A stretch of DNA of 64,000 nucleotides. Source: Bacteroidota bacterium. Its GTDB lineage: Bacteria > Bacteroidota > Bacteroidia > Cytophagales > Cytophagaceae. The stretch lies in contig JAEWAY010000010.1 in assembly GCA_023391415.1 (NCBI GenBank), positions 8,363-72,362 of the forward strand, written 5' to 3'. Numbering within the stretch: position 1 is the first letter of the stretch; every line of letters begins with the position of its first letter. Positions 1 to 64,000 of this stretch are shown here, piece by piece. Under the pieces are notes generated by a model, which did no database searches, was not told where the DNA came from, and saw only the letters and a list, made by a program, of their open reading frames with translations. The position numbers were made by a program, and so were the translations under genes.

Positions 1-755
1 TCATCCGTACTGGCAAGATAGCCGACAAATCCACCCGCGAATGTATCTCCCGCGCCCGTCGGATCAAAGACTTCGTCGAGCGGTAACGCCGGCGCGTAAA
101 ACACATGCTCCTTGTTGAAAAGCAAGGCCCCGTGTTCGCCTTTCTTGATCACCACAAACCTTGGCCCCATCCCGATAATCTTTTTCGCCGCCTTGACCAA
201 TGAAAACTCTTTAGTCAACTGGCGCGCCTCCTCGTCATTGAGACAAATGACATCCACCATCGCGATGGTTTGCATCAATTCTTCCCAGGCCACATCCATC
301 CAGAAATTCATAGTATCCATGGCGATCAGTTTCGGTCTTTTTCTAAGACGCCTGATCACCGTCGCCTGTACCGCCGGAGCCAGATTGCCCAACATCAGGT
401 ATTCGCAATCCTGATACGCGTCTGGAATCACCGGATCAAAGTCCGCGAGTACGTTTAGCTCCGTGACTAAAGTATCTCTGGTGTTCATATCGTTATGATA
501 TCTTCCGGACCAGAAAAAACTTTTTTCATTCTCCTTAACCTGAAGCCCCTCCGTATTTATATTATGCGCTTGCAACATGGCGATACTTTCCTTGGGAAAG
601 TCTCCTCCGACTACCGCCACCAGATTCACTTTCTTGGCCAGAAACGAAGAAGCCAGAGAGAAATACGTAGCGCTTCCGCCAATAATTTTGTCCGTCTTGC
701 CAAAAGGCGTCTCCAACGCGTCAAAGGCTACGGAACCTACTACTAATAAACTCAT
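1..755 (-). CDS. PfkB-family carbohydrate kinase (ribokinase/adenosine kinase-like); 3-prime end lies outside the window
   Basis: Minus-strand ATG at 753-755 gives MSLLVVGSVAFDALETPFGKTDKIIGGSATYFSL. The frame stays open to position 1, where it reads TGAGDTFAGGFVGYLAST, the PfkB C-terminal GAGD motif. It is missing from the ORF track because it runs off the window. Confidence 0.8.
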   Translation of the reverse strand, partial: MSLLVVGSVAFDALETPFGKTDKIIGGSATYFSLASSFLAKKVNLVAVVGGDFPKESIAMLQAHNINTEGLQVKENEKSFFWSGRYHNDMNTRDTLVTELNVLADFDPVIPDAYQDCEYLMLGNLAPAVQATVIRRLRKRPKLIAMDTMNFWMDVAWEELMQTIAMVDVICLNDEEARQLTKEFSLVKAAKKIIGMGPRFVVIKKGEHGALLFNKEHVFYAPALPLDEVFDPTGAGDTFAGGFVGYLASTD

Positions 756-773
756 TTTTATGTTTTTATAATC

Positions 774-1934
774 TTACTCAATGATTTTAGCTTTAATGAA
801 CGGCTTGGAACGATCAAAAATATACCGGTAAGTATAATGTGTCTTGACGACTCTGGCTCCTACTGATTCACATATCTTGATCATTTTTGGATTAAAGCTT
901 CCAATCCAGTTCATTTCAAAATCCGTATATCGTCCGGAAGGTTGAATTTTCTTCGCCGCGGCCATCACGATAGCCCCTTCCATACCCTTTCCCTGAAATT
1001 CCGGTATTACTCCAAACGCCACTCCAAACATTTTTTTACATACTCCAGTCAACTTATAGTACATAAACTTTACTTTACCCCACCAATTCAGGCTCCCATT
1101 CAATCTTTTGAATATCTGGTTCAGCTCCGGAATCATAATAAAAAACGCGATTGGCTCATTCTGGTAATAGGCGAACCACACAAGCTCTTCGTCCAGCACC
1201 GGCTTTAATTGATTCATACTGGCCATGGCCTGCGCCTTGGACATTTCCCTTACACCGGCATGCTTCACCCAGGCTTTATTATATATATACCTAAAATCTT
1301 CACCATATTTCTCAAGTTTAGATTTTTTGATGTGCTCAAAAGTAAAATGAGGGTCCCGGTTAACACGATCCGCTTTTTCCTGATAGGATGGTGGCAAAGG
1401 ATCCTCTACCTTCCTATGATAGGTATATTGCTCAAAGTAAAGTCCAAAGCCATACTCTTCAAAAAACTCCTTATAATAAGCGAAATTGTAGGGCATACAG
1501 TAATTTGGCTCGGTAAAACCATCGACCAAAAGCCCCCACCAATTATTCCTCTCACCAAAGTTGATAGGACCATCCATCGCTTCCATTCCTTTCCCGACAA
1601 GCCATTCCTTACAGGTATCAAACAGCTTGAACGCGGCCTGCCGATCATGGATACATTCAAAAAAGCCCATCCCTCCATTGACATATTCCGTAGTATTGGC
1701 TGTTTTTCTATTTATAAAGGCGGCGACGCGTCCTATCGTTTCGTTTCGGTCATTGACCAGAAGCCAGCGAATAGCCTCTCCATGACGAAAAAATTTATTG
1801 ACTTTGGGATCAAAGACTCCCTCGATATCCTTATCAAGAGGCCTGATCCAAGACTCTTCATTCTTATAAAGACGGACAGGAAACTTCAGAAACTCTTTTC
1901 TGGTACCGGCGTCTTGAACCTCTATTACTTTCAT
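774..1934 (-). CDS. conserved hypothetical protein, possibly GNAT-fold acyltransferase-like
   Basis: Long minus ORF. I prefer the internal start MKVIEVQDAGTRKEF at 1934 over the upstream extension. No catalytic motif recognised with certainty. Confidence 0.6.
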   Translation of the reverse strand: MKVIEVQDAGTRKEFLKFPVRLYKNEESWIRPLDKDIEGVFDPKVNKFFRHGEAIRWLLVNDRNETIGRVAAFINRKTANTTEYVNGGMGFFECIHDRQAAFKLFDTCKEWLVGKGMEAMDGPINFGERNNWWGLLVDGFTEPNYCMPYNFAYYKEFFEEYGFGLYFEQYTYHRKVEDPLPPSYQEKADRVNRDPHFTFEHIKKSKLEKYGEDFRYIYNKAWVKHAGVREMSKAQAMASMNQLKPVLDEELVWFAYYQNEPIAFFIMIPELNQIFKRLNGSLNWWGKVKFMYYKLTGVCKKMFGVAFGVIPEFQGKGMEGAIVMAAAKKIQPSGRYTDFEMNWIGSFNPKMIKICESVGARVVKTHYTYRYIFDRSKPFIKAKIIE

Positions 1935-2131
1935 CGCCAGCAAAAATAAGAAAATATCCCTACCTCGACTCCTTAAATCATAAATGATTTTACCGCGACA
2001 TATAATTGTACAAGGCCTTCTTTTAGCATACAATTTATTGATTAAAAATAAATTAAAATAAAATCAAGCGATAAGAGTTAACAAAAAAGATCAATAGGCG
2101 GTTCTTCTGGTAAGGTTGTAAACTTTAAGAT

Positions 2132-2326
2132 ATGAAAAAGATAGTTGGAATTATAACCGTAGGAACCGCTCTGGCTCTAACTTTCGCTTCCTGTGAGGAA
2201 CCAAGGAAAAACGAGAATGCTTCGACCATGGAAGATACCACTAGTTCTGGATATAGAGGAGGTGAAAACGAAGAAATGATAGAAACAACGGATACTTCAA
2301 CGACTGAAACCGAAATCAGACAATAG
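2132..2326 (+). CDS. small acidic lipoprotein
   Basis: Signal peptide with lipobox (LTFASC) followed by an acidic, low-complexity mature part. Confidence 0.5.
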   Translation: MKKIVGIITVGTALALTFASCEEPRKNENASTMEDTTSSGYRGGENEEMIETTDTSTTETEIRQ

Positions 2327-2408
2327 CGAACGGTAAATCAATACAAGGGAGACTGTTCGATCAAGCGCGGTCTCCCACTTGTTTTTTCAACACATTCACC
2401 ATGTTATA

Positions 2409-2999
2409 ATGAAAGACCATGAATTGTTAAAGCTTATTCAGGAGTACTCTTACTTAGGTATTTTTTTATGGTTTTCTCTTATCCAATTGATATTTCCAAT
2501 ACCACAGGAAATCGCGCTTATAAGCATCGGCTATATCTCTACGCATATTGACATTAATATCCTATTGTCAATGGGCGCTTCCGCGATCGGAATCGCCGTC
2601 TCCGATATTCTATTATTCTATTTGGCGCGATCAGGGAGCAAAATCACCCAAAGCCTGATATCGAAATTCAGCAAAACATGGCGTAAAAGAGTGGAAGCGG
2701 ATATTGACTCCAATACGGTTAAAACCCTTTTTGTTTTACTCATGCTTCCAGAGGCTCGAATGATCGCTCCACTTATTGCCGGAATCATGGGTATTTCGAT
2801 CAAGCGTTTTCTTATGATCGATCTACTGGCCAATAGCCTTTTAAGCATCGCCTATATACTATTGGGCAAGTTTTTCTATTCGACTTTGCAAAAAATAGGT
2901 GGTGATTTCCGTTCATATGATCATTATATATTCATTGGTATTATGTTAGTAGCCGCGATTATACTTTTCTTCTTTATCCGAAGGAAATACATGAAGTAG
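2409..2999 (+). CDS. DedA/VTT (SNARE-associated) family membrane protein
   Basis: Multi-TM ORF with a DedA-like N-terminal pattern (YLGIFLWFSLIQLIFPIPQEIALISIGY). Start chosen at MKDHELL. Confidence 0.7.
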   Translation: MKDHELLKLIQEYSYLGIFLWFSLIQLIFPIPQEIALISIGYISTHIDINILLSMGASAIGIAVSDILLFYLARSGSKITQSLISKFSKTWRKRVEADIDSNTVKTLFVLLMLPEARMIAPLIAGIMGISIKRFLMIDLLANSLLSIAYILLGKFFYSTLQKIGGDFRSYDHYIFIGIMLVAAIILFFFIRRKYMK

Positions 3000-3118
3000 C
3001 GATTAAACGACCATTCCCAAGCTCGCTCCGGGCATACTTGAAAATAATTTTATTTTTTTAGATTTAAGTTTGGATTCTTAAAAAAGACCCGCTACTTTTG
3101 CGTCACCAAATGAGACAA

Positions 3119-3193
3119 GGGATCATAGCTCAGCTGGTTCAGAGCACCTGCCTTACAAGCAGGGGGTCATAGGTTCGAATCCTATTGGTCCCA
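3119..3193 (+). tRNA. tRNA-Val (anticodon TAC)
   Basis: Cloverleaf read by eye. Acceptor stem is GGGATCA/TGGTCCC, D-arm AGCTCAGCTGGTTCAGAGC, anticodon stem-loop CCTGC-CTTACAA-GCAGG, T-arm GGTTCGAATCC. Confidence 0.9.
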
Positions 3194-3200
3194 CTAGAGA

Positions 3201-3231
3201 AAGCCACTTTCAAACGAAGGTGGCTTTTTTT
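3201..3231 (+). terminator. intrinsic terminator downstream of tRNA-Val
   Basis: AGCCAC...GTGGCT stem followed by a T7 tract. Confidence 0.6.
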
Positions 3232-3320
3232 ATTTAATTCTTTATTTTAATCCCTCGACTCTATAAAAAACTTTCCTCCCCTCACAAAATCAAAGTCCTG
3301 AGTTAACTAAATCAATTAAA

Positions 3321-4637
3321 TTATAGGGAAACCTGATATTGTAGATAATACAAGCCTTTCCTTGAATCACTTGTAATATCTCCATTAGACCGAATATAAT
3401 ATACCGGACGGCTTTCATAGTTAAGAGAAAGTTTGGAGCGATTGCCCGCGATCAGGTAATTTAATCCAATATTATATACAGTGACAGGATCTCTAAGCGC
3501 CTTGTAGTTGCCATACATCAAAGAAGCATATGGCTGCAAGGTTCCTCTACTTTCATCCCCAAACAGCTTTTTTGGCAATAGATACCCCGCCTGAGAATAT
3601 ACGACGTCCCCTGTACCCATCATCGGAAAAGCGATGCCTGCCCCGTTAAATGATGCCGCGGTCGTTGTTCCTGTATAAGGATTGTTTACTCCGACATTCC
3701 GGATGTAATTTTGGCCATAGTTGTTATTGAAATATGCCAGATAAGATGAAAGGGCGGTGCCCTTTGCCGAGTTCAGAGGCATATCCAGAAAGGCGTCGGT
3801 AGCCAATAACATCAGACTGGAATACGACGTATCCATTCCTTTGAGCCGCCACATTCCCTTGTCCTGAAAGATAAATCCCGCTCCAATATTGAATACGGTC
3901 TTCTTGCCCAGATAGGAGCCAATCATGTAGGGTGTGGCATGTCCTTCTTTGTCCAGAAATTGATAAAAAAAATATCCCTGATACATAGGCCCGGCTCCTT
4001 TAACGGCAAAATCACTCGCTACGCCAATATCTTTGGTAATACCAGTATAAGACGCGGATGGCGCGAAAGGATTACTAAATATAACCCGATAATCCAGTTT
4101 CCCTATTTGACCCCGGGCATACGCGCTTAATCTTCGGCTAAACTGATCCGTAATACCGGTAGTGGCTTGAGCGAACACTGGCAAATCCGCCGTAAGAATG
4201 GTTCCCGCGCTGGGTTGGGTAACACGGGAAAGCCCTGAAGCTCCCGTCAGCCCGCCGCCCATCTTTAGCGCGCCATCCTTTAAAAGATAATATTCCCCGA
4301 GAGCGTCATGAAAAAAAGCGCCTAGCTGCTTGGTATTAGCCATATTAAAACTGTTCTGCCCAAACTGAAAATAGACAAACGCGCGATTGGCTACTTCTCC
4401 ATAGAGCTGGATACGCGTTCGTCTCAGCGATACGTCTACCAAAGAAGACTTAGGGGCGCCAAACTGAGTCGAACCCGGATTGGCCTCGCTATAGCGCAAC
4501 CATACCTGATTAAGAAAGGCGACTCTTATATAGCGCGACCCGTCTTCATTCAGACTAAACTGAAGCGCCTTGTCCTGAGCATGGCAGAAGCTTATACCTA
4601 ATACGGCGACAGCCGCGTACATCAACAACATTCTCAT
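3321..4637 (-). CDS. outer-membrane beta-barrel porin-like protein
   Basis: Signal peptide (AAVAVLGISFCHAQ), alternating beta-strand-like pattern, aromatic-rich C-terminus (YYLQYQVSL). Confidence 0.7.
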   Translation of the reverse strand: MRMLLMYAAVAVLGISFCHAQDKALQFSLNEDGSRYIRVAFLNQVWLRYSEANPGSTQFGAPKSSLVDVSLRRTRIQLYGEVANRAFVYFQFGQNSFNMANTKQLGAFFHDALGEYYLLKDGALKMGGGLTGASGLSRVTQPSAGTILTADLPVFAQATTGITDQFSRRLSAYARGQIGKLDYRVIFSNPFAPSASYTGITKDIGVASDFAVKGAGPMYQGYFFYQFLDKEGHATPYMIGSYLGKKTVFNIGAGFIFQDKGMWRLKGMDTSYSSLMLLATDAFLDMPLNSAKGTALSSYLAYFNNNYGQNYIRNVGVNNPYTGTTTAASFNGAGIAFPMMGTGDVVYSQAGYLLPKKLFGDESRGTLQPYASLMYGNYKALRDPVTVYNIGLNYLIAGNRSKLSLNYESRPVYYIRSNGDITSDSRKGLYYLQYQVSL

Positions 4638-4865
4638 CTTATTGAAAAAACACGATACAAATATATCGGGATATCCGACCCGGTCTTATAAGCAACTAAT
4701 GTTCCAAGATGACCAAATTGAGATGTCAAATCCGTACCGATTTTTACGTAAAAACTAAAAGATCCTAATCTAAATTCGTTTTCATTACCAACCGGGATAA
4801 AGGGTAAATTTTTATCCCGATTGGGTCAATGATCAACAACTAGAGGTCGCTGACCACGGTACATT

Positions 4866-5462
4866 TTACAGATATATCTTCAAGAGTTCTTCTTTTTCAG
4901 ACTCCCCCAATGGCTTCTCCCCACCTGGTCGTACTTTATATGTTTTTCCAGTCAGGTCACTGACATAGTAATCGCCCTCTTCCAACTGATCCATATCTTC
5001 CAAGGCCTGATTTAATAATTCATAATGCTGTCTTTCAGAATCCTCCGCGTAGGAAAAAGACTCCAACGCCATACAATTCTCCTCTTTCTCCGCTTTTTTT
5101 ACGCGTTTCGAATATTCGGAACGGCCTTCTTTATTTTCGGACTTTAGCGCTTTTTTCAGATTCTCTCTGGTAGAGCCGACTTCCATATCTTCTATCGGAA
5201 CTTCGCCAGGCACAACGCCCATCGCCCTGATCGCGGCCTTATGATTGTTCATATGAACACGTTCCGACTCAGACAACGCGGCGAAAAGTTCCGCTACTTC
5301 ATGATAACCTTCCTTTTCCGCCTTTATAGCGTATTGCTCGTATTTTCGCGAAGCCATCGCTTCATCTTTATACGCTTCCCGCAGATTCCACAAAGTTCCA
5401 CCCGATCCCATGCTGAATGAGGATAAACCTGTCACTAACAAAATCAAACCTATATGCTTCAT
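4866..5462 (-). CDS. secreted rubrerythrin/ferritin-like domain protein
   Basis: Signal peptide, then ferritin-like helices with E..E..H style motifs (EAMASRKYEQYA, ESERVHMNNH, EDSERQHYE). Confidence 0.7.
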   Translation of the reverse strand: MKHIGLILLVTGLSSFSMGSGGTLWNLREAYKDEAMASRKYEQYAIKAEKEGYHEVAELFAALSESERVHMNNHKAAIRAMGVVPGEVPIEDMEVGSTRENLKKALKSENKEGRSEYSKRVKKAEKEENCMALESFSYAEDSERQHYELLNQALEDMDQLEEGDYYVSDLTGKTYKVRPGGEKPLGESEKEELLKIYL

Positions 5463-5727
5463 GTCACTTCTCTTTTTACGCCCTATGACTACAACGAGGC
5501 CGATTTTAAGGAAGTTCTTTCAGCTAACCATCAGAGTATAAATTCCAGAGCAATCGATCGCGAACTCTAAAGACGAATAAACCAATCCGATATCTATTGA
5601 AAAGTAAAGCTGATCAAATTCTTATACAAAATTTTATTATTGTATTTCCTTTTAAAAGCCAATTTTTAGCCTTATTATTGGAGTGTTTAACTTCGTTTAA
5701 CCAATTAAAATTTAACTACCCAGTATT

Positions 5728-5955
5728 ATGAAGAAAGTATTCGCACTCCTATTCGCCGCTTCCCTGTTCACTTTCGTCGCTTGTGAGCAAAAGGCGGAAA
5801 CCTCCGCCAGCGTTGAAGAAGCAACTGTAGCTGAAGAAGCGGCTCCCGCTGAAGACGTTGAAGCTGTTGAAATAGTGGAAGAAGAAGCTGATTCCGCTGA
5901 AGCCACTGAAGAAACTGTTGTAACTGAAGAAGCGACGGAAGAATCAGCTCAGTAA
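5728..5955 (+). CDS. small acidic lipoprotein (E/A/V-rich)
   Basis: Lipobox FTFVAC after a signal peptide. A strong terminator follows. Confidence 0.55.
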   Translation: MKKVFALLFAASLFTFVACEQKAETSASVEEATVAEEAAPAEDVEAVEIVEEEADSAEATEETVVTEEATEESAQ

Positions 5956-5996
5956 TCAAAAGTTATTGATTTAAAAGCAATATCGCTTTCAAAAAA

Positions 5997-6025
5997 GGTT
6001 TCAGATCGTCTGAAACCTTTTTTTT
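5997..6025 (+). terminator. intrinsic terminator
   Basis: GGTTTCAGA-tcg-TCTGAAACC stem followed by T8. Confidence 0.7.
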
Positions 6026-6128
6026 GCGCCTTATCCCCTCTCCCCCTAATTCGTCATAGCTCCCAAAACACCCACGTTTAAACAATTCTCTATAGAAACG
6101 TGATTATATTTGATATAGATAAAGGGAA

Positions 6129-7406
6129 GTGACATTTCAGCCAGAAAAAAACAATCATTGGTGGTTAGCTATATTATCCGGCATTTTGCTATGGTCCGCG
6201 TGGGCGGAAGGCGCTCTCGGATTTTTACTGCACACCGCGCTGATTCCGCTACTGATTATTGAGTCGGAATTATCGGAGCGTCCCTATAAAAAAAAAGCTA
6301 CGCGTTACTTTCTCCTTCTACTACTGTCTTTTACACTATGGCATAGCTTGTCAGCCTGGAGTACTACCCGCTTTGAGACGACTACGATTATTATCAGAGC
6401 CTTAATGTCTGCAATTCCCATGATGTTGTTTTTCTTCACAAAGAAAACCGCCGGGAACATCGCCGGATATTTTTCATTGATCATGTACTGGATCGCTTTT
6501 GAATACATTTATTCGTATTGGGGTGAAAAAACCCTGTGGCCCATATTGGGCAATGGTTTTTCGTCCCTGACTTACTTAATCCAATGGTACGAAATTACCG
6601 GTTCACAGGGAGGTTCATCATGGATCCTAGCCGGCAATCTCATTTTATTTCATTCGATCCAAAACAGACGAATAAACAGCCTGGGAATCACAATCTTCGC
6701 GATGCTATTCATAATTCCATCCTCCATATCCCTGATCCGTTACTTAAGCTATCACAATATGGATCATCCATATAAAGTCATCATTATTGAACCTTTTTCT
6801 CGTCTCAATCAATCCTCATCGGCTGAATATACGTCCATGCAAACACTCCATGATGGTTTCCAGGAGTCCCGAAAAGATCCGGAAACGTCCTCCAGCCTGC
6901 CGCATAAACCAAAAAACGGCGGAGAAGCCAGAGGACGAACAACATGGCTGACCTCTCCAACGACAACTTGGATATCAAAAAAAAATAAGCGCGCTAGATC
7001 CTTTATCCAAAGCGGTTTATTCAACATCAATCAATTTCCGACAGGAGAAACCATAACCGGACGCGTGCGACAAGGCGCGCGTTTTATAGTCCTTATCGCC
7101 AATCAGGAAACGGACGCTCATATTCAATATACCCGTTTGCGAAGCATTGAAACCCGAAGAGATATTATTCTCGTCTCGGAAGGAGAATCAGTCTTTCATA
7201 TCAATCAGAAAGGCGACATAATGGATGTCTCCATATTCTCCGAACCTCCACCGAAATTACAGGGAAACGATATACGACTGAATGATCTTAAAACATTTTA
7301 TGTTAAATATGGTGATTATATAGGCATAAGCTCACTATATTTTTCATTAATTTGCATATTCATATTGCTAGGAGGAATTCTTGTCAACAGAACAAACTTT
7401 ATATGA
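6129..7406 (+). CDS. apolipoprotein N-acyltransferase (Lnt)-like protein with a shortened, apparently degenerate CN-hydrolase domain
   Basis: N-terminal multi-TM region and C-terminal segments (GARFIVLIAN, RLRSIETRRDIILVS, TFYVKYGDYIG plus a final TM) resemble Lnt. The ORF is only 425 aa and the central about 90 aa look non-homologous. Confidence 0.55.
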   Translation: MTFQPEKNNHWWLAILSGILLWSAWAEGALGFLLHTALIPLLIIESELSERPYKKKATRYFLLLLLSFTLWHSLSAWSTTRFETTTIIIRALMSAIPMMLFFFTKKTAGNIAGYFSLIMYWIAFEYIYSYWGEKTLWPILGNGFSSLTYLIQWYEITGSQGGSSWILAGNLILFHSIQNRRINSLGITIFAMLFIIPSSISLIRYLSYHNMDHPYKVIIIEPFSRLNQSSSAEYTSMQTLHDGFQESRKDPETSSSLPHKPKNGGEARGRTTWLTSPTTTWISKKNKRARSFIQSGLFNINQFPTGETITGRVRQGARFIVLIANQETDAHIQYTRLRSIETRRDIILVSEGESVFHINQKGDIMDVSIFSEPPPKLQGNDIRLNDLKTFYVKYGDYIGISSLYFSLICIFILLGGILVNRTNFI

Positions 7407-8203
7407 AAGCGGATCTTCAGGAACTATGTCTTCAAGTAACGGAATTATCCAAATCCGTCGGAGCGTTTATAAAGAATGAAGCGGAAAACTTTGACCGTTC
7501 AAAAATTGAACATAAAGGACCTTCCGACCTTGTATCGTACGTTGATAAGGAGGCGGAAAAAAAATTAGTAAAAGGACTCTCTGAAATCCTGCCGGAGGCG
7601 GGTTTTATTACAGAAGAGTCGACCGTAGCGCGAGAAGACAAGGAGTATAAATGGGTAATCGACCCGCTTGACGGAACTACCAATTTTCTACACCAAATGC
7701 CTGTGTTTTCCATAAGCATCGCCCTGATGCACAAGAACATGGTGATCATTGGAGTAGTATACGAAATCAACAGGAATGAATGTTTTTATGCCTGGAAAAA
7801 TGGGAAAGCCTGGCTCAATGGCAAGCAAATCACAGTCTCTCCGATCAACAATCTCCAGGAATCACTTATCGCCAGCGGATTTCCTTATAGTCAGGAAGGG
7901 AAATCAGCCCGTCATTTTACAATCCTGAGGGAATTGCAGGACCGAACCCACGGTATCCGCCGGCTTGGCTCGGCGGCTGTCGATCTTTCGTATGTCGCCT
8001 GTGGCCGCTTTGAAGCCTACTATGAGTTCAATCTACACATCTGGGATGTCGCCGCCGGCATACTTATTGTACAGGAAGCCGGAGGAACCTTACGCGACTT
8101 TGATGGTGGCGAAGATTATCTTTACGGAAAAGAAATTCTGGCCGCGGGCCCTCTCGCCAAAGAGGTATTAGATATCATCCAAAAACACTGGAACACAAAG
8201 TAA
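7403..8203 (+). CDS. inositol monophosphatase family protein (SuhB/CysQ-like)
   Basis: Motifs WVIDPLDGTTNF and WDVAAG. ATGA start/stop overlap with the upstream ORF. Confidence 0.85.
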   Translation: MKADLQELCLQVTELSKSVGAFIKNEAENFDRSKIEHKGPSDLVSYVDKEAEKKLVKGLSEILPEAGFITEESTVAREDKEYKWVIDPLDGTTNFLHQMPVFSISIALMHKNMVIIGVVYEINRNECFYAWKNGKAWLNGKQITVSPINNLQESLIASGFPYSQEGKSARHFTILRELQDRTHGIRRLGSAAVDLSYVACGRFEAYYEFNLHIWDVAAGILIVQEAGGTLRDFDGGEDYLYGKEILAAGPLAKEVLDIIQKHWNTK

Positions 8204-8221
8204 AAATTCCGATTTTAGTAT

Positions 8222-8365
8222 ATGTTATTGCAATATCTGTTAATCGCCGGGCTTTTCGGGGGCGCTTCATATTATTTATTCCGACTTTTCCGTCGTCAGT
8301 TTGGCCAATCGGACAAGGGGTGCGCCAAAGGCTGCGGATGCGATTCTGACAAGCCAGAGCTATAA
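8222..8365 (+). CDS. FeoB-associated Cys-rich small membrane protein (47 aa)
   Basis: Hand translation gives MLLQYLLIAGLFGGASYYLFRLFRRQFGQSDKGCAKGCGCDSDKPEL. That is one TM helix plus a basic patch plus a C-terminal CxxxCxC cluster, typical of this family. It is below the ORF-track size cutoff. Confidence 0.5.
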   Translation: MLLQYLLIAGLFGGASYYLFRLFRRQFGQSDKGCAKGCGCDSDKPEL

Positions 8366-8377
8366 TCTTCCGATATG

Positions 8378-9400
8378 TCAGGCCCATACCTTGGCGCCTT
8401 CCGTACAATTGCGACATATTTCAATCTGGTCCCTGCCTCTGAGCAGGCTTTTTCTAAACTGATCGTAAGCCTGATTTTTCCATATAGCCTTGAAGGACGT
8501 ATCCTGAAGCGCTCCCAATGTATATTGCCCATCCTTGTCGAAGCAACAGGGCACCACCTTTCCATCCCAAGTGATTACACAGGAATGCCACATCTTCCAG
8601 CAATTATCGCCCACCACGCTTTTAAGATGATACGCGCCATCCTCCCCCAACGCGTACCTGGAATATTTATCATTCCGGGGAATTAGTGGCGAGCCCTCTT
8701 TATAATTATAGATTTGAGCGGTCTTATAAAGCACCTTATCTACTCCAAGCTCCCTGGCCAGCTCCTTCACCTCTCCAATCTGATGTTCATTGGGGCCTAC
8801 TACCAGAAATTGAAAAATAACATAAGGAGTGGATGATTTAAGTTTTTTTTTCCAACGCGTCACATGGCGGGTCCCTTCCAATACTTTAGAAAGCCTACCT
8901 CCAACACGGTAAGCCTCATATATTTCCTGAGTAGTCCCGTCAATGCTGATAATCAATCGATCCAAACCTGATTCGACCGTCTTCCTGGCTATTTCCTCCG
9001 TCAGATAATGTCCATTGGTACTCGTAGAGGTATAGATTCGTTTTTTGCTCGCGAATGTCGCCAAATCAAAAAACGACGGATGCAAATAAGGTTCGCCTTG
9101 AAAATAAAGTGTCAGATAAGCCAGATGAGGCGCCAGTTCCTCTATTGTTTTCTTGTAAGACTCCAAAGCCAGCATACCCGTAGGTCTTGTAAAGGAGCGT
9201 AAGCCACTCGGACATTCGGGACAGCGCAGATTGCAGGAGGTCGTCGGCTCATACGAAACGCTGAATGGCATGCCAAGATGAACGTTTTTCTTTGTCCATC
9301 CGGAAATCTTATAGGAAAGTAGCAAGAATATGTAATTCAATACCTTTCTGAGTGAAAGCTTATAAAAAAAATTAAGTCCATCTTTGACTTCGGCGATCAT
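8378..9400 (-). CDS. radical SAM / SPASM domain protein
   Basis: CNLRCPECP (CX3CX2C) near the N-terminus. Cys-rich SPASM-like C-terminus (CWKMWHSC...VVPCCFD...CRNC). Confidence 0.85.
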   Translation of the reverse strand: MIAEVKDGLNFFYKLSLRKVLNYIFLLLSYKISGWTKKNVHLGMPFSVSYEPTTSCNLRCPECPSGLRSFTRPTGMLALESYKKTIEELAPHLAYLTLYFQGEPYLHPSFFDLATFASKKRIYTSTSTNGHYLTEEIARKTVESGLDRLIISIDGTTQEIYEAYRVGGRLSKVLEGTRHVTRWKKKLKSSTPYVIFQFLVVGPNEHQIGEVKELARELGVDKVLYKTAQIYNYKEGSPLIPRNDKYSRYALGEDGAYHLKSVVGDNCWKMWHSCVITWDGKVVPCCFDKDGQYTLGALQDTSFKAIWKNQAYDQFRKSLLRGRDQIEICRNCTEGAKVWA

Positions 9401-9481
9401 GTTTTTGACTTGCTTTGTCCGCGACTATATATTTTAAGGACAAAGTTCCATAAAACATTATTTGGCAAAAGCGCGGGCCTG

Positions 9482-10003
9482 TTAATAATCAAGTGTCTCT
9501 AGCAGTTCGTGTAGTTTTTGTTTGGTCTTTACGGCAAAGTCAAAATAACCAGACTTCCATTTAAAAGCCGGGTCCCCCTCTTTCATTATTTCAATAAGCG
9601 TAGTAGCCTTAAACCAGGAGATTACATGAAACAAGGAGCCTTCCACCAAAAAAGGATTTTTATGGCTGACCATAAGGCCAAAAGCGATTTCATATTGAGA
9701 GACGACATTGTAATATAAATGCTTTTTACCTATACGCTTACCACTCAGATCGATGTCGATATACCCAAAAAAACTGTTGTCTTTAAAAATATAGTCTCCG
9801 ATTTCGATATTATTGAAATGTATAGGAATATCGTTCCAGATCTTTTCAACAATCCTTCCGGCGGAGGTAAGCGTATCGTTATGAACAAAAGGATCAATTC
9901 CCTCGCCGGAAGCGATGGAAACCATGTACCTCCCTTCGATACCGTAAGAATCATCCTGGAAAATTCCAGGTTTTACAATATTTCTGTACGAGACAAGTTC
10001 CAT
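9482..10003 (-). CDS. hypothetical protein
   Basis: ORF abuts the stop of the upstream gene and appears to be in the same operon. The C-terminal WKSGYFDF...LHELL faintly recalls inactive REP/IS200-type Y1 transposase-like proteins, but I cannot support that call. Confidence 0.5.
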   Translation of the reverse strand: MELVSYRNIVKPGIFQDDSYGIEGRYMVSIASGEGIDPFVHNDTLTSAGRIVEKIWNDIPIHFNNIEIGDYIFKDNSFFGYIDIDLSGKRIGKKHLYYNVVSQYEIAFGLMVSHKNPFLVEGSLFHVISWFKATTLIEIMKEGDPAFKWKSGYFDFAVKTKQKLHELLETLDY

Positions 10004-11266
10004 CTAAAAACATTTATAAATTCCCAGAGACAACCCTTGTCCACCTGTTTTATTGGCGGCCACAAGAAGTCCCGCCGCGTTCAGATTTACATAGGCGAAA
10101 AACCGTTTTCCCACGCTAGCCGCGGCGCCGAGTTCCAGATTCATTCGTCCAAAACCTCCATACATGAGAGCTCCCTGTATGTACAAATTATCACTAAGAG
10201 CGTATACCGGCTTCAAAAACACTCTCGGAATAGCTCCGAGACCGGTTATTATTTCCACTCCACCAATGAACATCAATGCTTCCGAGTGCTTGTATACGTA
10301 TGTCAGTTTAATAAAGGTTGGCAATCTATACAAAAAATTTTCCTCATATATATCCACACCCAGTTCTGACGCGAGACTGTCCGCGGAATATGAAGTGAGC
10401 AGGGTATCGCTGAAGCTAAATATATTCGGAATTTCCTTGCCCGCGTAGTTGACTCTCCCGTTCAGAGCGTAGGTCTTCATACTTCCCCATTGTACAAAAC
10501 CCAGATCGGATACAGACAGCCCCAGTATCGACCGGCCTATCTTGTAGTCAAAGCCCAGGAATGCAGATCCTCCCAATCCATTATTCCTGGCTACAAGTCC
10601 CGGAGAACCGGGCGCGATCCTGGCTTTCAGCTCTCCCTCCACTTCGATATAAGCTCCATACTGTTCCGTATAAAGGCTAAACTGATCGGTTTCCGCGTAT
10701 CGGAAATTTCCTCCCCGTATAAGCGAAACACCAGCCCACATCTTTAGCTTACTATCCAGAAGGCTTTTATTAAGTCCTACGGAAAAGGACTGATAGTCAA
10801 AAGAAGTAAACCTGAAAGGATCCAGTCCGGCTGTCGCGCCCGCGAAGGGCTTATTTCCCCTGAAGAAAAGTTTAAACAAATCTTTAGAAAAGACGGCTGA
10901 ATTATGTTGTCTGGCGGACAAATCGGCTATAAATCTTGTGGACTCGTTGAGTGCCGCCGCGCCGGTCAGAGAAAGGCTGAGCTGATAAGCGTATCGGTTC
11001 GACCGGGCCAATCGCCCCTCTATATAATCCTTTTGTTCGTTGCCGATATAGTTGCCATTGAGAAAATCCAGAAAAAACCGATTGGTTATACCTGTCGCCA
11101 TGAGGGAATACTCCCCTGTAAGAGCGGCGAATTCAGGCAGAGCGTTTTCATCCCGGACGCCGGCTCCAGGATTGTAATACCGGAGATAGTCTGTAAAAAC
11201 CGGTTGAGCCCGGGCTTGAAAAAAGCCCGAGAAAACAATAATTAATAATAGTAAAGCGCTCCTCAT
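10004..11266 (-). CDS. putative outer-membrane beta-barrel protein
   Basis: Signal peptide ending ARAQ, a G/S/A/Y-rich strand pattern, and a C-terminal aromatic residue. ATGA overlap with the upstream lipoprotein gene. Confidence 0.65.
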   Translation of the reverse strand: MRSALLLLIIVFSGFFQARAQPVFTDYLRYYNPGAGVRDENALPEFAALTGEYSLMATGITNRFFLDFLNGNYIGNEQKDYIEGRLARSNRYAYQLSLSLTGAAALNESTRFIADLSARQHNSAVFSKDLFKLFFRGNKPFAGATAGLDPFRFTSFDYQSFSVGLNKSLLDSKLKMWAGVSLIRGGNFRYAETDQFSLYTEQYGAYIEVEGELKARIAPGSPGLVARNNGLGGSAFLGFDYKIGRSILGLSVSDLGFVQWGSMKTYALNGRVNYAGKEIPNIFSFSDTLLTSYSADSLASELGVDIYEENFLYRLPTFIKLTYVYKHSEALMFIGGVEIITGLGAIPRVFLKPVYALSDNLYIQGALMYGGFGRMNLELGAAASVGKRFFAYVNLNAAGLLVAANKTGGQGLSLGIYKCF

Positions 11267-13329
11267 TTGTTCATCACTCTATATTCAAAATCCCCCACCA
11301 GAGTCAGATCGACCCGATAATCTTCATAAATCCGCACATGACTATTTTCCGGCATTGTCCAGAAAGAAACTTCCAATACGATTTTAGCCGCCGACATGAG
11401 ACTATTTAATCGGGTTATATCCATCGGAAAGGCGAGTCTGCTAAATTTCTTTTCCATTACTTTACCCGATACAGGGTCGATCGCGCCGGCTTTAATCTCT
11501 CGGCCGGAGACCAGACGATCGACCTCTTCTCCATCCTCCTTCAGAAAAATCAATTTCATCTCCGCGTCCAGCGGATAACCATTCCAGACGAGTAGCCCCA
11601 GTTCACCTTGTCCGATAGGCTCCTCTACTATGGACGCTGAAAAATCAATGGTATCCGTCAGCACAAATTTTTTGGCGGACAGATGAAGCGGCAATTCCAT
11701 ATTGACGAAGGCCCTGATCGTACTGGTATCGTAAGCGAAGCCAGTAAGGTCATAGTCGGACGCGCTTCTGTTAAGATAGATTTTGCCTTTATAGCCAATC
11801 TTATTTGGTTTCAGACTCAGCAATTCTTCCGGACCTGGATTCGCGCCATCCGCGTGGATGGTCGTCATGACTGGACGTATCGGATTGGTCAGGGCTCTTT
11901 TTATCGTGCCATTGGCGACGTTATTGATCACCCGCATCGTCTGGTTATTGGAAGCCGTAAGCTGCTCGATTTCCAGATCCCCTTCCATACCCAGGCCATT
12001 GACAAAGTCTATGGACAGGTTGAGTTCGCTAAATGAAACTTCTTCGATATTGAAATCGTCGAACAAGTCGAACGTTACTTCACCCGGACCAAATCCGATC
12101 GTATCTTTCCCAAGAAAACCTTCCACATAAGAGGGCTTTACCTCTTCAAAAGCCAGACTCACCGACACATAGTCGGAGCGGGAAAGCGTCACGGGAGTAT
12201 TGCTCTCGTCAATGGACACTTTTACCAGGTTGTGAATCACGTTGTAGGTATCTTTATTTTTGCCTGTCAGGTCAATCATGTAACCGGCAAAATCGTGCTC
12301 CAGGATTATTTCTCCCGGTTTCCCGCCACTCGCGGCGGGGATCTGGCCGGATAATTGAAATGGAATTCCATTTCGCGTCGCGGCGGGCACTTTAAAAAGA
12401 TAATTAATGGCTACTCCGGCTGAATTTTGAGCCGAAAGCTTTATTTTTCCCTCTTTCAAGATCGTTTTGACCAAACGCGCCTCTCCCATTCCGTCAAGAG
12501 GACTATCCTCTTCCCAACTAATAAGATCCTGAGCCGGAAAAACGGTGGTGGCTTCGTCCACCGAAAGATCGTTTACCCGCAAACGTACCGTAAAAGCGCT
12601 GTTGGTATCGATCATGGGATAGCCACTCTGAATATCCACTCTGGAAATATCGATATTGAGCGCCCCATATACCGTCTTGCCCGCCAGATCATATACAATC
12701 GGTCCATAAGTGGAACCCGCGGGAAGAGAGGCGATGGCGTCTTCGACAATAGGAGTATTATCGATCGCGTTGGCCAGACGCATCTCTAGATTGGTCAGAC
12801 TAATAGGAAAATGATTGATAATTTCCATTGTAAGAGATCCTTCCAGGATACGGGCCGCAACCAGAATATCACTAATATCGACGGAAAAAGCCTCCACCGA
12901 CTGATTTGGAATGCGCGCCAGAAGCAAGTTTTGTCCATGCCGATTCAGTATCTGCTGTCCCTCCGACTCTCCATTGGCGATCAACTGGCGAGCGAGATCC
13001 GCCAGCGTAATTCTGTACTCTACCATATCCGAATTAATCTTGAGAGACTCTACCGTTTGCCTGCTGACAAAGGGTCGAATATCAAGATTGATCAGCGAGT
13101 CGAGCCCCTGAGCATATAATGGCTGGCTATAAATGACACTCAGGCTATGATCAGCTTTTACCACATAGGCTGTGTCTGGCAAAAAATCCTTTATTGACAT
13201 AGAGGTCTTTATTAAAGGCGCGAGTACTTCAGCGTCCCATCGGGGCTGGGTCTTATCTTTTTTTTTGCAAGCCTGGCTCAAGCAAGCTATCGCCAAAACG
13301 ATAATAAATAGTTGAATAAATCTGCTCAT
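11263..13329 (-). CDS. large lipoprotein of unknown function
   Basis: Signal peptide with lipobox (CLSQAC). 688 aa, translationally coupled to the downstream barrel gene. Confidence 0.65.
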   Translation of the reverse strand: MSRFIQLFIIVLAIACLSQACKKKDKTQPRWDAEVLAPLIKTSMSIKDFLPDTAYVVKADHSLSVIYSQPLYAQGLDSLINLDIRPFVSRQTVESLKINSDMVEYRITLADLARQLIANGESEGQQILNRHGQNLLLARIPNQSVEAFSVDISDILVAARILEGSLTMEIINHFPISLTNLEMRLANAIDNTPIVEDAIASLPAGSTYGPIVYDLAGKTVYGALNIDISRVDIQSGYPMIDTNSAFTVRLRVNDLSVDEATTVFPAQDLISWEEDSPLDGMGEARLVKTILKEGKIKLSAQNSAGVAINYLFKVPAATRNGIPFQLSGQIPAASGGKPGEIILEHDFAGYMIDLTGKNKDTYNVIHNLVKVSIDESNTPVTLSRSDYVSVSLAFEEVKPSYVEGFLGKDTIGFGPGEVTFDLFDDFNIEEVSFSELNLSIDFVNGLGMEGDLEIEQLTASNNQTMRVINNVANGTIKRALTNPIRPVMTTIHADGANPGPEELLSLKPNKIGYKGKIYLNRSASDYDLTGFAYDTSTIRAFVNMELPLHLSAKKFVLTDTIDFSASIVEEPIGQGELGLLVWNGYPLDAEMKLIFLKEDGEEVDRLVSGREIKAGAIDPVSGKVMEKKFSRLAFPMDITRLNSLMSAAKIVLEVSFWTMPENSHVRIYEDYRVDLTLVGDFEYRVMNK

Positions 13330-13669
13330 TCACCTTTGATAAATGCAACAAATTAAGATTTGATTGAACATTTTCAAAGAAGACAGAAGGTTTTTATTGA
13401 AAAAATCGAAATATATAGTTTCTAATAATGTGAATTGAACCTGCCATTGGAGCGCCTCGGTCTTTCAGCCACTCATACTGCCCGAACATTTTTCCGGCAT
13501 GTGCGATCTGCCGATCACCCATATAAAACTGAAAAACTATGCCTGAACACATGGATCCTGAAAAATGATCGCCCATCGCGAGGAAGCGAATCCATTCATA
13601 GAATTTACATAAAGAATCGGAAGGCGAAAAAAAGAACAGCGGCTATAATGATCCTAATTAATAAGGCGA

Positions 13670-13703
13670 GGGCTGATCGGAATATCCGGATCAGCCCTTT
13701 TTT
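13670..13703. terminator. hairpin plus T-tract, a terminator-like element downstream of htpG
   Basis: GGGCTGATC(GG)...(CC)GGATCAGCCC stem followed by T6 on the plus strand. Lies 32 nt beyond the htpG stop. Confidence 0.4.
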
Positions 13704-13734
13704 CTGTTATTTCATTCTTATATAAGAAACAAGG

Positions 13735-15564
13735 TTAGACGCTTTCCAACTCCACGCTTCTCTTTATAAAGTTGGTCAGGTCTTTTCCTTTAAGCATCCC
13801 CTGGGAAAGAAGCGCGAGATCGTACGCCTGTTTCGCCAGTTTTTCACTCGCGGAAGCATCCACCGCGTCGGCGATCTTTCGGATCATCGGGTGATTGCTA
13901 TTGACTACCACCTGATACTCTTCTCCTAGATTGGCCATAAAAGGCATCCCGCCACCCGCCATGGACATATCCTTCATCCGTCTGATAAATTCCGGGAAGT
14001 TGATGGAAACAGGCAATTCATCAACCGGAAGCGCTTCAAGATTCAATTTAGTCTTCTCATTGCCGATAGCCTTTTCAAACACCTGTTTTACTTTACCCTG
14101 CTGATCTTCGCTCAATACACTTTCCATCTTCTCATCCTTGTCGATCAACTTGTCGATACGGTCCGCATCTACGCGCTTGAGTGAGAATTTTTCGATCTTA
14201 CGCTCCAACAAATTAATAAAATGGCTATCAATAAGCGCGTTGTCGAGCAACAATACGTCATACCCCCGGTTTTTCGCGGATTGGATATAGGTGTCCTGCT
14301 TTCCGGAATCGCTCGTATATAGAGCTATCAGATTACCATCTTTATCCGTCTGCAAGGTTTTTATCCGCTCTTTGTATTCCTCTATGGTCGAAAACTCATC
14401 TTCGGTATTTTTAAGCAGACAGAAGTTGATCGCCTTGTCGTAAAACTTGTCATCGCTGATCATGCCATATTTTATAAACAAGCTGATGTCATCCCACTTC
14501 TCCTCAAAAGATTTTCTGTCCTTATTAAAGAGCTCGGATAGCTTATCGGCGACTTTTTTGGTAATATGGCTATTGATTTTCTTTACATTTCCGTCCGCCT
14601 GGAGAAAACTTCTGGACACATTGAGCGGAATATCCGGAGAATCGATTATTCCCTGAAGCAGCATCAGGAATTCAGGGACCACGTCCTTTACCTCGTCGGT
14701 AATAAATACCTGACGGGAATATAGCTGTATCTTGTCACGGTTTACCTCGATTTCGCCTTTTATTTTGGGGAAATACAATATACCGGTCAACTCAAAGGGA
14801 TAATCAACATTGAGGTGAATCCAGAAAAGCGGGTCGCTGGCGAAAGGATATAATTCCTTATAAAAACTCAGATAGTCTTCGTCTTTCAGCTCAGAAGGCG
14901 ATTTTGTCCATATCGGAGCCGTGTTGTTGACGACATTTCCTTCAAACTCGATCTCGACTGGCAAAAATTTGCAGTACTTGCTGAGAATGGAGCTCAGACG
15001 CCCAGGCTCCAGAAACTCTTCGGAGTCTTCCGCTATATGAAGGATCACATCGGTACCGCGCTCGTCGCGGGTCGCGGCCGTAATCTGAAACTCGGTAGAG
15101 CCGTCGCACTCCCAACGGGCGGCCTCCGCGCCCTCCTGGTAGGAACGGGTGATAATCTCCACATTTTTGGCAACCATGAAAGACGAATAAAATCCAAGGC
15201 CAAAATTTCCTATAATCTGCTTATCATCACCCTTATCCTTATATTTTTCTACAAATTCGGCCGCTCCGGAAAAAGCGATCTGATTGATGTATTTCTTTAT
15301 TTCTTCCGCGGTCATGCCCAATCCCTGATCACTGATTGTAATCGTTTTGGCGTCCTTATCGACAGCTACTTTCACTTTCAGGTCGCCCAACTCGCCTTTG
15401 AACTCTCCCAATGAAGAAAGACGCTTTAGTTTTTGAGTGGCGTCTACCGCGTTTGAAACCAGCTCTCTCAGAAAAATCTCATGATCAGAATAAAGAAATT
15501 TCTTGATAATCGGGAAAATGTTTTCGGTATGAATCGAAATTGTTCCTTTTTCTTCCGTAACCAT
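13735..15564 (-). CDS. htpG: molecular chaperone HtpG (Hsp90)
   Basis: N-terminal GHKL ATPase signature (IFLRELVSNAVDA, ISDQGLGMT, GNFGLGFYS). 609 aa. Confidence 0.95.
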   Translation of the reverse strand: MVTEEKGTISIHTENIFPIIKKFLYSDHEIFLRELVSNAVDATQKLKRLSSLGEFKGELGDLKVKVAVDKDAKTITISDQGLGMTAEEIKKYINQIAFSGAAEFVEKYKDKGDDKQIIGNFGLGFYSSFMVAKNVEIITRSYQEGAEAARWECDGSTEFQITAATRDERGTDVILHIAEDSEEFLEPGRLSSILSKYCKFLPVEIEFEGNVVNNTAPIWTKSPSELKDEDYLSFYKELYPFASDPLFWIHLNVDYPFELTGILYFPKIKGEIEVNRDKIQLYSRQVFITDEVKDVVPEFLMLLQGIIDSPDIPLNVSRSFLQADGNVKKINSHITKKVADKLSELFNKDRKSFEEKWDDISLFIKYGMISDDKFYDKAINFCLLKNTEDEFSTIEEYKERIKTLQTDKDGNLIALYTSDSGKQDTYIQSAKNRGYDVLLLDNALIDSHFINLLERKIEKFSLKRVDADRIDKLIDKDEKMESVLSEDQQGKVKQVFEKAIGNEKTKLNLEALPVDELPVSINFPEFIRRMKDMSMAGGGMPFMANLGEEYQVVVNSNHPMIRKIADAVDASASEKLAKQAYDLALLSQGMLKGKDLTNFIKRSVELESV

Positions 15565-15697
15565 TTTTATCTAATTTTTTGATTGTACGAATTGATCCGA
15601 ATGCCGAAAGTATCAAGGATCATTCCACAACCCTCATTCCTGCCAGGATGACAGAGGCGAACGTCCTTCAACTGGCAAAACGCCAGTTCCATAATCC

Positions 15698-16267
15698 TCA
15701 ACCCTCCTGCTTCAGATTCCGGATTACACGACATGGATTGCCCGCGGCGAATACGTCGGGGGGAATATCCCGGGTTACTACGCTCCCCGCGCCTATCACC
15801 GACCGATCACCAATTGTAACACCCGGACAAAGCACCGCTCCTCCACCTATCCATACATCCGATCCAATACTTACCGGAGCCCCGTTTTCCAGCCCCTGGC
15901 TACGAAGTTCATGATCCATAGGGTGCAAAGCTGTGTAGATCTGGACAGCGGGACCAAACAGACAGCGGTCTCCGATGGTTACTCCGCACACATCCAGTAT
16001 GACACAATTGAAGTTGAAGTATACATCGTCCCCCAACTGAATATTATATCCATAATCACAATAAAAAGGAGGCTGAATCATCAGGGCTTTTCCATGGGAC
16101 GCGAACAGCCTGCTATATAGAGGTGTCAGGCGCTCCAGAGTTAAACTTGCGGAGGAATTTATCCGATCCAGCAACTGGCGTGCCTGTTCCCTTTCATCTA
16201 CCAGTTCCTTGTCAAAGGCCAGGTACAATTCTCCAGCTACCATTTTTTCCTTTTCCGACTTATTCAT
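15698..16267 (-). CDS. maltose/galactoside O-acetyltransferase (hexapeptide repeat)
   Basis: Left-handed beta-helix hexapeptide repeats (IGSDVWIGGGAVLCPGVTIGDRSVIGAGSVV) and a Mac-type N-terminal domain. Start taken at MNKSEKEKM. Confidence 0.85.
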   Translation of the reverse strand: MNKSEKEKMVAGELYLAFDKELVDEREQARQLLDRINSSASLTLERLTPLYSRLFASHGKALMIQPPFYCDYGYNIQLGDDVYFNFNCVILDVCGVTIGDRCLFGPAVQIYTALHPMDHELRSQGLENGAPVSIGSDVWIGGGAVLCPGVTIGDRSVIGAGSVVTRDIPPDVFAAGNPCRVIRNLKQEG

Positions 16268-16312
16268 TATGGTCTGAGCTCGTTTAGTTCCCAATTATAA
16301 GGAATAAACTCC

Positions 16313-16699
16313 TTATTTGTTTCTGTCGATACAAGGAGAGAAACCAAAAGTCAACAATCCACTCAACCCGTAACATAAAAGATCATAGTAGTCAGCTACA
16401 TATTCCGGAGACCGGAGGGGAAGAAGAAACTCATACACGACTCCTACAAACAGGGTAAAAAAGATAATTCTGGCTTTGCCGTAGCGGAGACTCCTGTTAC
16501 CGCTTATCAAGCGCTCCAGACTAATGGCAGCGGCGATAAAAACAGGAATACAGATCAAATCATTGAGGTAGGAATGTACAAACAAGAAACTCCAGCCAAG
16601 CCAGGCGGTGATTTTTACAAAAACAAAAAGCGCCAGGCAAGTATACGGCAAGCCTCCCCTCCAAGGCTCGATCAGCCAACGATAATCGTGGCGAGCCAT
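16313..16699 (-). CDS. small integral membrane protein
   Basis: Four predicted TM helices. Function unknown. Confidence 0.5.
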   Translation of the reverse strand: MARHDYRWLIEPWRGGLPYTCLALFVFVKITAWLGWSFLFVHSYLNDLICIPVFIAAAISLERLISGNRSLRYGKARIIFFTLFVGVVYEFLLPLRSPEYVADYYDLLCYGLSGLLTFGFSPCIDRNK

Positions 16700-16968
16700 A
16701 CAAGAAACGAAGCGATACCAAAGAAAAGTAATTGCCCACCCTGAACAATTCTTTTCAATATTACCAGGAGAAAGGGATCATCGTCGCCGATAGAAATCAG
16801 CCTCAAGCGCATGGAATGCGCGTCTTCGCTCTCTTCACTTTTTCGCTGGAACTCGACAAGCTCTCGAGGCGAAAGCGGGTCTCCGCAATTGGGACAACAT
16901 TCATGTATATCACGCCTCCATTGGACCCACTCAGTACAGGAAGGACATTTTTTCAAAGAAGCGCTCAT
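16672..16968 (-). CDS. zinc-ribbon membrane-anchored protein
   Basis: CPSC...CPNC zinc-ribbon pair at the N-terminus and a C-terminal TM helix. Confidence 0.5.
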   Translation of the reverse strand: MSASLKKCPSCTEWVQWRRDIHECCPNCGDPLSPRELVEFQRKSEESEDAHSMRLRLISIGDDDPFLLVILKRIVQGGQLLFFGIASFLVWLATIIVG

Positions 16969-17386
16969 AGGATGGAGAGGGTTTGTATAACAATAAATAT
17001 CACCGACATGAAATTATCATGTGGCGAAATTAAAAACAAAAAAAGGGCGATCTTTATTCCAAGCGAATTTCCATATCGTAATGCTTTCATTATGTATATA
17101 TTACATAATAATAACTAAGCCTTGGATATGGATTTTCATGTGAGAGTCCCGGAAGCGGATCATTCCAATCGTCAATCTACCAAATCGGAATATTATTCAT
17201 AAGATCAGCCGATGGACATAAAACCTAAAACAACATTCACCGCGTATGCCATAAACAAAAAACGCCCCGCAGGGGGTTTTCCTTTTTGCAAGACTTATTA
17301 TTTGCCGATATTGGACCAAGCTGGAAGACTAATGGCGAAAAGCCAAAAGCTTCTTCAACAACCATAAATAAGCCAACCCAGTCAAT

Positions 17387-18574
17387 ATGTCCCATACCAC
17401 TTCCTTTTGGACCATCGCGACGCTGCTAGCGGCCAGCAGCCTTACAATCATGTCCAGCGCCACTATAGCTCCTTCACTACCCCAAATAAGCGAAGTATTC
17501 GTCGACGCGCCTTACTCCGATATTCTTACCAGACTTATCCTGACCATACCCGGACTAACTATCGCCATATGCGCTCCCTTCATGGGATATCTTATAGACC
17601 GGGCGGGTCGCAAAAACTTTATCATTGGAGGACTTATCTTATATGGGCTTACTGGTTCCTCCGGACTTTATTTACATTCACTATCCTGGTTGCTGGCCAG
17701 CAGGGCGCTGCTCGGACTGGCCGTAGCCGCGATCATGACTTCTTGCACCACCTTGATCGGAGATTACTTCATAGGAGAGGGACGAAACCGGATTATCGGC
17801 ATGCAGAGCTCCGCCATGGCCCTGGGAGGCGTACTATTTATCATCTCGGGCGGATTGCTGGCGGATTATTCCTGGCGGGGACCTTTTAGTTTATATCTTT
17901 TCGCGTGGATTCTTATAATTCCCGCGCTAGTTTTTATTTATGAGCCTCCAAAACCGGAAAAGCCAGATCAAACTCCCGACTCCGGCACTCCCGGACATTT
18001 GGCGTTATTCAGCGTTATTCTTATTCATCTTACCGGCTTTGCCGGCATGGTCCTTTTTTATCTGGTACCTGTACAAATCCCATTTTTATTGAAAGAATTT
18101 GAAACTGTAAGCAACGTGAAAGTCGGACTAGCCATCGCGTCCTCCACGCTGGTCGGAGCCATCGTATCCAGTTTTTATCAGAAAATCCGGGGGCGTTTCT
18201 TATTTCCAACCATTTATTCATTTACATTTTGTCTTATGGCGGCGGGCTTCTTATTGATCGGCGTTTCAAACAATTATCCGACCGCCATAGCCGGACTACT
18301 GATCAATGGTTTAGGCATGGGAATGATGATGCCCAACGGAAACAGTTGGATCATGGCGATCAGTCCGGCCCATACACGGGGCCGCGTGGTAGGCACCCTT
18401 ACCACCGCCGTATTTCTCGGACAATTTTGTTCTCCGATAATTTCGCAACCATTGACAAGCAAAACAGGTATTAATAATACGTTTCTTTTGTGCGGCTACG
18501 CGGCGCTCGCGATCGGCGTATTGTTCGCGATCGGAGCTCGGCGCTTACATAGGGTCTCGATAAAAACCAATTAA
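17387..18574 (+). CDS. MFS transporter
   Basis: 12-TM-like layout with an MFS loop motif (GYLIDRAGRK). Confidence 0.85.
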   Translation: MSHTTSFWTIATLLAASSLTIMSSATIAPSLPQISEVFVDAPYSDILTRLILTIPGLTIAICAPFMGYLIDRAGRKNFIIGGLILYGLTGSSGLYLHSLSWLLASRALLGLAVAAIMTSCTTLIGDYFIGEGRNRIIGMQSSAMALGGVLFIISGGLLADYSWRGPFSLYLFAWILIIPALVFIYEPPKPEKPDQTPDSGTPGHLALFSVILIHLTGFAGMVLFYLVPVQIPFLLKEFETVSNVKVGLAIASSTLVGAIVSSFYQKIRGRFLFPTIYSFTFCLMAAGFLLIGVSNNYPTAIAGLLINGLGMGMMMPNGNSWIMAISPAHTRGRVVGTLTTAVFLGQFCSPIISQPLTSKTGINNTFLLCGYAALAIGVLFAIGARRLHRVSIKTN

Positions 18575-18584
18575 TTTTGCATAG

Positions 18585-19208
18585 ATGAATATTACCATTT
18601 TTGGAGCGACAGGCAGAACCGGCAGCCAGATTGTCCGGAAAGCGTTACGAGACCAACACGCCCTCACCATTGTAAGCAGGCAACTCGCCAGAGTATGCTT
18701 CGACCCGAAAGAACTAACGATTGTGGAAGGCAATGTTCTTTCCCCGGAAATAGTCCGGCAAGCCATAAGCGGGGCGGAGCTTGTCATCAGCGCGATCGGC
18801 GCCGACGATATTTCCAAACCTTTCCGGATGATTTCGGAAGGCACTAAAAATATTATCGACGCGATGACTGAAACCGGTGTCAAGCGTTTTGTAGGTATGG
18901 CCGGAGCCGGTATCCTCAATCACCCCGACGGGGAGTATAATGGCGATGTGGATCTGGACCCATTCCTTCAGTTCCTTTTTCAGGACAATTTTCGGGCATT
19001 CAAAGCACTGGAAAAATCGTCGCTGGACTGGACGCTGATATGTCCTTTCCTTATGCCGGCGGGACCTGAGACAGGCGATTATCGGGTGGAGGAAAATCAC
19101 CTGCCCTCCAATCCCAGGCCTGTCAGTGTAGGCGATATAGCCAGTCTGATCTATAAAACAGCTACGGAAGGCTTGTATCCACGCGTCCGGGTGGGCGTAG
19201 CGACATAA
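18585..19208 (+). CDS. NAD(P)H-binding oxidoreductase (NmrA/BVR-B-like atypical SDR)
   Basis: N-terminal Rossmann motif IFGATGRTGSQIV. About 207 aa. Confidence 0.8.
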   Translation: MNITIFGATGRTGSQIVRKALRDQHALTIVSRQLARVCFDPKELTIVEGNVLSPEIVRQAISGAELVISAIGADDISKPFRMISEGTKNIIDAMTETGVKRFVGMAGAGILNHPDGEYNGDVDLDPFLQFLFQDNFRAFKALEKSSLDWTLICPFLMPAGPETGDYRVEENHLPSNPRPVSVGDIASLIYKTATEGLYPRVRVGVAT

Positions 19209-19219
19209 AGCGCGCGGTT

Positions 19220-19738
19220 TCAATCCTCTTTCAACCAGCCCGCGTACATTACATAATTGTTCGCGATACGGCTTACCGTATTTTGAAACTGCTCCTGGCT
19301 TAGATCCTTGACTTTGCGCGCGGGAATACCGGCATATATCGATCCTGATTCAATCCTCGTATTTTCAAGTACGATAGCGCCCGCCGCGATAATCGAATTT
19401 TTTTCGACATACGCGTTGTCCATCACGATAGCGCCCATGCCAACAAGCACATTGTCCTCCAATGTACAACCATGTACAATAGCCGAATGTCCGATCGACA
19501 CATTGTTTCCAATGGTCAGATTCGCTTTCTGATATGTACAATGCAATACCGCGTTGTCCTGAATATTGACTTTGTTTCCGATCCGGATACTGTTGACATC
19601 GCCTCTCACCACGGCGTTGAACCAGACAGAACAATCATCTCCCATCACTACCTCTCCGATGACCACGGCGTTGTCCGCCAAAAAAATGTTATGGCCAAAC
19701 TTCGGGCTAAAACCCCTTACTTCTCTTATAATCGCCAT
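19220..19738 (-). CDS. gamma-carbonic anhydrase family protein (hexapeptide, YrdA/PaaY-like)
   Basis: Hexapeptide repeats with conserved His residues (VLHC..., IGHSAIVHGC). Confidence 0.85.
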   Translation of the reverse strand: MAIIREVRGFSPKFGHNIFLADNAVVIGEVVMGDDCSVWFNAVVRGDVNSIRIGNKVNIQDNAVLHCTYQKANLTIGNNVSIGHSAIVHGCTLEDNVLVGMGAIVMDNAYVEKNSIIAAGAIVLENTRIESGSIYAGIPARKVKDLSQEQFQNTVSRIANNYVMYAGWLKED

Positions 19739-19798
19739 AAGTAAAATTAATTTTGATTTTTTAAGTTATATAATTACTTTAATTTTCCGGAGATTTTA

Positions 19799-20392
19799 AT
19801 GAAAAGACTGTTATACCTTTTTTTATTCTTGTACGGCGGTATGCCGGCTTTCGCCCAAAATCTGGAATTTGGCACAGGAGCCTCATTCACCAAATTTAGC
19901 GGAAAAATATATAATAAGGACCATAAGCAATTTGTGCCCATCACCACACCGGTAAACCTTACCTTCAACGTGATCGTGTCGGGCAATATTCCACTCAAGT
20001 ACCTGAAGGACGAAGTCGTATTCGGAGTAAATCCGACCGCGGGCCTGTCGCTTTTTTATTCCACCATCGCGCTTGACGTACCAGTCCTGGCCACTCTCAA
20101 ACTGGGAGCGGGCTCTTCCGACAAGACCGACGCGGCGCTTGGAACGGGTATCGGTATCGGAGGACAGTTTTCGTTCTTTTCGACCTATCTCAACGCGGAC
20201 GCCGCTCCCGTATCTTATTCCGGGGCCATGTTCTTGCCCGTAATCATGGGTGAAACCTCCATCATTTTCCGGGGATACAACATGTATCAGATTCGCGTCG
20301 AAATCACTCCGGTACCGGTACGCAGAATCAATAAAAACTTTGTCGGAGAAATTTCCCAAATCAATATTCGCCTGCTTCGGGCATTTTTGTAA
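19799..20392 (+). CDS. secreted/outer-membrane hypothetical protein
   Basis: Signal peptide (LFLYGGMPAFAQ), beta-rich sequence, terminal aromatic residue. Confidence 0.5.
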   Translation: MKRLLYLFLFLYGGMPAFAQNLEFGTGASFTKFSGKIYNKDHKQFVPITTPVNLTFNVIVSGNIPLKYLKDEVVFGVNPTAGLSLFYSTIALDVPVLATLKLGAGSSDKTDAALGTGIGIGGQFSFFSTYLNADAAPVSYSGAMFLPVIMGETSIIFRGYNMYQIRVEITPVPVRRINKNFVGEISQINIRLLRAFL

Positions 20393-20449
20393 AAAAACAA
20401 GAATATCGCGAACATTTTCCGCGATCGTAGTTCCATAGTACAATACTTC

Positions 20450-23278
20450 ATGAGTTCAAAAAAACTATTCCTCCTTGACGCCATGGCGCTGATATACCGC
20501 GCTCATTTCGCCTTTTCCAAAAATCCGAGAATCTCTTCTACCGGCATCAATACCAGCGCGGTGTTTGGCTTCGCCAATTCTCTTATGGAGGTAATCATCA
20601 AGGAAGCTCCCACTCATATCGGAGTCGCTTTTGATACGGCTTCACCTACTTTCCGACATGAATCCTTTGAAGCCTATAAAGCCAACCGTCAGGAACAGCC
20701 GGAGGACATACGCGTAGCCATCCCCTATGTGATTCGCCTGCTCGAATGCTTCCGGATACCTGTACTGATGCTGGATGGCTATGAAGCCGACGACATCATC
20801 GGAACACTGGCGACCCAGGCGGGCAAAGAAGGCTTTGAGGTCTATATGATGACCATGGATAAGGACTATAGCCAGCTTGTCAACGAGCAGGTATTTCTAT
20901 ATAGGCCAGCCTATATGGGCAACGGGCATGAAATCTATGACACCGCGAGAGTTCTTGAAAAATTTCAGATACAACATGTGGACCAGGTACGGGACATACT
21001 AGGTCTCATGGGCGACGCGGTAGACAATATACCGGGGATACCAGGGATAGGTGAAAAAACAGCGCGGAAGTTGATCGCCGAATTCGGCACCGTGGAGAAT
21101 CTCATCGCCAACGCCGACAAGCTCAAAGGCAAGCAAAAAGAAAACGTCATCAACTTCGGAGCCCAGGGGATTCTCTCTAAAGAGCTCGCGACCATCCACC
21201 TCAATGTCCCTATCGCGTTTGACGAGGAGGCCCTGCGATACAAAGGTCCGGACAAAGAGCCTCTTTTATCGCTTTGCGATGAATTGGAATTCAGGACATT
21301 AAAAAAGCGGCTTTTTGGCGAAGAAAATCCCGCCCCGGCCAAGACCATCTCTACCGGCGGACAAATGGAACTGTTTTCATCGGCGACTCCGGAGGACAAA
21401 GCTACCCTGCTCATCGTAAGCGCGGATCCGGAAAACGCGGTCGAAGCTCCGCGCGAAGCGCTTGACTCCATAGCGACAGTCATACATGACTACTATATCA
21501 TGGATACCGCCGAAAAAAGGCGTTTGCTGCTTGAATCGCTTCTATCGCGAAAAGAATTCTGCTTTGATACTGAAACCACCGCGATCAACGCGTTTGAAGC
21601 TCAACTGGTCGGTATCGCGTTTTCCTGGCGAGCGGGTGAGGCTTATTATGTTCCGCTTCCCTCCGATGATCAGAAAACCTGTCAGCGTATCATCGATGAG
21701 TTCAGGCCCGCGCTGGAGCACGAAACCATCTTAAAAATAGGTCAGAATCTAAAATACGACGCGCTGGTTTTAAAAAATTACGGAATCACGATTCAGGGAC
21801 CGTTTTTCGATACCATGCTCGCTCACTACCTGATCGAGCCGGATATGAGACATAATATGGACGCCCTGGCGGAAATTTATCTCAACTACGCCTGCATATC
21901 CATTGAGGAACTGATCGGCAAAAAAGGTAGCAAACAAAAAAGCATGAAAGATGTGCCTGTCGAACTGGTTGCCGAATACGCGGCGGAAGACGCGGATATC
22001 ACCTTTCGTCTGAAAAAAGTGTTCGAGGAAAAATTGCGGGAATCGGACACGCTGGCGCTTTTCGAAAAGGTTGAAGTACCTTTGATCAGTGTACTGGCGG
22101 ATATGGAATACAATGGTGTCGCGATCAACACCGACAGTCTCAGGGAATACAGCGGTCTACTCAAAGATGAAATAGCGACTATTGAAAAAAGCATTTTTGA
22201 AAAAGCGGGCCAGGAGTTCAATATCGCTTCTCCGCGTCAACTGGGGGAGGTTCTTTTCGAGAAACTCAAACTGGACGATAAGGCCAAAAAGACCAAAACC
22301 GGTCAGTACGCTACCGGAGAGGAGGTATTGATACGACTAGCGGGGAGCCACACCATCATCAGAGATATTCTGGATTTCAGGGAGCTACAGAAACTAAAAA
22401 ACACCTACGTCGACACGCTTCCAACCCTCATCAGCTCCAAGGACGGCAGGGTACATACCTGTTATAACCAGGCGGTAGCCGCTACGGGGCGCCTCAGCTC
22501 CACCAATCCCAACCTGCAAAACATTCCTGTGAAGACCGCGAGGGGGCGAGAAATCCGCAAGGCCTTTGTGGCCCGCGACCCCAATCACCGGATCCTGTCG
22601 GCCGACTATAGTCAGATCGAGCTACGGGTAATGGCGTCTTTCAGCAAAGAGCAAAACATGATCGAGGCCTTCCGCGAGGGACGGGACATACACAGCACGA
22701 CCGCCAGCAGGGTATACAATACGCCTCTGACCGAAGTCACTTCCGAGATGCGCTCCAAGGCCAAAATGGTCAACTTTGGAATTATCTACGGCATATCCGC
22801 TTTCGGCCTCAGCCAGCGCCTTGATATCCCACGGCGGGAAGCCGCCGATATCATCGAAGCCTATTTCCGGGAATTTCCAGCCATCAAAATTTATATGGAC
22901 GAAGTGATCAACCAAGCGAGGGAACGCGAATATGTCGAAACCATCCTTGGTCGCCGGCGCTATCTGCGCGACATCAATTCCCGTAACATAACCATGCGCG
23001 GCTTTGCCGAACGCAACGCGATCAACGCGCCCATCCAGGGCAGCGCCGCCGATATGATCAAGGTCGCCATGATCAATATCGATCAATGGCTCCGGAAAGA
23101 AAAACTACGGACCAAGATGATATTGCAGGTACATGACGAACTTGTATTTGACGTCCCGGTCGATGAAATCCCGGTCTTACAGAGCAAGGTCGAAGAATTG
23201 ATGAAAACGGCTATACCCATGGAGGTGCCTATGGAAGTTGGGATCGGGATCGGGACCAATTGGCTCGAGGCGCACTAA
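20450..23278 (+). CDS. polA: DNA polymerase I
   Basis: 5-prime nuclease domain (LLDAMALIYRAHFA), 3-5 exonuclease domain (FDTETT), Pol A motifs (DYSQIELR, QVHDELVF). Confidence 0.95.
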   Translation: MSSKKLFLLDAMALIYRAHFAFSKNPRISSTGINTSAVFGFANSLMEVIIKEAPTHIGVAFDTASPTFRHESFEAYKANRQEQPEDIRVAIPYVIRLLECFRIPVLMLDGYEADDIIGTLATQAGKEGFEVYMMTMDKDYSQLVNEQVFLYRPAYMGNGHEIYDTARVLEKFQIQHVDQVRDILGLMGDAVDNIPGIPGIGEKTARKLIAEFGTVENLIANADKLKGKQKENVINFGAQGILSKELATIHLNVPIAFDEEALRYKGPDKEPLLSLCDELEFRTLKKRLFGEENPAPAKTISTGGQMELFSSATPEDKATLLIVSADPENAVEAPREALDSIATVIHDYYIMDTAEKRRLLLESLLSRKEFCFDTETTAINAFEAQLVGIAFSWRAGEAYYVPLPSDDQKTCQRIIDEFRPALEHETILKIGQNLKYDALVLKNYGITIQGPFFDTMLAHYLIEPDMRHNMDALAEIYLNYACISIEELIGKKGSKQKSMKDVPVELVAEYAAEDADITFRLKKVFEEKLRESDTLALFEKVEVPLISVLADMEYNGVAINTDSLREYSGLLKDEIATIEKSIFEKAGQEFNIASPRQLGEVLFEKLKLDDKAKKTKTGQYATGEEVLIRLAGSHTIIRDILDFRELQKLKNTYVDTLPTLISSKDGRVHTCYNQAVAATGRLSSTNPNLQNIPVKTARGREIRKAFVARDPNHRILSADYSQIELRVMASFSKEQNMIEAFREGRDIHSTTASRVYNTPLTEVTSEMRSKAKMVNFGIIYGISAFGLSQRLDIPRREAADIIEAYFREFPAIKIYMDEVINQAREREYVETILGRRRYLRDINSRNITMRGFAERNAINAPIQGSAADMIKVAMINIDQWLRKEKLRTKMILQVHDELVFDVPVDEIPVLQSKVEELMKTAIPMEVPMEVGIGIGTNWLEAH

Positions 23279-23722
23279 GCATTAAAAGCCCAGCCCCACT
23301 CGTGTCTGGACTCGAAATAGCTCAAGGCCTTCGCGCATTCTCTCCCGTTTCCGGCTGAGCGATCCATTGCCTTCATCATACCGCGACGGTACCGGACAGC
23401 GTCTGGTCACATAGCCGGAGTGGGCTCTCATGGCAATACCGCGGTTACTTATCATTTCAGCCGTTGACGATGAAATCAGTCTTCTCTTACGGCTGGTCAG
23501 TTATACTACCGCGAAGCGGTCGCCTATATCCAGTAGCGATTATAACCCCATTTACTAAAAGTTGATATTTTTATTCTATTTTTGTACTTTTAACTACAAG
23601 CGTATGATTTTATTATTTTACATGATTAAATTTTATAATACTATTTAAATCAAAAAATTAAGAACAAGGAATCACCTTACATTTCAAAAATTAAGCGCTT
23701 ATTATTTAAAAAATAGCTGGAT

Positions 23723-23938
23723 ATGGAAGAATATTACAAACTAAATAAGCAGTTAATTGATTTTTTTGGATCCGGTATAGATGAGAACGATTTTTCAAGA
23801 TTATCGGAAAGCGACCAGATGAAGTGTCTTGAAGTAGTTCAAACATTTCTGGACAGCTATAAGGCCGGACGTCAACTCCCTCCTAAAGCGACGGATATCA
23901 TATGGGGCAACTGGCGGGCCGACCCATACAAGGAATAG
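23723..23938 (+). CDS. hypothetical small protein
   Basis: 71-aa ORF after an AT-rich promoter-like region. No recognisable family. Confidence 0.35.
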   Translation: MEEYYKLNKQLIDFFGSGIDENDFSRLSESDQMKCLEVVQTFLDSYKAGRQLPPKATDIIWGNWRADPYKE

Positions 23939-24114
23939 ATAACGCGAGTCGTGTTTTTTTAAAATAAAATATCCCTGATTCATGATTTATAAAAAAAAAG
24001 AACCTTTATTAGCGCTCTGAGAGGAAGATCGGATATTACTCCCGCGAGCTTCTGAATCATCCATGGAAGTGGTTTTTAGTTAAAAGTATTCATCACGAAT
24101 TATCCTATCAAAGC

Positions 24115-24999
24115 ATGTCGGTTCCTATCGAAAAATTTGAAAACCCAGGTATTCAAAACCCTGCCTTTTCCATTCTCATTCCCTCATGGAACAACTTGCC
24201 CTACTTACGGAATTGTATAACTTCAATAGAAAAGAATTCTCACTTAAAACATCAAATTATCGTCATTATCAATGAAGGCCGGGATGGGACCTTGGAATGG
24301 GTCCGGAGTCAGGGATACGACTATGTGTACTCCACAAACAACATAGGCATCTGTTATGGGCTAAACATGAGCAGAAGCCTGGTAAAAGCCAGGTATATAT
24401 TGTATATCAACGACGACATGTATACGGCGCCCGACTGGGATCTGCCCTTGTACGAAGAAGCCGTGAAGATAGGGAATCCTTACTTCATGCTTTCCGGCAC
24501 CATGGTGGAGCACACGGATACGGGAAATCCCTGCGTCCGGGTCGCCGACTTTGGCAGGGATTGGGATACATTCAGGGAAGACGAGTTTCTCGCGGCGATA
24601 CCCGACTTATATAAAGCGGACTGGACAGGCGCTTCCTGGCCTCCCACCCTGCTCCATACCGATCTATGGGATATGGTAGGCGGCATGAGTATTGAATATT
24701 CTCCCGGCATGTATTCCGACCCGGATTTGAGCATGAAATGCTATCAGGCGGGTACGCGGATATTCAAAGGTATAGGACGGTCACTGGTATATCATTTTGG
24801 CAGCAAGTCTACCAGCAAACTAAAAAAACCCAATACAGGCCGCGCCGTATTTTTGGCCAAGTGGAGAATCTCGGCCAATACCTTTTATAAAAAAATCTTG
24901 CGTATGGGCACGGACTACAGACCCATCCCGGATCAGGATATCAAACAGTTATCGAATGGCGTAGCTAGCAGACTCAAACGAATCAAAAATCAGCTTTAG
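24115..24999 (+). CDS. glycosyltransferase family 2
   Basis: N-terminal GT-A pattern (FSILIPSWNNLPYLRNCITS, DDD-like NDDM). Confidence 0.8.
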   Translation: MSVPIEKFENPGIQNPAFSILIPSWNNLPYLRNCITSIEKNSHLKHQIIVIINEGRDGTLEWVRSQGYDYVYSTNNIGICYGLNMSRSLVKARYILYINDDMYTAPDWDLPLYEEAVKIGNPYFMLSGTMVEHTDTGNPCVRVADFGRDWDTFREDEFLAAIPDLYKADWTGASWPPTLLHTDLWDMVGGMSIEYSPGMYSDPDLSMKCYQAGTRIFKGIGRSLVYHFGSKSTSKLKKPNTGRAVFLAKWRISANTFYKKILRMGTDYRPIPDQDIKQLSNGVASRLKRIKNQL

Positions 25000-25080
25000 C
25001 AATAAAATCATTCTTCAAAAGCTCTCATCTTTTTCATTCGATCATGATCTTGGACGATTGGTGAAAAACCGGGTTGTTGT

Positions 25081-28000
25081 GTTGTGATTTGCTTTCATTC
25101 ATTGAAATACTGAGATTTACTACAACCACCTGCCAAGATTTATCCCCTCTGTAATAGTTGTGATTTGCTTTCATTCATTGAAATACTGAGATTTACTACA
25201 ACTGATTGCAGCTACGACATACACGACATTATGTTGTGATTTGCTTTCATTCATTGAAATACTGAGATTTACTACAACAAGAACTCGACACTCCGGATCC
25301 TTGCCCAAGTTGTGATTTGCTTTCATTCATTGAAATACTGAGATTTACTACAACCTAAAAATTAATCCCCCTGCAAATCACCGGTTGTGATTTGCTTTCA
25401 TTCATTGAAATACTGAGATTTACTACAACGCCAGGCTCGATTTCAATATCAAGACCGGAGTTGTGATTTGCTTTCATTCATTGAAATACTGAGATTTACT
25501 ACAACTATATTAAGTGTACCGCCTAACTGGCCATAGTTGTGATTTGCTTTCATTCATTGAAATACTGAGATTTACTACAACCTTTTTTTATACTTCCGGT
25601 ATTTGCTTAGAGTTGTGATTTGCTTTCATTCATTGAAATACTGAGATTTACTACAACATAGTTAAAGGATATCCGGACAATACATTGTTGTGATTTGCTT
25701 TCATTCATTGAAATACTGAGATTTACTACAACGTAGTATCAAGCATATGATCAATTCGCTCCGTTGTGATTTGCTTTCATTCATTGAAATACTGAGATTT
25801 ACTACAACACTATCCGAGTGACTGAAAGTATCTTCCTAGTTGTGATTTGCTTTCATTCATTGAAATACTGAGATTTACTACAACTTGCATACGGTAAACT
25901 TTGTTGTTATTGTAAGTTGTGATTTGCTTTCATTCATTGAAATACTGAGATTTACTACAACTAAAAACCCTTGATTTTACAAGGGTTTTCGGTTGTGATT
26001 TGCTTTCATTCATTGAAATACTGAGATTTACTACAACAGTTGACGAGCGTATTAAAGTCGCGTTGTCGTTGTGATTTGCTTTCATTCATTGAAATACTGA
26101 GATTTACTACAACCAGATGGAAAACGCCTGTCTACATATCCAAGTTGTGATTTGCTTTCATTCATTGAAATACTGAGATTTACTACAACGCCGTGGCAAT
26201 CGCCCCAACTCCTGTATTGGTTGTGATTTGCTTTCATTCATTGAAATACTGAGATTTACTACAACACAACAGAATCCCCTCTTTATCGGGCAACAGTTGT
26301 GATTTGCTTTCATTCATTGAAATACTGAGATTTACTACAACATAGAAAGTAAAATTATCGTCTTCTTGCTGGTTGTGATTTGCTTTCATTCATTGAAATA
26401 CTGAGATTTACTACAACCGGAGTCAGGTACATGGTTGAGTGTCTTTAGTTGTGATTTGCTTTCATTCATTGAAATACTGAGATTTACTACAACCCAATTT
26501 GGGGTATACCGACTCGGATCTAGGTTGTGATTTGCTTTCATTCATTGAAATACTGAGATTTACTACAACACAGTTACACAATGAACAACTACAGATGTAG
26601 TTGTGATTTGCTTTCATTCATTGAAATACTGAGATTTACTACAACACTGATGATCTATGAATTACTTAGACTACGGTTGTGATTTGCTTTCATTCATTGA
26701 AATACTGAGATTTACTACAACAAATCTTGGAATTCGCGGAGAGTTTAGGCGGTTGTGATTTGCTTTCATTCATTGAAATACTGAGATTTACTACAACTGT
26801 AATCTCCCGCGGAGAAAGTTCCATGAGGTTGTGATTTGCTTTCATTCATTGAAATACTGAGATTTACTACAACAAATCTTGGAATTCGCGGAGAGTTTAG
26901 GAGGTTGTGATTTGCTTTCATTCATTGAAATACTGAGATTTACTACAACTTGCTTCCAGAAAACGCGACCAAGGAGTAGTTGTGATTTGCTTTCATTCAT
27001 TGAAATACTGAGATTTACTACAACAGCATTCTCCGTTTTGGTCGCAGCCTCGCCGTTGTGATTTGCTTTCATTCATTGAAATACTGAGATTTACTACAAC
27101 CTTTCTGCAATACCTCAAGCATTGCTTTAGTTGTGATTTGCTTTCATTCATTGAAATACTGAGATTTACTACAACTCAACCGGGGATTGAAACACCGGGG
27201 CAACAGTTGTGATTTGCTTTCATTCATTGAAATACTGAGATTTACTACAACGGCGAAGTTTGGCGGAGCAATCATAATAGGTTGTGATTTGCTTTCATTC
27301 ATTGAAATACTGAGATTTACTACAACCTGATGAGCTAACTACTCATCGAATTTTAAGTTGTGATTTGCTTTCATTCATTGAAATACTGAGATTTACTACA
27401 ACGAAGAAACTCAGGTGGAGACATGGCCGCCAGTTGTGATTTGCTTTCATTCATTGAAATACTGAGATTTACTACAACGGTAGCGGATTGTTCGCTGATC
27501 CCCGTTAGTTGTGATTTGCTTTCATTCATTGAAATACTGAGATTTACTACAACTTATGAGCATAAGGACGGTGGCAAGTGACAGTTGTGATTTGCTTTCA
27601 TTCATTGAAATACTGAGATTTACTACAACTGGCTGGTTTTTTCCATTATGGATACATTAGTTGTGATTTGCTTTCATTCATTGAAATACTGAGATTTACT
27701 ACAACTCCCTGTAGTATGTCAAGTCTATTAATTGCAGTTGTGATTTGCTTTCATTCATTGAAATACTGAGATTTACTACAACAGTAAAAATGGATTTTAA
27801 AACATTACCAAGGTTGTGATTTGCTTTCATTCATTGAAATACTGAGATTTACTACAACAGTAAATCGCTTTTCAATCAAATCCTTTGTGTTGTGATTTGC
27901 TTTCATTCATTGAAATACTGAGATTTACTACAACTTCTTTCCAAAATCGCCAACGCTCTCGGAAGTTGTGATTTGCTTTCATTCATTGAAATACTGAGAT

Positions 28001-28690
28001 TTACTACAACCCGAGGTTAGCGTTTCTTTTCATTCCGTTAGTTGTGATTTGCTTTCATTCATTGAAATACTGAGATTTACTACAACCATCAGCCGCCCAT
28101 ATCCGGTAATCGGTTGAGTTGTGATTTGCTTTCATTCATTGAAATACTGAGATTTACTACAACAAAAAACTAGCTGAATGGATGCAGGAAGGGTTGTGAT
28201 TTGCTTTCATTCATTGAAATACTGAGATTTACTACAACTGATGAGCTAACTACTCATCGAATTTTAAGTTGTGATTTGCTTTCATTCATTGAAATACTGA
28301 GATTTACTACAACTCCCTGAATATTTACGTTTCTAATTATCTGTTGTGATTTGCTTTCATTCATTGAAATACTGAGATTTACTACAACAGTCGATGCGAG
28401 CAATTCTAGCTTTACTAGTTGTGATTTGCTTTCATTCATTGAAATACTGAGATTTACTACAACTAGCTTTCAATTCGCTTCGCTTCGATCAGGGTTGTGA
28501 TTTGCTTTCATTCATTGAAATACTGAGATTTACTACAACTTTCTATCCCTTGGAGAAAAGGAGTATGAAGTTGTGATTTGCTTTCATTCATTGAAATACT
28601 GAGATTTACTACAACCATATGATTATGTTCAAAGCTAGTTGCTAGTTGTGATTTGCTTTCATTCATTGAAATACTGAGATTTACTACAAC
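25081..28690 (+). CRISPR. CRISPR array 1: 48 identical 46-nt repeats and 47 spacers of 29-31 nt
   Basis: I counted repeat starts one by one from 25081, 25157, 25233 through 28570 and 28645. Repeat is GTTGTGATTTGCTTTCATTCATTGAAATACTGAGATTTACTACAAC. Strand is assigned from anti-repeat complementarity (see the tracrRNA feature). Confidence 0.97.
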
Positions 28691-28761
28691 CTAATCCAGT
28701 ATTTCAAACTCAGTATCAAAAAATTACACTCCATATCAGGATGAAAAAATCGCGTTTGTAC

Positions 28762-28798
28762 GATCAAAAATCCGTACGATGAACCCGGATTTTTGATC
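28762..28798. terminator. 13-bp perfect inverted repeat between cas2 and array 1
   Basis: GATCAAAAATCCG-(11 nt)-CGGATTTTTGATC, 10 nt downstream of the cas2 stop. It could stop transcription in both directions. Confidence 0.45.
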
Positions 28799-28807
28799 CT
28801 GTGCTGC

Positions 28808-29146
28808 CTAAAATAGCTCCAATTGCTGGGGTGTATCGGGCCGCCGGGCCGATTTGGGACCCCGGAAAAATTCCATCCGACCAAACTGCGCGTCGGTAAT
28901 CTCAAAGATGATCACCTCCCCTTTTTCGGGCAGCAGGCTTTTGACCCGTTTTTTGTGTACTTCGGCATTTTCGCGGCTGTTGCAATGCCGGGAGTAGATG
29001 CTATACTGCACCATAGCAAAGCCATCCTTGAGCAATCCTTTGCGAAAGGTAGCGTAGGCCTTGCGGTCTTTTTTGGTTTCGGTCGGCAAATCAAAATATA
29101 CAAATACCCACATGATGCGATACTGGTTGAAGCGTTCGGTTGACAT
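28808..29146 (-). CDS. cas2: CRISPR-associated endoribonuclease Cas2
   Basis: 112 aa starting from [22 protein letters not shown], a Cas2 ferredoxin-fold N-terminus. The longer 155-aa reading overlaps cas1 and is unlikely. Confidence 0.9.
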
Positions 29147-29159
29147 AAACACACTTTTT

Positions 29160-30059
29160 TCAGAGTTCCGGATAAGGCACTTTACGCTTTGTTCCCTCAA
29201 AGCAGGCCATGAGGCCGGCCGTAGTATGCTGCATTGCCACCATGAGGGGGCGGAGCTTGCCATCGATGGTGACATCTGTCACCGGTAGTTGCAGTAATGT
29301 AGCCTTGTCGGCGGTACGCAGGGTTTCGGGCATATGAGGCAGTTCCGCCAGCCAGCGCAACACCAGCAGATCGGCAATGGGGCGGTACGGCTCCATGATA
29401 TCATCGGCCAGGCAAAAGGAGTTGTACTTGTTGCGATGGTGTATACCCAGAGCCGGCAAAAAACCGCTCATGACCAGACTGCGAGCCGTAATAGCCCGGA
29501 GTATGGCATAGGCATAGTTGAAAAAAGGATTGGGCATAGGCTCATCCTGCCCGCGGGTGACCTCGTAGCCCCGCAGTATCAGATCCCAGTAGCGGGAAGC
29601 CGCCCGACCCTCCATATTTTCGGGATCTCCGCTGTTCACTTTTTCGGCTATTTTGCGTACAGCCGATCCATCATAGCCCAGTGTATCAAGTACAGCGGCC
29701 TGATTGAGAATTTTCTGCTCTATGGTCTGCTTCCAGATCTGTTTTTTGAGTGGTTCGCTGGCTTCCATCTGCGTACGCAGGGCTTCGGTAAAGGTGGAGT
29801 TGCCCTGCATATTCCAGGTGAGGGCTCCAGGCATATGCCTATCGTCGCACCAGATCACGGCAGCGTAGTGTTGAGCCAGTGCAGACACCACACTTTGGGT
29901 AAAAGTGATCTGCCGGTGATCGAGCACCAGCACACCTATATCTTCCAGAGGCACCTGACGGCTCTCCCGATCACTGTCTTTGGGAAACTCTACCAACAGT
30001 TGACCATAGCGAATGCTCAGGTGTGCCGGGTTTTCGAAGTAAAGAGTTCGTTTGATCAT
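29160..30059 (-). CDS. cas1: CRISPR-associated endonuclease Cas1 (type II)
   Basis: About 299 aa starting from [15 protein letters not shown]. Type II Cas1-like features ([37 protein letters not shown]). Confidence 0.95.
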
Positions 30060-30160
30060 AGTACCACACAACAGAAAGCTATGTGGATAAATACAAAAAT
30101 GTGGTACTTTGGTTTAAAAAAAGAGAATTTGACAACGCTCATTATCAGAACAACAAATGA

Positions 30161-30202
30161 TAAAAAAAGCCTGATTCGGTACCATGTATACCCAATCAGG
30201 CT
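30161..30202 (-). terminator. intrinsic terminator between cas9 and cas1
   Basis: On the minus strand, AGCCTGATT-(17 nt)-AATCAGGCT is followed by T7, 42 nt after the cas9 stop. Confidence 0.55.
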
Positions 30203-30243
30203 TTTACAAAAGATCCTGTAAAAGTGTCAGAATCTTTAGATAT

Positions 30244-33200
30244 TTATATGTCAACAGTCTCTTCTGTCTTATCCACCATATTGCTTCTCAATACATTTAC
30301 AGGTCGTACATTGCCAAGCCGGTCGATATGTACTTTGATGCAACAGGCTTTGATCATCCGCTCTTCATCAAAGCCTTTGTCACTATTACCCCACGGCCGC
30401 TCAGACTTGTTATTCGAACCAAGCTCTTTGGTATCTATGATCGGTCGCGCTATATGAGCCGGAGCAAAGAAACACTGTCCTTTGTTGGAGCTTTTCATAA
30501 TATACAGACGCTCCACTATCTTCTTTTTGTCTGTCCAGTCAATTTGTGCCACATCTTCATCAGCGGTCGGCACATAAACAGTATCGCCCGGCGACAGTAT
30601 GATGTATCCGGCATCCGGATTTTGATCATGAACAGGCAATTTTTTGGCAAGGCGTGGTATCACCTCCAAAAATGGCGGAGTTGAGTATTTTCTTACCACT
30701 TGAAGCTCTCCAGTTTTTTTATTCTCTTCCTGAACGATTTCTATGACAAAATACTGATTAACTCCCTTGTCTCCATCAAGTAGCTTATTATCCAATTCGA
30801 TTTTGTCACCGCCTTCTTTGCGCGAAATTTTATTGATCGGAAATGGCGACAATCTAAGCAACTGTTCGAGCCCTTCCCCTTTAAACGCCTTTTTGGGATC
30901 ATTATCATAATTTGCCAGATGTTCACGCAATAGCTTTGGAAGCCAGTTATTGGCATGATGCGCATTGGGTAGATTTTCTATTTTGTCAATTGTAAATGAA
31001 TCGTCTATAGCAACCCGCTTGGATGCGTACTTCCTGAATTGCATCATATCTAGTTTATCCAGTACCTGTCCTGTACCTTCATCAAACACCGGATTGGATC
31101 GCAAATAGGTCAAAACCGCTTTCAAATCATGATTGTACCTGACAATAATGCTGCTGATTGTTCTGCGCAAGCTGGTTTTGGCAATACGCCAGTCTTCCGA
31201 CTTCCAGATATTTCCGGATTGAATAAACTCCGATTGTGTCTTGACCGCTTTGCTCAGATCGACATTCTTTTTGTATTCCGGCAGGTATATTCTGCCCAAT
31301 GGCTGCCCAAACAGCGATTGCCGCACAGCCACCCAATATTTGTCATCGGATACAGGAGCGGATTGCAATTCAAGTACCTTTTTCCATTGTCCCTCCACTT
31401 GTTTCCAGCGCCAGTATCGGTTCGTTGTCGGACTCACCAATCGGGACGATGGCTTGTAAGACACCGCTACCCGCTCCAGATGCTCTCTGACATTTTTAAA
31501 AAATATTCCGTCATTCTCAGTACCCCAGGGTGGAGCAAACTCTGTCATACCAATTGTCTCTCCCCGTAGTTCTTTCTCTTTTTTGAGCAAGTATTTCCAT
31601 TTTTTCCAATAAGTATACCGCTCATTGTCGGCCGGATCATTGCTAAAAGAACTAAGTGAGTTGAGATATTGGATATGCCTGCGGGTGGTACAGGCTACTA
31701 TGAGACCATCAAGGGCCTGATGCCTGTGATCAATACGCTTGTAATCTTTCGCAAAATGAATATCCTTCCGCTTATCTGGATTATCTATGATCAGTTGTTC
31801 GCCCGTAAGACGTTGCAGACGCTCAAAACGAGGCCGGACCAGCTCTTTCCATAACTTATGCAAGCCCCATTTATACTTAAGATCAGAAGTTATGGCACCA
31901 TTAGTATATACAATACCATCATTCGTTTCATTCCCTTTGGCTACCGGACGCAGAAACTGCGCTATTGTGCGGGCCAGGTAGCGGGTATCGTTTAGCTGGC
32001 GCTCTACAAAGTCTTCCGGTATTTCACTAAGTTTAAGATATCTGCGTTTCTTTTTGGAAAAGATGGCATCTACATTTTTCAGGTACGTCTCCATATCCAA
32101 TACTTTTGCCTCACCATCACGCCCCTGCATATCTTCAATAAACTGTATGGCGGTGCGATTGCCTTTGATTGCGTTGACTTTGGCCTCTACAATTACCTTA
32201 TTTCCAATTGAGTCATCATAAAAGCGACTCCGGGGCAATATATGATCAATCTGGTATTTTTCTGTAAAAAGATCACTAAGCTTGATCGGTTTGCCAGTAT
32301 AAGGCGAACGATAGCCCTGCTCTGCCCAAAGCTTGTATTTTTCAATGTCCGCATTGCTTACAAACTCCGCTTTATTGGTTTTGAATATCGATTCAAACTG
32401 CTCTTCCGCCTGGCGACCTCCATTTTCTTTCCATAGACGGAACCGATCCTGATCTGCCGGAGAATCCGGGTTGGCCTGCGGGCACCGAAGCTCTCTCAGT
32501 AAGGCTTCGATACGCGCTCTTTCAAGCCGGTTTTTCATATTATAGGTGAAGTCATCCTTCCGCTGCTTATTGTTTTTGCGAAGCTCACGCCCCAGCTCCA
32601 CGTGTATATAGTCTGGCCGACCCAAAGCGGGATCCTGCCATATATCCCTGACCAGATTGAGAGCTTCGCGTACCAGTTTTTCTACAACGGGATTGCGCAT
32701 GGAGTTGTATGGGACCAGCTCCCGGATACGCAGATCGGCCACGCTATCGTATTTATGCTCATTGGCAGGCTCGCTGTGTCGTCCGTAAGCTACATAACAG
32801 GCTGTGGTGACAGATAAGCCTTGAAAATCGGTGAGCGAATAAAGATTTTCTTTCTGCACATGCCTACGCGCCACATCAGAAATTGATGTCCCGTCTTCAC
32901 CATCAATAAACAACTCAATCCGGCTTCTAAGATCTATAGCTGGTTGCAGACTATAGCCTTTTTGTCCTTTGGCTTTGGGATACAGACCTTCTTCGCACCA
33001 GTACCTGCCGGTACGCATGAGGGGCAAAAGGTTGTTGAGCGCTCTTACAGAGTATGCGGCATACTCGCTTTTAAAAGCCGGCAGACTCGCCAGATGCTTT
33101 ATCAGAGGCTGAGGAAAATCAAAATACTTTGTGTTGGATAAAGCGGATTCTATATCTTTCTTTTCGGGCAGAGAATATAGGACATGCCAAAGCTGATGCA

Positions 33201-34869
33201 GCCTGTGCGGGTCGGCAAGTAGTGCTTCGCCCTGCTGTTGAAAGCTGTGTTTTCGAAACACTTTGCGAAAGAGCGCTTTGGTCTGATTGCCCGGAAAGGA
33301 TGTATCTTCCGGATAATTGAGCCGGACAGGATATGTTTTGCCGTCGGCCTCCAACCTGTTCTTTTTAAAACCCAGATGCTGCAATATAGCATCGCAGGTT
33401 ACCTCCGCGCTCTGGTCAAAAAGTTCGAACAAGCGCTCTTTGGCCTCGGTAGTAAGATGCTCACCAGAATCATTGGAGCTGTTTTGTTGCCTTCTACCAA
33501 CCTGTTTTTCTTTGTCGTGAATACGTAAGTTGTGAATGGTCTGCCAAATTCTGAACTCCTGAAACAAGGGATGACTTTTGGGCGCTACTTTTATTCCGGC
33601 TGAACATTGTACACCATCCTTGTCCAGATAGGTTCTGGATTCGTAGCGGCAATTGGCAAGCAAACCCTTCTGAGACTTGAGACCTCGCTGATAGTATATA
33701 ATATCGTTGCGAAAAATATGGTATAGATCTCTTGATCTGATCTCTTTATTTTTTTGCCGGTTGTGTACATAAAATGCGTCTGCTATGGCATCGATGTTGG
33801 TACGATCAGCAAATATGTCTTTATAGTACCGCTCCTGACATTGCCAGATCGCGTCCATTTCTTTCTGATAAAAAGACCGGTCTACGATACGCTCTCTGAT
33901 ACGATAGTTGCGGTCTTGCCGCAACTGCTGCAAATAATATTCCGACAGGTGCAGCGAGGTACGGTTTACGTCTTTTTCAAGTGCTTCTTTGCGATTTTGC
34001 CAGTCGGCCGGATCTACTTCGGCTACTGTGTAGCTGACTTCTCCTGATTTGGTTGTCTTGCGGGAGATGGTCAGCTCCAGATCCTTGCCCTTCCAGTCCG
34101 GAGCCTGCCGTCTTCTCTGTATTACTTCAAAAGACAGCTCTCCTGCTCTACAGTGCAGCTTGAAAAAGTTTTGATCTTTGTTTTTTCCCTGTGCAGGGCC
34201 CAGATCTTCAATATCCTGTATATGGACGATCTCGATCCATTTTTCGGTTATAGGGTACTTCACTGAGTCGGATTCCTGGTCGCTCTCTGCCTGGATCTGG
34301 TCCTTGCGACTGCTCCTGAAGCCCCGACGCTGATTGTAATGATAAAGTACACGGGCAAGTTCAGTCAGGCTGATTTGCTCTCTAAGAGCTTTGGCCTTGA
34401 GATAATAGATTATCCAGTCTTCGGGTATTTCGTATTGCTCTCCCTGTGCGTTGAGCTGACCGGTAATTTCAAAATAATCGGCCACCTCCCGCCTCAAATC
34501 ATCGGAATAAGGCAGGTAGGATTTGATAGTATGATTGGGATTTTTCTTAAAATCTTCAGGAAATTCCGGCGACAGCCAACCCAATATCTTAAAGGCTCTG
34601 ATAAGACGTGTACGACGTAGCTTGTAGCGGTGATTGAGACGGCGGGCGCCACGGGCCAGACGGCGGGCTGCGGCTTTTGACTCGGGTGTGCCCGACTCAA
34701 ACTTGCTGAGCGCATCGCCCTCCATAGGAATAATACGGCTGCCCAGGCGCAGTATGCGACCTTGCAGCTTCGCAGGCTCGTTATCATCATAGATATTGCT
34801 CTCTATCATGGCCCAACCAATAGAATTGGTACCGAGGTCCAAGCCAAGTATTCTTTTCATATCGGACAT
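30244..34869 (-). CDS. cas9: Cas9 (type II-C-like, 1541 aa)
   Basis: RuvC-I GLDLGTNSIGWA, an Arg-rich bridge helix AAARRLARGARRLNHRYKLRRTR, HNH DHILPRSRFYDDSIGNKVIVEAKVNAIKGNRTA, RuvC-III DHRHQALDGLIV. cas1 and cas2 follow. Confidence 0.95.
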   Translation of the reverse strand: MSDMKRILGLDLGTNSIGWAMIESNIYDDNEPAKLQGRILRLGSRIIPMEGDALSKFESGTPESKAAARRLARGARRLNHRYKLRRTRLIRAFKILGWLSPEFPEDFKKNPNHTIKSYLPYSDDLRREVADYFEITGQLNAQGEQYEIPEDWIIYYLKAKALREQISLTELARVLYHYNQRRGFRSSRKDQIQAESDQESDSVKYPITEKWIEIVHIQDIEDLGPAQGKNKDQNFFKLHCRAGELSFEVIQRRRQAPDWKGKDLELTISRKTTKSGEVSYTVAEVDPADWQNRKEALEKDVNRTSLHLSEYYLQQLRQDRNYRIRERIVDRSFYQKEMDAIWQCQERYYKDIFADRTNIDAIADAFYVHNRQKNKEIRSRDLYHIFRNDIIYYQRGLKSQKGLLANCRYESRTYLDKDGVQCSAGIKVAPKSHPLFQEFRIWQTIHNLRIHDKEKQVGRRQQNSSNDSGEHLTTEAKERLFELFDQSAEVTCDAILQHLGFKKNRLEADGKTYPVRLNYPEDTSFPGNQTKALFRKVFRKHSFQQQGEALLADPHRLHQLWHVLYSLPEKKDIESALSNTKYFDFPQPLIKHLASLPAFKSEYAAYSVRALNNLLPLMRTGRYWCEEGLYPKAKGQKGYSLQPAIDLRSRIELFIDGEDGTSISDVARRHVQKENLYSLTDFQGLSVTTACYVAYGRHSEPANEHKYDSVADLRIRELVPYNSMRNPVVEKLVREALNLVRDIWQDPALGRPDYIHVELGRELRKNNKQRKDDFTYNMKNRLERARIEALLRELRCPQANPDSPADQDRFRLWKENGGRQAEEQFESIFKTNKAEFVSNADIEKYKLWAEQGYRSPYTGKPIKLSDLFTEKYQIDHILPRSRFYDDSIGNKVIVEAKVNAIKGNRTAIQFIEDMQGRDGEAKVLDMETYLKNVDAIFSKKKRRYLKLSEIPEDFVERQLNDTRYLARTIAQFLRPVAKGNETNDGIVYTNGAITSDLKYKWGLHKLWKELVRPRFERLQRLTGEQLIIDNPDKRKDIHFAKDYKRIDHRHQALDGLIVACTTRRHIQYLNSLSSFSNDPADNERYTYWKKWKYLLKKEKELRGETIGMTEFAPPWGTENDGIFFKNVREHLERVAVSYKPSSRLVSPTTNRYWRWKQVEGQWKKVLELQSAPVSDDKYWVAVRQSLFGQPLGRIYLPEYKKNVDLSKAVKTQSEFIQSGNIWKSEDWRIAKTSLRRTISSIIVRYNHDLKAVLTYLRSNPVFDEGTGQVLDKLDMMQFRKYASKRVAIDDSFTIDKIENLPNAHHANNWLPKLLREHLANYDNDPKKAFKGEGLEQLLRLSPFPINKISRKEGGDKIELDNKLLDGDKGVNQYFVIEIVQEENKKTGELQVVRKYSTPPFLEVIPRLAKKLPVHDQNPDAGYIILSPGDTVYVPTADEDVAQIDWTDKKKIVERLYIMKSSNKGQCFFAPAHIARPIIDTKELGSNNKSERPWGNSDKGFDEERMIKACCIKVHIDRLGNVRPVNVLRSNMVDKTEETVDI

Positions 34870-34910
34870 AAGGTTGAAATGTTAAATTATCTAAAAAAGC
34901 ACCTGATGAA

Positions 34911-34933
34911 GATAAATTAAAGCAAATCACAAC
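34911..34933. other. orphan repeat/anti-repeat element in the cas9 upstream region
   Basis: Plus strand 34919-34933 reads AAAGCAAATCACAAC, the exact reverse complement of repeat positions 1-15. On the cas9 strand this reads GTTGTGATTTGCTTT, 50-64 nt upstream of the cas9 ATG. Confidence 0.5.
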
Positions 34934-35493
34934 ACAAGTCTTTTCCAACATTCTTCCAAGTTGTTATAGATTTGTTATTGGCTTCTCACCAGGCGCCAGT
35001 ATTCTCAGCTGATCATCCGTATATCCAAAAATGCAAAGGTCGATAATCCCTATTATAGAACAAAATCAGGACAGTGAAACTTACTCAACAGTATCAACGT
35101 CACCTTCTATATCTGCCATTCTTTATTATTTCTATTAGTTGATCATATGATCTATTTCGATTAGATCCAGTCTTCCCCAAAGACACATTCAGCCGAATCG
35201 ATATAGTGCCTTTTTTCACTAACTTTATCAATATAAAAATAAACAAAAGATTTGTAGAAATATTAAAAATAGAAGGATCAAATAAATGTAGTTGCTGCAT
35301 CCACTTGTGTTTTTAATGAGAACACAATTTTATCAAAAGATTTGTAGAAATACAAATTTTAAACATTGCCAACCTTAGATTCTCCCTTATCCTCCAATTC
35401 TCATTTGTTTATCTCTTTGAGCCTGCAACGACAAAGTTCATATATGAAATAACATCCTTACCTTATATTGATAGCACACGAAAAAATATAGAC

Positions 35494-35618
35494 AAAAAAA
35501 CGCCCCGATAAAATCGAGGCGGCCCCGATGATGTCGAGACACATATCGAATCACTACGGAATGATCCTTATTGTGATTTGCTGATTGAAAGGTAGTGTAT
35601 TTTATACATTTATACAAC
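35494..35618 (-). ncRNA. candidate tracrRNA
   Basis: Parts of the minus-strand RNA in order:
- Anti-repeat ...CCUUUCAAUCAGCAAAUCACAAU.
- AAGG plus a small GGA-UCAU-UCC nexus-like hairpin.
- A 9-bp hairpin GUGAUUCGA...UCGA(C)AUCAU.
- A terminator hairpin CGCCUCGAU-UUU-AUCGGGGCG followed by U7.
The anti-repeat pairs with repeat nt 1-13 and with the AUUGAAA segment of array 1. Confidence 0.6.
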
Positions 35619-35633
35619 CCCTAGGTCTGATTT

Positions 35634-35951
35634 TTAGCTTTTTGTCTGAGACATACTACTGACCTTGTATTGCAACAGCTCGTTGTACAGCTCTAGTGTC
35701 ATGGTCTTGAGGTTTTCAAAAAATACGGGCAGCGGCACCTCCACCAAGCGCTCTATGGTCTGGTGATAGCGCTGGTAAAGCTCATCGCTGCGCTGCTCGC
35801 GCCCAAAACCCATCAGCTCCAGCACCTGCCGGTCGAGATCGGTATAAAAATCGTCGGCTGTAAATCCGGCCTTTTCCAGACCGTACAAAAGTTTTGAATT
35901 TTTGAGGTCCGCTCGTAAAAGTGAGAGAATTAATTCCTTTGGATATTCCAT
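35634..35951 (-). CDS. hypothetical small helical acidic protein (105 aa)
   Basis: Clean ORF ending 15 nt upstream of the tracrRNA candidate. No recognisable family. Confidence 0.5.
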   Translation of the reverse strand: MEYPKELILSLLRADLKNSKLLYGLEKAGFTADDFYTDLDRQVLELMGFGREQRSDELYQRYHQTIERLVEVPLPVFFENLKTMTLELYNELLQYKVSSMSQTKS

Positions 35952-36261
35952 AATCTTTGGATTAAAAGTTTAACTATCCAAAGATAAACGATACAAAAAA
36001 CACTGTTTTTCAAGGTTTTTTTAACCAAAACGATATATAATTTAGCTAATCCGATATTTAAATTAACTGATTCTATATTTTTTAGCTCAGATAAAAAATA
36101 ATGACTTTTTTTCCACAACCCCTTCTCTTTTTGCTAACTTCATTCTGCTAATTAGTGAGATTTACTACAACTTACAACTTCCTCCCCAGAGTTCCTTGCA
36201 GTTGTGATTTGCTTTCATACAGCTTCCTACATGTTGCTTTTGAAAAAACTGGAAACAATTT

Positions 36262-36285
36262 ATATGTACAGATTGTTGTACATAT
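36262..36285 (+). promoter_or_regulatory. putative YefM-YoeB operator (paired TGTACA hexamers)
   Basis: ATATGTACA-gattgt-TGTACATAT. The TGTACA cores are at 36265-36270 and 36277-36282, 12 bp centre to centre and about 50 nt upstream of yefM. E. coli yefM-yoeB operators use TGTACA-core palindromes. Confidence 0.55.
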
Positions 36286-36331
36286 GATGATAATTAATTA
36301 AATTGAATCAGTTAATTGATCCCAGAATATT

Positions 36332-36586
36332 ATGGAAGTAACAACATACACCAATTTAAGACAGCATCTGAAGGCATATCTGGACAAGGTAGTAAAACAA
36401 CATACGCCTCTGTTTGTGACAAGATCAGGCAGTGAGGAAGTAGTAATACTCTCCAAATCTGATTTTGAAAGTATGCAAGAGACCTTCTACCTCCTGCAAT
36501 CGCCGGCAAACGCGGTCAGGCTGCACCGGGCTTTGCAAGAATACAAAGAGGGTAAAGGCACTAAAAGGAATCTGATAGAAGAGTAA
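36332..36586 (+). CDS. yefM: type II antitoxin, Phd/YefM family
   Basis: 84 aa. MEVTTYTNLRQHLKAYLDKV...PLFVTRSG...VVILS...ETFYLL is the classic YefM pattern. Confidence 0.9.
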   Translation: MEVTTYTNLRQHLKAYLDKVVKQHTPLFVTRSGSEEVVILSKSDFESMQETFYLLQSPANAVRLHRALQEYKEGKGTKRNLIEE

Positions 36587-36588
36587 AT

Positions 36589-36843
36589 ATGGACATTGTT
36601 TTTTCGTCCGACGCATGGGACGATTATTTATATTGGCAGGAACATGACAAAAAAATGTTGAAAAAAATCAACGCTCTGATTAAGGAAATAGAAAGAACCC
36701 CCTTTGAAGGATCTGGCAAACCAGAGCCGTTAAAACACGCTCTGGCCGGGTGCTGGTCGAGAAGAATTAATCTTGAGCATCGACTCGTGTATCAGTTTGA
36801 TGACAGTGCTGTTTTTATTCTGCAATGCAGATACCATTATTAG
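36589..36843 (+). CDS. yoeB: type II toxin, YoeB/Txe family mRNA interferase
   Basis: 84 aa. AWDDYLYWQEHDKKMLKKINALIKEIERTPFEGSGKPEPLKHALAGCWSRRINLEHRLVY...RYHY is near-canonical YoeB. It starts 2 nt after the yefM stop. Confidence 0.9.
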   Translation: MDIVFSSDAWDDYLYWQEHDKKMLKKINALIKEIERTPFEGSGKPEPLKHALAGCWSRRINLEHRLVYQFDDSAVFILQCRYHY

Positions 36844-37903
36844 ATTGATTTACTACAACAATAGCTCTCGAAGAGTTAGAGAGTTTTTGTTGTGATTTGC
36901 TTTCATTCTGCTAATTAGTGAGATTTACTACAACAGGGTTCCGCATTCTGAAACATATAGTTCGTTGTGATTTGCTTTCATTCTGCCAATTAGTGAGATT
37001 TACTACAACTTTAAATAAAGTTTAACTAACTTTATGTTGTTGTGATTTGCTTTCATTCTGTCAATTAGTGAGATTTACTACAACTAAAATAAAGATCAGT
37101 AGGGTTCTGAACAGGTTGTGATTTGCTTTCATTCTGCCAATTAGTGAGATTTACTACAACTCAAATCCTTCACATAGGGTTAATTATGTTGTGATTTGCT
37201 TTCATTCTGCCAATTAGTGAGATTTACTACAACGGAATCGATTCAACCGACTGGTTATTGTATGTTGTGATTTGCTTTCATTCTGCCAATTAGTGAGATT
37301 TACTACAACCAATTTACTGGGAAGCCCATCATTTCCCCGTTGTGATTTGCTTTCATTCTGCCAATTAGTGAGATTTACTACAACAGATGTCCGATTAATA
37401 TTACTTTATTAACGTTGTGATTTGCTTTCATTCTGCCAATTAGTGAGATTTACTACAACGATTTCTTAAAACGTTGAATCGCTCGTAAGTTGTGATTTGC
37501 TTTCATTCTGCCAATTAGTGAGATTTACTACAACGATTGATGATAAGGCGGTCACTATGCCTTCGTTGTGATTTGCTTTCATTCTGCCAATTAGTGAGAT
37601 TTACTACAACACTATACTTCATTTTCCTTGAATTTTATTGTTGTGATTTGCTTTCATTCTGCCAATTAGTGAGATTTACTACAACTCGCCAATAATTTGG
37701 TACACCTTTTTCCCGGTTGTGATTTGCTTTCATTCTGCCAATTAGTGAGATTTACTACAACCTAGGTCTCTCTAGTTGGCTTCTTTACAAGGGTTTATTG
37801 CCAATATCAAGATCAGAAAACGGAGGCAAAACACCACCCATGTCAAAAAAGTAAGCCGGTTTTTGAAATCCTGTGACTCTATAAATACAGCGGTGGTGGT
37901 GTA

Positions 37904-38467
37904 TTATTTGCCCCTTTTGCTGAGGTATGAAAAGAGACTTCTCCACCAAGGGAGCTGGGGAGAGATCGTGTTGGACTGATTTCGCTCCAATATCTTTCTG
38001 AGTTCCATAGCATCTACCATATCCTTCAATGTTTCATCGTGACGCCTGGCCTGGCTCTTGATCTCAATCAGATCTTCCAAACCTATTACCGGCACATGGC
38101 TGTTATGTAACTGCTGCATGGAAGCTCTGCCAAAACAGGCTTCAAAAGTCAAAGGCTCATAGTAGATCGTGGTCATTAGATCTACCTTAAATTCTTCATT
38201 TTCTTCAAACAATCGGATAGGTGTAGGATGGTCTGGTGGCCTTTCGTTAATAACCTGAAAAATGGCTTCATCTGTATAGCCAAGCTGCTTCAGGGCTTTT
38301 CCCAGTCGCGCCATATTGGGTGTGGTAGCATCGAGCCATAAATCCATATCGCCGGTATATCTCGAATATCCATAAAAACCAACGGCCAGACCACCCACCA
38401 ATAAAAACCGAACCTGATTTTGGTTCAACGCATCCAGTACTTCTTTATAAAAATCATCGATCACCAT
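37904..38467 (-). CDS. nucleotidyltransferase-fold protein (Pol-beta/MNT superfamily)
   Basis: FLLVGGLAVGFYGYSRYTGDMDLWLD matches the hGGxA...G..R.T.DhD NTase signature. The start at MVIDDFYKE (38467) gives an ATGGTGA overlap with the upstream small ORF. An alternative start is at 38539. Confidence 0.65.
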   Translation of the reverse strand: MVIDDFYKEVLDALNQNQVRFLLVGGLAVGFYGYSRYTGDMDLWLDATTPNMARLGKALKQLGYTDEAIFQVINERPPDHPTPIRLFEENEEFKVDLMTTIYYEPLTFEACFGRASMQQLHNSHVPVIGLEDLIEIKSQARRHDETLKDMVDAMELRKILERNQSNTISPQLPWWRSLFSYLSKRGK

Positions 38468-38634
38468 TCGATCTTTCTTTTGCAAACAACGGTAGATTTG
38501 GGTTTGCCCATTTTGAATAATCGCATAAGGTAATTCCATTTTTTCTCAAACGGCCATTGAGCAAACCGCAACCGAAACTCCATTTCCTGTTCGCTGGCAT
38601 TGGCCTGATCCGGATTCCAGTCTATTTTTTTCAT
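38461..38634 (-). CDS. small ORF (57 aa) translationally coupled to the nucleotidyltransferase gene
   Basis: Hand translation gives MKKIDWNPDQANASEQEMEFRLRFAQWPFEKKWNYLMRLFKMGKPKSTVVCKRKIEW. Its stop overlaps the NTase ATG. No family recognised. Confidence 0.3.
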   Translation of the reverse strand: MKKIDWNPDQANASEQEMEFRLRFAQWPFEKKWNYLMRLFKMGKPKSTVVCKRKIEW

Positions 38635-38718
38635 AGTTGGGCTACATTTGATGGAAACGTGTGTTTTAATTAAACAAATCCGATCTCTACCATAAAGTTA
38701 AGGTAAAAACTTTAATTT

Positions 38719-38735
38719 GTTGCGATTCGCTTTCA
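38719..38735 (+). repeat. orphan degenerate CRISPR repeat 5-prime fragment
   Basis: GTTGCGATTCGCTTTCA matches repeat nt 1-17 at 15 of 17 positions. It lies about 960 bp beyond the last intact repeat of array 2. Confidence 0.45.
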
Positions 38736-38948
38736 CACCGCGAGAATATAGTATTTTCCATAAAAATCGGCAACGGATAGCGGAGTGATCTTTTCTCTAT
38801 ACAAGCGCTTTCACAGCAGTCATTTTGTATGATGTTTTTGATTTCCCGCGTCGATTACGCGCTAAATCCATTATCTGAAGAAACGGAGCCGCTGTCAATA
38901 TGCTACGCGTATAGCAAAATTTATTAGTTTCGCGGAAAAGATTGGGTT

Positions 38949-39158
38949 ATGATTACGATAAAAAGAGATACAATCATCAAGGTAGGCGATACTCTGATAG
39001 ATACTGAAAACAATCAAAACTGGAAAGTAACAAAAATCGACGGATATCATTTTCATCTTATCAATGAAAAAGGCGCGGAAAAGGTATTGACCAAATTTGA
39101 CCTGATGATCATACCAGGCCTGCGGTTTCAACCGGCAGACGATCGCGGATACTATTAA
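38949..39158 (+). CDS. hypothetical small protein
   Basis: 69-aa ORF with a protein-like composition. It is preferred over the overlapping antisense 97-aa ORF. Confidence 0.35.
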   Translation: MITIKRDTIIKVGDTLIDTENNQNWKVTKIDGYHFHLINEKGAEKVLTKFDLMIIPGLRFQPADDRGYY

Positions 39159-39195
39159 CGATCGCTCTACGCCTGCCGGCCGCGACACCTAGCTT

Positions 39196-39477
39196 TTATG
39201 AATAAGGCGGCTTGTCGATGCTAGGCTTATCCGTATTGCGATTGGGGTGTCGTATCGCCACATTTTCGGCCGGATCGTCGGGAGCGTTCATAAACTCTTC
39301 CCTGATCTCATCCGCCAGCTCCTGATTGTCCAGATTAAGGGGCTGGGTCGAACCCTTAATATCCATACTTTCAAACTTATCGTTATTAAACCTTTTATCC
39401 CTATAGTCCATCATCACACTGTTTAATTTTTCCTTTATATTTAAAACAATCATTCGGAAAATATAGTTGGCGATCAA
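39196..39477 (-). CDS. hypothetical small protein
   Basis: Acidic, Pro-rich ORF. The true start may be the internal MMDYRDK near 39414. Confidence 0.4.
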   Translation of the reverse strand: MIANYIFRMIVLNIKEKLNSVMMDYRDKRFNNDKFESMDIKGSTQPLNLDNQELADEIREEFMNAPDDPAENVAIRHPNRNTDKPSIDKPPYS

Positions 39478-39566
39478 GACTTTTTATGCTCCTGTACCAA
39501 CGGATGAAGCGATAAAAGTCGCCCGGAACCAACGTACACCAACATTTTAAATCAGATTTATCTCAT

Positions 39567-40481
39567 ATGCCAGCATCGACGATCAAAACCATCTTTGAAT
39601 TGCTCAAGACCATATTCAGAGAATTTCAGCGCGACAACGTCATCGCCTTGAGCGCGTCCATCGCCTTTTATACCATATTTTCGCTGCCTGGCATGCTTAT
39701 CCTTATTATCCGGGTCACGGGTCTCTTTATAGAAGAAGAAATGATCAAAGGGACCCTCGCCAAACAGATTGGTGAAGTAGCGGGTGAAAGCGCGGCCCGG
39801 GAAGTACAAAAGATCATTGAAAACGCCGACCTCGCCCACACCACTCCTCTTATGACTGTGGTAGGTCTGTCCATACTGGCTTTTAGCGCCAGCTCCGTAT
39901 TTACCATTATTCAATCCTCACTCAATACCATCTGGGGGGTGCGCCCCAAGCCCAAAAAGGGCATACTCAAGCTGGTCAAAAACCGGATATTGTCCTTTCT
40001 GATGGTGCTATTTCTCGGCATGCTGGTACTCCTGTCAATCTTTATCGACCTGTTCATGACCGTATTCCGCGATATGCTGGTATTGATCCTGCCTGGCGCG
40101 TTGAGCACGATCGTACCCCTGATGTCCGCCATCATATCCTTTCTGATCCTGGCGATCGCCTTCGCTTTCATCTTTAAAGTACTACCCGATGTACGCGTAC
40201 CATGGAAAGATGTGGCGGTGGGAGCGCTTGTTACCACCCTGCTCTTTACGATAGGCAAATACCTGATCGGTATTTATCTGAGCACCAGTAATTTCAATAC
40301 TACTTACGGCGCGGCCGGATCGATAGTCCTTATTCTGATCTGGGTCAACTACTCAGCCATGATCATGCTGCTGGGGGTAGAATTTACCCAAGCCTACGCT
40401 CAGGCGATGGGTCATAAAGTGACCCCCTCGCCCAATACGGTCCAAATTGAGAGGAAAGAAATTGACGTCAACAATTCCTGA
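39567..40481 (+). CDS. YihY/BrkB family membrane protein
   Basis: Family-typical N-terminus (FREFQRDNVIALSASIAFYTIFSLPGML), six TM helices, and the YGAAGSIVLILIWVNYSA motif. Confidence 0.85.
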   Translation: MPASTIKTIFELLKTIFREFQRDNVIALSASIAFYTIFSLPGMLILIIRVTGLFIEEEMIKGTLAKQIGEVAGESAAREVQKIIENADLAHTTPLMTVVGLSILAFSASSVFTIIQSSLNTIWGVRPKPKKGILKLVKNRILSFLMVLFLGMLVLLSIFIDLFMTVFRDMLVLILPGALSTIVPLMSAIISFLILAIAFAFIFKVLPDVRVPWKDVAVGALVTTLLFTIGKYLIGIYLSTSNFNTTYGAAGSIVLILIWVNYSAMIMLLGVEFTQAYAQAMGHKVTPSPNTVQIERKEIDVNNS

Positions 40482-40657
40482 TGGCTGGCCATGAGCGCTG
40501 AGGCCATTAAGTCCGCGGATGTAAAATTTGCCGTATTTTCCCTATCATTCCTTTTTGATTACCCCGTTTTGTGCTTAACTTTGCGGAATTTTGAACATTT
40601 TATTCGATTCGCGATAGCGTCAAAAAAGGAATTTAGCCTAATACACAATACCTTACT

Positions 40658-43471
40658 ATGCCAAAAGATCAAAGTATAAAATCAGTATTAATTATCGGTA
40701 GCGGCCCGATCGTGATTGGTCAGGCCTGCGAGTTTGACTATTCGGGTTCTCAGGCAGCAAGGTCGTTGAGAGAAGAAGGAATCGAGGTCACGCTGATCAA
40801 CTCCAATCCGGCAACCATCATGACGGACGAAGTAACAGCGGATAATGTATATCTGAAACCTTTAGAGAAAAAATCGATTATCGAGATTCTTGAAAAGCAT
40901 CAGATTGACGCCGTACTTCCGACTATGGGTGGCCAAACCGCGCTCAATCTGGCTATCGAGTGCGACAAGGCCGGAATCTGGCAAAAATACGGAGTACGCA
41001 TCATCGGGGTGGATATCGACGCGATCGAGACTACGGAGGACCGTGAAAAGTTCCGGAAGCTAATGCTCGAACTAAACGTAACCGTATGTGAAGGCGAAAC
41101 CGCTACTTCGTTTCTGAAAGGGAAGGAAATCGCGCAGAAGATCGGTTTTCCGCTGGTGATCCGTCCTTCTTATACACTGGGCGGTTCGGGAGGAGGATTT
41201 GTCAACGATCCGTCTACCTTCGAAAAAGCGCTTTCCGCCGGCCTGCAAGCCTCTCCGATACACGAAGTATTGATCGAACAAAGTATTCTGGGCTGGAAGG
41301 AATACGAATTGGAATTACTCCGGGACAACAAAGGCAATGTCATTATCATTTGCTCCATCGAAAACTTTGATCCGATGGGAATACATACCGGCGACTCGAT
41401 CACGGTAGCTCCCGCCATGACGCTGCCCGACACCATCTATCAAAAGATGCGAAACCTCGCGATCAAAATGATGAACGGGATCGGACAGTTCGCTGGAGGA
41501 TGCAACGTACAGTTCGCCGTAAATCCTGACGACGACACCATCGTCGGTATTGAAATCAACCCCAGGGTATCCCGCTCCTCAGCGCTGGCGTCCAAAGCTA
41601 CGGGATATCCCATCGCCAAGATCGCCGCCAAACTAGCTATCGGCTATAACCTCGACGAACTCAAAAACGCGATCACCGGTACTACCAGCGCTTTTTTCGA
41701 ACCCGCGCTGGACTACGTAATCGTAAAAATACCACGCTGGAACTTCGACAAGTTTAAAGGTACCAACCGCGAACTTGGGCTTTCAATGAAATCGGTAGGT
41801 GAAGTCATGGGTATAGGACGCAATTTTCAGGAAGCCTTGCAAAAAGCCTGTCAGTCACTGGAAATCAAACGCAATGGCCTGGGCGCCGATGGCAAAGAAT
41901 TGCAAAGACAGGACCAAATCCTCGAAAGTCTGGAAAAACCAAGCTGGAATCGTCTGTTCCACATCAAGGACGCCTTTACGATGGGTATTCCTTTCAAGAC
42001 CATCCGCAAAATCACCCAGATCGACCCGTGGTTCCTCCACCAGATTGAAGACCTGCATCTGTTTGACAAAGAAATTCAAAAACATACTCTTGACACCATA
42101 CCGGAGAGCCTGATGCGCTCCGCCAAGCAAAAAGGCTACGCCGACCGTCAGATCGCCCATCTACTACGTTGCCTGGAAAGCGAGGTATTCAATAAACGCC
42201 GGGAAATGGGCATAAACCGCGTGTACAAACTGGTAGATACCTGCGCCGCCGAATTCGAGGCCAAAACACCCTACTACTACTCCACCTTCGAAGGCGAAAA
42301 CGAATCCATTTCCTCCAACCGCAAGAAAATAATAGTTCTTGGTTCCGGTCCCAACCGTATCGGCCAGGGCATAGAGTTTGACTACTCCTGCGTACACGGT
42401 GTGCTAGCCGCCAAAGAATGCGGATACGAAACCATCATGATCAACTGCAACCCCGAAACGGTATCAACCGACTTCGACATCGCGGACAAACTATATTTCG
42501 AACCAGTATTCTGGGAGCATATCTACGATATTATTCTTCATGAAAAACCTGAAGGCGTAATCGTTCAGCTCGGCGGACAGACAGCGCTTAAGCTTGCCGA
42601 GAAACTTGAGAAATACGGTATCAGGATCATGGGAACCTCCTTTAAGGCGCTCGATCTTGCCGAAGACCGCGGTAGTTTCTCTACCCTACTCAAGGAAAAC
42701 AATATTCCATATCCGAGATTCGGTGTGATCACCTCCGCCGAAGAGGCGATCGAACTGTCCAAAGAGCTTGACTATCCGCTATTAGTAAGACCTTCCTACG
42801 TACTGGGCGGTCAGAGCATGAAAATCGTCATCAATGAAGACGAGCTGGAACAGCATGTAGTAGACTTGCTCAAGGATCATCCTGACAACCGGGTCTTGCT
42901 CGATCATTTCCTCGAAAACGCGATCGAAGCGGAAGCCGACGCGATCTGCGATGGCGAAGAGGCTTACATCATCGGTATCATGGAACATATAGAGCCCGCG
43001 GGTATTCACTCCGGAGACTCTTACGCGGTATTGCCCCCATTTTACCTGACTGAAAACGTGATGCGTCAGATCGAAGAGTATACCAAAAGGATAGCGATAG
43101 CGCTCAACACCGTTGGTCTGATCAATATACAATTCGCTATAAAGGACGAAAAGGTCTATATCATCGAAGCGAACCCGAGAGCGTCGCGTACCGTACCGTT
43201 TATCTGTAAAGCGTATAAGGAACCTTATGTCAACTACGCGACCAAAGTGATGCTGGGTGAGAAAAAAGTCCGCGACTTCAATTTCAACCCGTACAAAAAG
43301 GGTTTCGCGATAAAAATACCAGTATTCTCTTTTCATAAATTCCCTGATATCAAAAAGGAACTTGGCCCGGAAATGAAATCTACCGGCGAAGCCATTTACT
43401 TTATCGACGACCTGAAAGACGATTTCTTTATAAAAGTCTACGCGGAAAGGAACTTATATCTGAGTAAATAG
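40658..43471 (+). CDS. carB: carbamoyl-phosphate synthase large subunit
   Basis: Duplicated ATP-grasp halves (IGSGPIVIGQACEFDYSGSQA and LGSGPNRIGQGIEFDYSCVH). Confidence 0.95.
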   Translation: MPKDQSIKSVLIIGSGPIVIGQACEFDYSGSQAARSLREEGIEVTLINSNPATIMTDEVTADNVYLKPLEKKSIIEILEKHQIDAVLPTMGGQTALNLAIECDKAGIWQKYGVRIIGVDIDAIETTEDREKFRKLMLELNVTVCEGETATSFLKGKEIAQKIGFPLVIRPSYTLGGSGGGFVNDPSTFEKALSAGLQASPIHEVLIEQSILGWKEYELELLRDNKGNVIIICSIENFDPMGIHTGDSITVAPAMTLPDTIYQKMRNLAIKMMNGIGQFAGGCNVQFAVNPDDDTIVGIEINPRVSRSSALASKATGYPIAKIAAKLAIGYNLDELKNAITGTTSAFFEPALDYVIVKIPRWNFDKFKGTNRELGLSMKSVGEVMGIGRNFQEALQKACQSLEIKRNGLGADGKELQRQDQILESLEKPSWNRLFHIKDAFTMGIPFKTIRKITQIDPWFLHQIEDLHLFDKEIQKHTLDTIPESLMRSAKQKGYADRQIAHLLRCLESEVFNKRREMGINRVYKLVDTCAAEFEAKTPYYYSTFEGENESISSNRKKIIVLGSGPNRIGQGIEFDYSCVHGVLAAKECGYETIMINCNPETVSTDFDIADKLYFEPVFWEHIYDIILHEKPEGVIVQLGGQTALKLAEKLEKYGIRIMGTSFKALDLAEDRGSFSTLLKENNIPYPRFGVITSAEEAIELSKELDYPLLVRPSYVLGGQSMKIVINEDELEQHVVDLLKDHPDNRVLLDHFLENAIEAEADAICDGEEAYIIGIMEHIEPAGIHSGDSYAVLPPFYLTENVMRQIEEYTKRIAIALNTVGLINIQFAIKDEKVYIIEANPRASRTVPFICKAYKEPYVNYATKVMLGEKKVRDFNFNPYKKGFAIKIPVFSFHKFPDIKKELGPEMKSTGEAIYFIDDLKDDFFIKVYAERNLYLSK

Positions 43472-43485
43472 TTTATTTAGTCATA

Positions 43486-43764
43486 ATGGGAGGTCTTTTA
43501 AAACTTATACTATTCTGTTTTTGCGTCTATCTGCTTCTAAAGTGGCTTTTTAAGCCATTGATTCAGTATTTTCTAAAAAAAGCGGTCAACGACTTCGTAA
43601 AAAAGAATGGCGGCCAGTTTGAAGCCCGCTACCAATACCAGGCCGGACGCGAGTCCGGCAGGCGTGAAGGTAGTATTAATGTCGACTATGTGCCTCCAAA
43701 AAAGAATGAGTCCAAAATATCCGACAATGAAGGCGAATATGTGGACTATGTCGAAGTAAAATAA
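43486..43764 (+). CDS. DUF4834-like small membrane protein
   Basis: N-terminal TM helix, then a charged tail ending GEYVDYVEVK, typical of this Bacteroidota family. Confidence 0.6.
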   Translation: MGGLLKLILFCFCVYLLLKWLFKPLIQYFLKKAVNDFVKKNGGQFEARYQYQAGRESGRREGSINVDYVPPKKNESKISDNEGEYVDYVEVK

Positions 43765-44041
43765 GCAACGACAATATTTATCAATCCGCGCGAACGCCTG
43801 ATATATGGGCTTTCGCGCGGACTTGGTTTACAGCCACTACCTCTCAATGACTTCATCCTGAATCCGAAAGAAAAGTATCTAGACCCACCCAAAAACGACA
43901 TGCCCCGCGACGCTCCATCAGAATCCCATACAGTCCGGGCTAAACATTGAGAGTGTTTGCAGGTTTTGTTTTTTTAAATATCTTTGGTCTGATTTCTTTA
44001 CTGAAAAGAGGTTTTCAGTACTGTATCAAAAAGTAAAAAAT

Positions 44042-45097
44042 ATGTCATATAACCATATTTTCGAACTTTTAGGCGATAACGCGGAGTATCTGCTTAAACA
44101 CGAATGTAGTACTATTTCGAAAACCGACATCCGACAGCCAGGTCCGGCATATGTAGACGAGAGCTTCTCGCTTTCCGATCGAAACAACAGGGTACTGAGG
44201 AGCCTTGATACCTTGTTTGGACACGGACGACTCGCCGGTACCGGCTACGTGTCGATCCTCCCGGTGGATCAGGATATCGAGCATACCGCCGGCGCCAGTT
44301 TCGCGCCGAACCCGATCTACTTCGATCCTGAAAACATCATCCGGCTGGGTATCGAGGGTGGCAGCAGCGCCATCGCCAGCACATTTGGCATACTCGCGCT
44401 GCACTCCAGAAAATACGCCCACAAAATACCCTTTATCGTCAAGATAAATCATAACGAACTTCTCACTTATCCCAACAAATACGACCAGATCATGTTCGGC
44501 TCCGTAAAAGAAGCCTGGAACATGGGCGCGGTAGCGGTAGGCGCCACGATCTATTTTGGCTCCCAAGAGTCGAATCGCCAGATCCAGGAAGTAGCCGAGG
44601 CGTTTGAACTGGCGCACGAACTGGGCATGGCTACCGTGCTATGGTGCTATACCCGCAACGACGCTTTCAAGAAAGACGGAGTAAACTATCATAACGCTAC
44701 GGATCTGAGCAGTCAGGCTACCCATATCGGCGTCACGCTACGGGCGGACCTGATTAAACAAAAACTGCCGGAAAACAATGGCGCGTTCAAAGCCCTCAAT
44801 TTCGGCAAATACGACGACCGGATGTATACCGAGTTATCGTCCGACCATCCGATCGACCTTACCCGATACATGGTAGCCAACTGCTATATGGGCAAAATCG
44901 GCCTGATCAACTCGGGAGGCGAATCGGGCGAATCGGACTTGACCGACGCGGTAAAAACAGCCGTAATCAACAAAAGAGCCGGTGGCATAGGGTTGATTCT
45001 TGGAAGAAAAGCCTTTCAGCGTCCTATGTCCGAAGGTGTCAAATTGCTTCACAACGTACAGGACGTGTATCTCTCCGAAGGAGTCACGCTGGCGTAA
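44042..45097 (+). CDS. fbaB: class I fructose-bisphosphate aldolase (FbaB/DhnA type)
   Basis: Near-collinear with E. coli FbaB as I recall it ([55 protein letters not shown]). Confidence 0.9.
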
Positions 45098-45150
45098 AAC
45101 ATACTGTTTTCAAAAAGATCGACTTAAACGCATTATTTTAAATACAAGGC

Positions 45151-45999
45151 ATGACTTGGTTTCAACGTAAAGAAAAAGGTATCATCACACCGACCGAGCT
45201 AAAGAAGGAAGTTCCGGACGGCTTATGGCATCAATGCCAGGAATGTAAAGCTGTCTTCCTGACAAGTGAACTGGTGGAAAACGCGTATACGTGTACTCAA
45301 TGTAATTACCATACCCGCGTAGGGTCAGCTGAATATTTTGAGATACTGTTTGACAACAACGAGTTTACAGAATTGGACAAGGGCATGATTTCCGGAAATC
45401 CGCTGGATTTTGAAGATTCTCAACCTTATCCCGACCGGGTCAAGGCGAGCCGTAAAAAAACGGGGCTTAACGACGCGGTTCGCACAGCATATGGCCAGAT
45501 GAACGGATCGACCATCGTGATATCCTGCATGGATTTCAAATTTATCGGAGGTTCTATGGGATCAGTAGTGGGCGAAAAAATAGCGCGCGGTATCGATAAA
45601 GCGCGTGAACTGAAGGCGCCTTTTCTGATGATTTCCAAATCGGGTGGAGCCCGAATGATGGAAGCCGGGTTTTCATTGATGCAGATGGCTAAAACATCGG
45701 CCAAACTGGCGCTCCTGGACAAGGAAGGATTGCCTTATATATCCCTGATGACGGACCCGACCACGGGGGGGGTTACCGCTTCATTCGCCATGCTTGGCGA
45801 CTTTAATATCGCCGAGCCGGGCGCCCTCATCGGCTTTGCCGGACCAAGGGTAATCCGTGAAACCATCGGAAAAGACCTGCCTAAAGGTTTCCAAAGCGCG
45901 GAATTCTTGCTGGAGCACGGCTTTCTTGATTTTATCATTGATCGCAAAGAGCTAAAAAATCAACTGTCCAGTCTGCTTTCCATGCTAAAAAAAGGTTAA
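45151..45999 (+). CDS. accD: acetyl-CoA carboxylase carboxyltransferase beta subunit
   Basis: N-terminal Zn ribbon (CQECK...CTQCNYH) and the carboxyltransferase motif [13 protein letters not shown]. Confidence 0.95.
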
Positions 46000-46024
46000 A
46001 AAAGATATTGTTATAAAAATCAAC

Positions 46025-46075
46025 AGCCGAACGAAAGGCCATATCACGGCTTTAACTCGTTCGGCTATTTTTATT
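46025..46075 (+). terminator. terminator-like hairpin after accD
   Basis: AGCCGAACGA-(23 nt)-TCGTTCGGCT followed by a T-rich run. Confidence 0.5.
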
Positions 46076-46293
46076 CCCCTTCATAATAAACGATCTGTAG
46101 CCTCACTTTATTTTAATTAACCATTACCAGGTTGTTAACCATTCCGGTTCGGGGTAATGTACTTCTTTAGGTTGGAAACCCTCTCCCAGTCATACTTCTA
46201 TTTGGACTCTTTCGACGGTGTCTGCAGGCATAGCCCTACTTCATATACCGCTATCTCTCCAATTTCTTTTTTTCCGCAGCGATCGGTTCAGGC

Positions 46294-46325
46294 ATAAAAA
46301 AAAGCCCCGTTCGGGGCTTTTTTCT
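46294..46325 (-). terminator. bidirectional intrinsic terminator after class II fba
   Basis: A-tract, then GCCCCGTTCGGGGC, then a T-tract. Confidence 0.7.
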
Positions 46326-46345
46326 TTATAAATAGGACGTTATAA

Positions 46346-47437
46346 TTACAGCTTGGAACAAGCGTCGATACAGTTAAGATCTTCAAACGCGCCTTTTAGT
46401 CTGCTCACCATACTTTCTTCGCCTTTTCTCAACCATACTCTCGGATCGTAATGTTTTTTGTTGGGGCTGTCCGGACCATCAGGGTTACCGATTTGCCCTT
46501 GCAAATAACCTTCTTTCGCTTTGTAGTTTTTCAATACTCCTTCCCAGAACGCCCACTGCATATCGGTATCGATATTCATTTTGATGGCTCCGTAGCTAAT
46601 CGCTTCACGAATCTCTTCTCTGCTGGAACCGGAACCGCCATGGAATACAAAATCCAATGGTTTTTCGGCCGCGAGACCGAAACGCTCTCTTACGTATTCC
46701 TGCGAGTTTTTAAGAATTTTCGGCTCCAGTTTTACGCTGCCAGGATTGTATACACCATGTACATTTCCAAAAGCGGCCGCGATAGTAAAGCGATCGCTTA
46801 CTTTGCTCAATATCTCGTAAGCGTAGGCCACTTCTTCCGGCTGGGTATATAACCTTGATTTATCAACATCAGAGTTGTCAACACCGTCTTCCTCTCCACC
46901 TGTTACTCCGAGCTCGATCTCGATGGTCATACCCATCTTGTTCATACGCTCAAAATATTCTTTACTGATCGCCAGGTTTTCTTCGATAGATTCTTCGGAA
47001 AGATCGAGCATATGCGAAGAAAACAAAGGCTTGCCATTTACTTTGTAATAGGCTTCGCCCGCGCTCAGCAACCCGTCGATCCATGGAAGCAGATTTTTGG
47101 CGGCATGATCCGTATGAAGGATTACAGGCACTCCGTAAAACTCCGCCATCTGATGCACATGGTAAGCCGCGGAAACCGCTCCGGCGATCGCCGCGCGCTG
47201 GTTTTCATTTGAAATCGTTTTACCTGCATAAAATACTGATCCACCATTTGAAAGCTGAATGATCACAGGTGAATTAACGGCTTTCGCGCACTCAAGAACC
47301 GCGTTGATAGAGTTGGTTCCTATAACATTTACAGCTGGCAGGGCAAATTGATGCTTCTTAGCGGCTTCAAAGATTTCCTGAACCTTGTCTCCACTAATAA
47401 CTCCTTTTAGGGATGATTTATTTACGCTTTCAATCAT
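46346..47437 (-). CDS. fbaA: class II fructose-bisphosphate aldolase
   Basis: Long-form class IIA features (PAVNVIGTNSINAVLE, ILHTDHAAK, FVFHGGSGS). Confidence 0.95.
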   Translation of the reverse strand: MIESVNKSSLKGVISGDKVQEIFEAAKKHQFALPAVNVIGTNSINAVLECAKAVNSPVIIQLSNGGSVFYAGKTISNENQRAAIAGAVSAAYHVHQMAEFYGVPVILHTDHAAKNLLPWIDGLLSAGEAYYKVNGKPLFSSHMLDLSEESIEENLAISKEYFERMNKMGMTIEIELGVTGGEEDGVDNSDVDKSRLYTQPEEVAYAYEILSKVSDRFTIAAAFGNVHGVYNPGSVKLEPKILKNSQEYVRERFGLAAEKPLDFVFHGGSGSSREEIREAISYGAIKMNIDTDMQWAFWEGVLKNYKAKEGYLQGQIGNPDGPDSPNKKHYDPRVWLRKGEESMVSRLKGAFEDLNCIDACSKL

Positions 47438-47569
47438 AGGTGTAAAGTACTAATTATGTTTAAAGGGCTAAATATACATAAATAGACAGGATATTTGAAG
47501 AACAACACGGAAAATCCTTTTATTTCGCCCCCGCCAGCCTATCCCTCCCTGTTCGGACCAGACACTCGT

Positions 47570-48055
47570 TTACCGCCCTTTCGTATTGTCCCTTATACGC
47601 GTATCATATTCATCTCTCCGGTCTACCGCGACGAAGCGTCTCCTGTACCGATCACGCAAATCTCTTTCATCCTCCCTATTAAGACTGTAACCCTTGATAT
47701 CCTCATCGTCCTGGTATACAGTGATCAAATCCGCCAACCTATCGCCAAAACCCGGCAGATCCTCATATACAAAATGCCATATCGCGTGGGTATCCAGCTC
47801 CAGATAGTGATCCATTCCTCCGTATTGTAAGCCCTTGAGCACATCCCAGTCAAAATCTCCATGATTGTCCTTAAACTCATCGGTGAGCAGCGAAGCCGCT
47901 CCTCCTATCTGGGCTAACTGCGCGAAAACCGCCTCCTGCACTTGCTCCTGCCGGGCAAACTCAGTTTGATTGGAATATTCCGTATATCCCATAATCTCCC
48001 GGATGGAGTCCCGAATATCTATCAGTCTGATTATGTCCTCTTCCTTTATCGCCAT
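47570..48055 (-). CDS. DUF86/HepT-like HEPN-domain protein with a degenerate catalytic motif
   Basis: Layout matches HepT (DIRDSIREIMGYTE...QEAVFAQLAQIGGAA...DFDWDVLKGL...). The expected R-x4-6-H motif reads QYGGMDH instead. Start taken at MAIKEED. Confidence 0.55.
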   Translation of the reverse strand: MAIKEEDIIRLIDIRDSIREIMGYTEYSNQTEFARQEQVQEAVFAQLAQIGGAASLLTDEFKDNHGDFDWDVLKGLQYGGMDHYLELDTHAIWHFVYEDLPGFGDRLADLITVYQDDEDIKGYSLNREDERDLRDRYRRRFVAVDRRDEYDTRIRDNTKGR

Positions 48056-48227
48056 ACCCTCTTCCTTTACTCTAACTAATAAAATCGTCGTCTTAATAAA
48101 AAAACATTTATCAGCACCGGCAAAGTTCACTCTACATAAATCGCGCGTATAGATATCTCAAACGGCAAAAAAAAATGGCTGTCGTATGCAAACAGCCATC
48201 ACGAATCCGATTGGAAATTCTTAAGCT

Positions 48228-48665
48228 TCACGCTTCTTGTCTGAGCTGAGCTTTTACCCTAAAATCAACTCCTTTGAGCGCTTTGGCTACCGGACAGTTT
48301 TTTTTGACTTCATCCACGTGTTTCTGAAAAGTTGACAGATCCATACGCTCCACATCGGCGTCTACATTGACTTCGATCCGACTTATGGTAAATCCATCGC
48401 TCGATTTTTCGAGAAGCACCTTGTCGCTGGTATGTATTTTCCTGACCTTAAATCCATCGGCGCTCAGCGCGTTGGCCAGCGCCATGGAAAAGCAGGAAGC
48501 ATGGGCGGCAGCGATCAATTCTTCGGGATTGGAGCCATCACGGTCTTCAAAACGGGTAGCGAAGTTGTATGAGGCTTCCTTTACGACTCCACTCTCCAAT
48601 GAAAACATTCCCTCGCCATCTTTCAGATTTCCTTTCCAGACAGCATGCGCTTTTTTCTGAATCAT
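48228..48665 (-). CDS. osmC: OsmC family peroxiredoxin
   Basis: Collinear with E. coli OsmC (NPEELIAAAHASCFSMAL...CPVAKAL). Confidence 0.85.
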   Translation of the reverse strand: MIQKKAHAVWKGNLKDGEGMFSLESGVVKEASYNFATRFEDRDGSNPEELIAAAHASCFSMALANALSADGFKVRKIHTSDKVLLEKSSDGFTISRIEVNVDADVERMDLSTFQKHVDEVKKNCPVAKALKGVDFRVKAQLRQEA

Positions 48666-48803
48666 AAATATTCGGTTTAGTTAGATGAAAATTTGAAATA
48701 TGGTCCTATATTTAGACGTATTTCTGAAACAAGAACGGAACGGATTTTGTTTGAGAATACACAGGTTCTATAATTTTTAACACTACATTATTCCTAGATA
48801 ATT

Positions 48804-49442
48804 ATGGCAACATTAAGACTTGGAGACGTGGCTCCCGACTTTACCGCGGAAACCACTGAAGGCACTATCAACTTTCATGAATGGATTGGTGACAAATGGT
48901 GTGTATTGTTTTCACATCCCGCGGACTATACTCCAGTATGTACCACTGAATTGGGCATGGTTTCCCGTTATAAAAAAGAGTTTGACAAACGCGATACAAA
49001 AGTAATCGCCGTAAGTGTGGATCCTCTTGATTCGCATAGAGGCTGGGTAAAAGATATCAACGAAACGCAAAGCTGCGTGGTGGATTATCCAATCATAGCG
49101 GATCCGAATCGTAAAGTGGCCACGCTGTACGATATGATTCACCCGAACGCCAATGAAACGTTTACCGTACGGTCGGTATTTATCGTAGGACCGGATAAAA
49201 AGATTAAACTTACTCTGACCTATCCAGCTTCTACCGGAAGAAACTTTGACGAGATACTAAGGGTTATCGACTCGCTACAACTGACTGCCAACTACTCAGT
49301 GGCGACTCCGGCCAACTGGAAAGATGGCGAGGACGTAGTTATTTCTCCCGCTATCAAAAACGCGGACATTCCGGCCAAGTTTCCCAAAGGCCATAAAGAA
49401 ATAAAGCCCTATCTGCGTACGACGCCGCAGCCCAATAAATAA
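48804..49442 (+). CDS. 1-Cys peroxiredoxin (Prx6 type)
   Basis: FSHPADYTPVCTTE active-site motif. 212 aa. Confidence 0.9.
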   Translation: MATLRLGDVAPDFTAETTEGTINFHEWIGDKWCVLFSHPADYTPVCTTELGMVSRYKKEFDKRDTKVIAVSVDPLDSHRGWVKDINETQSCVVDYPIIADPNRKVATLYDMIHPNANETFTVRSVFIVGPDKKIKLTLTYPASTGRNFDEILRVIDSLQLTANYSVATPANWKDGEDVVISPAIKNADIPAKFPKGHKEIKPYLRTTPQPNK

Positions 49443-49451
49443 TCTATCGAC

Positions 49452-49483
49452 AAAACCCCGGATACCCGGGGTTTTATTTTTTT
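49452..49483 (+). terminator. intrinsic terminator
   Basis: AAAACCCCGG-atac-CCGGGGTTTT followed by a T-rich run. Confidence 0.7.
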
Positions 49484-49653
49484 ATGTAATGGGAAAAAAA
49501 TATGTCCCATTTTACCCTGCAAGTTGTCATTTTTTACATCCTTTCTGATTTGTTTCTGTATTAGTTTTGTACTGTTATCAGATCGCTGTCAAGCCAACAT
49601 TAATATAAGAAATCAACAATGGAATCTTATCATAACTCTTAGAAGCAATAACT

Positions 49654-50043
49654 ATGAACTCCGCTATCCAGGATTATAACGACTCGCGAGCAGGCGAGGA
49701 AAAGACCATATGCGACCTATTGGCATATGAGATCAGCGATTGCCTGCCCGACGCGGAAAACAAAATATGGCACGCCCATCCGGTATGGTTTCTGGAAGGA
49801 AACCCCATAATCGGGTACAGTAAACTGAAAGACTGCATACGCCTGCTTTTCTGGAGCGGCCAGTCTTTTGAAGAAGAAGATTTGCAAAAAGAAGGGAAAT
49901 TTAAGGCTGCCGAAGTTCGATATACTTCCCCTGATCAGATTAAAAGGGAAGATTTGCGTCGCTGGCTTAAAAAAGCGAGAGAGATTCAATGGGATTATAA
50001 GAATCTTATCAAACGGAAGGGAGTACTCGAACGATTAAAATAA
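49654..50043 (+). CDS. DUF1801-like protein
   Basis: WHAHPVWFLEGNPIIGYSKLKDCIRLLFW pattern resembles the YdhG/DUF1801 family. Assigned from memory only. Confidence 0.55.
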   Translation: MNSAIQDYNDSRAGEEKTICDLLAYEISDCLPDAENKIWHAHPVWFLEGNPIIGYSKLKDCIRLLFWSGQSFEEEDLQKEGKFKAAEVRYTSPDQIKREDLRRWLKKAREIQWDYKNLIKRKGVLERLK

Positions 50044-50047
50044 CCGG

Positions 50048-50341
50048 ATGATGGTCAACCCAAAAACGTCGCGCGTATGTGAAAAAGGGCACCAGTACTA
50101 CAAGTCTTCGGACTGTCCTACCTGCCCGGACTGTGAACGCGAACGAGCCCCGGAATCCGGATTCCTTTCCAAACTCAGCGCTCCCGCGAGACGGGCTCTG
50201 GAACATGAGAATATTCTGACTCTGCAAAAACTGGCCATATGGTCCAAAAAGGAGGTACTCGCGCTACATGGTATAGGTCCCGCTTCGATTCCGATACTTG
50301 AAAAAGAACTGAAAATGGCTGGACTTGGGTTTAGGGAATAA
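50048..50341 (+). CDS. zinc-ribbon plus helix-hairpin-helix (RpoA-CTD-like) small protein
   Basis: CEKGH...CPTCPDC ribbon, then an HhH-like LSAPARRALEHENILTLQKL...LHGIGPASI. Confidence 0.55.
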   Translation: MMVNPKTSRVCEKGHQYYKSSDCPTCPDCERERAPESGFLSKLSAPARRALEHENILTLQKLAIWSKKEVLALHGIGPASIPILEKELKMAGLGFRE

Positions 50342-50607
50342 AATAATTTCACTATATCCGTATTATACACGCGTATTTGTCCATTGTAATAATTAAAAAC
50401 GCGCATACTTTAAGCCATTGCAGGATGAACCCTGAGGAAAAGAACGGCAAGAATAAGGTACCTTATTTCTTGCCGTTTATATAATTTCCTGTTTACTTTT
50501 TCCTCTGCGAATATGCACTAAAGGATTAAATAAACGACAAAGCCCGGATATTCCATGCTTGTTGTTTATTGAGTTCTTTCATAGAGAAAATCATGCTATA
50601 CATAAGG

Positions 50608-53600
50608 CTATCGAACCAACAGTTTCATGTTACGATACCCACCCTGCCCAGTATGTATTTGTACCATATAAAATCCCGAAGACAACTTCGGTATTAATTT
50701 TTTGTCCCCCTCAAAAAAAGTTTCACCAGTTATTCCCAATATCCTGACATATTTCACTTCCTCCTCGCTATCGATCGTAAAACTTCCATCATCACTCGGA
50801 TTGGGATATATAGACACAAGGAAGTCAGATGAGGTAGAGGCGACTAAGGAAGTAACCGGAACCGTTCCCTTGAGATATACATAAAAGTCAAAGCCGCTGG
50901 CCTGCTCAAATACACCACAGGTATTGGCAACCGCGTAGCCTGGTTCACTGATTAAATAACGAAGCCTGGACAAGCCTGTACCCATATTATCAGGCAACTG
51001 GAAACGAAATGTGCCGGAACAAGCAAAATCATCTGCCATTCTTTCTACTACAATCTCCTCTTCTGAAAACTCGCTATCTCGGTTCACATCCAGATATACC
51101 CGGATATTTCTTTGACTTCCGGAAGACCCTGTCTCGCAAGGATATTTTAACGAAACAAACAAGTCGTAGGTAGCGTCATGGTATAAGGTATCGACAGGGT
51201 TATAGAGATATGGAAATTTGAATTTATTATTGTCAGAGCAATTGGATATCCCTCTATATAGAATCTGCTTCCTTTTCCCATCTTTCGTCTGCCAGACATA
51301 GGACAGAGGTTCAATACAATTGCTATTCTTAAATTCGGGGGTGCAGTAGCCCTCAAAATCCTCGATTGTCAATGTATTGGAAAGTAACTCACCTCCAAGT
51401 GAACGTATTTGGTATTTCAGCAGTGTATCCACCTCCATCAGACGAATGTCTTCATAGTAGCCATTGGTCAGAAGAATCGTGTCCAACCTCAGGATATTGT
51501 TAACGTTGCCATTATAGGATCTGTACAGCAAGGCTTTTATTCCATCCATACCGTTTTCGACATTCCATTCAAGTCTGGGAACATTCCCTTCATACGCCCC
51601 ACTCAATTGAAAAATGACGTCAGTGCCAGCGTCATCTACCTCGACCAAAGCCGTATTGCTCAGCAACGCTCCATTAATGGCATCTTTTATGACATAGAAA
51701 TATGTTCCATTTGAGCCAACCAGATCCGACAAGGTTAATTGATCCAGACGAGGCGTTCCTATCAGCAAAAGAGTTTCCGCGGATCTTCCGCGATAAACAT
51801 TTACACGCGTTTCCCCAGCAATATTATCGTAAGACCAGACCAGTTTATTTAGGTAGGAGCCCTGACGTACAGCGGACAATACCACTGGCAGGCTGTTGAG
51901 TCTATCTTTAATTTCTATTTCATAATCTTTGGTTTCACCCAGAGAAAGAGCTTTGCAAGCTGTCATTTTGGAATCATTGCTTATACGAACCCTCAATCCG
52001 GTAAATCCCGGAAGCGCTTCATCCGGAACATAAATTGTCCCGGTATAGGTGGTACCGGACGAGACAAGTTGAAACTCCTCGTTCGCGTCATCAAAATCAC
52101 CGTCCTGATTAAAGTCAATCCAGGCTTTTACCCTAGCGAGATAATACGAACCATTTCTTGTTTTCTGCTTTATACTAACGGTATAAAGACTTCTTTTGTA
52201 CATTGAAGTGGCCGCTCCTTCATACAGTTGATATCCGCTTTGGGAGCATGTTTCCGACTGCCGGAACTTTGTTTCTCCCTGAATAGTTATTTCCTCCGTT
52301 TCATATTCAGCATTGCAAGCCGAAATAAAAGAAGGGACGCAATAAGTATAGGAATCTATTTGGGTACTGACAGTATTGCTTAGAAGGGCTTGATCATTAA
52401 GATTTCTCAAGAAATAGGTGTATTCGCCATTCCCAAATACCGGTAACTGGTATGCCAACTGATCGACCGACAGAGTATCCAGCACCCTTGTTTCTTGTCC
52501 GTTGTCCATGTATATGGTAACCATCGATCCCTGCGGCAATCCGCTATTAGTCCATCTGAGTTTAGCATCATCGCCGATTGTAAGCTGGAGAGGGTAATTT
52601 GAAGGACGATCGCTGACTTCGATCAGGTAATCCTGAGTTTCTCCATAAGAAGTATTTCCACAAGCCGATATGGAGGCGTCTCCGGAATCCACAATTCTAA
52701 TCCGTGCTCTTTTGATACCTGGTTTTACGGAAGTATTCATGATTAATCTGGCAACATAGGCGTTCATAGCTGATGAATAGTTGACCATCCAGCGTTCATT
52801 TTCTTCATCAAAAGTTCCGTCTTCGTTCAGATCGATCCATAACAATACCTTGAAGAGAGGGAAAATGACGCCTTTTGTCATCTGTGTCACTTTTAATTGA
52901 TAAGGGATTTCCTTGTACATGGCAATCGTATCCGCGAAGTAAAAGTCATACGCGTAATCGGAGCATTCACTTATATGTTCAAGTTTTGTTTCGCCGTAAA
53001 ATCCAACGCTCTTGATTCCGATATAAGGATATTCTCCATTATATGTATAATTGTCCTGCAGGCATTGCTTGTTATTGAGCGGAAAGCAATAGCTTTCAGA
53101 GGTAGTATAACTGGCTGCCACGCTAAAACCATCAGGCGAATTTAAAGGCTTTAATCTAAAGTAATAGGTCGTATGATTCTTTAGATTTTCTACAATGACA
53201 TCCCTTGAAGCAGCAGATATAATGGAGGAAAAATGGAAATTCTGATCATTGCCCTCTGAAATTTCCAATACATAGGCCAAAGCGTCAGTCTGGCTGTCTT
53301 TCCATTTCAAACGAACTCCATAGACAGGGTCGGCAACAGCTACCAGATCAACAGGCGGCAGAAGGCTTCCGCAGGTATTTGTCCATCTGGAACGGACTGG
53401 TAAATCTTTGTAACTCCGCATCAATTCATTCTGATCTGAGGTAAACTCTTCGGGCTTGCAACCATTGTAGTAAGACATAATGTTGTTCAACATTGGTTGA
53501 TACCTATCACCGTTCAGGTCATATAATTCTTCGGTATAAACACAGCCCGGAAAATACACCGGACCGCCAGGAACATGAGGATCCGCGGGAGTATCGCAAA

Positions 53601-54264
53601 GATAGTCGCCCGCGTTCTCACAGTTAGCCCCGGCACCCCTCGTCACCAATTCCCTAAGAGCAATGTTCGCGTTGTTACTATTATTGAAGGTATGCTGAAG
53701 ACCGTAAAAATGGCCCATTTCATGGGTCAGCGTATATTCATCCGAAGCCTGGCTCATATATATCCGCAAAGGACCATAAGGTAGATAGGCAAAACCGCCC
53801 ACCTCAGATCCATTCCTTTTGACAGACCTGTAATAAATCACGTTGATGGCGTCAGGCTCTTCCTCTCCGATAGGCAAATCTGTGGAACTGTCATCGGACG
53901 AAAAGCGATAGGTAAGATCCGACGCGATATAATTGATTTGCCCGCATAGGTAAAACTGGATGTTTATTTGGGCAAAATGACGATTCATTAAAGTAAACGA
54001 TTCCATAAATCGCGGCATATTTACACCTCCTTCACCATCGCTTCGGGTCATCACATGCAGCTTTACGGGTACGTACATAGTAGATCCAGAGGTGACGCGC
54101 TGTCCGGATGCCGTTTTTCTTACTTGGCGCAGGGTTTCCAGATATGAGATTTGCTCTTCTTCTGTCATATGAAAACCGCACTGGGCATATCCTTCACCTG
54201 TCCACTGGAAGAAAAAGAACAAAATTCCCAATAGGGTAAATAAATTTTTTGTTGAACGCGACAT
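50608..54264 (-). CDS. secreted M43-like (pappalysin/cytophagalysin) zinc metalloprotease with a T9SS C-terminal sorting domain
   Basis: Signal peptide, HEMGHFYGLQHTF (HExxHxxGxxH), repeated beta-rich modules, and a C-terminal Por-type tail (SIYPNPSDDGSFTI...GFYMVQIHT...MKLLVR). Confidence 0.8.
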   Translation of the reverse strand: MSRSTKNLFTLLGILFFFFQWTGEGYAQCGFHMTEEEQISYLETLRQVRKTASGQRVTSGSTMYVPVKLHVMTRSDGEGGVNMPRFMESFTLMNRHFAQINIQFYLCGQINYIASDLTYRFSSDDSSTDLPIGEEEPDAINVIYYRSVKRNGSEVGGFAYLPYGPLRIYMSQASDEYTLTHEMGHFYGLQHTFNNSNNANIALRELVTRGAGANCENAGDYLCDTPADPHVPGGPVYFPGCVYTEELYDLNGDRYQPMLNNIMSYYNGCKPEEFTSDQNELMRSYKDLPVRSRWTNTCGSLLPPVDLVAVADPVYGVRLKWKDSQTDALAYVLEISEGNDQNFHFSSIISAASRDVIVENLKNHTTYYFRLKPLNSPDGFSVAASYTTSESYCFPLNNKQCLQDNYTYNGEYPYIGIKSVGFYGETKLEHISECSDYAYDFYFADTIAMYKEIPYQLKVTQMTKGVIFPLFKVLLWIDLNEDGTFDEENERWMVNYSSAMNAYVARLIMNTSVKPGIKRARIRIVDSGDASISACGNTSYGETQDYLIEVSDRPSNYPLQLTIGDDAKLRWTNSGLPQGSMVTIYMDNGQETRVLDTLSVDQLAYQLPVFGNGEYTYFLRNLNDQALLSNTVSTQIDSYTYCVPSFISACNAEYETEEITIQGETKFRQSETCSQSGYQLYEGAATSMYKRSLYTVSIKQKTRNGSYYLARVKAWIDFNQDGDFDDANEEFQLVSSGTTYTGTIYVPDEALPGFTGLRVRISNDSKMTACKALSLGETKDYEIEIKDRLNSLPVVLSAVRQGSYLNKLVWSYDNIAGETRVNVYRGRSAETLLLIGTPRLDQLTLSDLVGSNGTYFYVIKDAINGALLSNTALVEVDDAGTDVIFQLSGAYEGNVPRLEWNVENGMDGIKALLYRSYNGNVNNILRLDTILLTNGYYEDIRLMEVDTLLKYQIRSLGGELLSNTLTIEDFEGYCTPEFKNSNCIEPLSYVWQTKDGKRKQILYRGISNCSDNNKFKFPYLYNPVDTLYHDATYDLFVSLKYPCETGSSGSQRNIRVYLDVNRDSEFSEEEIVVERMADDFACSGTFRFQLPDNMGTGLSRLRYLISEPGYAVANTCGVFEQASGFDFYVYLKGTVPVTSLVASTSSDFLVSIYPNPSDDGSFTIDSEEEVKYVRILGITGETFFEGDKKLIPKLSSGFYMVQIHTGQGGYRNMKLLVR

Positions 54265-54369
54265 ATATTTTTAACTTATTATAGATTTAAGATAAGCGTT
54301 ATTGTCAGATAACTTGCTCTTAATGAATAGCTATGAGACTCCGGAATACTTTTTGAGATTTACAGGATA

Positions 54370-55869
54370 TTATAAAGCTTTAAACTTTACACCCATAGAA
54401 GGAGAAATTTTTAATAAAGCTGGTGTAGGACCTGAGGTTATGACCTTAACAGGAGTCTGGTCTTCATAATACTCCTGATGGAAATTGCCCAATACTTCCA
54501 GCGTTTCTCCGCTAACTCCAAAATAAACTTTCGCGTTCTCACCTTCCGTCCAGTCTTTTGTCTTTAAAATCGGAAAATACTGCCCATCTCCGAGTTTGCC
54601 CGTCTTGTCAAGACTCATCGCAAAGAAATATTGCCATTTTTTTTGGCCTTTGGTATCACAGGCGCAAAATCTAAAATCCCTTGTAGCTACCAGATAGTAG
54701 CCATCCCGATTTTGATTAGGAAGGATATCGAGCCACCCCTGTCCAAAAATATCCTCGAAACAAAGTGTATTTTTTCTTCCGGCATCCTCAAACGAATTGA
54801 CATCTACCTCCCATGACTGCACAGATTCTATTTTACCTTCTTTGAATTCGAGTAAGTGAAATGAATTCGAGTTGGGATTTTTGACGCCCAGTGTTTGATT
54901 ATTAATCATGGCGATACAATACCTGTTCTCCTGTCCTGGCAAAAATTTGAGGTATTTCACCTTTAATCTGTTCGTTGAAAAAAATCTATTGTCCAAAGCG
55001 GAAGTTGACAGTCCGGTGTTCGTGTTAATGTTCAACCACATAAATTCATTTTCAATAGCCGCGCTACCTCTTGAGCAATCTATGCAGTTATTGATCATCA
55101 GGGAAACTGTCTGCCCAGAGAATGCAAGAGCACGCACAGTCGTCTTTTTATATTTTTTGTAATCCTTCAAGTCAAAAGTCTTTATCAAATTAAACGATTT
55201 GTCATAAAGCATTACTTTCTGTTCACCGGTAGCATAGGTCAACGCGTCCAAAAAAAGCTCCTGTGACTGAAACACTATATAGCTGCTATTGTCCTCGTTA
55301 GATAGTATCCGCGTGGTATACTTTTTCCCGGGAATTGATGAATCCATAAGAGACTTAGGAGCACCTACGGGCTTAAACGACTTATCCAGCTTCTGACACA
55401 CCAGAAAAGAATGCTTGGCCATATCCCCTGTCCTGTTTACAAGTGTATAGGAAAACGATGTTTGTCCGCTCGCTGCTCTATTTCCCGACGCTTCGGATAT
55501 AAACTCAGCGCTTCCTATATCATAGACCACGTAAAAAGATCCGTCCGCGCTCAAAAAAAGTTCTCCCCGGTTTACAGCCTGGATTGATTTCAATTTTACG
55601 CCCTCCGGCATAAGGATGTCAATCGGATATTCCTTAATCATCTTGTAATCCTTCTCACTATATACCCTGACTATAGGTCGGAGCATCTCATCCGACCTGC
55701 CAAAACCAAGTTTGTAGATTTTACCCTCTGAAACGATCGCTGTTTGGCTCCGACTCAGTCCTTTCATAAAAATTTCCTGGTCATATGTGCCGGATTGCGC
55801 TGTCAGACGATCGGAAACACCCATCACTATGATGAGTAAAAGCAGAAAATATTTGAGTTTAGTGTTCAT
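54370..55869 (-). CDS. secreted hypothetical protein
   Basis: Start chosen at MNTKLKYFLLLLIIVMGVSDRLTAQ, which is a signal peptide. No family recognised. Confidence 0.55.
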   Translation of the reverse strand: MNTKLKYFLLLLIIVMGVSDRLTAQSGTYDQEIFMKGLSRSQTAIVSEGKIYKLGFGRSDEMLRPIVRVYSEKDYKMIKEYPIDILMPEGVKLKSIQAVNRGELFLSADGSFYVVYDIGSAEFISEASGNRAASGQTSFSYTLVNRTGDMAKHSFLVCQKLDKSFKPVGAPKSLMDSSIPGKKYTTRILSNEDNSSYIVFQSQELFLDALTYATGEQKVMLYDKSFNLIKTFDLKDYKKYKKTTVRALAFSGQTVSLMINNCIDCSRGSAAIENEFMWLNINTNTGLSTSALDNRFFSTNRLKVKYLKFLPGQENRYCIAMINNQTLGVKNPNSNSFHLLEFKEGKIESVQSWEVDVNSFEDAGRKNTLCFEDIFGQGWLDILPNQNRDGYYLVATRDFRFCACDTKGQKKWQYFFAMSLDKTGKLGDGQYFPILKTKDWTEGENAKVYFGVSGETLEVLGNFHQEYYEDQTPVKVITSGPTPALLKISPSMGVKFKAL

Positions 55870-56387
55870 AATAACTATTAAAAGTATTCCAAAATTAAAA
55901 ATACACAGCAATATACTAACATATATCCAGCCGTTTGTCAAATACACGCGTTAATTATTTGCTATGTAAAATAAATACTCCGGGATCCCTGGAAAATAAT
56001 TATCATTTTCATTAACAAGCAAAATTTAAGCTTAATGATGTATTTACATTCTCGAAATAGCCCCATGAAAAATGTTCTGTATCCGGGTTTAGAGATGTGT
56101 TTGGTTTTTTTCCTGTAATGCGCGGACTATGAATAATGACATCAAGTACAAGCAATTTCAGCAACGTAAAAAGCAGTCTCTACAGGGAAAAAATCTTTCG
56201 GACCAAAACCATTTTTCGGCCAATCCCTTGATCCTGTTTTCAAAATCCACTCTTGCCTTGTAATTCATTTACTGTACCTGTAGCAAGATTTTAAATCAGC
56301 TTGTTTATATAAAAACTCAGGCACGCGCTATTCCTCCATGGAAGCCGCGTGCCTGACTCAGATTTATTTATCAATCTCTATTCTCCT

Positions 56388-59312
56388 CTATCGGATCATC
56401 GCCTCATACAATATTTCAATTGTATGACGGGCTGTCCTGCCTGTACCATCATGAATCTGATGACGGCAACTGGTACCGGGAGCAGCGATCAGCGTATCCT
56501 CGGAGGCATCGCGTACCGCCGGAAACAGCACTAGTTCTCCTACCTGCATGGATACATCGTAATGCTCTTTTTCATATCCAAAGGAACCGGCCATTCCGCA
56601 GCAGCCACTGGGAATTACTTCTACCTTGTAATTGGCTGGTATCGACAACATTTTCTGGCTAAAGGCGACGGAGGAAAGCGCCTTCTGATGGCAATGACCA
56701 TGCAGTTTAACAGTCTTTGGCGCATCGGTAAAACGATCAGCGGAGATTCTGCCTTTTTCAAACTCCGACGACAAAAACTCATCGATCAGAAACGCGCGGG
56801 AAGCGATCGCGCGCGCGGCGTCCTTGTCCGAAACCAGCGACGGGTACTCATCTCTGAAAGACAGAATAGCCGAAGGCTCAATTCCCAGCAAGGGCGTGCC
56901 TGGCGTCACGATATCCTTTAGCGCCTTCACATTCCGCTCGGCAATCTTTTTGGCTTGACGTACGAGCCCTTTGGACAAATAAGTACGCCCGCTTTCCAGA
57001 TGCTCCGGTATCTCTACCTCGTATCCCAGCCGGGTAAGAAGTTTTACCGCCGTAATTCCAAGATACGCCTCGTTGTAGTTCGTATATTCGTCGCAGAAAA
57101 GATATACCTTGGAAACAGGATTAGCTGGCTGAAGCGCTTTTAAGTTCTTTTTCGCCCAGCGACGTAAAGTAATCGGCGATAAGGGCGGCAATGGTCTTTT
57201 GGTAGACATGCCCAGTATTTTTTTGAGCAGAGCGCCTGTCAACGCGTTGCCCTGGACGAAATTGGCCAACCATGGCCAATAGGTATTGAGCGCGTTGATC
57301 CTGGAAATATTGGCGATCATCCATGAGCGGAAGGGCACTCCATTGGCATCATAATAGTTCTGCAAAAACTCCGCTTTGAGTGTCGCGACATCGACGTTGC
57401 TGGGGCACTCGGATTTGCACCCTTTACAAGACAGGCAGAGATCCATGACATCGTAGATCTCTTGATGATCAAAGGCGTTGACCTTTTCAGAGCGGGTCAG
57501 AAACTCCCTCAGGATGTTGGCTCTGGCGCGGGTTGTATCCTTTTCATTACGGGTGGCCATATAGCTGGGACACATGGTCCCGCCGATCTTGTGCGATTTG
57601 CGGCAGTCTCCGGAACCATTGCATTTTTCGGCCATACGCAAAATACCATCCGTCTCCGCGAAATCAAAAACAGTATTGAAACTTCTGGTCTTTTGTCCGG
57701 ATTCATAGCGCAGGCTTTCGTTCATCTTGGGCGCGTGAACGATCTTATTGGGATTGAAGATATTTTCAGGATCCCAGGCTCTCTTGAGATCGCAAAGTAT
57801 CCTGTAATTTTTCTCTCCCACCATTTTGGACAAAAACATGCCGCGCACCCGGCCATCGCCATGTTCACCACTCAGCGACCCTCTAAACCGCTTGATCAGG
57901 TCGGCGACGTCGTTGGTTATTTTGTAATACAATTCCCGATCTGTAGGATCCTTAAGATTGAGCAAAGGGCGCAGGTGCATTTCTCCATCCCCGATGTGAG
58001 CGTAGAAAACCGCGTCCTTATCGTATTTTTTCAGAATTTCCTTGAATCCTTTGGTATACTCCAACTGGTCATAGACACTGACCGCGGTATCTTCGATACA
58101 GGCTACGGCTTTTGTATCCGGGTCGCCCGGTACATTGGCCAGCAATCCGAGGCCCGCTTTGCGCAACGCCCAGATCTTTTTGACGTCCGAGCCATAAATC
58201 ACCGGAAAATGGAAGCCCAGATTCATACCGCGCAGATGGTTTTCCATGGCCGCCGCGATCTGTTCAATTTCCTCCCTGCTATCCCGGGCAAACTCTACTA
58301 CGATAACAGCGCCGGGATCTCCGTGTATAAAGAAACGATTCTTTTTTTGCTCGATGTTGGTCTTGGTACATTCCAGAATCTTATCATCGAGCAACTCAAT
58401 GGCCCCAGGCTTAAACTTGAGCGCTTCCACTGTCGCCAGACAGGCTTGCTCCACTGTGTCAAGATGAATAGCCACCACTCCTTCAATAGCCGGAGGCAGG
58501 TCTACCAGGTTAAGCTTTATTTCAGTAGTAAACGCCAGCGTACCTTCCGACCCCGCCAACAGCTTGCAAAAGTTAAAAGCAGGTTTCCCTTCTGTATATC
58601 TATTGGTTTCGAGCAGCTCATCTATGGCGTAGCCGGTATTTCTGCGCCGTATCTCCGGTTTGGGAAACTGATCGCGTATTTCCCGCTGTATTTCCGGATC
58701 TGACAAGGTCTGATCTACAAAGCGATAGACTTCCCCTTCAAGAGTTCCGAGTTGTTTTTTCGCCTCAAACGTCGCCGCATCAACTTCCTTGAATATGGCT
58801 TCATTGCCATCCGCCATGATGGTTTTCAGTTCCAATACATGGTCCCTGGTTGTGCCATAAAGAATAGAATGCGCTCCGCAAGAGTTGTTTCCGACCATGC
58901 CTCCCAGCATGCATCGGGTAGAAGTACTGGTTTCGGGTCCAAAGAAAAGGCCATACGGCTTAAGGTGCATATTCAGCTCATCCAATACGACTCCCGGTTG
59001 CAGACGAACCCATTTTTCTTCCTTGTTTACCTCCAGTATGGAAGTCATGTATTTGGAAACGTCGACGACTATTCCCTTACCTACGACCTGCCCTCCGAGC
59101 GAAGTACCGGCGGTACGCGGAATCAGTGAAGTTCTGAACGAACGAGCGAAACTTACCAGTTTCTTAATGTCCTCCGCCGATTTTGGCCTCGCCACCGCCA
59201 TAGGTACTTCCCGAAAATCGGAAGCGTCCGTCGCGTATAAACGGCGATACATTTCATCGGTAAACAAGTCTCCTTCCAGAGACTTCTTCAATTCTTCTAA
59301 TTTTGCAAGCAT
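56388..59312 (-). CDS. FAD-binding plus Fe-S (GlcD/GlcF-fusion type) oxidoreductase
   Basis: N-terminal FAD-binding PCMH domain (IPRTAGTSLGGQ), central 2x[4Fe-4S] motifs (CLSCKGCKSECP), C-terminal CCG-type Cys-rich domains. Confidence 0.85.
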   Translation of the reverse strand: MLAKLEELKKSLEGDLFTDEMYRRLYATDASDFREVPMAVARPKSAEDIKKLVSFARSFRTSLIPRTAGTSLGGQVVGKGIVVDVSKYMTSILEVNKEEKWVRLQPGVVLDELNMHLKPYGLFFGPETSTSTRCMLGGMVGNNSCGAHSILYGTTRDHVLELKTIMADGNEAIFKEVDAATFEAKKQLGTLEGEVYRFVDQTLSDPEIQREIRDQFPKPEIRRRNTGYAIDELLETNRYTEGKPAFNFCKLLAGSEGTLAFTTEIKLNLVDLPPAIEGVVAIHLDTVEQACLATVEALKFKPGAIELLDDKILECTKTNIEQKKNRFFIHGDPGAVIVVEFARDSREEIEQIAAAMENHLRGMNLGFHFPVIYGSDVKKIWALRKAGLGLLANVPGDPDTKAVACIEDTAVSVYDQLEYTKGFKEILKKYDKDAVFYAHIGDGEMHLRPLLNLKDPTDRELYYKITNDVADLIKRFRGSLSGEHGDGRVRGMFLSKMVGEKNYRILCDLKRAWDPENIFNPNKIVHAPKMNESLRYESGQKTRSFNTVFDFAETDGILRMAEKCNGSGDCRKSHKIGGTMCPSYMATRNEKDTTRARANILREFLTRSEKVNAFDHQEIYDVMDLCLSCKGCKSECPSNVDVATLKAEFLQNYYDANGVPFRSWMIANISRINALNTYWPWLANFVQGNALTGALLKKILGMSTKRPLPPLSPITLRRWAKKNLKALQPANPVSKVYLFCDEYTNYNEAYLGITAVKLLTRLGYEVEIPEHLESGRTYLSKGLVRQAKKIAERNVKALKDIVTPGTPLLGIEPSAILSFRDEYPSLVSDKDAARAIASRAFLIDEFLSSEFEKGRISADRFTDAPKTVKLHGHCHQKALSSVAFSQKMLSIPANYKVEVIPSGCCGMAGSFGYEKEHYDVSMQVGELVLFPAVRDASEDTLIAAPGTSCRHQIHDGTGRTARHTIEILYEAMIR

Positions 59313-59516
59313 CGGTTAGTAAGAGTACATAATTATCGTGAATCTCCAAATTTACGAGAAAGATAGAAGCTATTCCGATAAAAAATCGGGGAAATAGTAA
59401 ATTGCGGAGCTTTTTATATAAAAGCTTTCTCGAAACTCCGGAATCGCTATCGCCGAATCCGTGTTTTACTTTGTAAGGCATTAGTATAAATTATACATTT
59501 TCAGCAACTAATCGGA

Positions 59517-60737
59517 ATGAAAATCAACCATTATTTTACTTTTATAGCGGTGGTCCTGGCCTCGCTATCCTATCGAAACGCGTATTGTGACGATCACTCC
59601 CTTTCCGACAGTAGCTGGATAAGTTTTATTACCTGTGGTTCGGGCGATGAACTCTATTCCACTTTTGGTCACTCCGCTGTACGCGTCCATGATCCTGAAA
59701 ACGGAATGGACCTGGTCTTTAATTATGGCACGTTTGATTTTGGTGATCCTGAATTCTACTCCAAGTTTGTCCGGGGAAAACTAAATTATTTTCTGTCTGT
59801 AGCCCATTTTGAGGACTTTCTCGAAGATTATATGTGGGAAAACCGATCTGTATATGAGCAGGTGCTGAATCTTTCGACCGATGATCGAAACAAAGTGTTT
59901 GAATATCTGAAGGAAAACTATAAGGAAGAAAACCGCTTCTATCTGTATGATTTCTTTTTTGACAACTGCTCTACACGAGAGCTGGATATACTGGAAGATG
60001 TCTTAAATACCCGGCTGATACTCCCTCCTTACGCGCGGAATATTACCGACAGTTCTTTTCGTCAGTTGACGGACCCTTATCTGATCAACATGCCATGGTC
60101 CGATTTCGGCATCGACCTGGGACTTGGCAGCCCTACCGACCATAAAGCCACCTTTGTGGAGTACGCGTATCTACCCGATAAACTAAGGGATCTGATCTCA
60201 GTGGCCCGGATACAACACGGCGATACTATGGCGCCACTGGTAAAAGAGAGCCGCTATCTGTTTCAGAGCGTCGCGGGCCACAGCGGTTCTTCAGGCATAT
60301 CCATCAGCGATCCTCTGAGCTGCGCGTTGATTCTTCTGGGCTTAGGCATAATATATACTTTGTATACAATACGAAAGGAGCTATACTGGTCCTGGTTCGA
60401 CATCATATTATTCCTGATTGTGGGACTTACTGGTTGTCTACTAGCCTTTTTGTGGTTCGGGACTGACCATACCGCGACTATCTGGAATTACAATCTTCTC
60501 TGGGCGCCGCCTACCCATGTTTTATTCGCTTTATTTCTGAAAAAGATTCGTTATAGTTCCTTGGGACGCTACTATTTGCTGATAACCATAGCCGGATGTC
60601 TTGCCGCGATACTGGTCCGAATAGCAGGAATACAGCTTATACATACAGCGACATGGCCACTTATGGCGCTTATTATACTGCGATCGGTCGTAATGTTGTA
60701 TGGAAGATCAAAAAAACCACGCGATCGCTACTATTGA
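59517..60737 (+). CDS. DUF4105 domain membrane protein (Lnb-like)
   Basis: DELYSTFGHSAVRVHDPENGMDLVFNYGTFDF matches the DUF4105 N-terminal domain. C-terminal multi-TM region. Confidence 0.7.
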   Translation: MKINHYFTFIAVVLASLSYRNAYCDDHSLSDSSWISFITCGSGDELYSTFGHSAVRVHDPENGMDLVFNYGTFDFGDPEFYSKFVRGKLNYFLSVAHFEDFLEDYMWENRSVYEQVLNLSTDDRNKVFEYLKENYKEENRFYLYDFFFDNCSTRELDILEDVLNTRLILPPYARNITDSSFRQLTDPYLINMPWSDFGIDLGLGSPTDHKATFVEYAYLPDKLRDLISVARIQHGDTMAPLVKESRYLFQSVAGHSGSSGISISDPLSCALILLGLGIIYTLYTIRKELYWSWFDIILFLIVGLTGCLLAFLWFGTDHTATIWNYNLLWAPPTHVLFALFLKKIRYSSLGRYYLLITIAGCLAAILVRIAGIQLIHTATWPLMALIILRSVVMLYGRSKKPRDRYY

Positions 60738-60825
60738 AATAGCTGATAAACCTATATCCGTAAAAAAGTATTTTGACAGAATAACTTAAAAAACACGATG
60801 ATCAATAGTTATTATCCTATTGTAA

Positions 60826-61116
60826 ATGACTATGTTTTACTATGGTGTTTTTTTGTTGTGTGAGAAAGGGGTAATAGTCGCTGTCACATTATATGTAACG
60901 ACAGAAACACGCTGAGACATAATTAAAAAAGTTGAACTATATAGACAAGAGATAGGTAAACTGCCTGAGAGTGTAACTGAAGTGGGAATTAACGATAACC
61001 AAGACCATCTATCTTTTTACATTAAGAAAAGCGAAGTTGAATATGAAGTTTGGTACGGCTTGGACTTAGAGACTTCCAAAATTTATACCTCACAGAAATG
61101 GAGAAAAGAAGGCTAA
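60826..61116 (+). pseudogene. small membrane-anchored protein gene interrupted by one in-frame TGA
   Basis: ATG at 60826 gives MTMFYYGVFLLCEKGVIVAVTLYVTTETR. A TGA follows at 60913-60915. The same frame then continues DIIKKVELYRQEIGKLPESVTEVG...KWRKEG to a TAA at 61114-61116. Confidence 0.35.
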
Positions 61117-61466
61117 GCATATTCCTTTTTTTATTTTCTCTTCTCCTACCTTCTTGTAGAGTGAAAGAGAAAGAATTTGACAAACATACTTGGAGTGAAA
61201 TAGATGACATTATGTATGCCAATAGAGAAAGTATGGTTGCAGACTTAATGGAAAACCACCTACGACAGGGAATGACTGTTAAAGAAGTTGTTGAACTATT
61301 GGGAATACCAGAAAATTACGCGAATATCAAATCAAAAACAATCGGCTATGAGATTATGGTAGATTATGATTGGGATATTGACCCAGTTAAAGGCAAGACA
61401 CTTTACATTGAATTGACTAACGATTCAATAGTGAAAGACTTTAGACTAGAGAAATGGAAGCGTTGA
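61098..61466 (+). CDS. small lipoprotein
   Basis: MEKRRLSIFLFLFSLLLPSC lipobox. Preferred over the upstream-extended start in the ORF track. Confidence 0.5.
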   Translation: MEKRRLSIFLFLFSLLLPSCRVKEKEFDKHTWSEIDDIMYANRESMVADLMENHLRQGMTVKEVVELLGIPENYANIKSKTIGYEIMVDYDWDIDPVKGKTLYIELTNDSIVKDFRLEKWKR

Positions 61467-62083
61467 AAGAAAAACCAGTACACAACAGCGGCTACCCGAA
61501 AGTGGCGGGGATAGTAATTACACTATAACCCCGCTTCATAGATTCCTTAAAAATATATGATTGGCTTTCAATTTGAAACACGTTCAGAAGGACAGTTAAA
61601 TGAACTTGAATTTTTCAGAATGAGCTACAAAAATCTTTTGACGTTTTTATAAACTCATTTGGAAACACGACAAGCACAACAAAAGGGAATGAAGGTTTTA
61701 ATAATTATGAATGACGACTAACGACATTCAAACCGTTCATTTTGTTTTTGACAAAATTTTGCCCCGAAGAAGGTATGAGATTCATGAACCCATAATGATC
61801 GCTAAATTGACCATTCAATGTAGAAGCAACGCCTGAATCGCCAACAACGGCTTTCTTCCATTGATTCCCGCGTGCTCCCATCCAGGAGAAAAAGACCGAT
61901 TGAGCCTCTGTATTAAGTCAGTTGGTCATAAGACCAACTGAGGCGGGAGTATCATCATTAGAATACTTTATAATAAAAACCGAATTCAATATATTTCCAC
62001 TTATTAATCAAAGGACATTCAATCGCGAAAATTAATATTGACAAATGGTGAAGTCATCGAACTGCAAGCATAGATAGACACAC

Positions 62084-62111
62084 AAAAGGCTGCCTTTCAG
62101 GCAGCCTTTTT
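62084..62111 (-). terminator. bidirectional intrinsic terminator after the efflux operon
   Basis: AAGGCTGCCT-ttc-AGGCAGCCTT with flanking A and T tracts. Confidence 0.65.
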
Positions 62112-62139
62112 CCAATTTCAATAAATACTGACTTTCTAA

Positions 62140-63582
62140 TTACTGCCAGCCACCACCAAGCGCTCTGTACAGATTGATTATCTCTACAAACTGATCTTTT
62201 CGGGTATTGGTCAATTCCATATTAGCCTGGAGTACATTGCGCTGCGCCATGATTACTTCCAGATAGGAAGCGTAGCCCGCTGTAAACAGGTCGTTGGAAA
62301 TAGAGATAGCTCCCGCCAATTCATCCACTTCCGCCTTTTTATACTCATATGATTCCGCGTAGTTTTTAATAGCCTCTATACTTGTATATACCTCTTCAAA
62401 AGCGCTAAGGACCGTTTTTTCATACTGGGCCAGTTCCGTATGTCCTTCAGCGATCCGTTGTTTATAGGCGGATTTTAATTCGTATCGATTGAGCAATGGC
62501 GTAGTCAATCCTCCTACTACATGATACGCCAGGGACGCGGGCGCGTCAAAAAACACTCCGGTCCGGAAAGCGTTAAGTCCCGCGTTGGCGGAAATACTCA
62601 GCGATGGATAAAACGCCGCTCTAGCGGCGGCAATATCCTCTTTCGCCGCTATTAAATTGAATTCCGCTTGGCGGATATCCGGCCGATTGAGCAATAGTTC
62701 GGATGGAAAACCTGTCGCGATCTGTCCGGGCAATTCCTGTCTGTCGATAGATTCTCCGCGTTCGATAGGCTGAGGAAGTCTACCCAGCAACCGATTTAAC
62801 AGATTTTCGGTATAAACAATTTGTTGCTTTACTCTGGCTCCAAGACTGCGAGTATTCTGCAGTTGAGCGGCAAATTGCTTTACGGCAAGCTCGGTAGCCC
62901 GTCCAGCTTCCTTTTGCAAGACTACCACTTCCAAGCCATTTTCCTGTAAGCGTATATTTTCCCGGATAATCTCCAACTCATTATCATAAGCCAGCAATTC
63001 ATAATACAACGAAGCGATTTCCGCTATAAGCGAAGTTTTTACCAGACGCGTACCACTTTCGCTGGCAAGGAGTCTCGCGGCGGCGGCTCGTTTTCTTTTT
63101 CTTAGCTTACCCCAAAGATCAATTTCCCAGGCAGTTTTGAGTCCCGCGAAATAATCGGGTACGGGATTAGGAATAAGCCTGTCACCATCAACATATTCCG
63201 AGAAATTAGTATCGTAATTGCCAACTCCATCGATGGTATAGTCTCCAAATCTCCTCAATCCTCCGGCCAGATCCAGATCCAGATTGGGAAACAGCGCTCT
63301 TTTCGCGATAAAACGACCGGCTTCAGCCATTCTGACGCGTTGCAACGCGATAATCATATCCGGATTATTCTGAAGCCCTTCTTCAATCAAGGACCGCAAT
63401 CTCGTATCCTGAAAAAAGTCCGTCCACTTGATCGTAGCCACCGAAGCCAGACTATCTTCCTCTCCATAGGACTCCGGAATCGGTATTTTCGAAGAAAGCG
63501 CGCCAGGTGCTCCGATTTTGCAACCAGTCATACTCGCCGCGATCATACATCCAACAAGCAACAATCGTTTGCTGTAATTCAT
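62140..63582 (-). CDS. efflux transporter outer-membrane factor lipoprotein (TolC/NodT family)
   Basis: Lipobox (SMTGC), two TolC-like repeat halves, C-terminal LYRALGGGW motif. Confidence 0.9.
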   Translation of the reverse strand: MNYSKRLLLVGCMIAASMTGCKIGAPGALSSKIPIPESYGEEDSLASVATIKWTDFFQDTRLRSLIEEGLQNNPDMIIALQRVRMAEAGRFIAKRALFPNLDLDLAGGLRRFGDYTIDGVGNYDTNFSEYVDGDRLIPNPVPDYFAGLKTAWEIDLWGKLRKRKRAAAARLLASESGTRLVKTSLIAEIASLYYELLAYDNELEIIRENIRLQENGLEVVVLQKEAGRATELAVKQFAAQLQNTRSLGARVKQQIVYTENLLNRLLGRLPQPIERGESIDRQELPGQIATGFPSELLLNRPDIRQAEFNLIAAKEDIAAARAAFYPSLSISANAGLNAFRTGVFFDAPASLAYHVVGGLTTPLLNRYELKSAYKQRIAEGHTELAQYEKTVLSAFEEVYTSIEAIKNYAESYEYKKAEVDELAGAISISNDLFTAGYASYLEVIMAQRNVLQANMELTNTRKDQFVEIINLYRALGGGWQ

Positions 63583-63620
63583 TACCCTTCTATATTTAAC
63601 TAATTTGAAAAAACTAAAAC

Positions 63621-64000
63621 TTAAACGATTTCGTCCCTCTTCATTTTACCCGCTCTCTTTTTCTCTCCGATAGAGGCCAGCAATACAAATAATCCCGGAA
63701 TCAAAATCACTCCAAAAATGGTTCCTGTAACCATTCCGCCAATGGCTGTAATCCCAATCGACTGATTTCCGATAGCGCCGGCTCCAGAGGCGAAACCCAA
63801 GGGAATAAGGCCGGCTATAAACGCGAACGAAGTCATCAAGATCGGACGCAAACGGGAGACCGCGCCCTCTTTGGCCGCTTCTAGCACAGAGAGTCCTTCC
63901 TTACTACGCTGAATGGCGAACTCCACAATCAAAATAGCGTTTTTACCTAATAAGCCTATAAGCATGATAAGCGCCACCTGCGCGTAAATATTGTTTTCCA
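63621..64000 (-). CDS. RND efflux permease (AcrB-like), C-terminal part; the gene continues beyond the window
   Basis: The frame is open to the window edge. The sequence is typical of the last TM helices of RND pumps (LIGLLGKNAILIVEFA...VSRLRPILMTSFAFI). Confidence 0.85.
   Translation of the reverse strand, partial: ENNIYAQVALIMLIGLLGKNAILIVEFAIQRSKEGLSVLEAAKEGAVSRLRPILMTSFAFIAGLIPLGFASGAGAIGNQSIGITAIGGMVTGTIFGVILIPGLFVLLASIGEKKRAGKMKRDEIV

Follow-up and report, generated by a model that had tools for sequence, protein, structure and literature searches.

Regulation of Cas9 by guide-like RNAs is an established phenomenon in type II-A systems (tracr-L, 2021; bioRxiv 10.64898/2026.06.01.729453) and has only just been reported in type II-C. 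In S. pyogenes, the natural single-guide RNA tracr-L represses the cas9 promoter, Pcas9, by means of an 11-nt match (Workman et al. 2021; bioRxiv 10.1101/2020.05.21.102756). A June 2026 preprint (bioRxiv 10.64898/2026.06.01.729453) describes Cas9-regulating scaRNAs, in which a short guide is joined to a repeat-like unit. They occur at three places, namely within the cas9 5′ UTR, on the downstream side of the array, and ahead of the tracrRNA, the last of these being tracr-L. Their targets lie at the TSS or in the −35 region. The type II-A examples come from Lactobacillus hominis and Gemella morbillorum, and tracr-L is also reported there in type II-C. The scaRNAs of Francisella novicida (II-B) and Neisseria meningitidis (II-C) have non-cas targets, namely a lipoprotein operon and efeUOB; the meningococcal scaRNA, which acts on efeUOB, binds Cas9 without tracrRNA (PMC13431127). 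Solitary repeat units outside arrays were surveyed by Shmakov et al. 2023 (PMC10120712) with a repeat-match threshold of at least 16 bp; on account of the tracrRNA, type II systems were set aside. A core of 15 nt, as described below, would probably have escaped that survey.

The locus considered here is a type II-C locus of Bacteroidota, and the whole stretch of DNA that was analysed, 64,000 nt long, is referred to as the window. Its arrays are on the plus strand (array 1, 25081-28690; array 2, 36128-37761). The other two components are on the minus strand:

30244-34869, minus strand: cas9, 1541 aa, with a probable start at ATG 34860.
~35612 to 35493, minus strand: the tracrRNA gene, the pairing partner, with anti-repeat, nexus AAGGATCATTCC and terminator.

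The second ATG of cas9, at 34860, is the likelier start because it opens the N-terminus MKRILGLDLG, which is common to relatives. The tracrRNA that an earlier, sequence-only reading of this DNA had supposed at 35.5 kb is real and is encoded on the minus strand; both its anti-repeat (AGCAAATCACAAT, 35582 to 35570) and its terminator (35521-35501) were located. An Rfam scan gave a weak CRISPR-DR match in array 2 only, and none for the element described below. No Pfam family matches the neighbouring ORF105, an orphan restricted to the genus, and a 66-aa ORF at 35100-35300, with no family match, looks spurious.

Between the tracrRNA and cas9, outside the arrays, there is a further copy of part of the repeat:

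34919-34933, minus strand: repeat-like core GTTGTGATTTGCTTT, an exact copy of repeat nt 1-15.

The core sequence, the first 15 nt of GTTGTGATTTGCTTTT, has 62 exact copies in the window. All but one of these (61/62) are plus-strand repeats of arrays 1 and 2, and the last is the inverted copy at 34919-34933, which the sequence-only reading had correctly singled out and which is the sole inverted copy in the window. The chance expectation, with up to two mismatches allowed, is 0.27 per window. The weaker match that had been followed to about 34911 also holds, since repeat nt 16-23 match at 5/8 positions. Overall, the core and its flank match the whole repeat at 30/46 positions, with 15/31 past the exact part (fixed-register p ~0.02). 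The sequence 26 nt upstream of the core has a weak likeness to the repeat 3′ end (10/15 by eye). Model and pattern searches for the second repeat unit of a CRISPR mini-array found none, so that a single unit is present. The distance to cas9 had been put at about 50 nt, which is right for the first in-frame ATG at 34869 (50 nt from the core 3′ end); it is 59 nt to the likelier ATG at 34860. Nucleotides 1-13 of the core (34933 to 34921, GUUGUGAUUUGCU) are complementary to the tracrRNA anti-repeat, giving 13 contiguous bp (−17.8 kcal/mol), the same helix as a genuine repeat forms. Only this helix was used for element-tracrRNA pairing because the prediction of a full-length duplex gave unrealistic long pairings.

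The core sits within a larger element, which in the window shares one strand with cas9 and the tracrRNA:

34893-34996 (~104 nt), minus strand: the whole scaRNA-like element, consisting of the P1 5′ arm, P2, pseudo-guide, core, P1 3′ arm and T6.
34985-34996, minus strand: P1 5′ arm GCGCCTGGTGAG, which pairs with 34911-34899.
34946-34963, minus strand: inner hairpin P2, CAAC-UUGGAAGAAU-GUUG, predicted by folding.
34899-34911, minus strand: P1 3′ arm CTTCATCAGGTGC, from folding and covariation.
34893-34898, minus strand: T6 tract after P1, terminator- or attenuator-like as read from the sequence.

P1 encloses ~75 nt, within which hairpin P2, a linker and the repeat-like core follow one another. 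The predicted fold of the element is −29.1 kcal/mol on the minus strand (z −3.1) and −19.7 on the plus strand; in the predicted fold of the element alone, the core is partly paired at its ends (mean P(unpaired) 0.43). P1 (11-13 bp) plus T6 drew no call from a simple terminator scan, the stem enclosing ~75 nt. By eye, the P1 3′ arm is similar to the 3′ half of the tracrRNA terminator in this locus (ATCGGGGCGTTTTTTT).

The element is known from five lineages, two of them close relatives. Besides the window, these are:

L010:3749-3867: G001 (the MAG ‘Bacteroidetes bacterium OH_PBB_18’, L010), same genus, Cas9 95% identical.
L011, 1697-1819: a metagenome contig, Cas9 97% identical.
L013, 2370-2468: a Logan contig, Cas9 57% identical.
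L018:1595 to 1501: G002 (L018), same genus, with a different Cas9 and a divergent tracrRNA.

Built from four of these homologous sequences, the covariance model R1 gives 108 bits for the window, 102 for L013, 101 for L011, 99 for G001 and 34.7 for G002, and the window element is the only R1 match in its own genome. The sequence-only reading had raised conservation upstream of cas9 orthologues as a check, and this turned out to be partly the case. In G001 and L011, the layout is as in the window and the tracrRNA is ~98% identical to its counterpart there, whereas the ~570-nt stretch between tracrRNA and cas9 cannot be aligned with that of the window. The core is 190 nt upstream of cas9 in G001 (the element, 140 nt) and ~740 nt upstream in L011 (the element, ~690 nt, behind an IS-like insert). 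In L013 it is 72 nt from the ATG, a position like that in the window. The arrangement is different in G002 (Cas9 of 1446 aa, from the identical contigs L029/L030): there the element and cas9 are on opposite strands, and the element is directly 5′ of the tracrRNA, with a 45-nt gap. Six other loci with Cas9 55-58% identical to that of the window lack the element; their tracrRNA terminator is 10-45 nt ahead of the cas9 ATG. Among 41 genomes of the family it turned up in its own genus only, and 401 genomes sampled from the order yielded none beyond G001. Further contigs, gathered as members of the ORF105 cluster, contained nothing beyond L026, a locus with a third type of Cas9, and copies identical to the G000, G001 and G002 types.

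What is conserved in these lineages? First, four of them have an identical 13-nt GTTGTGATTTGCT, which in G001 and L011 is enclosed by a clamp of the kind seen in the window; in the fifth, G002, it has one mismatch (GTTGTGAATTGCTTTAAACTC). The 13 invariant nt are the stretch that pairs continuously with the anti-repeat, repeat identity ends at nt 13-15 in every lineage, and the flanks have diverged beyond alignment. Second, the 10 pairs of P1 are 100% paired in all five sequences, and in the model-guided alignment 8/10 have changed on both sides. None of 500 shuffles reaches the observed values, and sliding the partner by 1-3 columns lowers pairing to 32%-47%. A hairpin with a similar loop (UUGACGAAU, UUAUCGAAU) occupies the place of P2 in G001 and L011; its covariation is weaker (75% paired). 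Third, a U tract follows P1 in 5/5 lineages. Fourth, the element is on the tracrRNA strand in 5/5 lineages, while its distance from cas9 and its orientation relative to cas9 vary. The constant strand with a variable position argues for an RNA that acts with the tracrRNA, and against an element tied to the core promoter or leader of cas9.

The structure also bears on which strand is transcribed. Five cells of the P1 alignment are G-U or U-G, and these become A-C mismatches if read on the other strand. The G-U pairs, the U tract and the lower fold energies all favour an element RNA on the tracrRNA strand. The sequence-only reading had entertained a plus-strand transcript divergent from cas9, that is, a second tracrRNA or anti-repeat RNA. 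The plus strand does read AAAGCAAATCACAAC, a perfect anti-repeat, and the distant relatives L003, L005 and L006 (37% identity) have a divergent tracrRNA adjoining cas9 at this position. However, a nexus, hairpins and a terminator were not found downstream by scan and folding, much as that reading had itself remarked for hairpins and terminator, and there is no Rfam match. On the plus strand the predicted fold is weak (z −1.4 to −2.3) and A-C mismatches replace the G-U pairs of P1, and helix, G-U pairs and U tract all belong to the minus strand, which makes a plus-strand tracrRNA extremely unlikely. Descent from an ancestral divergent tracrRNA was likewise considered and rejected, since the helix encloses the core, as it does in no tracrRNA, and the structure favours the other strand.

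A different explanation for the repeat-like sequence is that it is a decayed full repeat that now drives cas9, with TTTG at nt 8-11 and a −7-like box at about nt 32-39. The array repeat has TTTG, 20 nt, and then GAGATTTA, which as read from the sequence fits Bacteroidetes promoter spacing, and the 30/46 match extends over the full repeat. The window in the same register has GTGCTTTT, though, which lacks the consensus TA. Moreover, the fragment is 190 nt from cas9 in G001 and 740 nt in L011, and in G002 it faces away. A repeat-derived promoter is thus very unlikely.

For a comparison of guide and target, the sequence immediately 5′ of the core was taken to be a crRNA-like guide, and PAM-proximal matches to it were sought in every locus. 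The features of the window are as follows:

34934-34953, minus strand: pseudo-guide GAATGTTGGAAAAGACTTGT, a 20-nt stretch adjoining the core on its 5′ side, of which the PAM-proximal 11 nt agree with both 19-bp repeats at 10/11 positions.
35244-35261, minus strand: candidate target site B, an ATTTCT flank plus ACAAATCTTTTG; 10/12 guide match.
35334-35351, minus strand: candidate target site A, which is the other copy of the 19-bp direct repeat; the −7-like box AAAATTTG (35360 to 35353) precedes it.
35228-35235, minus strand: −7-like box TATATTGA, a candidate element/cas9 promoter, 8 nt downstream of site B.

The protospacer strand is plus, reading CAAAAGATTTGT followed by AGAAAT at site B, and the targets span 35255-35244 and 35345-35334. 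In every lineage, the 10-12 nt that immediately precede the core have a matching site in the intergenic region of the same locus, and the match is perfect in three relatives:

L013:2237-2247, opposite strand: 11/11, exact.
L026, ~40-50 nt upstream of the divergent cas9 ATG: 11/11, exact.
G002, in the 85-nt gap between element and cas9: 10/10, exact.
Window, in both copies of the perfect 19-bp direct repeat: 10/11 (10/12).
L010:3626-3635 (G001) and L011:1571-1580: 9/10 each.

Compared with control 11-mers from the same regions, the matches have p values of 0.026 (L013), 0.010 (L026), 0.09 (G002), 0.105 (window) and 0.08 (L011), and Fisher's combined p is ~6e-4. Taken by itself, the match in the window falls short of significance (p ~0.1-0.2); seed position 5 is mismatched. 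When every guide is scored against every target, cognate combinations reach 9-11 of 12 and cross-lineage pairs 2-8. The last guide base differs between G001 (C) and L011 (A), and the matching target base differs likewise. The flank AGAAAT, a hexamer that occurs ~3 times per 1620 positions, is common to both sites of the window, G001 and L011, whose Cas9 proteins are at least 95% identical. The target-to-core distance is 191-194 nt in G001, L011 and L013.

The candidate targets are found next to putative promoters, which were called from the consensus motif. Every target is 8-16 nt 5′ of a −7 box of the Bacteroidetes type that is aimed at the element and lies on the element strand. This box is a perfect TAnnTTTG in L011, L013, G002 and L026, and such boxes number 0-3 per strand per locus. 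The window box TATATTGA is degenerate, with 4/6 specified positions of TAnnTTTG; its spacing is that of the perfect TATGTTTG box in L011, and it coincides with a predicted sigma-70-like promoter, TCTACA-17-TATATT, that overlaps site B.

A chromosomal target elsewhere was rejected: the window guide has no seed of at least 12 nt elsewhere in the 3.7-Mb genome, and five 11-nt matches are at about the chance level. Genuine protospacers were also sought. Array 1 gave chance matches only against cultured phages, three spacers gave none against IMG/VR, and a self-genome BLAST of spacers gave only an overlap with another array, with the flank ATG. This one recovered real protospacer flank (ATG...) disagrees with AGA at positions 2-3. 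The relation of guide, target and flank may nevertheless offer a route to inferring the PAM of an uncharacterised Cas9.

The identity of the core, the covarying and strand-specific structure, the co-orientation with the tracrRNA and the cognate guide-promoter complementarity are observed across lineages. From these features we infer transcription, transcript ends, Cas9 loading, a PAM and repression in the following form. A promoter ~0.3 kb upstream (~35260-35225, minus strand; possibly another near 35355) would drive a transcript through the element towards cas9. P1 and the U tract would end or attenuate part of the transcripts, and read-through would feed cas9. The 13-nt core GUUGUGAUUUGCU would base-pair with the tracrRNA anti-repeat in the manner of a crRNA repeat, and Cas9 would load the duplex. 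The 10-12 nt directly 5′ of the core would serve as a truncated guide, too short for cleavage, that leads Cas9 to the two 19-bp direct repeats overlapping the −33 region of its own promoter, where binding would block it. Cas9 would thereby repress its own transcript and that of its regulator. We judge it just probable that the repeat copy is the tracrRNA-pairing core of such a scaRNA-like (cr-like) RNA, through which Cas9 represses its own promoter. The seed mismatch and the weak −7 box of the window may reflect weaker feedback or early decay.

The main alternative to a function of any kind is that the core is a relic, a solitary repeat fragment left by recombination among array, tracrRNA and cas9, in a hairpin conserved merely as a terminator. 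The locus is a recombination mosaic, the element has a narrow distribution, the guide match and −7 box of the window are imperfect, and most solitary type II repeat units were judged spurious by Shmakov et al. (PMC10120712). However, in a relic the cognate pairing of guide and neighbouring promoter would not persist in five or six lineages, nor would a constant strand relation to the tracrRNA, and the exact coincidence of the invariant nucleotides with the tracrRNA-pairing segment, amid surroundings that cannot be aligned, also speaks against decay. A non-functional relic is therefore unlikely.

We consider it more unlikely still that the element acts purely in cis, as a leader or attenuator in which the tracrRNA pairs with the nascent core and brings about RNase III cleavage or alters the P1/U-tract terminator, with no guiding to DNA. 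Cas9 output would then follow free tracrRNA. In the window and L013, 28-36 nt separate the end of P1 and its U tract from the cas9 ATG, which leaves little room for a separate promoter; a tracrRNA terminator occupies the same position in related loci, and there is the resemblance of the P1 3′ arm to the tracrRNA terminator. A leader would not be expected 140 nt (G001) or ~690 nt (L011, with the IS-like insert between) from cas9, or on the opposite strand (G002), and the cognate guide-promoter matches would be left unexplained. The sequence-only reading had proposed a cas9-strand RNA carrying GUUGUGAUUUGCU that pairs with the tracrRNA, and in outline this regulatory idea probably stands. Its two variants, an RNase III-sensitive leader and a DNA docking site, are less favoured than a guide-like scaRNA because of the variable cas9 position, the tracrRNA co-orientation and the 5′ flank that matches a promoter.

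How does the guide-like scaRNA that we favour compare with the described systems? First, it shares with the II-A Cas9-regulating scaRNAs a solitary, tracrRNA-pairing, repeat-like segment with a putative ~11-nt guide directly 5′, located in the cas9 5′ region. Their target is at the −35 or TSS of the cas9 and scaRNA promoter, and the candidate target here is comparably placed, at the element's own putative promoter. Unlike them, it belongs to a type II-C locus of Bacteroidota with a 1541-aa Cas9, its unit is clamped by a conserved long-range helix of 10-13 bp followed by a U tract, and it has two tandem candidate target copies and one seed mismatch. Second, on the best reading, the logic of the element is related to that of tracr-L: tracr-L autorepresses by means of an 11-nt promoter-directed guide, as the element would with its own, and in G002 and L026 a co-oriented repeat-like unit precedes the tracrRNA on its 5′ side, as in tracr-L. 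In the window, by contrast, the unit is ~560 nt downstream of the tracrRNA terminator, which differs from the natural single-guide layout of tracr-L and implies pairing in trans or across a long read-through rather than in a compact hairpin. Third, like the Francisella and Neisseria scaRNAs, it is a small RNA (here predicted) of a type II locus with a degenerate repeat, and it would likewise act with Cas9 in regulating gene expression; unlike them, its sole plausible target is inside its own locus. Fourth, solitary repeat units and CreR-type RNAs (PMC10120712) likewise have off-array repeat-like sequence and a spacer-like flank that matches a cas promoter, whereas mini-arrays have two repeat units and the window has one.

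The element thus appears to fit an already known group, the Cas9-regulating scaRNAs, and would be new in Bacteroidota type II-C. The earlier view that a repeat copy in the cas9 leader differs in arrangement from the known precedents has been overtaken by the scaRNAs inside the cas9 5′ UTR in bioRxiv 10.64898/2026.06.01.729453. Features of its own are the covarying clamp helix with its U tract, the duplicated operators and the mismatched seed. This locus and its relatives would extend guide-RNA autoregulation to the large Cas9 enzymes of Bacteroidota. They would also provide natural variants for feedback tuning: a perfect or a mismatched seed, one or two operators, and three positions relative to the tracrRNA.

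A broader and more tentative idea, which we regard as possible rather than probable, is that a promoter with its own target, a truncated guide, a 13-nt core and a terminator-like clamp make up a portable autoregulatory cassette, with three placements in one Bacteroidota genus and alongside three Cas9 proteins and one repeat/tracrRNA family. If so, these loci may be a natural series recording the conversion of a scaRNA into tracr-L, and the clamp helix may double as an attenuator that couples cas9 read-through to scaRNA production. The relatives support the idea that tracr-L arises once a scaRNA cassette lands upstream of a tracrRNA. The placements are the cas9 leader, downstream of the tracrRNA (window, G001, L011, L013); upstream of a divergent tracrRNA (G002); and a compact natural sgRNA (L026). 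In L026, the repeat-like 14-mer GTTGCGATTTGCTT is 12 nt 5′ of the anti-repeat, and the two fold as a natural sgRNA (12-nt loop; z −4.7).

Does a type II-C locus of Bacteroidota hold a counterpart of tracr-L, the natural single-guide RNA that represses Pcas9 in S. pyogenes? A candidate is found in L026, a locus with a third type of Cas9 (1383 aa):

L026 1388-1535, minus strand: repeat-like unit and tracrRNA region (sequence and RNA fold)
L026 1684-1694: guide-matching site (exact match)

First, the repeat-like sequence GTTGCGATTTGCTT precedes the anti-repeat of the tracrRNA on the 5' side, at a distance of 12 nt. Second, the two together are predicted to fold as a natural single-guide RNA (z -4.7). 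Third, an exact match to the 11-nt guide lies upstream of the divergently oriented cas9, at a distance of ~40-50 nt. By its sequence and predicted fold, the L026 unit is a putative tracr-L analogue.

For the proposed Cas9 feedback loop of the window, the candidate operators are the two copies of a perfect 19-bp direct repeat, which holds the best match to the pseudo-guide (the 20 nt 5' of the element's repeat-like core) and the shared AGAAAT flank:

window 35244-35262: first copy
window 35334-35352: second copy

In relatives, a GACATTACAGG block followed by a hairpin with the loop UCAU(N)A lies ~55 nt 5' of P1, the helix of the scaRNA-like element, and is conserved in three lineages; this stretch is absent from the window:

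L011 1632-1690 (Cas9 97% identical): block and hairpin
L010 3681-3745 (same-genus genome G001): block and hairpin
L013 2307-2365 (Cas9 57% identical): block and hairpin

Conservation of the block suggests a longer primary transcript, of perhaps ~190-215 nt. In L011, an insert of ~540 nt with transposase-like coding potential (L011 1830-2370) separates the element from cas9, and the element is intact despite it.

Most loci that encode a Cas9 with 55-58% identity to the window's have their tracrRNA co-oriented with cas9, and between the end of its terminator and the cas9 ATG there are only 10-45 nt:

L012, L015 and L020, each 2400-2503: this arrangement
L014 2395-2503: this arrangement
L019 2410-2503: this arrangement

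Because of this short distance, cas9 expression there would have to come from terminator read-through or from a promoter within the tracrRNA gene.

The tracrRNA also has a protein-coding neighbor, conserved beside it in loci that differ in Cas9 (three types), including L026 (as ORF106):

window 35634-35951, minus strand: 105-aa orphan ORF between array 2 and the tracrRNA

This ORF has no Pfam match, and of 5.8 billion protein clusters built at 90% identity only a single one represents it.

The arrays point to a second CRISPR system in the same genome:

window 25279-25308: array 1 spacer 3
contig C5 ~24685-24713: matching spacer in the second array

The spacers match at 29/30 nt, and the second array has a different, 30-nt repeat, GCTTTAATCGTACCATGTTGGAATTGAAAT (present 106 times on C5, 55 times in the part of C21 beyond the window, and twice on C2), which argues that two CRISPR systems captured overlapping pieces of one invader.

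In G001, the same leader-like sequence borders both arrays:

L010 961-1007 and 10141-10193: AAGTGTCTGTAGCAAAGCTAACTAGTGAG borders

Since AAGTGTCTGTAGCAAAGCTAACTAGTGAG adjoins the repeats at their ...CTACAAC end and degenerate repeats lie at the opposite end, the predicted acquisition end is downstream when crRNA transcription is taken to run as the tracrRNA implies. In the window, a yefM-yoeB-like cassette splits one array 2 repeat (36128-36215 and 36845-36859).

Follow-up and report, generated by a model that had tools for sequence, protein, structure and literature searches.

In a 64,000-nucleotide stretch of a Bacteroidota bacterium genome (the window), the second of two CRISPR arrays appears to have acted as a recombination substrate. 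We consider it probable that toxin–antitoxin (TA)-like modules are lodged in this array, have been reshuffled via its repeats and have been exchanged as alleles of a whole island. This reading is built on junction structures, array polarity, gene identities and an exchange pattern that can be followed directly among five haplotypes of one lineage. All sequences compared, those of the window and of the relatives (L numbers), are from metagenome assemblies. The variable site lies between a 105-aa gene and a 69-aa gene, on the cas9-upstream side of the locus.

The type II-C locus and the polarity of array 2

The locus encodes a Cas9 with RuvC and HNH domains (TIGR01865, 2.6e-132), an NMENI-subtype Cas1 (TIGR03639, 4.8e-78) and Cas2. 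The cas genes in the gene list of the source scaffold are cas9-cas1-cas2 only, without csn2 or cas4, and this content together with a tracrRNA bearing a terminator places the locus in type II-C. The tracrRNA gene (35494–35625, minus strand), delineated by minus-strand reading, a terminator scan and folding, comprises an anti-repeat (35570–35618), a nexus and hairpins, with an intrinsic terminator at 35501–35521 followed by a T-run on the same strand. In cofolding, the anti-repeat forms a 13-bp duplex with nt 1–13 of the repeats of both arrays (−24.7 and −25.5 kcal/mol for the two repeat types). The tracrRNA is 98% conserved in L001 and L002; no Rfam model reaches threshold at this locus, where the only match is a sub-threshold one to CRISPR-DR. 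Every type II system includes an anti-repeat as a working component; it is not to be read as a decayed copy. The preliminary description had counted 35570–35618 among three extra degenerate repeat copies; this segment is the working tracrRNA anti-repeat and not a bracket left by recombination. The other two are a mutated repeat of array 2 (36126–36171) and a half repeat (38719–38735).

Repeat-like segments were sought across the whole window with the 17-nt query GTTGTGATTTGCTTTCA, allowing at most two mismatches and taking the expectation from 100 shuffles. The search returned 63 matches against 0.00 expected. All of the elements first described are present at their coordinates and exceed chance. 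Only three matches fall outside both arrays: 36201–36217, 38719–38735 (two mismatches) and 34917–34933 (minus strand). Taken alone, 38719–38735 has an ungapped score equal to that of the best chance matches; we assign it to the repeat because of the 17-mer test and the comparative junctions described below, not because of that score.

The motif CCTAGGTCT occurs exactly twice in the window (0.25 expected), each time directly after a repeat-like end. The recurrence of CTAGGTCT after the array-2 end and after the tracr-locus repeat, to which attention had been drawn, is real in the window and weakly conserved in relatives: the counterpart flanks in L001 and L002 read CGCAGGTCT versus ATAGACCT or ATAGATCT, and L010 has CCCTAGGTCT after a repeat. 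Given this partial conservation, we rejected CTAGGTCT as proof of common origin and regard it as suggestive only. A 14-nt direct repeat (35609, 36110) flanking the 105-aa gene and a 16-nt inverted repeat (36061/36302) were also set aside, both being within chance for 2 kb of AT-rich DNA.

Array 2 (36889–37761, plus strand) contains 12 full 46-nt repeats with unique spacers, including variant repeats at 36889 (CTGCTAATT) and 37039 (CTGTCAATT). An extra repeat of the array, the oldest and mutated, lies at 36126–36171 (plus strand). Its nt 14–46 are intact (36139–36171 matches them at 32 of 33 positions), nt 1–6 are lost, a 3-nt insertion is present and cofolding indicates that it can no longer pair with the tracrRNA; it occupies the same place in L001, L008 and L010 and is truncated in L002. 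Type II-C arrays have such a mutated ‘extra’ first repeat, with spacer acquisition at the last repeat (PMC12080349). The segment at 36126–36171 is alike in age, in its mutated 5′ part, in its failure to pair with tracrRNA and in lying opposite the acquiring end, with no essential difference, and is an ordinary II-C feature.

The growing end of array 2 is marked by its leader (37762–37903, plus strand), which has two conserved blocks in common with the array-1 leader in a seven-leader alignment. A 115-nt leader is common to both arrays at their high-coordinate ends, and mutated repeats stand at the low-coordinate end of both. The variant repeats at 36889 and 37039 had already been taken to mean that the low-coordinate end is the older one, and the leader position agrees: array 2 probably grows at its high-coordinate end and decays at its cas9-proximal end. 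In L001, a variant repeat has spread to 16 leader-side repeats. None of the array-2 spacers is common with any other haplotype. In a test for self-targeting spacers, 12-mer matches were as numerous as expected by chance. Two leader-side spacers have no match among viral contigs, which share only the generic Bacteroidota repeat 5′ end and not this repeat.

Cassettes and their repeat borders

The YefM/YoeB cassette (36219–36843, plus strand) occupies the second spacer slot in the window. It contains yefM (36332–36586) directly upstream of yoeB (36589–36843), with 2 nt between the genes. YefM matches PF02604 (5e-22, 77.8 bits) and YoeB matches PF06769 (1.5e-40, 137.5 bits), both above cut-off and accompanied by a TIGR02116 match, and by gene content and order the cassette is a predicted type II TA system. 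It has its own operator palindrome, TGTACA-N6-TGTACA (36265–36282). The cassette is joined directly to a half repeat, R(1–18) (36201–36218, plus strand), the junction reading GTTGTGATTTGCTTTCAT followed by ACAGC, and this half repeat keeps the full 13-bp tracrRNA pairing in cofolding. The junction is identical in L002, L008 and L010, but its left flank differs; there the cassette is 93–95% identical and lies on the far side of the nucleotidyltransferase (NTase) pair, and L001 lacks it. At the other border, a partial repeat R(26–46) (36839–36859, plus strand; 18/21, exact from nt 34) abuts the yoeB stop codon, which in L002, L008 and L010 abuts nt 1 of a full repeat instead.

The second module (37904–38634, minus strand) encodes a 57-aa W-rich protein (38461–38634) and a MenT1-like NTase (37904–38467). 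The NTase ORF is better read as 187 aa with its start at 38467, overlapping the stop codon of the 57-aa ORF (ATGGTGA), an overlap that bears out the translational coupling proposed for the pair. The protein passes PF09970 (DUF2204; 1.1e-5, 25.5 bits against a cut-off of 20.3) and does not belong to the AbiEii/DUF1814 family (PF08843, E 0.083, 13.2 bits, below the 22.5-bit cut-off; PADLOC AbiEii, 1e-3 only). The best PDB match of its AF2 model (pLDDT 88) is the MenT1 toxin 8an4 (E 2.8e-6, TM 0.59), and residues G25/G26, D40 and D42 show little or no variation among 44 homologues, pointing to a Pol-β-type fold with a GG...DxD catalytic motif in the modelled protein. The suggested MNT/AbiE-style likeness is thereby upheld for fold, motif and the MenT1 match, and fails for AbiEii/DUF1814 family membership.

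The 57-aa partner has no HTH and no Pfam match. A homologous 57–60-aa ORF overlaps the NTase start in four unrelated contexts, and the pair with its overlapping small ORF recurs at unrelated loci in other Bacteroidota (L014, L015 and L017); NTase relatives on viral contigs are distant. The dN/dS values are 0.04–0.23 for the NTase pair and 0.03–0.23 for the island gene units overall, indicating real genes.

The 105-aa ORF (35634–35951, minus strand) encodes a small all-helical protein of an uncharacterised family. Its dN/dS of 0.03–0.08 marks it as a real gene, and an exhaustive search found homologues in 257 representative clusters. The AF2 model has five helices (pLDDT 94.8) with no match in Pfam, NCBIfam, PADLOC, PDB sequences or PDB folds, and a single sub-threshold PHROGs match is to an unannotated family (E 0.089). 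HMM searches, which the preliminary description had proposed, thus identify YefM/YoeB and the DUF2204 NTase and leave the 105-aa and 57-aa proteins without a Pfam match. The 105-aa unit had been listed with the bracketed cassettes; the gene is real, but it is present in 5/5 haplotypes and invariant between them, so there is no evidence for its capture as a mobile unit here. Its homologues in L018 and L019 do not adjoin CRISPR.

The half repeat at 38719 and the history of the island

The right-hand edge of the variable island is formed by a half repeat R(1–17), GTTGCGATTCGCTTTCA (38719–38735, plus strand). Its left flank is identical to that of the junction between NTase flank, R(1–18) and YefM/YoeB in L002, L008 and L010, and on its right (caccgcgagaa...) it has the flank of the L010 distal half repeat, TTGTGATTCGCTTTCA; window and L010 are 99.84% identical from 38747 on. 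Because the left and right flanks each adjoin different half repeats in relatives, we interpret 38719 as a recombination scar, a recombinant between two half repeats that is demonstrable from the aligned sequences. The copy is mutated, and its tracrRNA pairing is impaired in cofolding.

Comparison among close relatives, suggested at the outset, supports the main idea. The five haplotypes have no spacers in common and have differing cassette sets and orders, with nearly every breakpoint inside a repeat, at nt 14–25; breakpoints at the cassette borders vary (repeat nt 14, 15, 17, 18, 19, 25, 26 and 37) and cluster at nt 14–19. L001 has no cassettes and an uninterrupted 23-repeat array, and its flanking exbBD-like region is 98% identical to that of L002. 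L008 contains a tandem two-unit duplication inside the array, and L002 contains duplicated leaders, A and B. Relatives also carry a 207-aa gene, an XRE gene and a Gp49/HigB-HTH pair, and the toxin and antitoxin genes of this pair (Gp49/HigB and HTH) are separated by a repeat fragment in L002. Judged by sequence, all of the cassettes are TA-like.

Between species, island genes have dS values of 0.07–0.47, compared with 1.3–1.6 for flanking genes. L010 is conspecific with the window (flank dS 0), but its island is not the same and the two have no spacers in common. Island content thus varies within a species, whereas across species the islands resemble one another more closely than the flanking genes do. 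An independent Logan contig (L007) reproduces the Rdeg-spacer-R(1–18)-YefM/YoeB arrangement of the window. Two more distant Cas9 relatives (55–58% identity) have no upstream array or cassettes; Cas9 homologues drop from 97% to 58% identity with none between, and the genome and metagenome scans for relatives yielded one locus each. No integrase or recombinase domain was found in ORFs of 35.1–40.5 kb, and the cassette borders have no target duplications, no flanking inverted repeats and no single cut site. On these counts the island does not fit a site-specific cassette platform of the integron-like or casposon-like kind.

We propose that small self-stabilising two-gene modules became lodged in and beside an active array 2. 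The entry of each module would have been a single event, an illegitimate join within a repeat, with half repeats remaining at the module's edge; the first-capture junctions do look like illegitimate joins. Homologous recombination among the 46-bp repeats, half repeats and duplicated leaders would then have moved, duplicated and deleted blocks of array, leader and cassette, and DNA uptake with the same recombination would swap whole island alleles between strains and species. In the window, such a history would have left two marks: YefM/YoeB in the second spacer slot, and the hybrid half repeat at 38719, which marks the deletion of a block that L010 still has, made up of YefM/YoeB, one repeat and another cassette. 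The path from an L010-like arrangement to that of the window needs about three recombination events, and no intermediate haplotype linking the two was seen among the five. Window and L010 yoeB are not especially close (dS 0.31), which implies an old rearrangement or an imported island. Of the repeat-mediated capture originally put forward, reshuffling and deletion by repeat recombination are documented in these haplotypes, and we infer the first capture; a benefit may also be involved, such as addiction modules guarding the array and cas9 from deletion.

The reverse order of events is unlikely. The NTase pair and YefM/YoeB would then be old residents of the intergenic site around which the arrays grew, new ones being seeded on both sides by a duplicated repeat and leader unit or by off-target Cas1–Cas2 integration into repeat-like sequence, with the half repeats as the seeds. 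Such growth would fit the duplicated leaders A and B, each with its own array of unique spacers (L002, L008), and the end of YefM/YoeB in L002, L008 and L010, which falls exactly at nt 1 of a full repeat, like a spacer end. It fits poorly with L001, where the array is continuous and free of cassettes between the same flanks as in L002, and with the far lower divergence of the cassettes compared with their flanking genes. The occurrence of the NTase pair as a module elsewhere, at unrelated loci, also speaks against it, as does the junction at 38719, which arose by deletion and did not serve as a seed.

Repeat fragments as possible guides

A further repeat 5′ part (GTTGTGATTTGCTTTAATT; 34915–34933, minus strand, the cas9-sense strand) precedes the cas9 ATG by 46 nt and falls outside the coordinates first described. 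This orphan matches the repeat at 18/19 positions (one mismatch as a 17-mer) and can form the same 13-bp duplex with the tracrRNA in cofolding. Its 13–15-nt core is identical in L001 and L002, within flanks that are ~50% identical. Standalone repeat-like elements are thus kept in related loci, the second being R(1–18) before YefM/YoeB in four haplotypes. L008 and L010, which carry another cas9 allele than the window's, have a repeat-like element that shares the strand of the anti-repeat and lies upstream of it; the 10-nt guide end of this element has a unique match 56 nt upstream of cas9. A natural-sgRNA hairpin in L010 was rejected, as it is not the minimum-energy fold.

There is a slim chance that the repeat fragments at cassette borders and upstream of cas9 act as tracrRNA-binding crRNA-like guides, in the manner of CreTA, crlRNA, scaRNA or tracr-L. 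Expression of the toxin modules or of cas9 would then be tied to Cas9–tracrRNA, addicting the cell to CRISPR. The full pairing retained by R(1–18) and the orphan, the perfect conservation of the orphan core within a diverged intergenic region and the unique match in L008/L010 are compatible with such a role, and mini-array control of cargo TA genes is known in type I loci (PMC10120712). However, YefM/YoeB has its own operator, the sequence before R(1–18) differs between haplotypes and the mutated 38719 copy pairs poorly with the tracrRNA. The 30 nt before the orphan repeat, R(1–18) and the 38719 remnant were searched against the whole 64-kb window, and these pseudo-spacers (at 34934, 36200 and 38718) have no seed match of at least 10 nt there; this search of the window found no CRISPR-guided control of the cassettes. 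An adjacent spacer with partial complementarity, seed end included, to a cas or cargo promoter was not found in the window and occurs only with the L008/L010 cas9 allele. If true, the arrangement would be a protein-TA analogue of CreTA, and the array a capture-and-control platform for addiction genes.

Chance repeat matches or chimeric metagenome assembly across CRISPR repeats are a highly improbable and largely refuted source of the pattern: they gain from the metagenomic origin of every sequence compared and from the chance-level ungapped score of 38719–38735, but are opposed by the 0.00 matches expected in the 17-mer test, by cassette junctions that contain only 13–18 nt of repeat (not long enough to mislead an assembler) and have private mutations, by the L002-like order in three independent assemblies with diverged sequence and by the window order in an independent Logan contig.

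Relation to known systems

Seen as an array in which TA-like modules have lodged and been reshuffled, the locus clearly illustrates a tendency that is already known and does not constitute a system of a new kind. It is an unusually readable natural record of a CRISPR array as a recombination substrate, with one scar traced to both parents and with the same cassettes and half-repeat junctions in different places across five haplotypes. It supports the view of arrays and leaders as landing and shuffling zones for addiction modules, and the idea that strains and species exchange whole CRISPR islands at a pace exceeding the divergence of the genome around them. Software for finding arrays would split or shorten such arrays, and crRNAs may still be made from the short spacer-plus-half-repeat units. 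Candidates for testing are a MenT1-like putative toxin with a new small partner and two unrelated Cas9 proteins using the same repeat 5′ end.

Cargo TA and regulator genes have been described in variable ‘gene-shuffling hotspots’ of CRISPR-cas loci (Shmakov et al. 2023, PMC10120712). The likeness lies in TA genes inside CRISPR-cas loci, in content that varies among close relatives and in some empty sites. Those cases are mainly type I-D, with cargo between cas genes beside a mini-array whose spacer matches the cargo promoter, whereas the present locus is type II-C, its cassettes lie within a real array that has split repeats, or at its ends, and the search for a guide–promoter match found none. 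The tracr-L natural single guide of S. pyogenes (PMC10120712) resembles the L008/L010 element upstream of the anti-repeat, with its 10-nt cas9-upstream match. This signature is not in the cas9 allele of the window, where the orphan is on the cas9-sense strand, downstream of the tracrRNA terminator, and has no detectable target.

The NTase module resembles MenAT1 (Rv0078A/B) of M. tuberculosis, in which an NTase toxin of similar length (189 aa, compared with 187 here) and the same fold follows a short partner gene. Identity to MenT1 is only 22% and the Pfam family of the putative toxin here is DUF2204, not AbiEii/DUF1814. In the hicA-CRISPR-hicB arrangement of Cas13a loci (PMC13448076), a type II TA is likewise interleaved with CRISPR repeats, as in the Gp49/HigB cassette of L002. 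That system is type VI; in it a full array separates the toxin gene from the antitoxin gene, and functional coupling has been shown. Here there are repeat fragments only, and YefM/YoeB is uninterrupted. Type I TA modules beside arrays in Clostridioides difficile (PMC5961336) are another instance of addiction modules recurrently co-located with arrays; those have RNA antitoxins and lie beside the arrays, whereas the modules described here are protein TA cassettes joined to half repeats.

Layout of the locus and its repeat copies

The window contains a type II-C CRISPR-Cas locus. Array 1 (25081–28690) is composed of 48 identical 46-nt repeats; cas2, cas1 (29160–30071) and cas9 (30244–34869, 1541 aa) lie on the minus strand. 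The tracrRNA, also on the minus strand, is located upstream of cas9, with its anti-repeat at 35570–35618 and a terminator at 35521–35494 (9-bp stem and T-run). The 105-aa gene is positioned between the tracrRNA and a mutated repeat (Rdeg, 36126–36171), which is followed by a 29-nt spacer and, at 36201, by a half repeat comprising repeat nt 1–18, R(1–18), fused to a complete YefM/YoeB operon. A partial repeat, R(26–46), and a spacer connect this operon to the 12 full repeats of array 2 (36889–37761). Directly after array 2 is a 142-nt leader, beyond which are the NTase pair (a 57-aa ORF and a nucleotidyltransferase gene, minus strand) and a 17-nt repeat-like segment at 38719.

The observations of the preliminary description, which saw gene cassettes bracketed by CRISPR repeat remnants, are confirmed: the repeat copies and the recurring sequence were located, and the variant array-2 repeats lie where it had placed them. 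A search of the whole window with the first 17 repeat nucleotides (≤2 mismatches) finds three sites outside the arrays (36201, 38719 and 34917–34933) compared with 0.00 in shuffled sequence, placing the copies beyond chance. The inverted copy at 34917–34933 was absent from the earlier list. The sequence CCTAGGTCT occurs only twice in the 64 kb, both times immediately past a repeat-like end.

Of three copies previously regarded as remnants, that at 38719 retains this status as a recombination product. The segment at 35570–35618 is a functional anti-repeat, forming an identical 13-bp duplex with repeat nt 1–13 of both arrays; every type II system has one. The copy at 36126–36171 is the oldest repeat of array 2. 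Positions 36139–36171 match repeat nt 14–46 at 32 of 33 positions, and Rdeg occupies the same position in all relatives and has lost the tracrRNA-pairing nucleotides. It fits the mutated ‘extra repeat’ of type II-C arrays, where spacers are acquired at the last repeat (PMC12080349).

The orphan repeat 5′ part at 34915–34933 (minus strand) precedes the start of cas9 by 46 nt on the cas9-sense strand and is predicted to be able to pair with the tracrRNA. Its core is fully conserved in the relatives' haplotypes L001 and L002, with flanks only about 50% identical. No target was found for its pseudo-spacer, and the pseudo-spacers of the window have no promoter match.

The suggestion that the low-coordinate end of array 2 is the older one holds, and three features agree on this polarity: relatives have mutated repeats at the low-coordinate end of their array 1, a C-to-T variant in L001 is present in 16 of 16 leader-side repeats and none of seven older repeats, and a leader of ~115 nt with two conserved blocks lies past the last repeat of both arrays. 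The 12-nt repeat middle differs between array 1 and array 2 of the window (ATTGAAATACTG versus TGCCAATTAGTG); both L001 arrays carry the array-2 type, and array 1 of the conspecific haplotype L010 has a third variant. The repeat ends are constant across the window, L001, L002, L008 and L010, which suggests that the middle block can vary or be exchanged freely. Array 1 also contains two pairs of identical or near-identical spacers at non-adjacent positions (26722/26874 and 27327/28239), suggesting either that one target was sampled more than once or that the array underwent internal duplication. A viral contig (IMG/VR L030 and L033, 2730–4210) contains a CRISPR array from another Bacteroidota repeat family, with an 18-nt repeat 5′ end in common with the window repeat; this array includes two repeat variants, an interruption of ~300 nt without repeats, and repeats into which a hairpin has been inserted.

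Rearrangement among haplotypes

Two scans and several exact-protein look-ups provided four further haplotypes, described here in window orientation. L001 contains Rdeg, 23 repeats, a leader and exbBD-like genes. L002 begins with an XRE gene fused to Rdeg(15–46), a spacer, and R(1–25), an HTH antitoxin gene, R(1–19), a Gp49/HigB toxin gene and R(37–46), and continues with 14 repeats, leader A, the NTase pair, R(1–18)–YefM/YoeB, two repeats, leader B and exbBD. L008 consists of Rdeg, 17 repeats, leader A, the NTase pair, R(1–18)–YefM/YoeB, 12 repeats and a leader. In L010, Rdeg, 15 repeats, leader A, the NTase pair, R(1–18)–YefM/YoeB and one repeat are followed by a partial leader, a ~1.1-kb cassette (207-aa and 71-aa ORFs), R(2–17) and then window-identical sequence. 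L003 to L007 represent either the scaffold of the window itself or Logan contigs identical to it, and L007 gives independent confirmation of the Rdeg–spacer–R(1–18)–YefM/YoeB order. This comparison with close relatives, which had been proposed as a test, supports repeat-mediated reshuffling, with cassette sets differing among haplotypes.

The 38719 segment arose when two half repeats recombined with each other. In L002, L008 and L010 the sequence of its left flank, ccataaagttaaggtaaaaactttaattt, leads into the intact YefM/YoeB junction between GTTGTGATTTGCTTTCAT and acagc, and in L010 that of its right flank (caccgcgagaa...) adjoins the distal half repeat TTGTGATTCGCTTTCA, whose T-to-C change at nt 10 is also present in the 38719 copy. 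In an L010-like arrangement, such an event removes a repeat and the 207-aa cassette together with YefM/YoeB. L010 and the window are 99.84% identical from 38747 onward, and the variable island ends on its right side at the 38719 half repeat. The L010 distal half repeat adjoins a relic of ~100 nt with 78% identity to the exbB-like gene found in L001 and L002; exbBD is therefore probably ancestral at the right edge.

The identical left junction establishes a single origin of the YefM/YoeB cassette. In three haplotypes the cassette is found on the far side of the NTase pair, where a second array has its old end, and in the window it fills the second spacer slot of the one array that is left. We infer a relocation path made up of repeat-to-repeat events only: an unequal crossover would first duplicate the leader–NTase–YefM/YoeB block, and two deletions would then give the window position. 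Other traces of such recombination are a tandem two-unit duplication in L008 and duplicated leaders.

Exchange of the island between strains and species

In comparisons of the window with L001, L002 or L008, dS is 1.3–1.6 for the BrkB and carbamoyl-phosphate synthase genes in the flanks and 0.07–0.47 for island genes (0.15–0.44 for the NTase and 105-aa genes). Relative to the conspecific L010 and L011, the flanks are 98.6–99.8% identical and the island differs throughout: cas1 has a dS of 0.26, there are zero shared spacers, and in place of cas9 and the tracrRNA there is an unrelated 1446-aa allele whose identity is patchy and only 25–33%. Because the island is less diverged than its flanks across species, yet different between conspecifics, it is a recombination and transfer hotspot.

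The two unrelated cas9 alleles (1541 and 1446 aa) occupy one locus (window 30244–35660; L010 original coordinates 10708–15048; L008). Each is accompanied by a tracrRNA of its own, in one case encoded on the cas9 strand and in the other divergently, and the two alleles have in common the repeat 5′ end that they use. One swap border is near the 5′ end of cas1 (about 30118); the other falls inside the 105-aa gene at its 3′ end (35660) and alters the last residues of that protein. Upstream of cas9 in L010 and L008 (their coordinates 9600–9800, in window orientation) is a tracr-L-like signature. A repeat-like element, GTTGTGAATTGCTTT, precedes the anti-repeat by 42 nt on the same strand. Immediately 5′ of this element are 10 nt (AGGATAGTAA) whose reverse complement matches a single site, 56 nt upstream of the cas9 ATG; this match is conserved in both haplotypes despite differing surroundings. 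The corresponding hairpin is absent from the predicted minimum-energy fold.

Cassette genes and relation to known systems

The 105-aa, 57-aa and NTase ORFs are under purifying selection (dN/dS 0.03–0.23). The 187-aa NTase starts at 38467, overlapping the stop of the 57-aa ORF. The arrangement of the pair had been likened to MNT/AbiE-style TA or defence modules; the NTase passes the Pfam DUF2204 profile and not AbiEii. Its GG...DxD motif is invariant, and MenT1, the toxin of MenAT1, is the best match for its AF2 model (pLDDT 88; E 2.8e-6, TM 0.59). MenA1 is also a short protein. In other Bacteroidota, NTase homologues lie among housekeeping genes, always preceded by an overlapping homologous ORF of 57–60 aa. 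The pair is a portable two-gene module of TA-like build.

The 105-aa gene, previously listed as a unit bracketed by repeat copies, bears no mark of a captured cassette: it is present in every haplotype, and the two homologues examined are away from CRISPR. The protein belongs to a family of about 257 clusters and is confidently modelled by AF2 as five helices; sequence and fold searches with it gave no match to anything known.

In L002 (original coordinates 7089–7840), a 19-nt repeat fragment separates the Gp49/HigB-like toxin gene from the HTH antitoxin gene, with a 25-nt fragment just past the latter, an arrangement resembling the hicA-CRISPR-hicB layout of Cas13a loci. L002 also has an IS1595-family transposase fragment between the tracrRNA and cas9 (original coordinates 9486–9854). 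A distant locus with a 58% identical Cas9 (L020, 12806–14246) contains DUF6036 (nucleotidyltransferase-like, weak match) and EVE-domain genes between cas9 and cas1.

An array that serves as a site of repeat-mediated recombination of presumably captured small genes is a supported interpretation, with the caveat that no integrase, target duplication or fixed cut site was found for the first insertions. TA genes carried as cargo where CRISPR loci have shuffling hotspots (PMC10120712), TA modules beside CRISPR arrays (PMC5961336) and TA interleaved with a CRISPR array (PMC13448076) are on record. New here are the type II-C setting, the putative protein TA cassettes fused to split repeats within the array, and a haplotype set that lays open the recombination steps.

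Follow-up and report, generated by a model that had tools for sequence, protein, structure and literature searches.

A cas9-adjacent tracrRNA gene that appears to serve both CRISPR arrays of a Bacteroidota type II-C locus

The minus-strand element within positions 35618-35494 of the window, the 64-kb stretch of DNA that was analyzed, is very probably the genuine Cas9 tracrRNA of this type II-C CRISPR-Cas9 locus. The fuller statement, that this is a tracrRNA gene which has its own promoter, starts its RNA at about 35582, and serves both CRISPR arrays, is judged to be quite likely on the sequence comparisons and predicted folds given here. The minus strand at 35618-35494 reads GTTGTATAAATGTATAAAATACACTACCTTTCAATC AGCAAATCACAAT AAGG ATCATTCC..., with T7 at its end, and the coordinates and sequence parts given in the original prediction were all verified. 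Homology, co-variation with the repeats, a nexus with compensatory changes, a terminator, and a site adjacent to cas9 agree with its call of a tracrRNA. By its sequence, the element is an ordinary further member of a family already validated in Flavobacterium.

The locus contains cas9 (30244-34869), cas1 (29160-30071, Pfam Cas_Cas1), and cas2 (28808-29146, Pfam CRISPR_Cas2), all on the minus strand. The cas9 gene, with its ATG at 34869, encodes a protein of 1541 aa that has the Pfam domains RuvC_III, HNH_4, and Cas9_a, and 4236 homologues were found with E <= 1e-50. The start of cas2 is likely the ATG at 29146, which gives 112 aa as in relatives. CRISPR array 1 (25081-28690, plus strand) has 48 identical 46-nt repeats and 47 spacers. 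The sequence ATTGAAATAC occupies nt 21-30, the middle of the repeat, in 48 of 48. CRISPR array 2 (36114-37761, plus strand) has TGCCAATTAG, TGCTAATTAG, or TGTCAATTAG at nt 21-30. It begins with a degenerate first repeat, one spacer, and a split repeat, and continues with 12 repeats from 36889. The split, at 36218/36219, is due to a yefM-yoeB cassette, and a 3' remnant of the repeat is found at 36847-36859. The tracrRNA lies between cas9 and array 2, on the same strand as cas9 and 625-749 nt upstream of it, in keeping with the predicted distance of about 0.7 kb. Directly upstream of the tracrRNA is a 105-aa ORF (35634-35951, minus strand). Its stop codon ends 15 nt before 35618, as predicted. 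The ORF has its own -7 box, TATCTTTG, at 35986-35979, and searches of Pfam and NCBIfam gave no match to it.

The tracrRNA core (35494-35582, minus strand) is the probable primary transcript. It is about 89 nt long and comprises a 13-nt anti-repeat, a nexus, a linker, two hairpins, and U7. The anti-repeat AGCAAAUCACAAU (35570-35582) pairs with nt 1-13 (GUUGUGAUUUGCU) in the repeats of both arrays. A lower stem between AGCAAATCACAAT (35582-35570) and repeat nt 1-13, with one G-U pair, had been proposed and was confirmed; it has 13 bp and a predicted energy of -16.5 to -17.1 kcal/mol. The AAGG and 3-bp nexus-like hairpin (GGA-UCAU-UCC) were likewise found, at 35569-35558. Hairpin 1, GUCUCGA-CAUCA-UCGGGGC, follows at 35540-35522. 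A middle hairpin had been expected here with 9 bp. The hairpin is present but has 7 bp, and the 9-bp hairpin is the GC-rich one of the intrinsic terminator (35494-35521), in which CGCCUCGAU-UUU-AUCGGGGCG (35521-35501) is followed by U7, as the prediction had it. Hairpin 1 appears to be a tandem duplicate of the terminator hairpin, of which relatives carry one only. An alternative 8-bp helix that would replace the nexus, GGAUCAUU/AGUGAUUC, pairs only in the window's clade. With 57% pairing across the family and no compensatory changes, it was rejected as a family feature.

These parts suggest how the RNA might act. The crRNAs from both arrays would be transcribed on the plus strand, and the 13-nt anti-repeat would pair with nt 1-13 of the repeat part of each crRNA. 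The AAGG nexus and the 3' hairpins would form the scaffold that presumably binds Cas9, and the last hairpin with U7 would end transcription. In the first repeat of array 2, the degenerate part is exactly nt 1-13, and the sequence is intact from nt 14. This pattern fits plus-strand crRNAs that need nt 1-13 only downstream of a spacer.

The same element is found beside cas9 in about 80 related Bacteroidota type II-C loci, which have in common the core CAAATCACAAT-AAGGATyATTCCGTwGTGA and the terminator. A family profile built from 63 sequences, the sequence of the window's lineage among them, gave a single nhmmer match in the 64-kb window (35582-35543, E = 4.9e-12). The core has a predicted folding energy of -29 kcal/mol and a z-score of -3.2; the single match and the z-score place it far beyond chance. 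In 27 distinct family sequences, pairing of the nexus hairpin is 100%, with compensatory changes at two of its three pairs, a level reached by none of 500 shuffles. Among the 54 repeat/anti-repeat pairs examined, the anti-repeat co-varies with the repeat of its own locus (GAATTCC, GATTAGC, and GATTTAC variants). In every member of the window's Cas9 clade, contiguous complementarity to the repeat ends at 13 nt. The clade, at about 55% Cas9 identity, was gathered protein by protein. L001 was the only close relative returned by the scan of genome contigs, and most relatives from the metagenome scan had about 31% identity. Cas9 of L001 is 95% identical to that of the window.

It is highly improbable that the element is a decayed repeat copy beside a chance terminator and that no functional RNA is made. 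Rfam might be read in favor of this, since a scan of 24.5-38.5 kb at E <= 10 matched no tracrRNA family. This result indicates that Rfam has no model covering this lineage, and nothing more. The weak match to CRISPR-DR49 at 36201-36259 (E = 0.22) is the split repeat with cassette DNA. A decayed copy would not be expected to be kept with co-variation across about 80 loci or to have an experimentally validated homologue. It also does not fit the divergence from L001, which is one substitution in 125 nt (0.8%) for the tracrRNA as against about 20% at the third codon positions of the adjoining ORF. This ORF differs from that of L001 at 25 of 318 nt, in 21 synonymous and 3 non-synonymous codon changes.

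The closest counterpart that has been tested in vitro is the Fp2Cas9 tracrRNA of Flavobacterium psychrophilum, which contains GAAGCAAUUCACAAUAAGGAUUAUUCCGUUGUGAAAAC (PMC12609912 Table S2). The window tracrRNA shares its core with this RNA by sequence homology. The shared core consists of an anti-repeat ending in CACAAU, AAGGAUUAUUCCGU, a linker GUUGUGA.., and a terminator hairpin (PMC12609912; PMC10309648). As text, the core sequence was not found in the main texts of the literature and is present in the supplement of PMC12609912. Both systems are Bacteroidota type II-C loci with the tracrRNA upstream of cas9 and with 46-47-nt repeats that start with GUUGUGA. The canonical Fp2-type tracrRNA, however, is encoded opposite to cas9, with about 22-25 nt of uninterrupted anti-repeat, whereas that of the window is on the cas9 strand and has 13 nt. 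The window tracrRNA also has the linker GUAGUGAUUC and two 3' hairpins, where the Fp2Cas9 tracrRNA has one. The Cas9 proteins of the two systems are estimated to be about 30% identical, a value taken from distant metagenome relatives (29-35%). A putative tracrRNA of Riemerella anatipestifer, predicted from its anti-repeat alone, has a 16-nt anti-repeat (PMC5006608). The resemblance to the window tracrRNA lies in the short anti-repeat, TGAAAGCAATTCACAA, its site upstream of cas9, and repeats of 47 nt, but the Cas9 lineage is another one. The RNA described here is likely the guide-RNA scaffold for an uncharacterized lineage of large (about 1500-aa) Bacteroidota Cas9s. The scaffold would comprise the 13-nt anti-repeat, the nexus, and two hairpins, and both arrays should be usable with it.

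This one tracrRNA is likely to serve the two arrays comparably. The two repeat types differ at nt 21-30 only, and since they are identical at nt 1-20, a single tracrRNA would be expected to serve both. The original prediction took the RNA to be tuned to array 1 and not to array 2. The match on which this was based does exist. TTTCAAT (35590-35584) is complementary to ATTGAAA at nt 21-27 of array-1 repeats and would be joined to the lower stem across a bulge of 7 nt on the crRNA side, as described, and 1 nt on the tracrRNA side. AUUGAAA is also limited to array 1, as array-2 repeats have other sequences in this region. The tuning itself does not follow. A check of the crRNA/tracrRNA duplex for both repeat types gave -18.9 kcal/mol for array 1 and -18.6 kcal/mol for array 2, a difference of 0.3 kcal/mol. 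Array-2 crRNAs were said to form the 13-bp lower stem only, but if the long RNA exists, a second pairing is open to them, between UAGUG (nt 28-32) and CACUA (35597-35593). A sister genome also speaks against tuning: L001 keeps TTTCAAT, and both of its arrays are of the array-2 type. L085 has both repeat types, as in the window. No spacers are in common among the three strains. With spacers wholly different between strains, the array-2-type arrays appear to be active at least in acquisition. Of the three options raised for array 2, that only the lower stem matters is favored, and published truncation data are in line with it. An anti-repeat of 14 nt with a repeat of 16 nt supports cleavage by Fp2Cas9, so that a duplex of 14-16 bp is enough in vitro (PMC12609912).

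The variable nt 21-30 of the repeat fall between the tracrRNA-pairing segment and a -7-like box (nt 32-39). They may be the spacer of a promoter internal to the repeat and thus free to drift. In the type II-C systems of Neisseria meningitidis and Campylobacter jejuni (Zhang et al. 2013, cited in PMC10309648), crRNAs reportedly come from promoters inside the repeats, and processing by RNase III is said to be non-essential where this is the case. The window resembles these systems in its minimal cas9-cas1-cas2 operon. They differ in having 36-nt repeats and an unrelated tracrRNA, and the promoter elements of the window are of the Bacteroidetes type (TAnnTTTG).

The segment upstream of the anti-repeat (35583-35618, minus strand) is repeat-derived and is probably the promoter of the tracrRNA, of Bacteroidetes type; alternatively, it could be the 5' part of a longer isoform. 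It contains both TTTCAAT and CACTA. The candidate promoter consists of TTG at -33 (35617-35615), a 20-nt spacer, and, 4 nt ahead of the anti-repeat, the -7 box TACCTTTC (35594-35587). In the clade, the box is 4-5 nt ahead of AGCAAATC. Ten of the 12 clade members have TAnnTT at -12..-7 relative to AGCAAATC, and two have it at -13..-8. Across the family, 28 of 52 loci have the box ending 4-5 nt short of the point where repeat complementarity starts, and in the wider family its position tracks the length of the anti-repeat. Because TTTCAAT overlaps this clade-conserved box, the RNA would be expected to start near 35582, and a main start there is favored at somewhat better than even odds. TTTCAAT would then be promoter DNA that forms no upper stem, and it is probably not transcribed in the main RNA. 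Of the two origins that had been offered for the RNA, internal promotion is thus favored, and derivation from a 3' UTR is less so. A simple rule for the phylum may follow, in which the tracrRNA start would be found 4-5 nt downstream of a TAnnTTTG-like box, at the point where complementarity to the repeat sets in. Such a rule could help to predict tracrRNA 5' ends in other genomes.

The model of the original prediction has to be weighed against this. It holds that a longer tracrRNA includes UUUCAAU and that only array-1 crRNAs pair with it in both a lower and an upper stem, separated by a bulge, so that array-2 crRNAs are handled worse. Such an RNA would start at about 35600-35618 or be processed from the 3' UTR of the mRNA of the 105-aa ORF. 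This model is considered unlikely. The 7-bp complementarity does exist and runs collinear with the repeat, and a perfect helix of at least 7 bp is rare, arising in 30 of 2000 shuffles of repeat nt 14-36. An equal or better duplex energy, however, was reached in 813 of the 2000 (41%). The 7-bp upper match is only marginally beyond chance. It is worth about 2 kcal/mol, and the 5-bp alternative gives array-2 repeats about the same gain. Upper stems of 6-8 bp do co-vary in canonical family members. Array-1-like repeat middles (TTTGAAnT) occur in the outgroup loci L015, L069, L082, and L091, so the anti-repeat may descend from an array-1-like repeat type. Even so, the presence of TTTCAAT in L001 without array-1-type repeats, the spacer turnover in array-2-type arrays, and the overlap of TTTCAAT with a box conserved in position all count against the model. 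A box-like TATAAATG is found upstream at 35614-35607, but it has no TTG at the -33 distance. A longer co-transcript of the ORF and the tracrRNA is possible because no terminator separates them. The sequence at 35618-35608 (GTTGTA-TAAAT) matches the reverse complement of the repeat 3' end at 11 of 12 positions, and conservation among the three strains is as high in the whole 36 nt upstream of the anti-repeat as in the RNA. This leaves room for a longer functional isoform, although a change in the L001 repeat, ACAAC to ACACC, is uncompensated in the distal GTTGTA segment. That long and short isoforms treat the two repeat types differently is a further reading, weaker than the regulatory one given below for the solo repeat. 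Streptococcus pyogenes makes a long and a short tracrRNA, of which the long one acts as a natural single guide and represses the cas promoter (bioRxiv 10.1101/2020.05.21.102756). Two start sites are likewise possible in the window, one from the ORF co-transcript or upstream box and one from the internal promoter, with putative isoforms as the result; unlike in S. pyogenes, no guide-like match to the cas9 promoter was found.

A different partner for array 2, which had also been suggested, has no support within the 64-kb window. Neither a regex search nor the nhmmer profile found a second tracrRNA in the window, and no complement of the array-2 repeat middle stands alone there outside array 2. 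Two sites could be taken for such a partner, and both are extremely improbable. At 36218-36201, the minus strand has a perfect anti-repeat of 18 nt, ATGAAAGCAAATCACAAC, with TGCAAGG after it; this might be a second tracrRNA serving array 2. The site is nevertheless the 5' half of the array-2 repeat split by the cassette, with its 3' remnant on the far side of the cassette and the spacer and degenerate first repeat on the other side of the site. It has no nexus homology and no terminator, and the same junction is present in L085. The other site is at 34.9 kb, where AAAGCAAATCACAAC (34919-34933, plus strand) is perfectly complementary to repeat nt 1-15 and could act as the anti-repeat of the actual partner RNA, whether of array 2 alone or of both. 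However, neither an AAGG nexus nor a conserved tail is found downstream of it, and the family profile matches its anti-repeat positions only (E = 6.6). Relatives have the conserved structure, a closing stem and a U-run, on the cas9 strand, where the motif has the sense of a repeat rather than that of an anti-repeat.

This second site belongs to a solo-repeat element (34893-34997, minus strand) that lies between the tracrRNA and cas9 and is not a tracrRNA. It carries the 13-mer GTTGTGATTTGCT (34933-34921) in the sense of cas9. The window, L001, L085/L086, and L083 keep exactly this 13-mer, and the flanks differ. The 13-mer can pair with the anti-repeat of the tracrRNA, as in scaRNA. In Francisella novicida, scaRNA is reportedly a lone degenerate repeat within the cas9 locus. 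Both elements are lone degenerate repeats of a cas9 locus that can pair with the anti-repeat and have their own terminator-like 3' end. They differ in the place of the solo repeat directly upstream of cas9, enclosed by a long-range stem, and no seed-matched target was found for it in the window. For the putative guide segment upstream of the solo repeat, no seed match of at least 10 nt was found in the 64-kb window, L001, or L085, and a single 11-nt match was found in L083 only. In L001, the 'guide' resembles the region before the cas9 ATG at its PAM-distal end. This was judged to be a duplication and not a target. It is rather doubtful, but conceivable, that 34997-34893 is a regulatory RNA or leader element. 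If so, its pairing with the tracrRNA, whether Cas9 takes part or not, could either regulate cas9 expression by feedback or program Cas9 against an endogenous target. For a type II-C system, this would amount to a scaRNA-like or attenuator-like device. The long-range stem (34997-34982 with 34911-34898) is followed by U6 and has z = -3.0. Its arms change compensatorily between lineages, and the U-run lies 24 nt before the cas9 ATG.

The CRISPR locus in the window is a type II-C CRISPR-Cas9 system. Array 1 (25081-28690, plus strand) consists of 48 identical 46-nt repeats, GTTGTGATTTGCTTTCATTCATTGAAATACTGAGATTTACTACAAC, and is followed on the minus strand by cas2 (28808-29146), cas1 (29160-30071), and cas9 (30244-34869; 1541 aa). 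Upstream of cas9, also on the minus strand, are a solo repeat-like motif (34933-34921), beyond it a candidate RNA (35618-35494), and then a 105-aa ORF (35951-35634).

The candidate RNA is a genuine tracrRNA, a further member of a known Bacteroidota type II-C family that includes an experimentally validated member. The sequence features listed in the original prediction were all found in place on the minus strand. These are a 13-nt anti-repeat with one G-U pair, AGCAAATCACAAT (35582-35570), the segment TTTCAAT (35590-35584), whose complement at nt 21-27 is present in the array-1 repeats but not in those of array 2, AAGG with a 3-bp nexus hairpin, GGA-UCAU-UCC (35569-35558), and a 3' part of two hairpins and U7. 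The hairpin sizes had to be corrected, as the middle one has 7 bp, and the one of 9 bp is the GC-rich terminator. The anti-repeat is probably only 13 nt long. At the lineage level, this tracrRNA is distinctive in lying on the same strand as cas9 and in having its 3' hairpin duplicated.

The tracrRNA call is borne out by homology, repeat co-variation, the nexus, a single profile match, conservation, and a validated homologue, which all agree. Relatives' cas9 loci were gathered (one genome match, 80 metagenome loci, and 11 contigs reached through protein homologues), and the same element adjoins cas9 in nearly all of those with enough upstream DNA. Its anti-repeat ends in CACAAT and leads into AAGGATyATTCCGTwGTGA, after which comes a terminator hairpin. 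The anti-repeat tracks each locus's own repeat (GTTGTGAATTCC with GGAATTCACAAT, GTTGTGATTAGC with GCTAATCACAAT, and GTTGTGATTTAC with GTAAATCACAAT). The nexus pairing is intact in all 27 distinct family sequences, and two of its three pairs show compensatory changes, G-C to A-U (L082) and A-U to C-G (L017), which none of 500 shuffles matched. A family-core profile has a single match in the 64-kb window (35582-35543, E = 4.9e-12). Compared with the sister genome L001, the 125-nt candidate region shows one substitution, against 25 across the 318 nt of the neighboring ORF, where 22 fall at third codon positions. The experimentally tested Fp2Cas9 tracrRNA of F. psychrophilum, ..UUUUGAAGCAAUUCACAAUAAGGAUUAUUCCGUUGUGAAAACAUUUAAAGCGG.., belongs to the same family (PMC12609912 Table S2), and a 16-nt anti-repeat of the same kind has been noted upstream of cas9 in Riemerella anatipestifer (PMC5006608). 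No Rfam model matches the candidate RNA.

Within 35548-35582 (minus), the linker that follows the nexus, GUUGUGA in the family and GUAGUGAUU in the window, is close to identical with nt 1-9 of the repeat, so a fold-back of the free tracrRNA onto its own anti-repeat (AAUCAC/GUGAUU) is predicted. Two tracrRNA copies each were found in L005 (362 and 50, minus) and in L032 (7892 and 7376, minus); in the latter, one anti-repeat reads GCGAATC and the other GCAAATC, with a solo repeat separating the copies.

Other candidates were set aside. The anti-repeat at 36.2 kb is merely the 5' half of a split array-2 repeat. When the 34.9-kb motif is read on the plus strand, neither a nexus nor a tail follows it, and its profile match is limited to the anti-repeat columns (E = 6.6). 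Outside array 2, no sequence was found that forms an isolated complement of its repeat middle, as an array-2-specific partner would carry. An 8-bp helix that RNAfold prefers for the window's own sequence is not kept across the family.

The start of the transcript can be approached through the Bacteroidetes -7 box (TAnnTT..), which ends 4-5 nt ahead of the contiguous repeat complementarity in 28 of 52 family loci and leaves a gap of 2-7 nt in 40 of 52. Its position peaks 26-28 nt before AAGG in canonical loci, which have a longer contiguous anti-repeat; for the clade of the window, the peak lies at 17 nt. This clade has 12 members (the window lineage, L002, L082-L084, and L087-L092). All 12 have TAnnTT before AGCAAATC, at -12..-7 in ten and -13..-8 in two, and the complementarity ends at 13 nt in every member for which an array is available. 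The window's own box, TACCTTTC (35594-35587, minus), has TTG (35617-35615) 20 nt upstream, and TTTCAAT overlaps the box and the next 4 nt. From this, the main transcript probably begins near 35582, which would make TTTCAAT part of the promoter.

A longer isoform containing UUUCAAU is unlikely, but has some points in its favor. A complete antisense copy of the repeat is clearly the ancestor of the segment 35618-35583, where GTTGTA-TAAAT agrees with the reverse-complemented repeat 3' end at 11 of 12 positions. The conservation of this segment among the three strains, the window, L001, and the sister locus L085, equals that of the RNA itself. There is no terminator between the 105-aa ORF and the tracrRNA, and a second box-like sequence, TATAAATG, lies at 35614-35607. 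If the RNA did extend to 35597, array-2 crRNAs would not be limited to the lower stem, contrary to what had been proposed, since UAGUG (nt 28-32) could pair with CACUA (35597-35593). However, the repeat 3' end changed from ACAAC to ACACC in L001 without compensation, which argues against selection on distal pairing. In L077, a repeat-like GTTGTGATTTGCCC..TATATCTTCA (6428-6479, minus) directly upstream of the tracrRNA suggests that the promoter there was derived from a CRISPR repeat.

The original prediction also held that the tracrRNA is tuned to array 1 rather than array 2. This is not supported, and the overlap with the probable promoter that favors a start near 35582 is one of five lines against it. 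Energetically, counting intermolecular pairs only, the lower stem alone gives -17.1 kcal/mol, the full duplex -18.9 with array 1 and -18.6 to -19.0 with array 2, which has a 5-bp alternative. When repeat nt 14-36 were shuffled, 41% equaled or beat the observed energy; a perfect helix of at least 7 bp was rarer (1.5%). In L001 (Cas9 95% identical), the tracrRNA has one substitution with TTTCAAT intact, and the repeat middles of both arrays, with 23 full repeats each, are of the array-2 type. L085 (Cas9 97% identical) is arranged like the window, with the array-1 type beside cas2 and the array-2 type upstream. No spacers in any array are common to the three strains, so array-2-type arrays have been renewed since the strains diverged. 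There is also precedent, as Fp2Cas9 cleaves using tracrRNA(25-99), with a 14-nt anti-repeat, and using a crRNA with 16 nt of repeat left, and in its best single guide a 16-nt stretch of repeat is fused to a 15-nt anti-repeat (PMC12609912).

The two repeat types are the same at nt 1-20 and 31-46; only nt 21-30 set them apart, being ATTGAAATAC in array 1 and, in array 2, TGCCAATTAG plus two single-base variants. In repeats of the sub-family, nt 8-11 read TTTG and nt 32-39 form a -7-like box, whose sequence is GAGATTTA in the window, TAGATTTG in L082, and GATATTTG in L091. The two elements would fit promoters inside the repeats, as reported for Flavobacterium type II-C arrays (PMC10309648). Nt 21-30 would then fall within the spacer separating them, outside the tracr-pairing segment, and thus may be free to drift. 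Array-1-like middles (TTTGAAnT) are present in the outgroup loci L015, L069, L082, and L091, so the array-2 type looks derived.

Array 2 (plus strand) extends from about 36114, not 36889, to 37761. Its first repeat is degenerate at nt 1-13 and keeps nt 14-46; exactly nt 1-13 appear to have been lost, as expected if they are needed only downstream of a spacer. After one spacer comes the second repeat, which breaks off at nt 18 (36218/36219), where a yefM-yoeB toxin-antitoxin cassette (36332-36843) has been inserted. The insert (36219-36846) stands in for about nt 19-33, the 3' remnant is GATTTACTACAAC (36847-36859), and 12 further repeats follow. The junction ..GCTTTCAT|ACAGCTTCC.. is also found in L085 (2254-2765 and 5095-5846), where further cassettes, including a Gp49/HTH pair, lie beside truncated repeats in the same array region. 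L001 does not have the yefM-yoeB insertion. A weak Rfam CRISPR-DR49 match (36201-36259, plus; 29 bits, E = 0.22) covers the 5' half of the split repeat and the cassette start, and is probably partly chance.

The solo repeat at 34.9 kb, GTTGTGATTTGCT, is on the cas9 strand and is identical to the 13-mer tracr-pairing part of the repeat. Its 13 nt are exactly conserved in the window, L001, L085/L086, and L083 (Cas9 57% identical), with unrelated flanks. The element lies at 34893-34997 (minus) in the window and at about 9740-9870 in L001, 7195-7330 in L085, and 7865-7965 in L083. A long-range stem closes around the motif in each of these four lineages, with a U-run after it, a short way upstream of cas9. 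The stem arms vary but still pair: GGCGCCUGGUGAGAAG/CUUCAUCAGGUGCU (window), CUACCCGGUG/CGCCGGGUAG (L001), CUACCCGGUGAGG/CCUCAUCGGGUAG (L085), and AAAUGCCUGACAAGA/UCUUGUCAGGCAUUU (L083). For the element in the window, the folding energy is -30 kcal/mol (z = -3.0), and no guide-like target for it was found in the window. It could possibly be an scaRNA-like RNA, a tracrRNA-sensing leader or attenuator, or a relic. The tracrRNA is separated from the solo repeat by an AT-rich 560-nt spacer that cannot be aligned with L001; it contains two copies of a 19-nt direct repeat, TATTTCTACAAATCTTTTG, at a distance of 90 nt (35334-35352 and 35244-35262, minus).

The 105-aa ORF has no family match. Its place immediately upstream of the tracrRNA is conserved in L001 and also in L085/L086, where the gene encodes 107 aa. 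The 21 synonymous and 3 non-synonymous changes relative to L001 indicate purifying selection. A perfect -7 box, TATCTTTG, lies at 35986-35979. Elsewhere, between cas9 and cas1, L082 and L089-L092 contain extra genes; such inserts in relatives include DUF6036-like ORFs, endonuclease V, and a hicA-hicB toxin-antitoxin pair.

Follow-up and report, generated by a model that had tools for sequence, protein, structure and literature searches.

A complete yefM-yoeB operon between the fragments of a CRISPR repeat: relatives of a type II-C locus suggest a selfish passenger

Toxin–antitoxin (TA) loci have been described in or beside several CRISPR loci. In Pectobacterium they are located between arrays, as in the CRISPR2-TA(eca3686-7)-CRISPR3 arrangement of P. 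atrosepticum and the RelE/ParE loci between CRISPR-1 and CRISPR-2 of other Pectobacterium (PMC3513311, PMC6963963). In the hicA-CRISPR-hicB-cas13a (CCTA) units, which were published with their functional coupling in 2026, the array is placed between the toxin and the antitoxin genes, the crRNA damps HicA, and Cas13a binds HicB (PMC13448076). The CreTA elements also lie within CRISPR-cas loci, and in them an RNA toxin is repressed by a crRNA-like guide together with the Cas effector (e.g., PMC10097628). As the CreTA antitoxin RNA needs the effector, CreTA makes the Cas proteins indispensable. TA modules are also recurrently co-located with arrays in Clostridioides difficile, where they are type I modules with antisense RNA antitoxins, located beside and not inside the arrays of type I-B systems (PMC5961336).

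The window analyzed here, a 64,000-nt stretch of a contig from a Bacteroidota bacterium of the family Cytophagaceae (GCA_023391415.1, JAEWAY010000010.1), contains a yefM-yoeB operon between two fragments of a CRISPR repeat (Table 1), and is a clean natural case in which a protein TA operon of the classical kind lies inside a Cas9 array. As in Pectobacterium, a protein TA separates two stretches of one repeat family, and the same array-TA-array layout, with one repeat family on both sides of the TA, is seen in the related genomes L007, L087, and L092. The Pectobacterium systems are of types I-F and I-E, while this one is II-C, and the passages on those TA loci mention neither an intra-repeat junction nor relocation, whereas the TA in the window lies between the halves of one repeat. 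As in the CCTA units, a type II protein TA is interleaved with CRISPR repeats, but here the toxin and antitoxin genes stay together, with no link to Cas9. In L007 a repeat fragment is even located between a HigB-like toxin gene and its XRE antitoxin gene. An earlier note on this DNA, made from the sequence alone, had stated that no case of a protein TA nested in a type II repeat was known; this has to be narrowed, because TA loci between arrays were already known, while for a TA in a Cas9 array, or inside a repeat, no prior description was found in the literature.

Table 1. Coordinates of the CRISPR-Cas locus, the yefM-yoeB cassette and neighboring features in the window
Feature	Position	Strand	Basis or remark
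Array 1, 48 repeats of 46 nt (GTTGTGATTTGCTTTCATTCATTGAAATACTGAGATTTACTACAAC)	25081-28690	+	Downstream of cas2; crRNA sense is the + strand
cas2, cas1 and cas9 (1541 aa)	28808-34869 (cas2 ~28808-29146, cas1 29160-30071, cas9 30244-34869)	-	
Putative tracrRNA	~35495-35618	-	Sequence and duplex prediction
Conserved 105-aa ORF, no family match	35634-35951	-	Marks the array 2 trailer side in all relatives
Terminal "extra" repeat of array 2	36139-36171	+	nt 14-46 intact
Spacer S1, 29 nt	36172-36200	+	Comes after the terminal partial repeat ending at 36171
Repeat nt 1-18, exact copy (GTTGTGATTTGCTTTCAT)	36201-36218	+	In-window repeat comparison
Cassette 5' region with paired TGTACA operator	36219-36331	+	
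yefM antitoxin, 84 aa	36332-36586	+	PF02604, E 5e-22
yoeB toxin, 84 aa	36589-36843	+	PF06769, E 1.5e-40
ATT, three bases	36844-36846	+	Between yoeB stop and repeat remnant
Repeat nt 34-46, exact copy (GATTTACTACAAC)	36847-36859	+	In-window repeat comparison
Spacer S2, 29 nt	36860-36888	+	The 12 intact 46-nt repeats start right after it, at 36889
Array 2, 12 intact repeats and 11 spacers (GTTGTGATTTGCTTTCATTCTGCCAATTAGTGAGATTTACTACAAC)	36889-37761	+	First repeat has the GCT variant
Leader-like sequence, acquisition end of array 2	37762-37880	+	Conserved across relatives
DUF2204/AbiEii-like nucleotidyltransferase (37904-38467) and overlapping 57-aa ORF (38461-38634)	37904-38634	-	
Recombinant repeat scar GTTGCGATTCGCTTTCAC(ACCGCG)	38719-38742	+	Site occupied by yefM-yoeB in relatives

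The arrays directly flank a cas operon with Pfam hits to Cas9 (RuvC_III, HNH), Cas1, and Cas2, and neither csn2 nor cas4 was found there, which therefore defines it as type II-C. The putative tracrRNA contains an anti-repeat core complementary to repeat nt 1-13 (35570-35582), followed by AAGG, hairpins, and a terminator (GGGGCCGCC...GGGGCGTTTTTTT). The repeats are 46 nt and the spacers 27-30 nt long, mostly 29-30 nt. Acquisition at the last repeat and a mutated first ("extra") repeat have been described for II-C arrays (PMC12080349), and the same orientation is found here. In the terminal repeat of array 2, nt 8-13 are recognizable upstream past a 3-nt insertion, while nt 1-7, the tracrRNA-pairing end, are lost; a leader-like sequence is conserved after the last repeat in every relative's array 2 that was examined. 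Beside the partial repeat of array 1, L087 and L088 have a common spacer, and L087 has eight extra spacers on the cas2 side. The insert thus occupies the second-oldest repeat of array 2, at its trailer, or old, end. The DUF2204/AbiEii-like gene and the 57-aa ORF beyond the leader-like sequence form a putative second TA-like pair.

The repeat origin of the sequences on both sides of the cassette was examined by comparison with the other repeats of the window. GTTGTGATTTGCTTTCAT matched the window at 64 places with up to three mismatches, against 0.06 expected, and 59 of the 64 matches were exact copies in the arrays or the split repeat, the other five being chance hits or relics. Both repeat halves are in register with array 2, with a normal 29-nt spacer on each side, so the earlier description of the left half and of the flanking spacers was borne out. 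The right half had been described as nt 26-46 with 18 of 21 matches; of this, nt 34-46 are repeat-derived, while nt 26-33 were an over-extension. The insert consequently covers 36219-36846, and 628 bp replace 15 nt of the repeat (nt 19-33), not 620 bp in place of 7 nt. Nor is the yoeB TAG stop (36841-36843) part of the repeat, as had been proposed: ATTAG comes from the last tyrosine codon and the stop of yoeB, the native C-terminus ...RYHY-stop matches that of E. coli YoeB, and in relatives the same ...TATTAG end runs directly into nt 1 of a full repeat. Rfam gave nothing but a CRISPR-DR49 match below threshold, located on the split repeat. S2 was also considered as a relic of the leader, but 45 of 205 ordinary spacers matched or exceeded its similarity to the leader start, which indicates an ordinary spacer.

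Differences between the repeats of the two arrays are restricted to nt 21-33, and the break falls in this variable middle of the repeat (nt 19-33). Splitting does not alter the pairing predicted between repeat nt 1-13 and the anti-repeat. S1 keeps its crRNA repeat handle, because the nt 1-18 half holds the whole 13-nt tracrRNA-pairing core, and S2 retains the repeat 3' end (nt 34-46) upstream of it.

The insert contains the operator, yefM, and yoeB, in agreement with the earlier note. Its two TGTACA boxes (36265-36270 and 36277-36282) are part of an extended palindrome (36262-36285), and the TGTACA-N6-TGTACA core, invariant across five variants, is located 49 nt upstream of the yefM ATG (36332). 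The YefM-YoeB operator has been described as paired 5'-TGTACA-3' boxes, 12 bp apart from center to center and at most 80 bp from the yefM start (PMC1802561), which agrees with the 6-bp spacer and the distance from the ATG in the window. The YefM scores were above the cut-offs of PF02604 (77.8 versus 29.8 bits) and TIGR01552 (46.3 versus 20.8), and below that of the E. coli-specific equivalog NF008499 (77.6 versus 121). YoeB scored 128.8 bits against the TIGR02116 equivalog, with a cut-off of 51.8, and aligned over its full length with E. coli YoeB (PDB 2a6q; E 2.6e-36). The Phd/YefM antitoxin gene is directly upstream of yoeB, with 2 nt between its stop (36586) and the yoeB ATG (36589). The E. 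coli YefM-YoeB system likewise has an 84-aa toxin, an upstream antitoxin 2 nt away, and paired TGTACA boxes with a 6-bp spacer; the difference is that the predicted operon here is located between CRISPR repeat fragments. The residues Glu46, Arg65, His83, and Tyr84 (E. coli numbering), which Kamada and Hanaoka in 2005 reportedly assigned to YoeB catalysis, are identical to those of E. coli YoeB in the window and in all seven variants. The pN/pS of the operon was 0.05-0.23 across these seven variants. By these sequence measures the operon is intact and under selection; it has all the parts of a yefM-yoeB operon and probably functions. The ORFs of the insert that are backed by domain hits and gene calls are yefM and yoeB alone.

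All genomes compared were metagenome assemblies. Scanning GTDB genomes with Cas9 gave a single relative, and the wider series was built from exact-protein look-ups of cluster members. This series is unusually complete, with an empty state, three or four architectures that contain the cassette, and a recombinant scar at the site that it left. The earlier note had predicted a related genome with an uninterrupted repeat, and such an array 2, in the same frame, was found in L006 and L089. At least 10 contigs carry the same cassette elsewhere, between a DUF2204/AbiEii-like gene pair and a mini-array; at this other site, which it occupies in most relatives, the DUF2204 pair precedes the cassette and a full repeat comes directly after it. 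The left junction, at which repeat nt 1-18 are followed by ACAGCTTCC, is identical in L007, L087, and L091-L101, and every genome with the cassette has an 18-nt copy of the repeat 5' end on its left. The left flank of the scar in the window corresponds to the sequence on the DUF2204 side of the cassette's repeat nt 1-18 in relatives, and its right flank to that of a third repeat relic in L092. The two flanks are 1.77 kb apart in L092, with yefM-yoeB in between, and L105 shares the join of the window. The TA tree contains three clades, two of which carry the DUF2204-adjacent arrangement, and the pattern of ExbBD presence in the relatives fits the change order A, B, C, D. The GCT variant of the first full repeat after S2 is typical of the L087 mini-array.

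These comparisons suggest that yefM-yoeB is a selfish passenger, which was relocated between repeats by recombination at repeat fragments, a reading to which we give a probability of about 0.6. The identical left junction at the other site, together with the scar that the window has there, makes relocation by repeat–repeat recombination probable. A functional, self-repressing yefM-yoeB operon would have been excised or duplicated by recombination at repeat fragments, and would then have entered another repeat at the trailer end of array 2, to be carried as a passenger in the second-oldest repeat of this tracrRNA-side II-C array, while the former DUF2204-adjacent site would have collapsed into the hybrid repeat scar. 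Integration and excision at the 18-nt repeat mirror each other, and the architectures have no rooting outgroup, so the direction of the move is not provable. The insertion could be tolerated because the break is in the variable middle of the repeat, with the S1 handle and the repeat 3' end before S2 kept, and because spacers would matter least at the old end of the array. The repeat 3' end before S2 may also carry a per-repeat promoter, an assumption borrowed from the Neisseria and Campylobacter literature, in which a promoter in the 3' end of II-C repeats is reported. The passenger would persist if YoeB outlives YefM, so that cells deleting the sole copy are poisoned, and protection of the CRISPR locus would be a by-product, limited to deletions spanning the cassette. 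If the cassette was relocated in this way, CRISPR repeats can act as crossover sites that move cargo genes, beyond spacers, which bears on the splitting of arrays, the origin of "orphan" repeat fragments, and the accumulation of TA genes at CRISPR loci.

Some details of the junctions do not follow from a simple move. The right junction (TAG-ATT-nt 34-46) is unlike the full repeat expected from simple homologous re-entry, which speaks against relocation, and so a further deletion, of 33 nt with a 3-nt change, has to be supposed. As S1 in the window differs from S1 in L004 and L005, while S2 is common to all three, additional spacer losses are also needed.

Direct entry of the cassette into this repeat, with the DUF2204-adjacent copies derived from it, appears unlikely, although the two halves complement each other within a single repeat and are in perfect register. 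It could have occurred by illegitimate or microhomology-mediated recombination, or through an unknown mobile element. In L007 the second repeat is also interrupted, there by an unrelated Gp49/HigB-like and XRE pair whose breakpoints lie at nt 25 and around nt 31; this could mean that the middle of the repeat is a hot spot. However, no terminal inverted repeats, target-site duplication, or transposase of a transposable element or MITE were found at the cassette ends. A search for a plasmid, phage, or viral source yielded only distant yoeB coding matches of 67-71% identity, none of them a close relative, and the junction was absent from IMG/VR. The other arrangement is found in two of the three TA clades and in the ExbBD-bearing genomes, and the scar at 38719 is most simply explained by loss from that site.

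Chromosomal integrons hold TA cassettes among recombination-prone repeats, where they may damp large deletions. The cassette studied here resembles them as an addiction module among short repeats that could be portable via its flanking repeats, but it has neither attC nor integrase, and the proposed recombination is based on homology at 18-46-nt CRISPR repeats. An extended form of this likeness, in which repeat-bounded TA operons are recombination-portable, integron-like cargo of II-C loci, maybe wired to the array, is rather improbable. If it were true, the TA would both anchor the locus and modulate immunity, analogous to the Cas13a-HicAB units.

It is also improbable that the TA was selected as a dedicated safeguard, so that a cell losing the array or cas9 would die, in the manner of CreTA in type I systems, which the earlier note had proposed. 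The TA is intact, conserved, and always adjoining array sequence in at least 15 contigs, and TA pairs in CRISPR-cas loci have been suggested to act in maintenance (PMC4390879). The comparison with CreTA, however, failed, because the antitoxin is a protein independent of Cas9 and crRNA, and complementarity of a guide to the TA is absent. No CreA-like guide above chance or conserved was found when all 60 spacers of the window were compared with the yefM promoter, nor when the whole cassette was compared with S1, S2, and the S1 of L004. The longest exact spacer match to 36219-36335 was 9 nt, which equals the median of the shuffles. At the PAM-distal end of S1 there is a 12/13 antisense match to yefM (p ~0.04, uncorrected), which is absent in L004.

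The relatives also speak against a penalty for loss of the array or cas genes. The cas9 gene was swapped for alleles only 25-32% identical, with the tracrRNA also replaced, beside an unchanged TA side and cas1 (97-99%), and at least four very different Cas9 alleles occupy one frame within the species complex, with and without the TA. Spacer turnover is complete between relatives, with no spacer common to their arrays apart from those named above. Moreover, the TA itself moved, and TA-less relatives retain an intact CRISPR-Cas locus. Among 80 metagenome YoeB loci, an array is found solely at L007 (94% aa identity), and the other 79 (at most 77% aa identity) show no CRISPR-like array within up to 5 kb on each side. 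Hence, the data so far speak against strong stabilization of the locus by the TA, and the species complex could serve as a test bed for the long-discussed idea that defense loci are stabilized by addiction modules. The relatives show no sign that the TA guards the CRISPR system and suggest a selfish passenger.

Wiring of the cassette to CRISPR expression, in which the autoregulated yefM promoter would read into the array and stress that degrades YefM would boost crRNA output, or, in a broader form, a CCTA-like integrated TA-CRISPR unit would exist, is quite improbable but has a precedent in the functional hicA-CRISPR-hicB-cas13a units (PMC13448076). It is in line with the orientation of yefM-yoeB, co-directional with the crRNA in all arrangements, and with the repeat sequence that always follows immediately after yoeB. 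A terminator scan returned two terminator-like sites, against 0.5 expected, both inside yoeB, and none after it; therefore read-through from the TA promoter into the array, which the earlier note had suggested, is possible. If wiring held, the stress-derepressible yefM promoter could drive crRNA output, and where yoeB abuts a full repeat the read-through crRNA could have the yoeB 3' end as a guide. On the other hand, II-C repeats are reported to have their own promoters, which would make read-through unnecessary, the DUF2204 pair and the Gp49/XRE pair are both antisense to the array, and the TA–array association is confined to one species complex. A sigma-70 scan gave promoter-like counts at shuffle level, with a model that is inapplicable to Bacteroidetes, and no Bacteroidetes-type -33/-7 motif was recognizable for a promoter in the repeat 3' end.

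Capture by Cas1-Cas2 of a fragment of about 0.6 kb as an oversized spacer would be consistent with the ends of the cassette in L007, L087, and L092, which lie at, or one base into, nt 1 of a full repeat beside leader-like sequence, as in a spacer position. Cas1-Cas2, though, measures prespacers of about 30 bp, and on the left there are only 18 nt of repeat; the next 28 nt, tried as a decayed copy of repeat nt 19-46, share 11 of its 28 bases, a number that chance alone could give, so this origin is very improbable. Finally, even though all data come from metagenome assemblies, in which arrays assemble poorly, an artefactual joining of unrelated contigs at a repeat is practically excluded, because the junctions, unique beyond 18 nt on the left and 13 nt on the right, recur in independent assemblies (L002, L004, and L005) and were found in four such assemblies with two different upstream spacers.

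The data showed that the window contains a type II-C CRISPR-Cas locus, in which a cas operon on the minus strand is flanked by one array on each side, and that a repeat of array 2 is split by an insert carrying a yefM-yoeB toxin–antitoxin (TA) operon. The repeat 18-mer matched the window 64 times versus 0.06 expected, all matches being in the arrays except a few relics or chance matches, and the split repeat is in perfect register with array 2. As the earlier note had described, the left half is an exact copy of repeat nt 1-18 (R1-18), and normal 29-nt spacers (S1 and S2) lie on both sides. The same note had assigned 36839-36859 to repeat nt 26-46, which holds for nt 34-46, while the ATTAG read as nt 26-30 belongs to yoeB as its final tyrosine codon and stop. 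Because YoeB ends in RYHY-stop exactly as E. coli YoeB, and in relatives the same TATTAG runs straight into nt 1 of a full repeat, only nt 34-46 is repeat-derived, and the TAG stop, previously considered part of the repeat, is native. The 628-bp insert replaces about 15 nt of the repeat (nt 19-33) rather than 7. The identical junctions in the independent assemblies L002, L004, and L005 indicate that the split repeat is not a misassembly. The probability that the TA is real, intact, and located inside a repeat is estimated at about 0.95.

Features of the locus in the window and in related contigs
Feature	Position	Strand	Remarks
Array 1	25081-28690	crRNA sense +	48 repeats, beyond cas2
cas2	about 28808-29146	minus	
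cas1	29160-30071	minus	
cas9	30244-34869	minus	1541 aa; RuvC_III, HNH, Cas9_a domains
tracrRNA-like gene	about 35495-35618	minus	anti-repeat pairs with repeat nt 1-13
105-aa ORF	35634-35951	minus	between tracrRNA gene and array 2
Array 2	36139-37761	crRNA sense +	cas9/tracrRNA side
Terminal partial repeat of array 2	36139-36171	+	nt 14-46 intact, nt 1-7 lost
Spacer S1	36172-36200	+	29 nt
Repeat nt 1-18	36201-36218	+	exact copy
Non-repeat insert	between 36218 and 36847		628 bp
TGTACA-N6-TGTACA	36265-36282		paired-box operator geometry
yefM (YefM)	36332-36586	+	strong family match
yoeB (YoeB)	36589-36843	+	strong family match
Repeat nt 34-46	36847-36859	+	exact copy
Spacer S2	36860-36888	+	29 nt; 12 intact repeats after
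DUF2204 nucleotidyltransferase and overlapping 57-aa ORF	37904-38634	minus	weak AbiEii similarity, E about 1e-3
Repeat scar GTTGCGATTCGCTTTCAC	38719-38736		after DUF2204 pair
yoeB stop/full-repeat contact	L007 5247-5256		
yoeB stop/full-repeat contact	L087 about 4884	minus	
yoeB stop/full-repeat contact	L092 5504-5512		
Other Cas9 alleles	L004 335-4984; L087 8777-13117; L104 1735-5886		

The alignment of YoeB to the solved E. coli toxin spans all 84 residues (E 2.6e-36), and Glu46, Arg65, His83, and Tyr84, which we take from the E. coli YoeB structure to be the catalytic residues, are kept. Both genes are intact in seven sequence variants (pN/pS 0.05-0.23), and the operator core is unchanged across five. 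The insert does carry the operator-like palindrome, yefM, and yoeB that had been noticed in it, and the same paired-box geometry occurs in other yefM-yoeB operons (PMC1802561). Judged from sequence, we regard the operon as functional and autoregulated.

Scanning the GTDB species representatives with Cas9 returned one relative, the Bacteroidetes MAG L006 (Cas9 95% identical), and a YoeB scan of metagenome contigs returned 80 loci, only one of which, the closest (L007, 94% aa identity), has an array; many further contigs came from exact-protein look-ups of cluster members. The tracrRNA-side region, read in window orientation, was sorted into states A to D. In state A (L006, L089) a partial repeat is followed by an uninterrupted array of at least 20 repeats, a leader-like sequence, and exbD/exbB, so that the unbroken, TA-less form of array 2, which the earlier note had proposed looking for, exists in relatives. 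In state B (L007, L091, L093) a Gp49/HigB-like toxin and an XRE antitoxin split the second repeat, after which come 14 repeats, a leader-like sequence, a DUF2204/AbiEii-like gene pair, and R1-18; yefM-yoeB is next, and a full repeat, one spacer, and another repeat separate it from a second leader-like sequence, beyond which lie exbD/exbB. State C (L087) is like B minus the Gp49 insert and exbBD, with a 12-repeat array after yoeB. In state C2 (L092/L101, L094-L097, and, by their junctions, the short contigs L098-L099) a single full repeat separates yoeB from a leader-like sequence, behind which lie a 207-aa gene and then a third repeat relic. In state D (window, L002, L004 with L105, L005, L106) the second repeat is interrupted by yefM-yoeB, with the DUF2204 pair located beyond the array.

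The Gp49/XRE insert of state B, whose breakpoints fall at nt 25 and about nt 31 of the repeat (R1-25 ... about R31-46), is another TA, independent of yefM-yoeB, and it occupies the repeat of the same ordinal position as yefM-yoeB does in the window. Both its genes (L007 1588-2557, also L091 and L093; toxin family PF05973) are antisense to the array, and the 47-nt gap separating them contains an extra R1-19 fragment, an arrangement in L007 reminiscent of hicA-CRISPR-hicB. The DUF2204 pair may represent a second TA or an abortive-infection module; in the window it is located between the leader-like end of array 2 and a repeat relic, and in most relatives it is divergent from yefM-yoeB across the R1-18 fragment. 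In this DUF2204-adjacent arrangement the yoeB stop abuts, or shares G with, nt 1 of the full repeat, where read-through and tracrRNA processing would yield a crRNA-like RNA with the yoeB 3′ end as its "spacer", an unusual "extraneous" crRNA.

The left junction of the cassette, R1-18 joined to ACAGCTTCC, is identical across states B, C, C2, and D, while the right junctions differ among them. Alignment showed that the left flank of the scar in the window corresponds to the sequence that in L092 borders the cassette's R1-18 on the DUF2204 side, and that the scar relic and all of its right flank correspond to the third repeat relic of L092, which lies 1.77 kb further on, past yefM-yoeB, one repeat, the leader-like sequence, and the 207-aa gene. 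L105, from the sample of L004, has the same hybrid scar and retains 70 nt that are gone from the window. Two differences separate state D from C2: at one site, two 18-nt repeat fragments have crossed over, and at another, the cassette is present within a repeat. This combination is the signature of a relocation mediated by homology between repeats. These data suggest that the cassette probably arrived by repeat-mediated relocation rather than by fresh insertion. It would have moved from C to D with repeat fragments as crossover sites, and a prior duplication would let the old copy be lost without poisoning the cell. The sequence comparisons favour this direction, because two of the three TA clades are DUF2204-adjacent, exbBD-bearing genomes link states A and B, and in the window the full repeat directly following S2 is the GCT variant characteristic of the post-yoeB array of L087. 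On the other hand, two observations speak against simple re-entry: the right junction of the window (TAG-ATT-nt 34-46) requires an extra small deletion, and S1 of the window differs from that of L004 and L005, yet S2 is common to all three.

Neither inverted terminal repeats nor a target duplication were found at the cassette ends. Known plasmids and phages gave only distant yoeB coding matches, the cassette junction was absent among viral contigs, and other YoeB relatives (≤77% identity) had no CRISPR-like array in the fetched flanks; hence, the TA-CRISPR association is confined to a single species complex of uncultured Bacteroidetes.

The spacer beside the array 1 partial repeat is common to L087 and L088, and eight extra L087 spacers are on the cas2 side, which indicates that new spacers are added at the 3′ (leader-like) end, the partial repeat being the old end. 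This places the TA in the second-oldest repeat. A previous study (PMC12080349) looked at mutation patterns in the "extra" repeat at the first position, which would give a useless crRNA. The break lies within the sole repeat portion varying between arrays 1 and 2; S1 retains the 13-nt tracrRNA-pairing core and S2 the repeat 3′ end, and we infer that both crRNAs are still made. The TA seems on balance to persist mainly as a selfish, tolerated passenger.

The earlier proposal that the TA is a dedicated safeguard, penalizing loss of the locus in the manner of CreTA (an RNA toxin–antitoxin protecting type I CRISPR), is unlikely. Such a role needs a Cas-dependent antitoxin function, while the antitoxin here is a protein, and no window spacer matches the yefM promoter over more than 9 nt, the median of shuffles. 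The first 13 nt of S1 (36172-36184), its PAM-distal end, are antisense to yefM coding positions 36434-36446 (12/13; shuffle p about 0.04 before correction), but this match is absent from S1 of L004 and L005 and is probably due to chance. Stabilization is also not evident, as Cas9 of the window is only 31.7% identical to that of L004 and about 29% to that of L087, with a fourth, 1383-aa allele in L104, while Cas1 (97-99%) and the 105-aa protein (89-97%) are conserved; moreover, the arrays of the window, L006, and L007 have zero spacers in common, and TA-less relatives have complete CRISPR-Cas loci. Transcription from the yefM promoter could run on into the array, as had also been suggested, because both genes are co-directional with array 2 and a scan found no terminator-like site after yoeB, although such read-through would be needless if the repeats carry their own promoters. 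An imperfect hairpin just after yoeB (36855-36893; 18-nt arms, 83% complementary), consisting of the repeat-remnant end, S2, and the start of the next repeat, could slow read-through but is not a canonical terminator.

TA genes near CRISPR loci have been described as vapBC pairs within the cas cassettes of Sulfolobales, for which a role in maintenance was proposed (PMC4390879), as type I TA modules adjoining C. difficile arrays (PMC5961336), and in 2026 as a hicA-CRISPR-hicB-cas13a unit with real functional coupling (PMC13448076). The novel aspects are that the system is a Cas9 (II-C) one, that the TA lies within a repeat whose two halves are both preserved, and that comparison of relatives provides evidence for repeat fragments as crossover sites moving the cassette.

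The same slot is held by at least four very different Cas9 alleles (1541/1543, 1549, 1446, and 1383 aa), the three compared having 25-32% aa identity, between conserved flanks and with the same repeat family in all. The tracrRNA gene is on the plus strand beside cas9 in L004 and on the minus strand in the window. From these sequences it looks as if the cas9-tracrRNA module was exchanged by allele replacement within one species complex, which is possibly of more interest than the TA itself. A second anti-repeat-like sequence, ATTAAAGCAAATCACAAC (34916-34933, plus strand; complementary to repeat nt 1-18 with 1 mismatch), adjoins the cas9 start, the position of the tracrRNA in L004, with no obvious terminator after it, and may be a relic of a replaced tracrRNA. 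The tracrRNA-gene DNA at 35570-35628 (plus strand; TTTATACAAC, CC, CTAGGTCTG) reads as a decayed repeat and leader-like start when compared with TTTACTACAAC followed by CTAGGTCTC at 37751-37770, which suggests that the gene derived from an array end.

All relatives keep the 105-aa ORF on the trailer side of array 2; it has no match among Pfam, NCBIfam, and PADLOC families, and likewise a 66-aa ORF between cas9 and the tracrRNA gene (35100-35300, minus strand) is without a family match. The 46-nt repeats of the two arrays differ only at nt 21-33 (TCATTGAAATACT in array 1 versus TCTGCCAATTAGT in array 2), and a single tracrRNA apparently serves both via repeat nt 1-13; in L006 both arrays have the array 2 repeat type. 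Array 1 contains two duplicated-spacer pairs (26722-26751/26874-26903 and 27327-27356/28239-28267), one of which differs by 1 base, which fits internal recombination or repeated acquisition.
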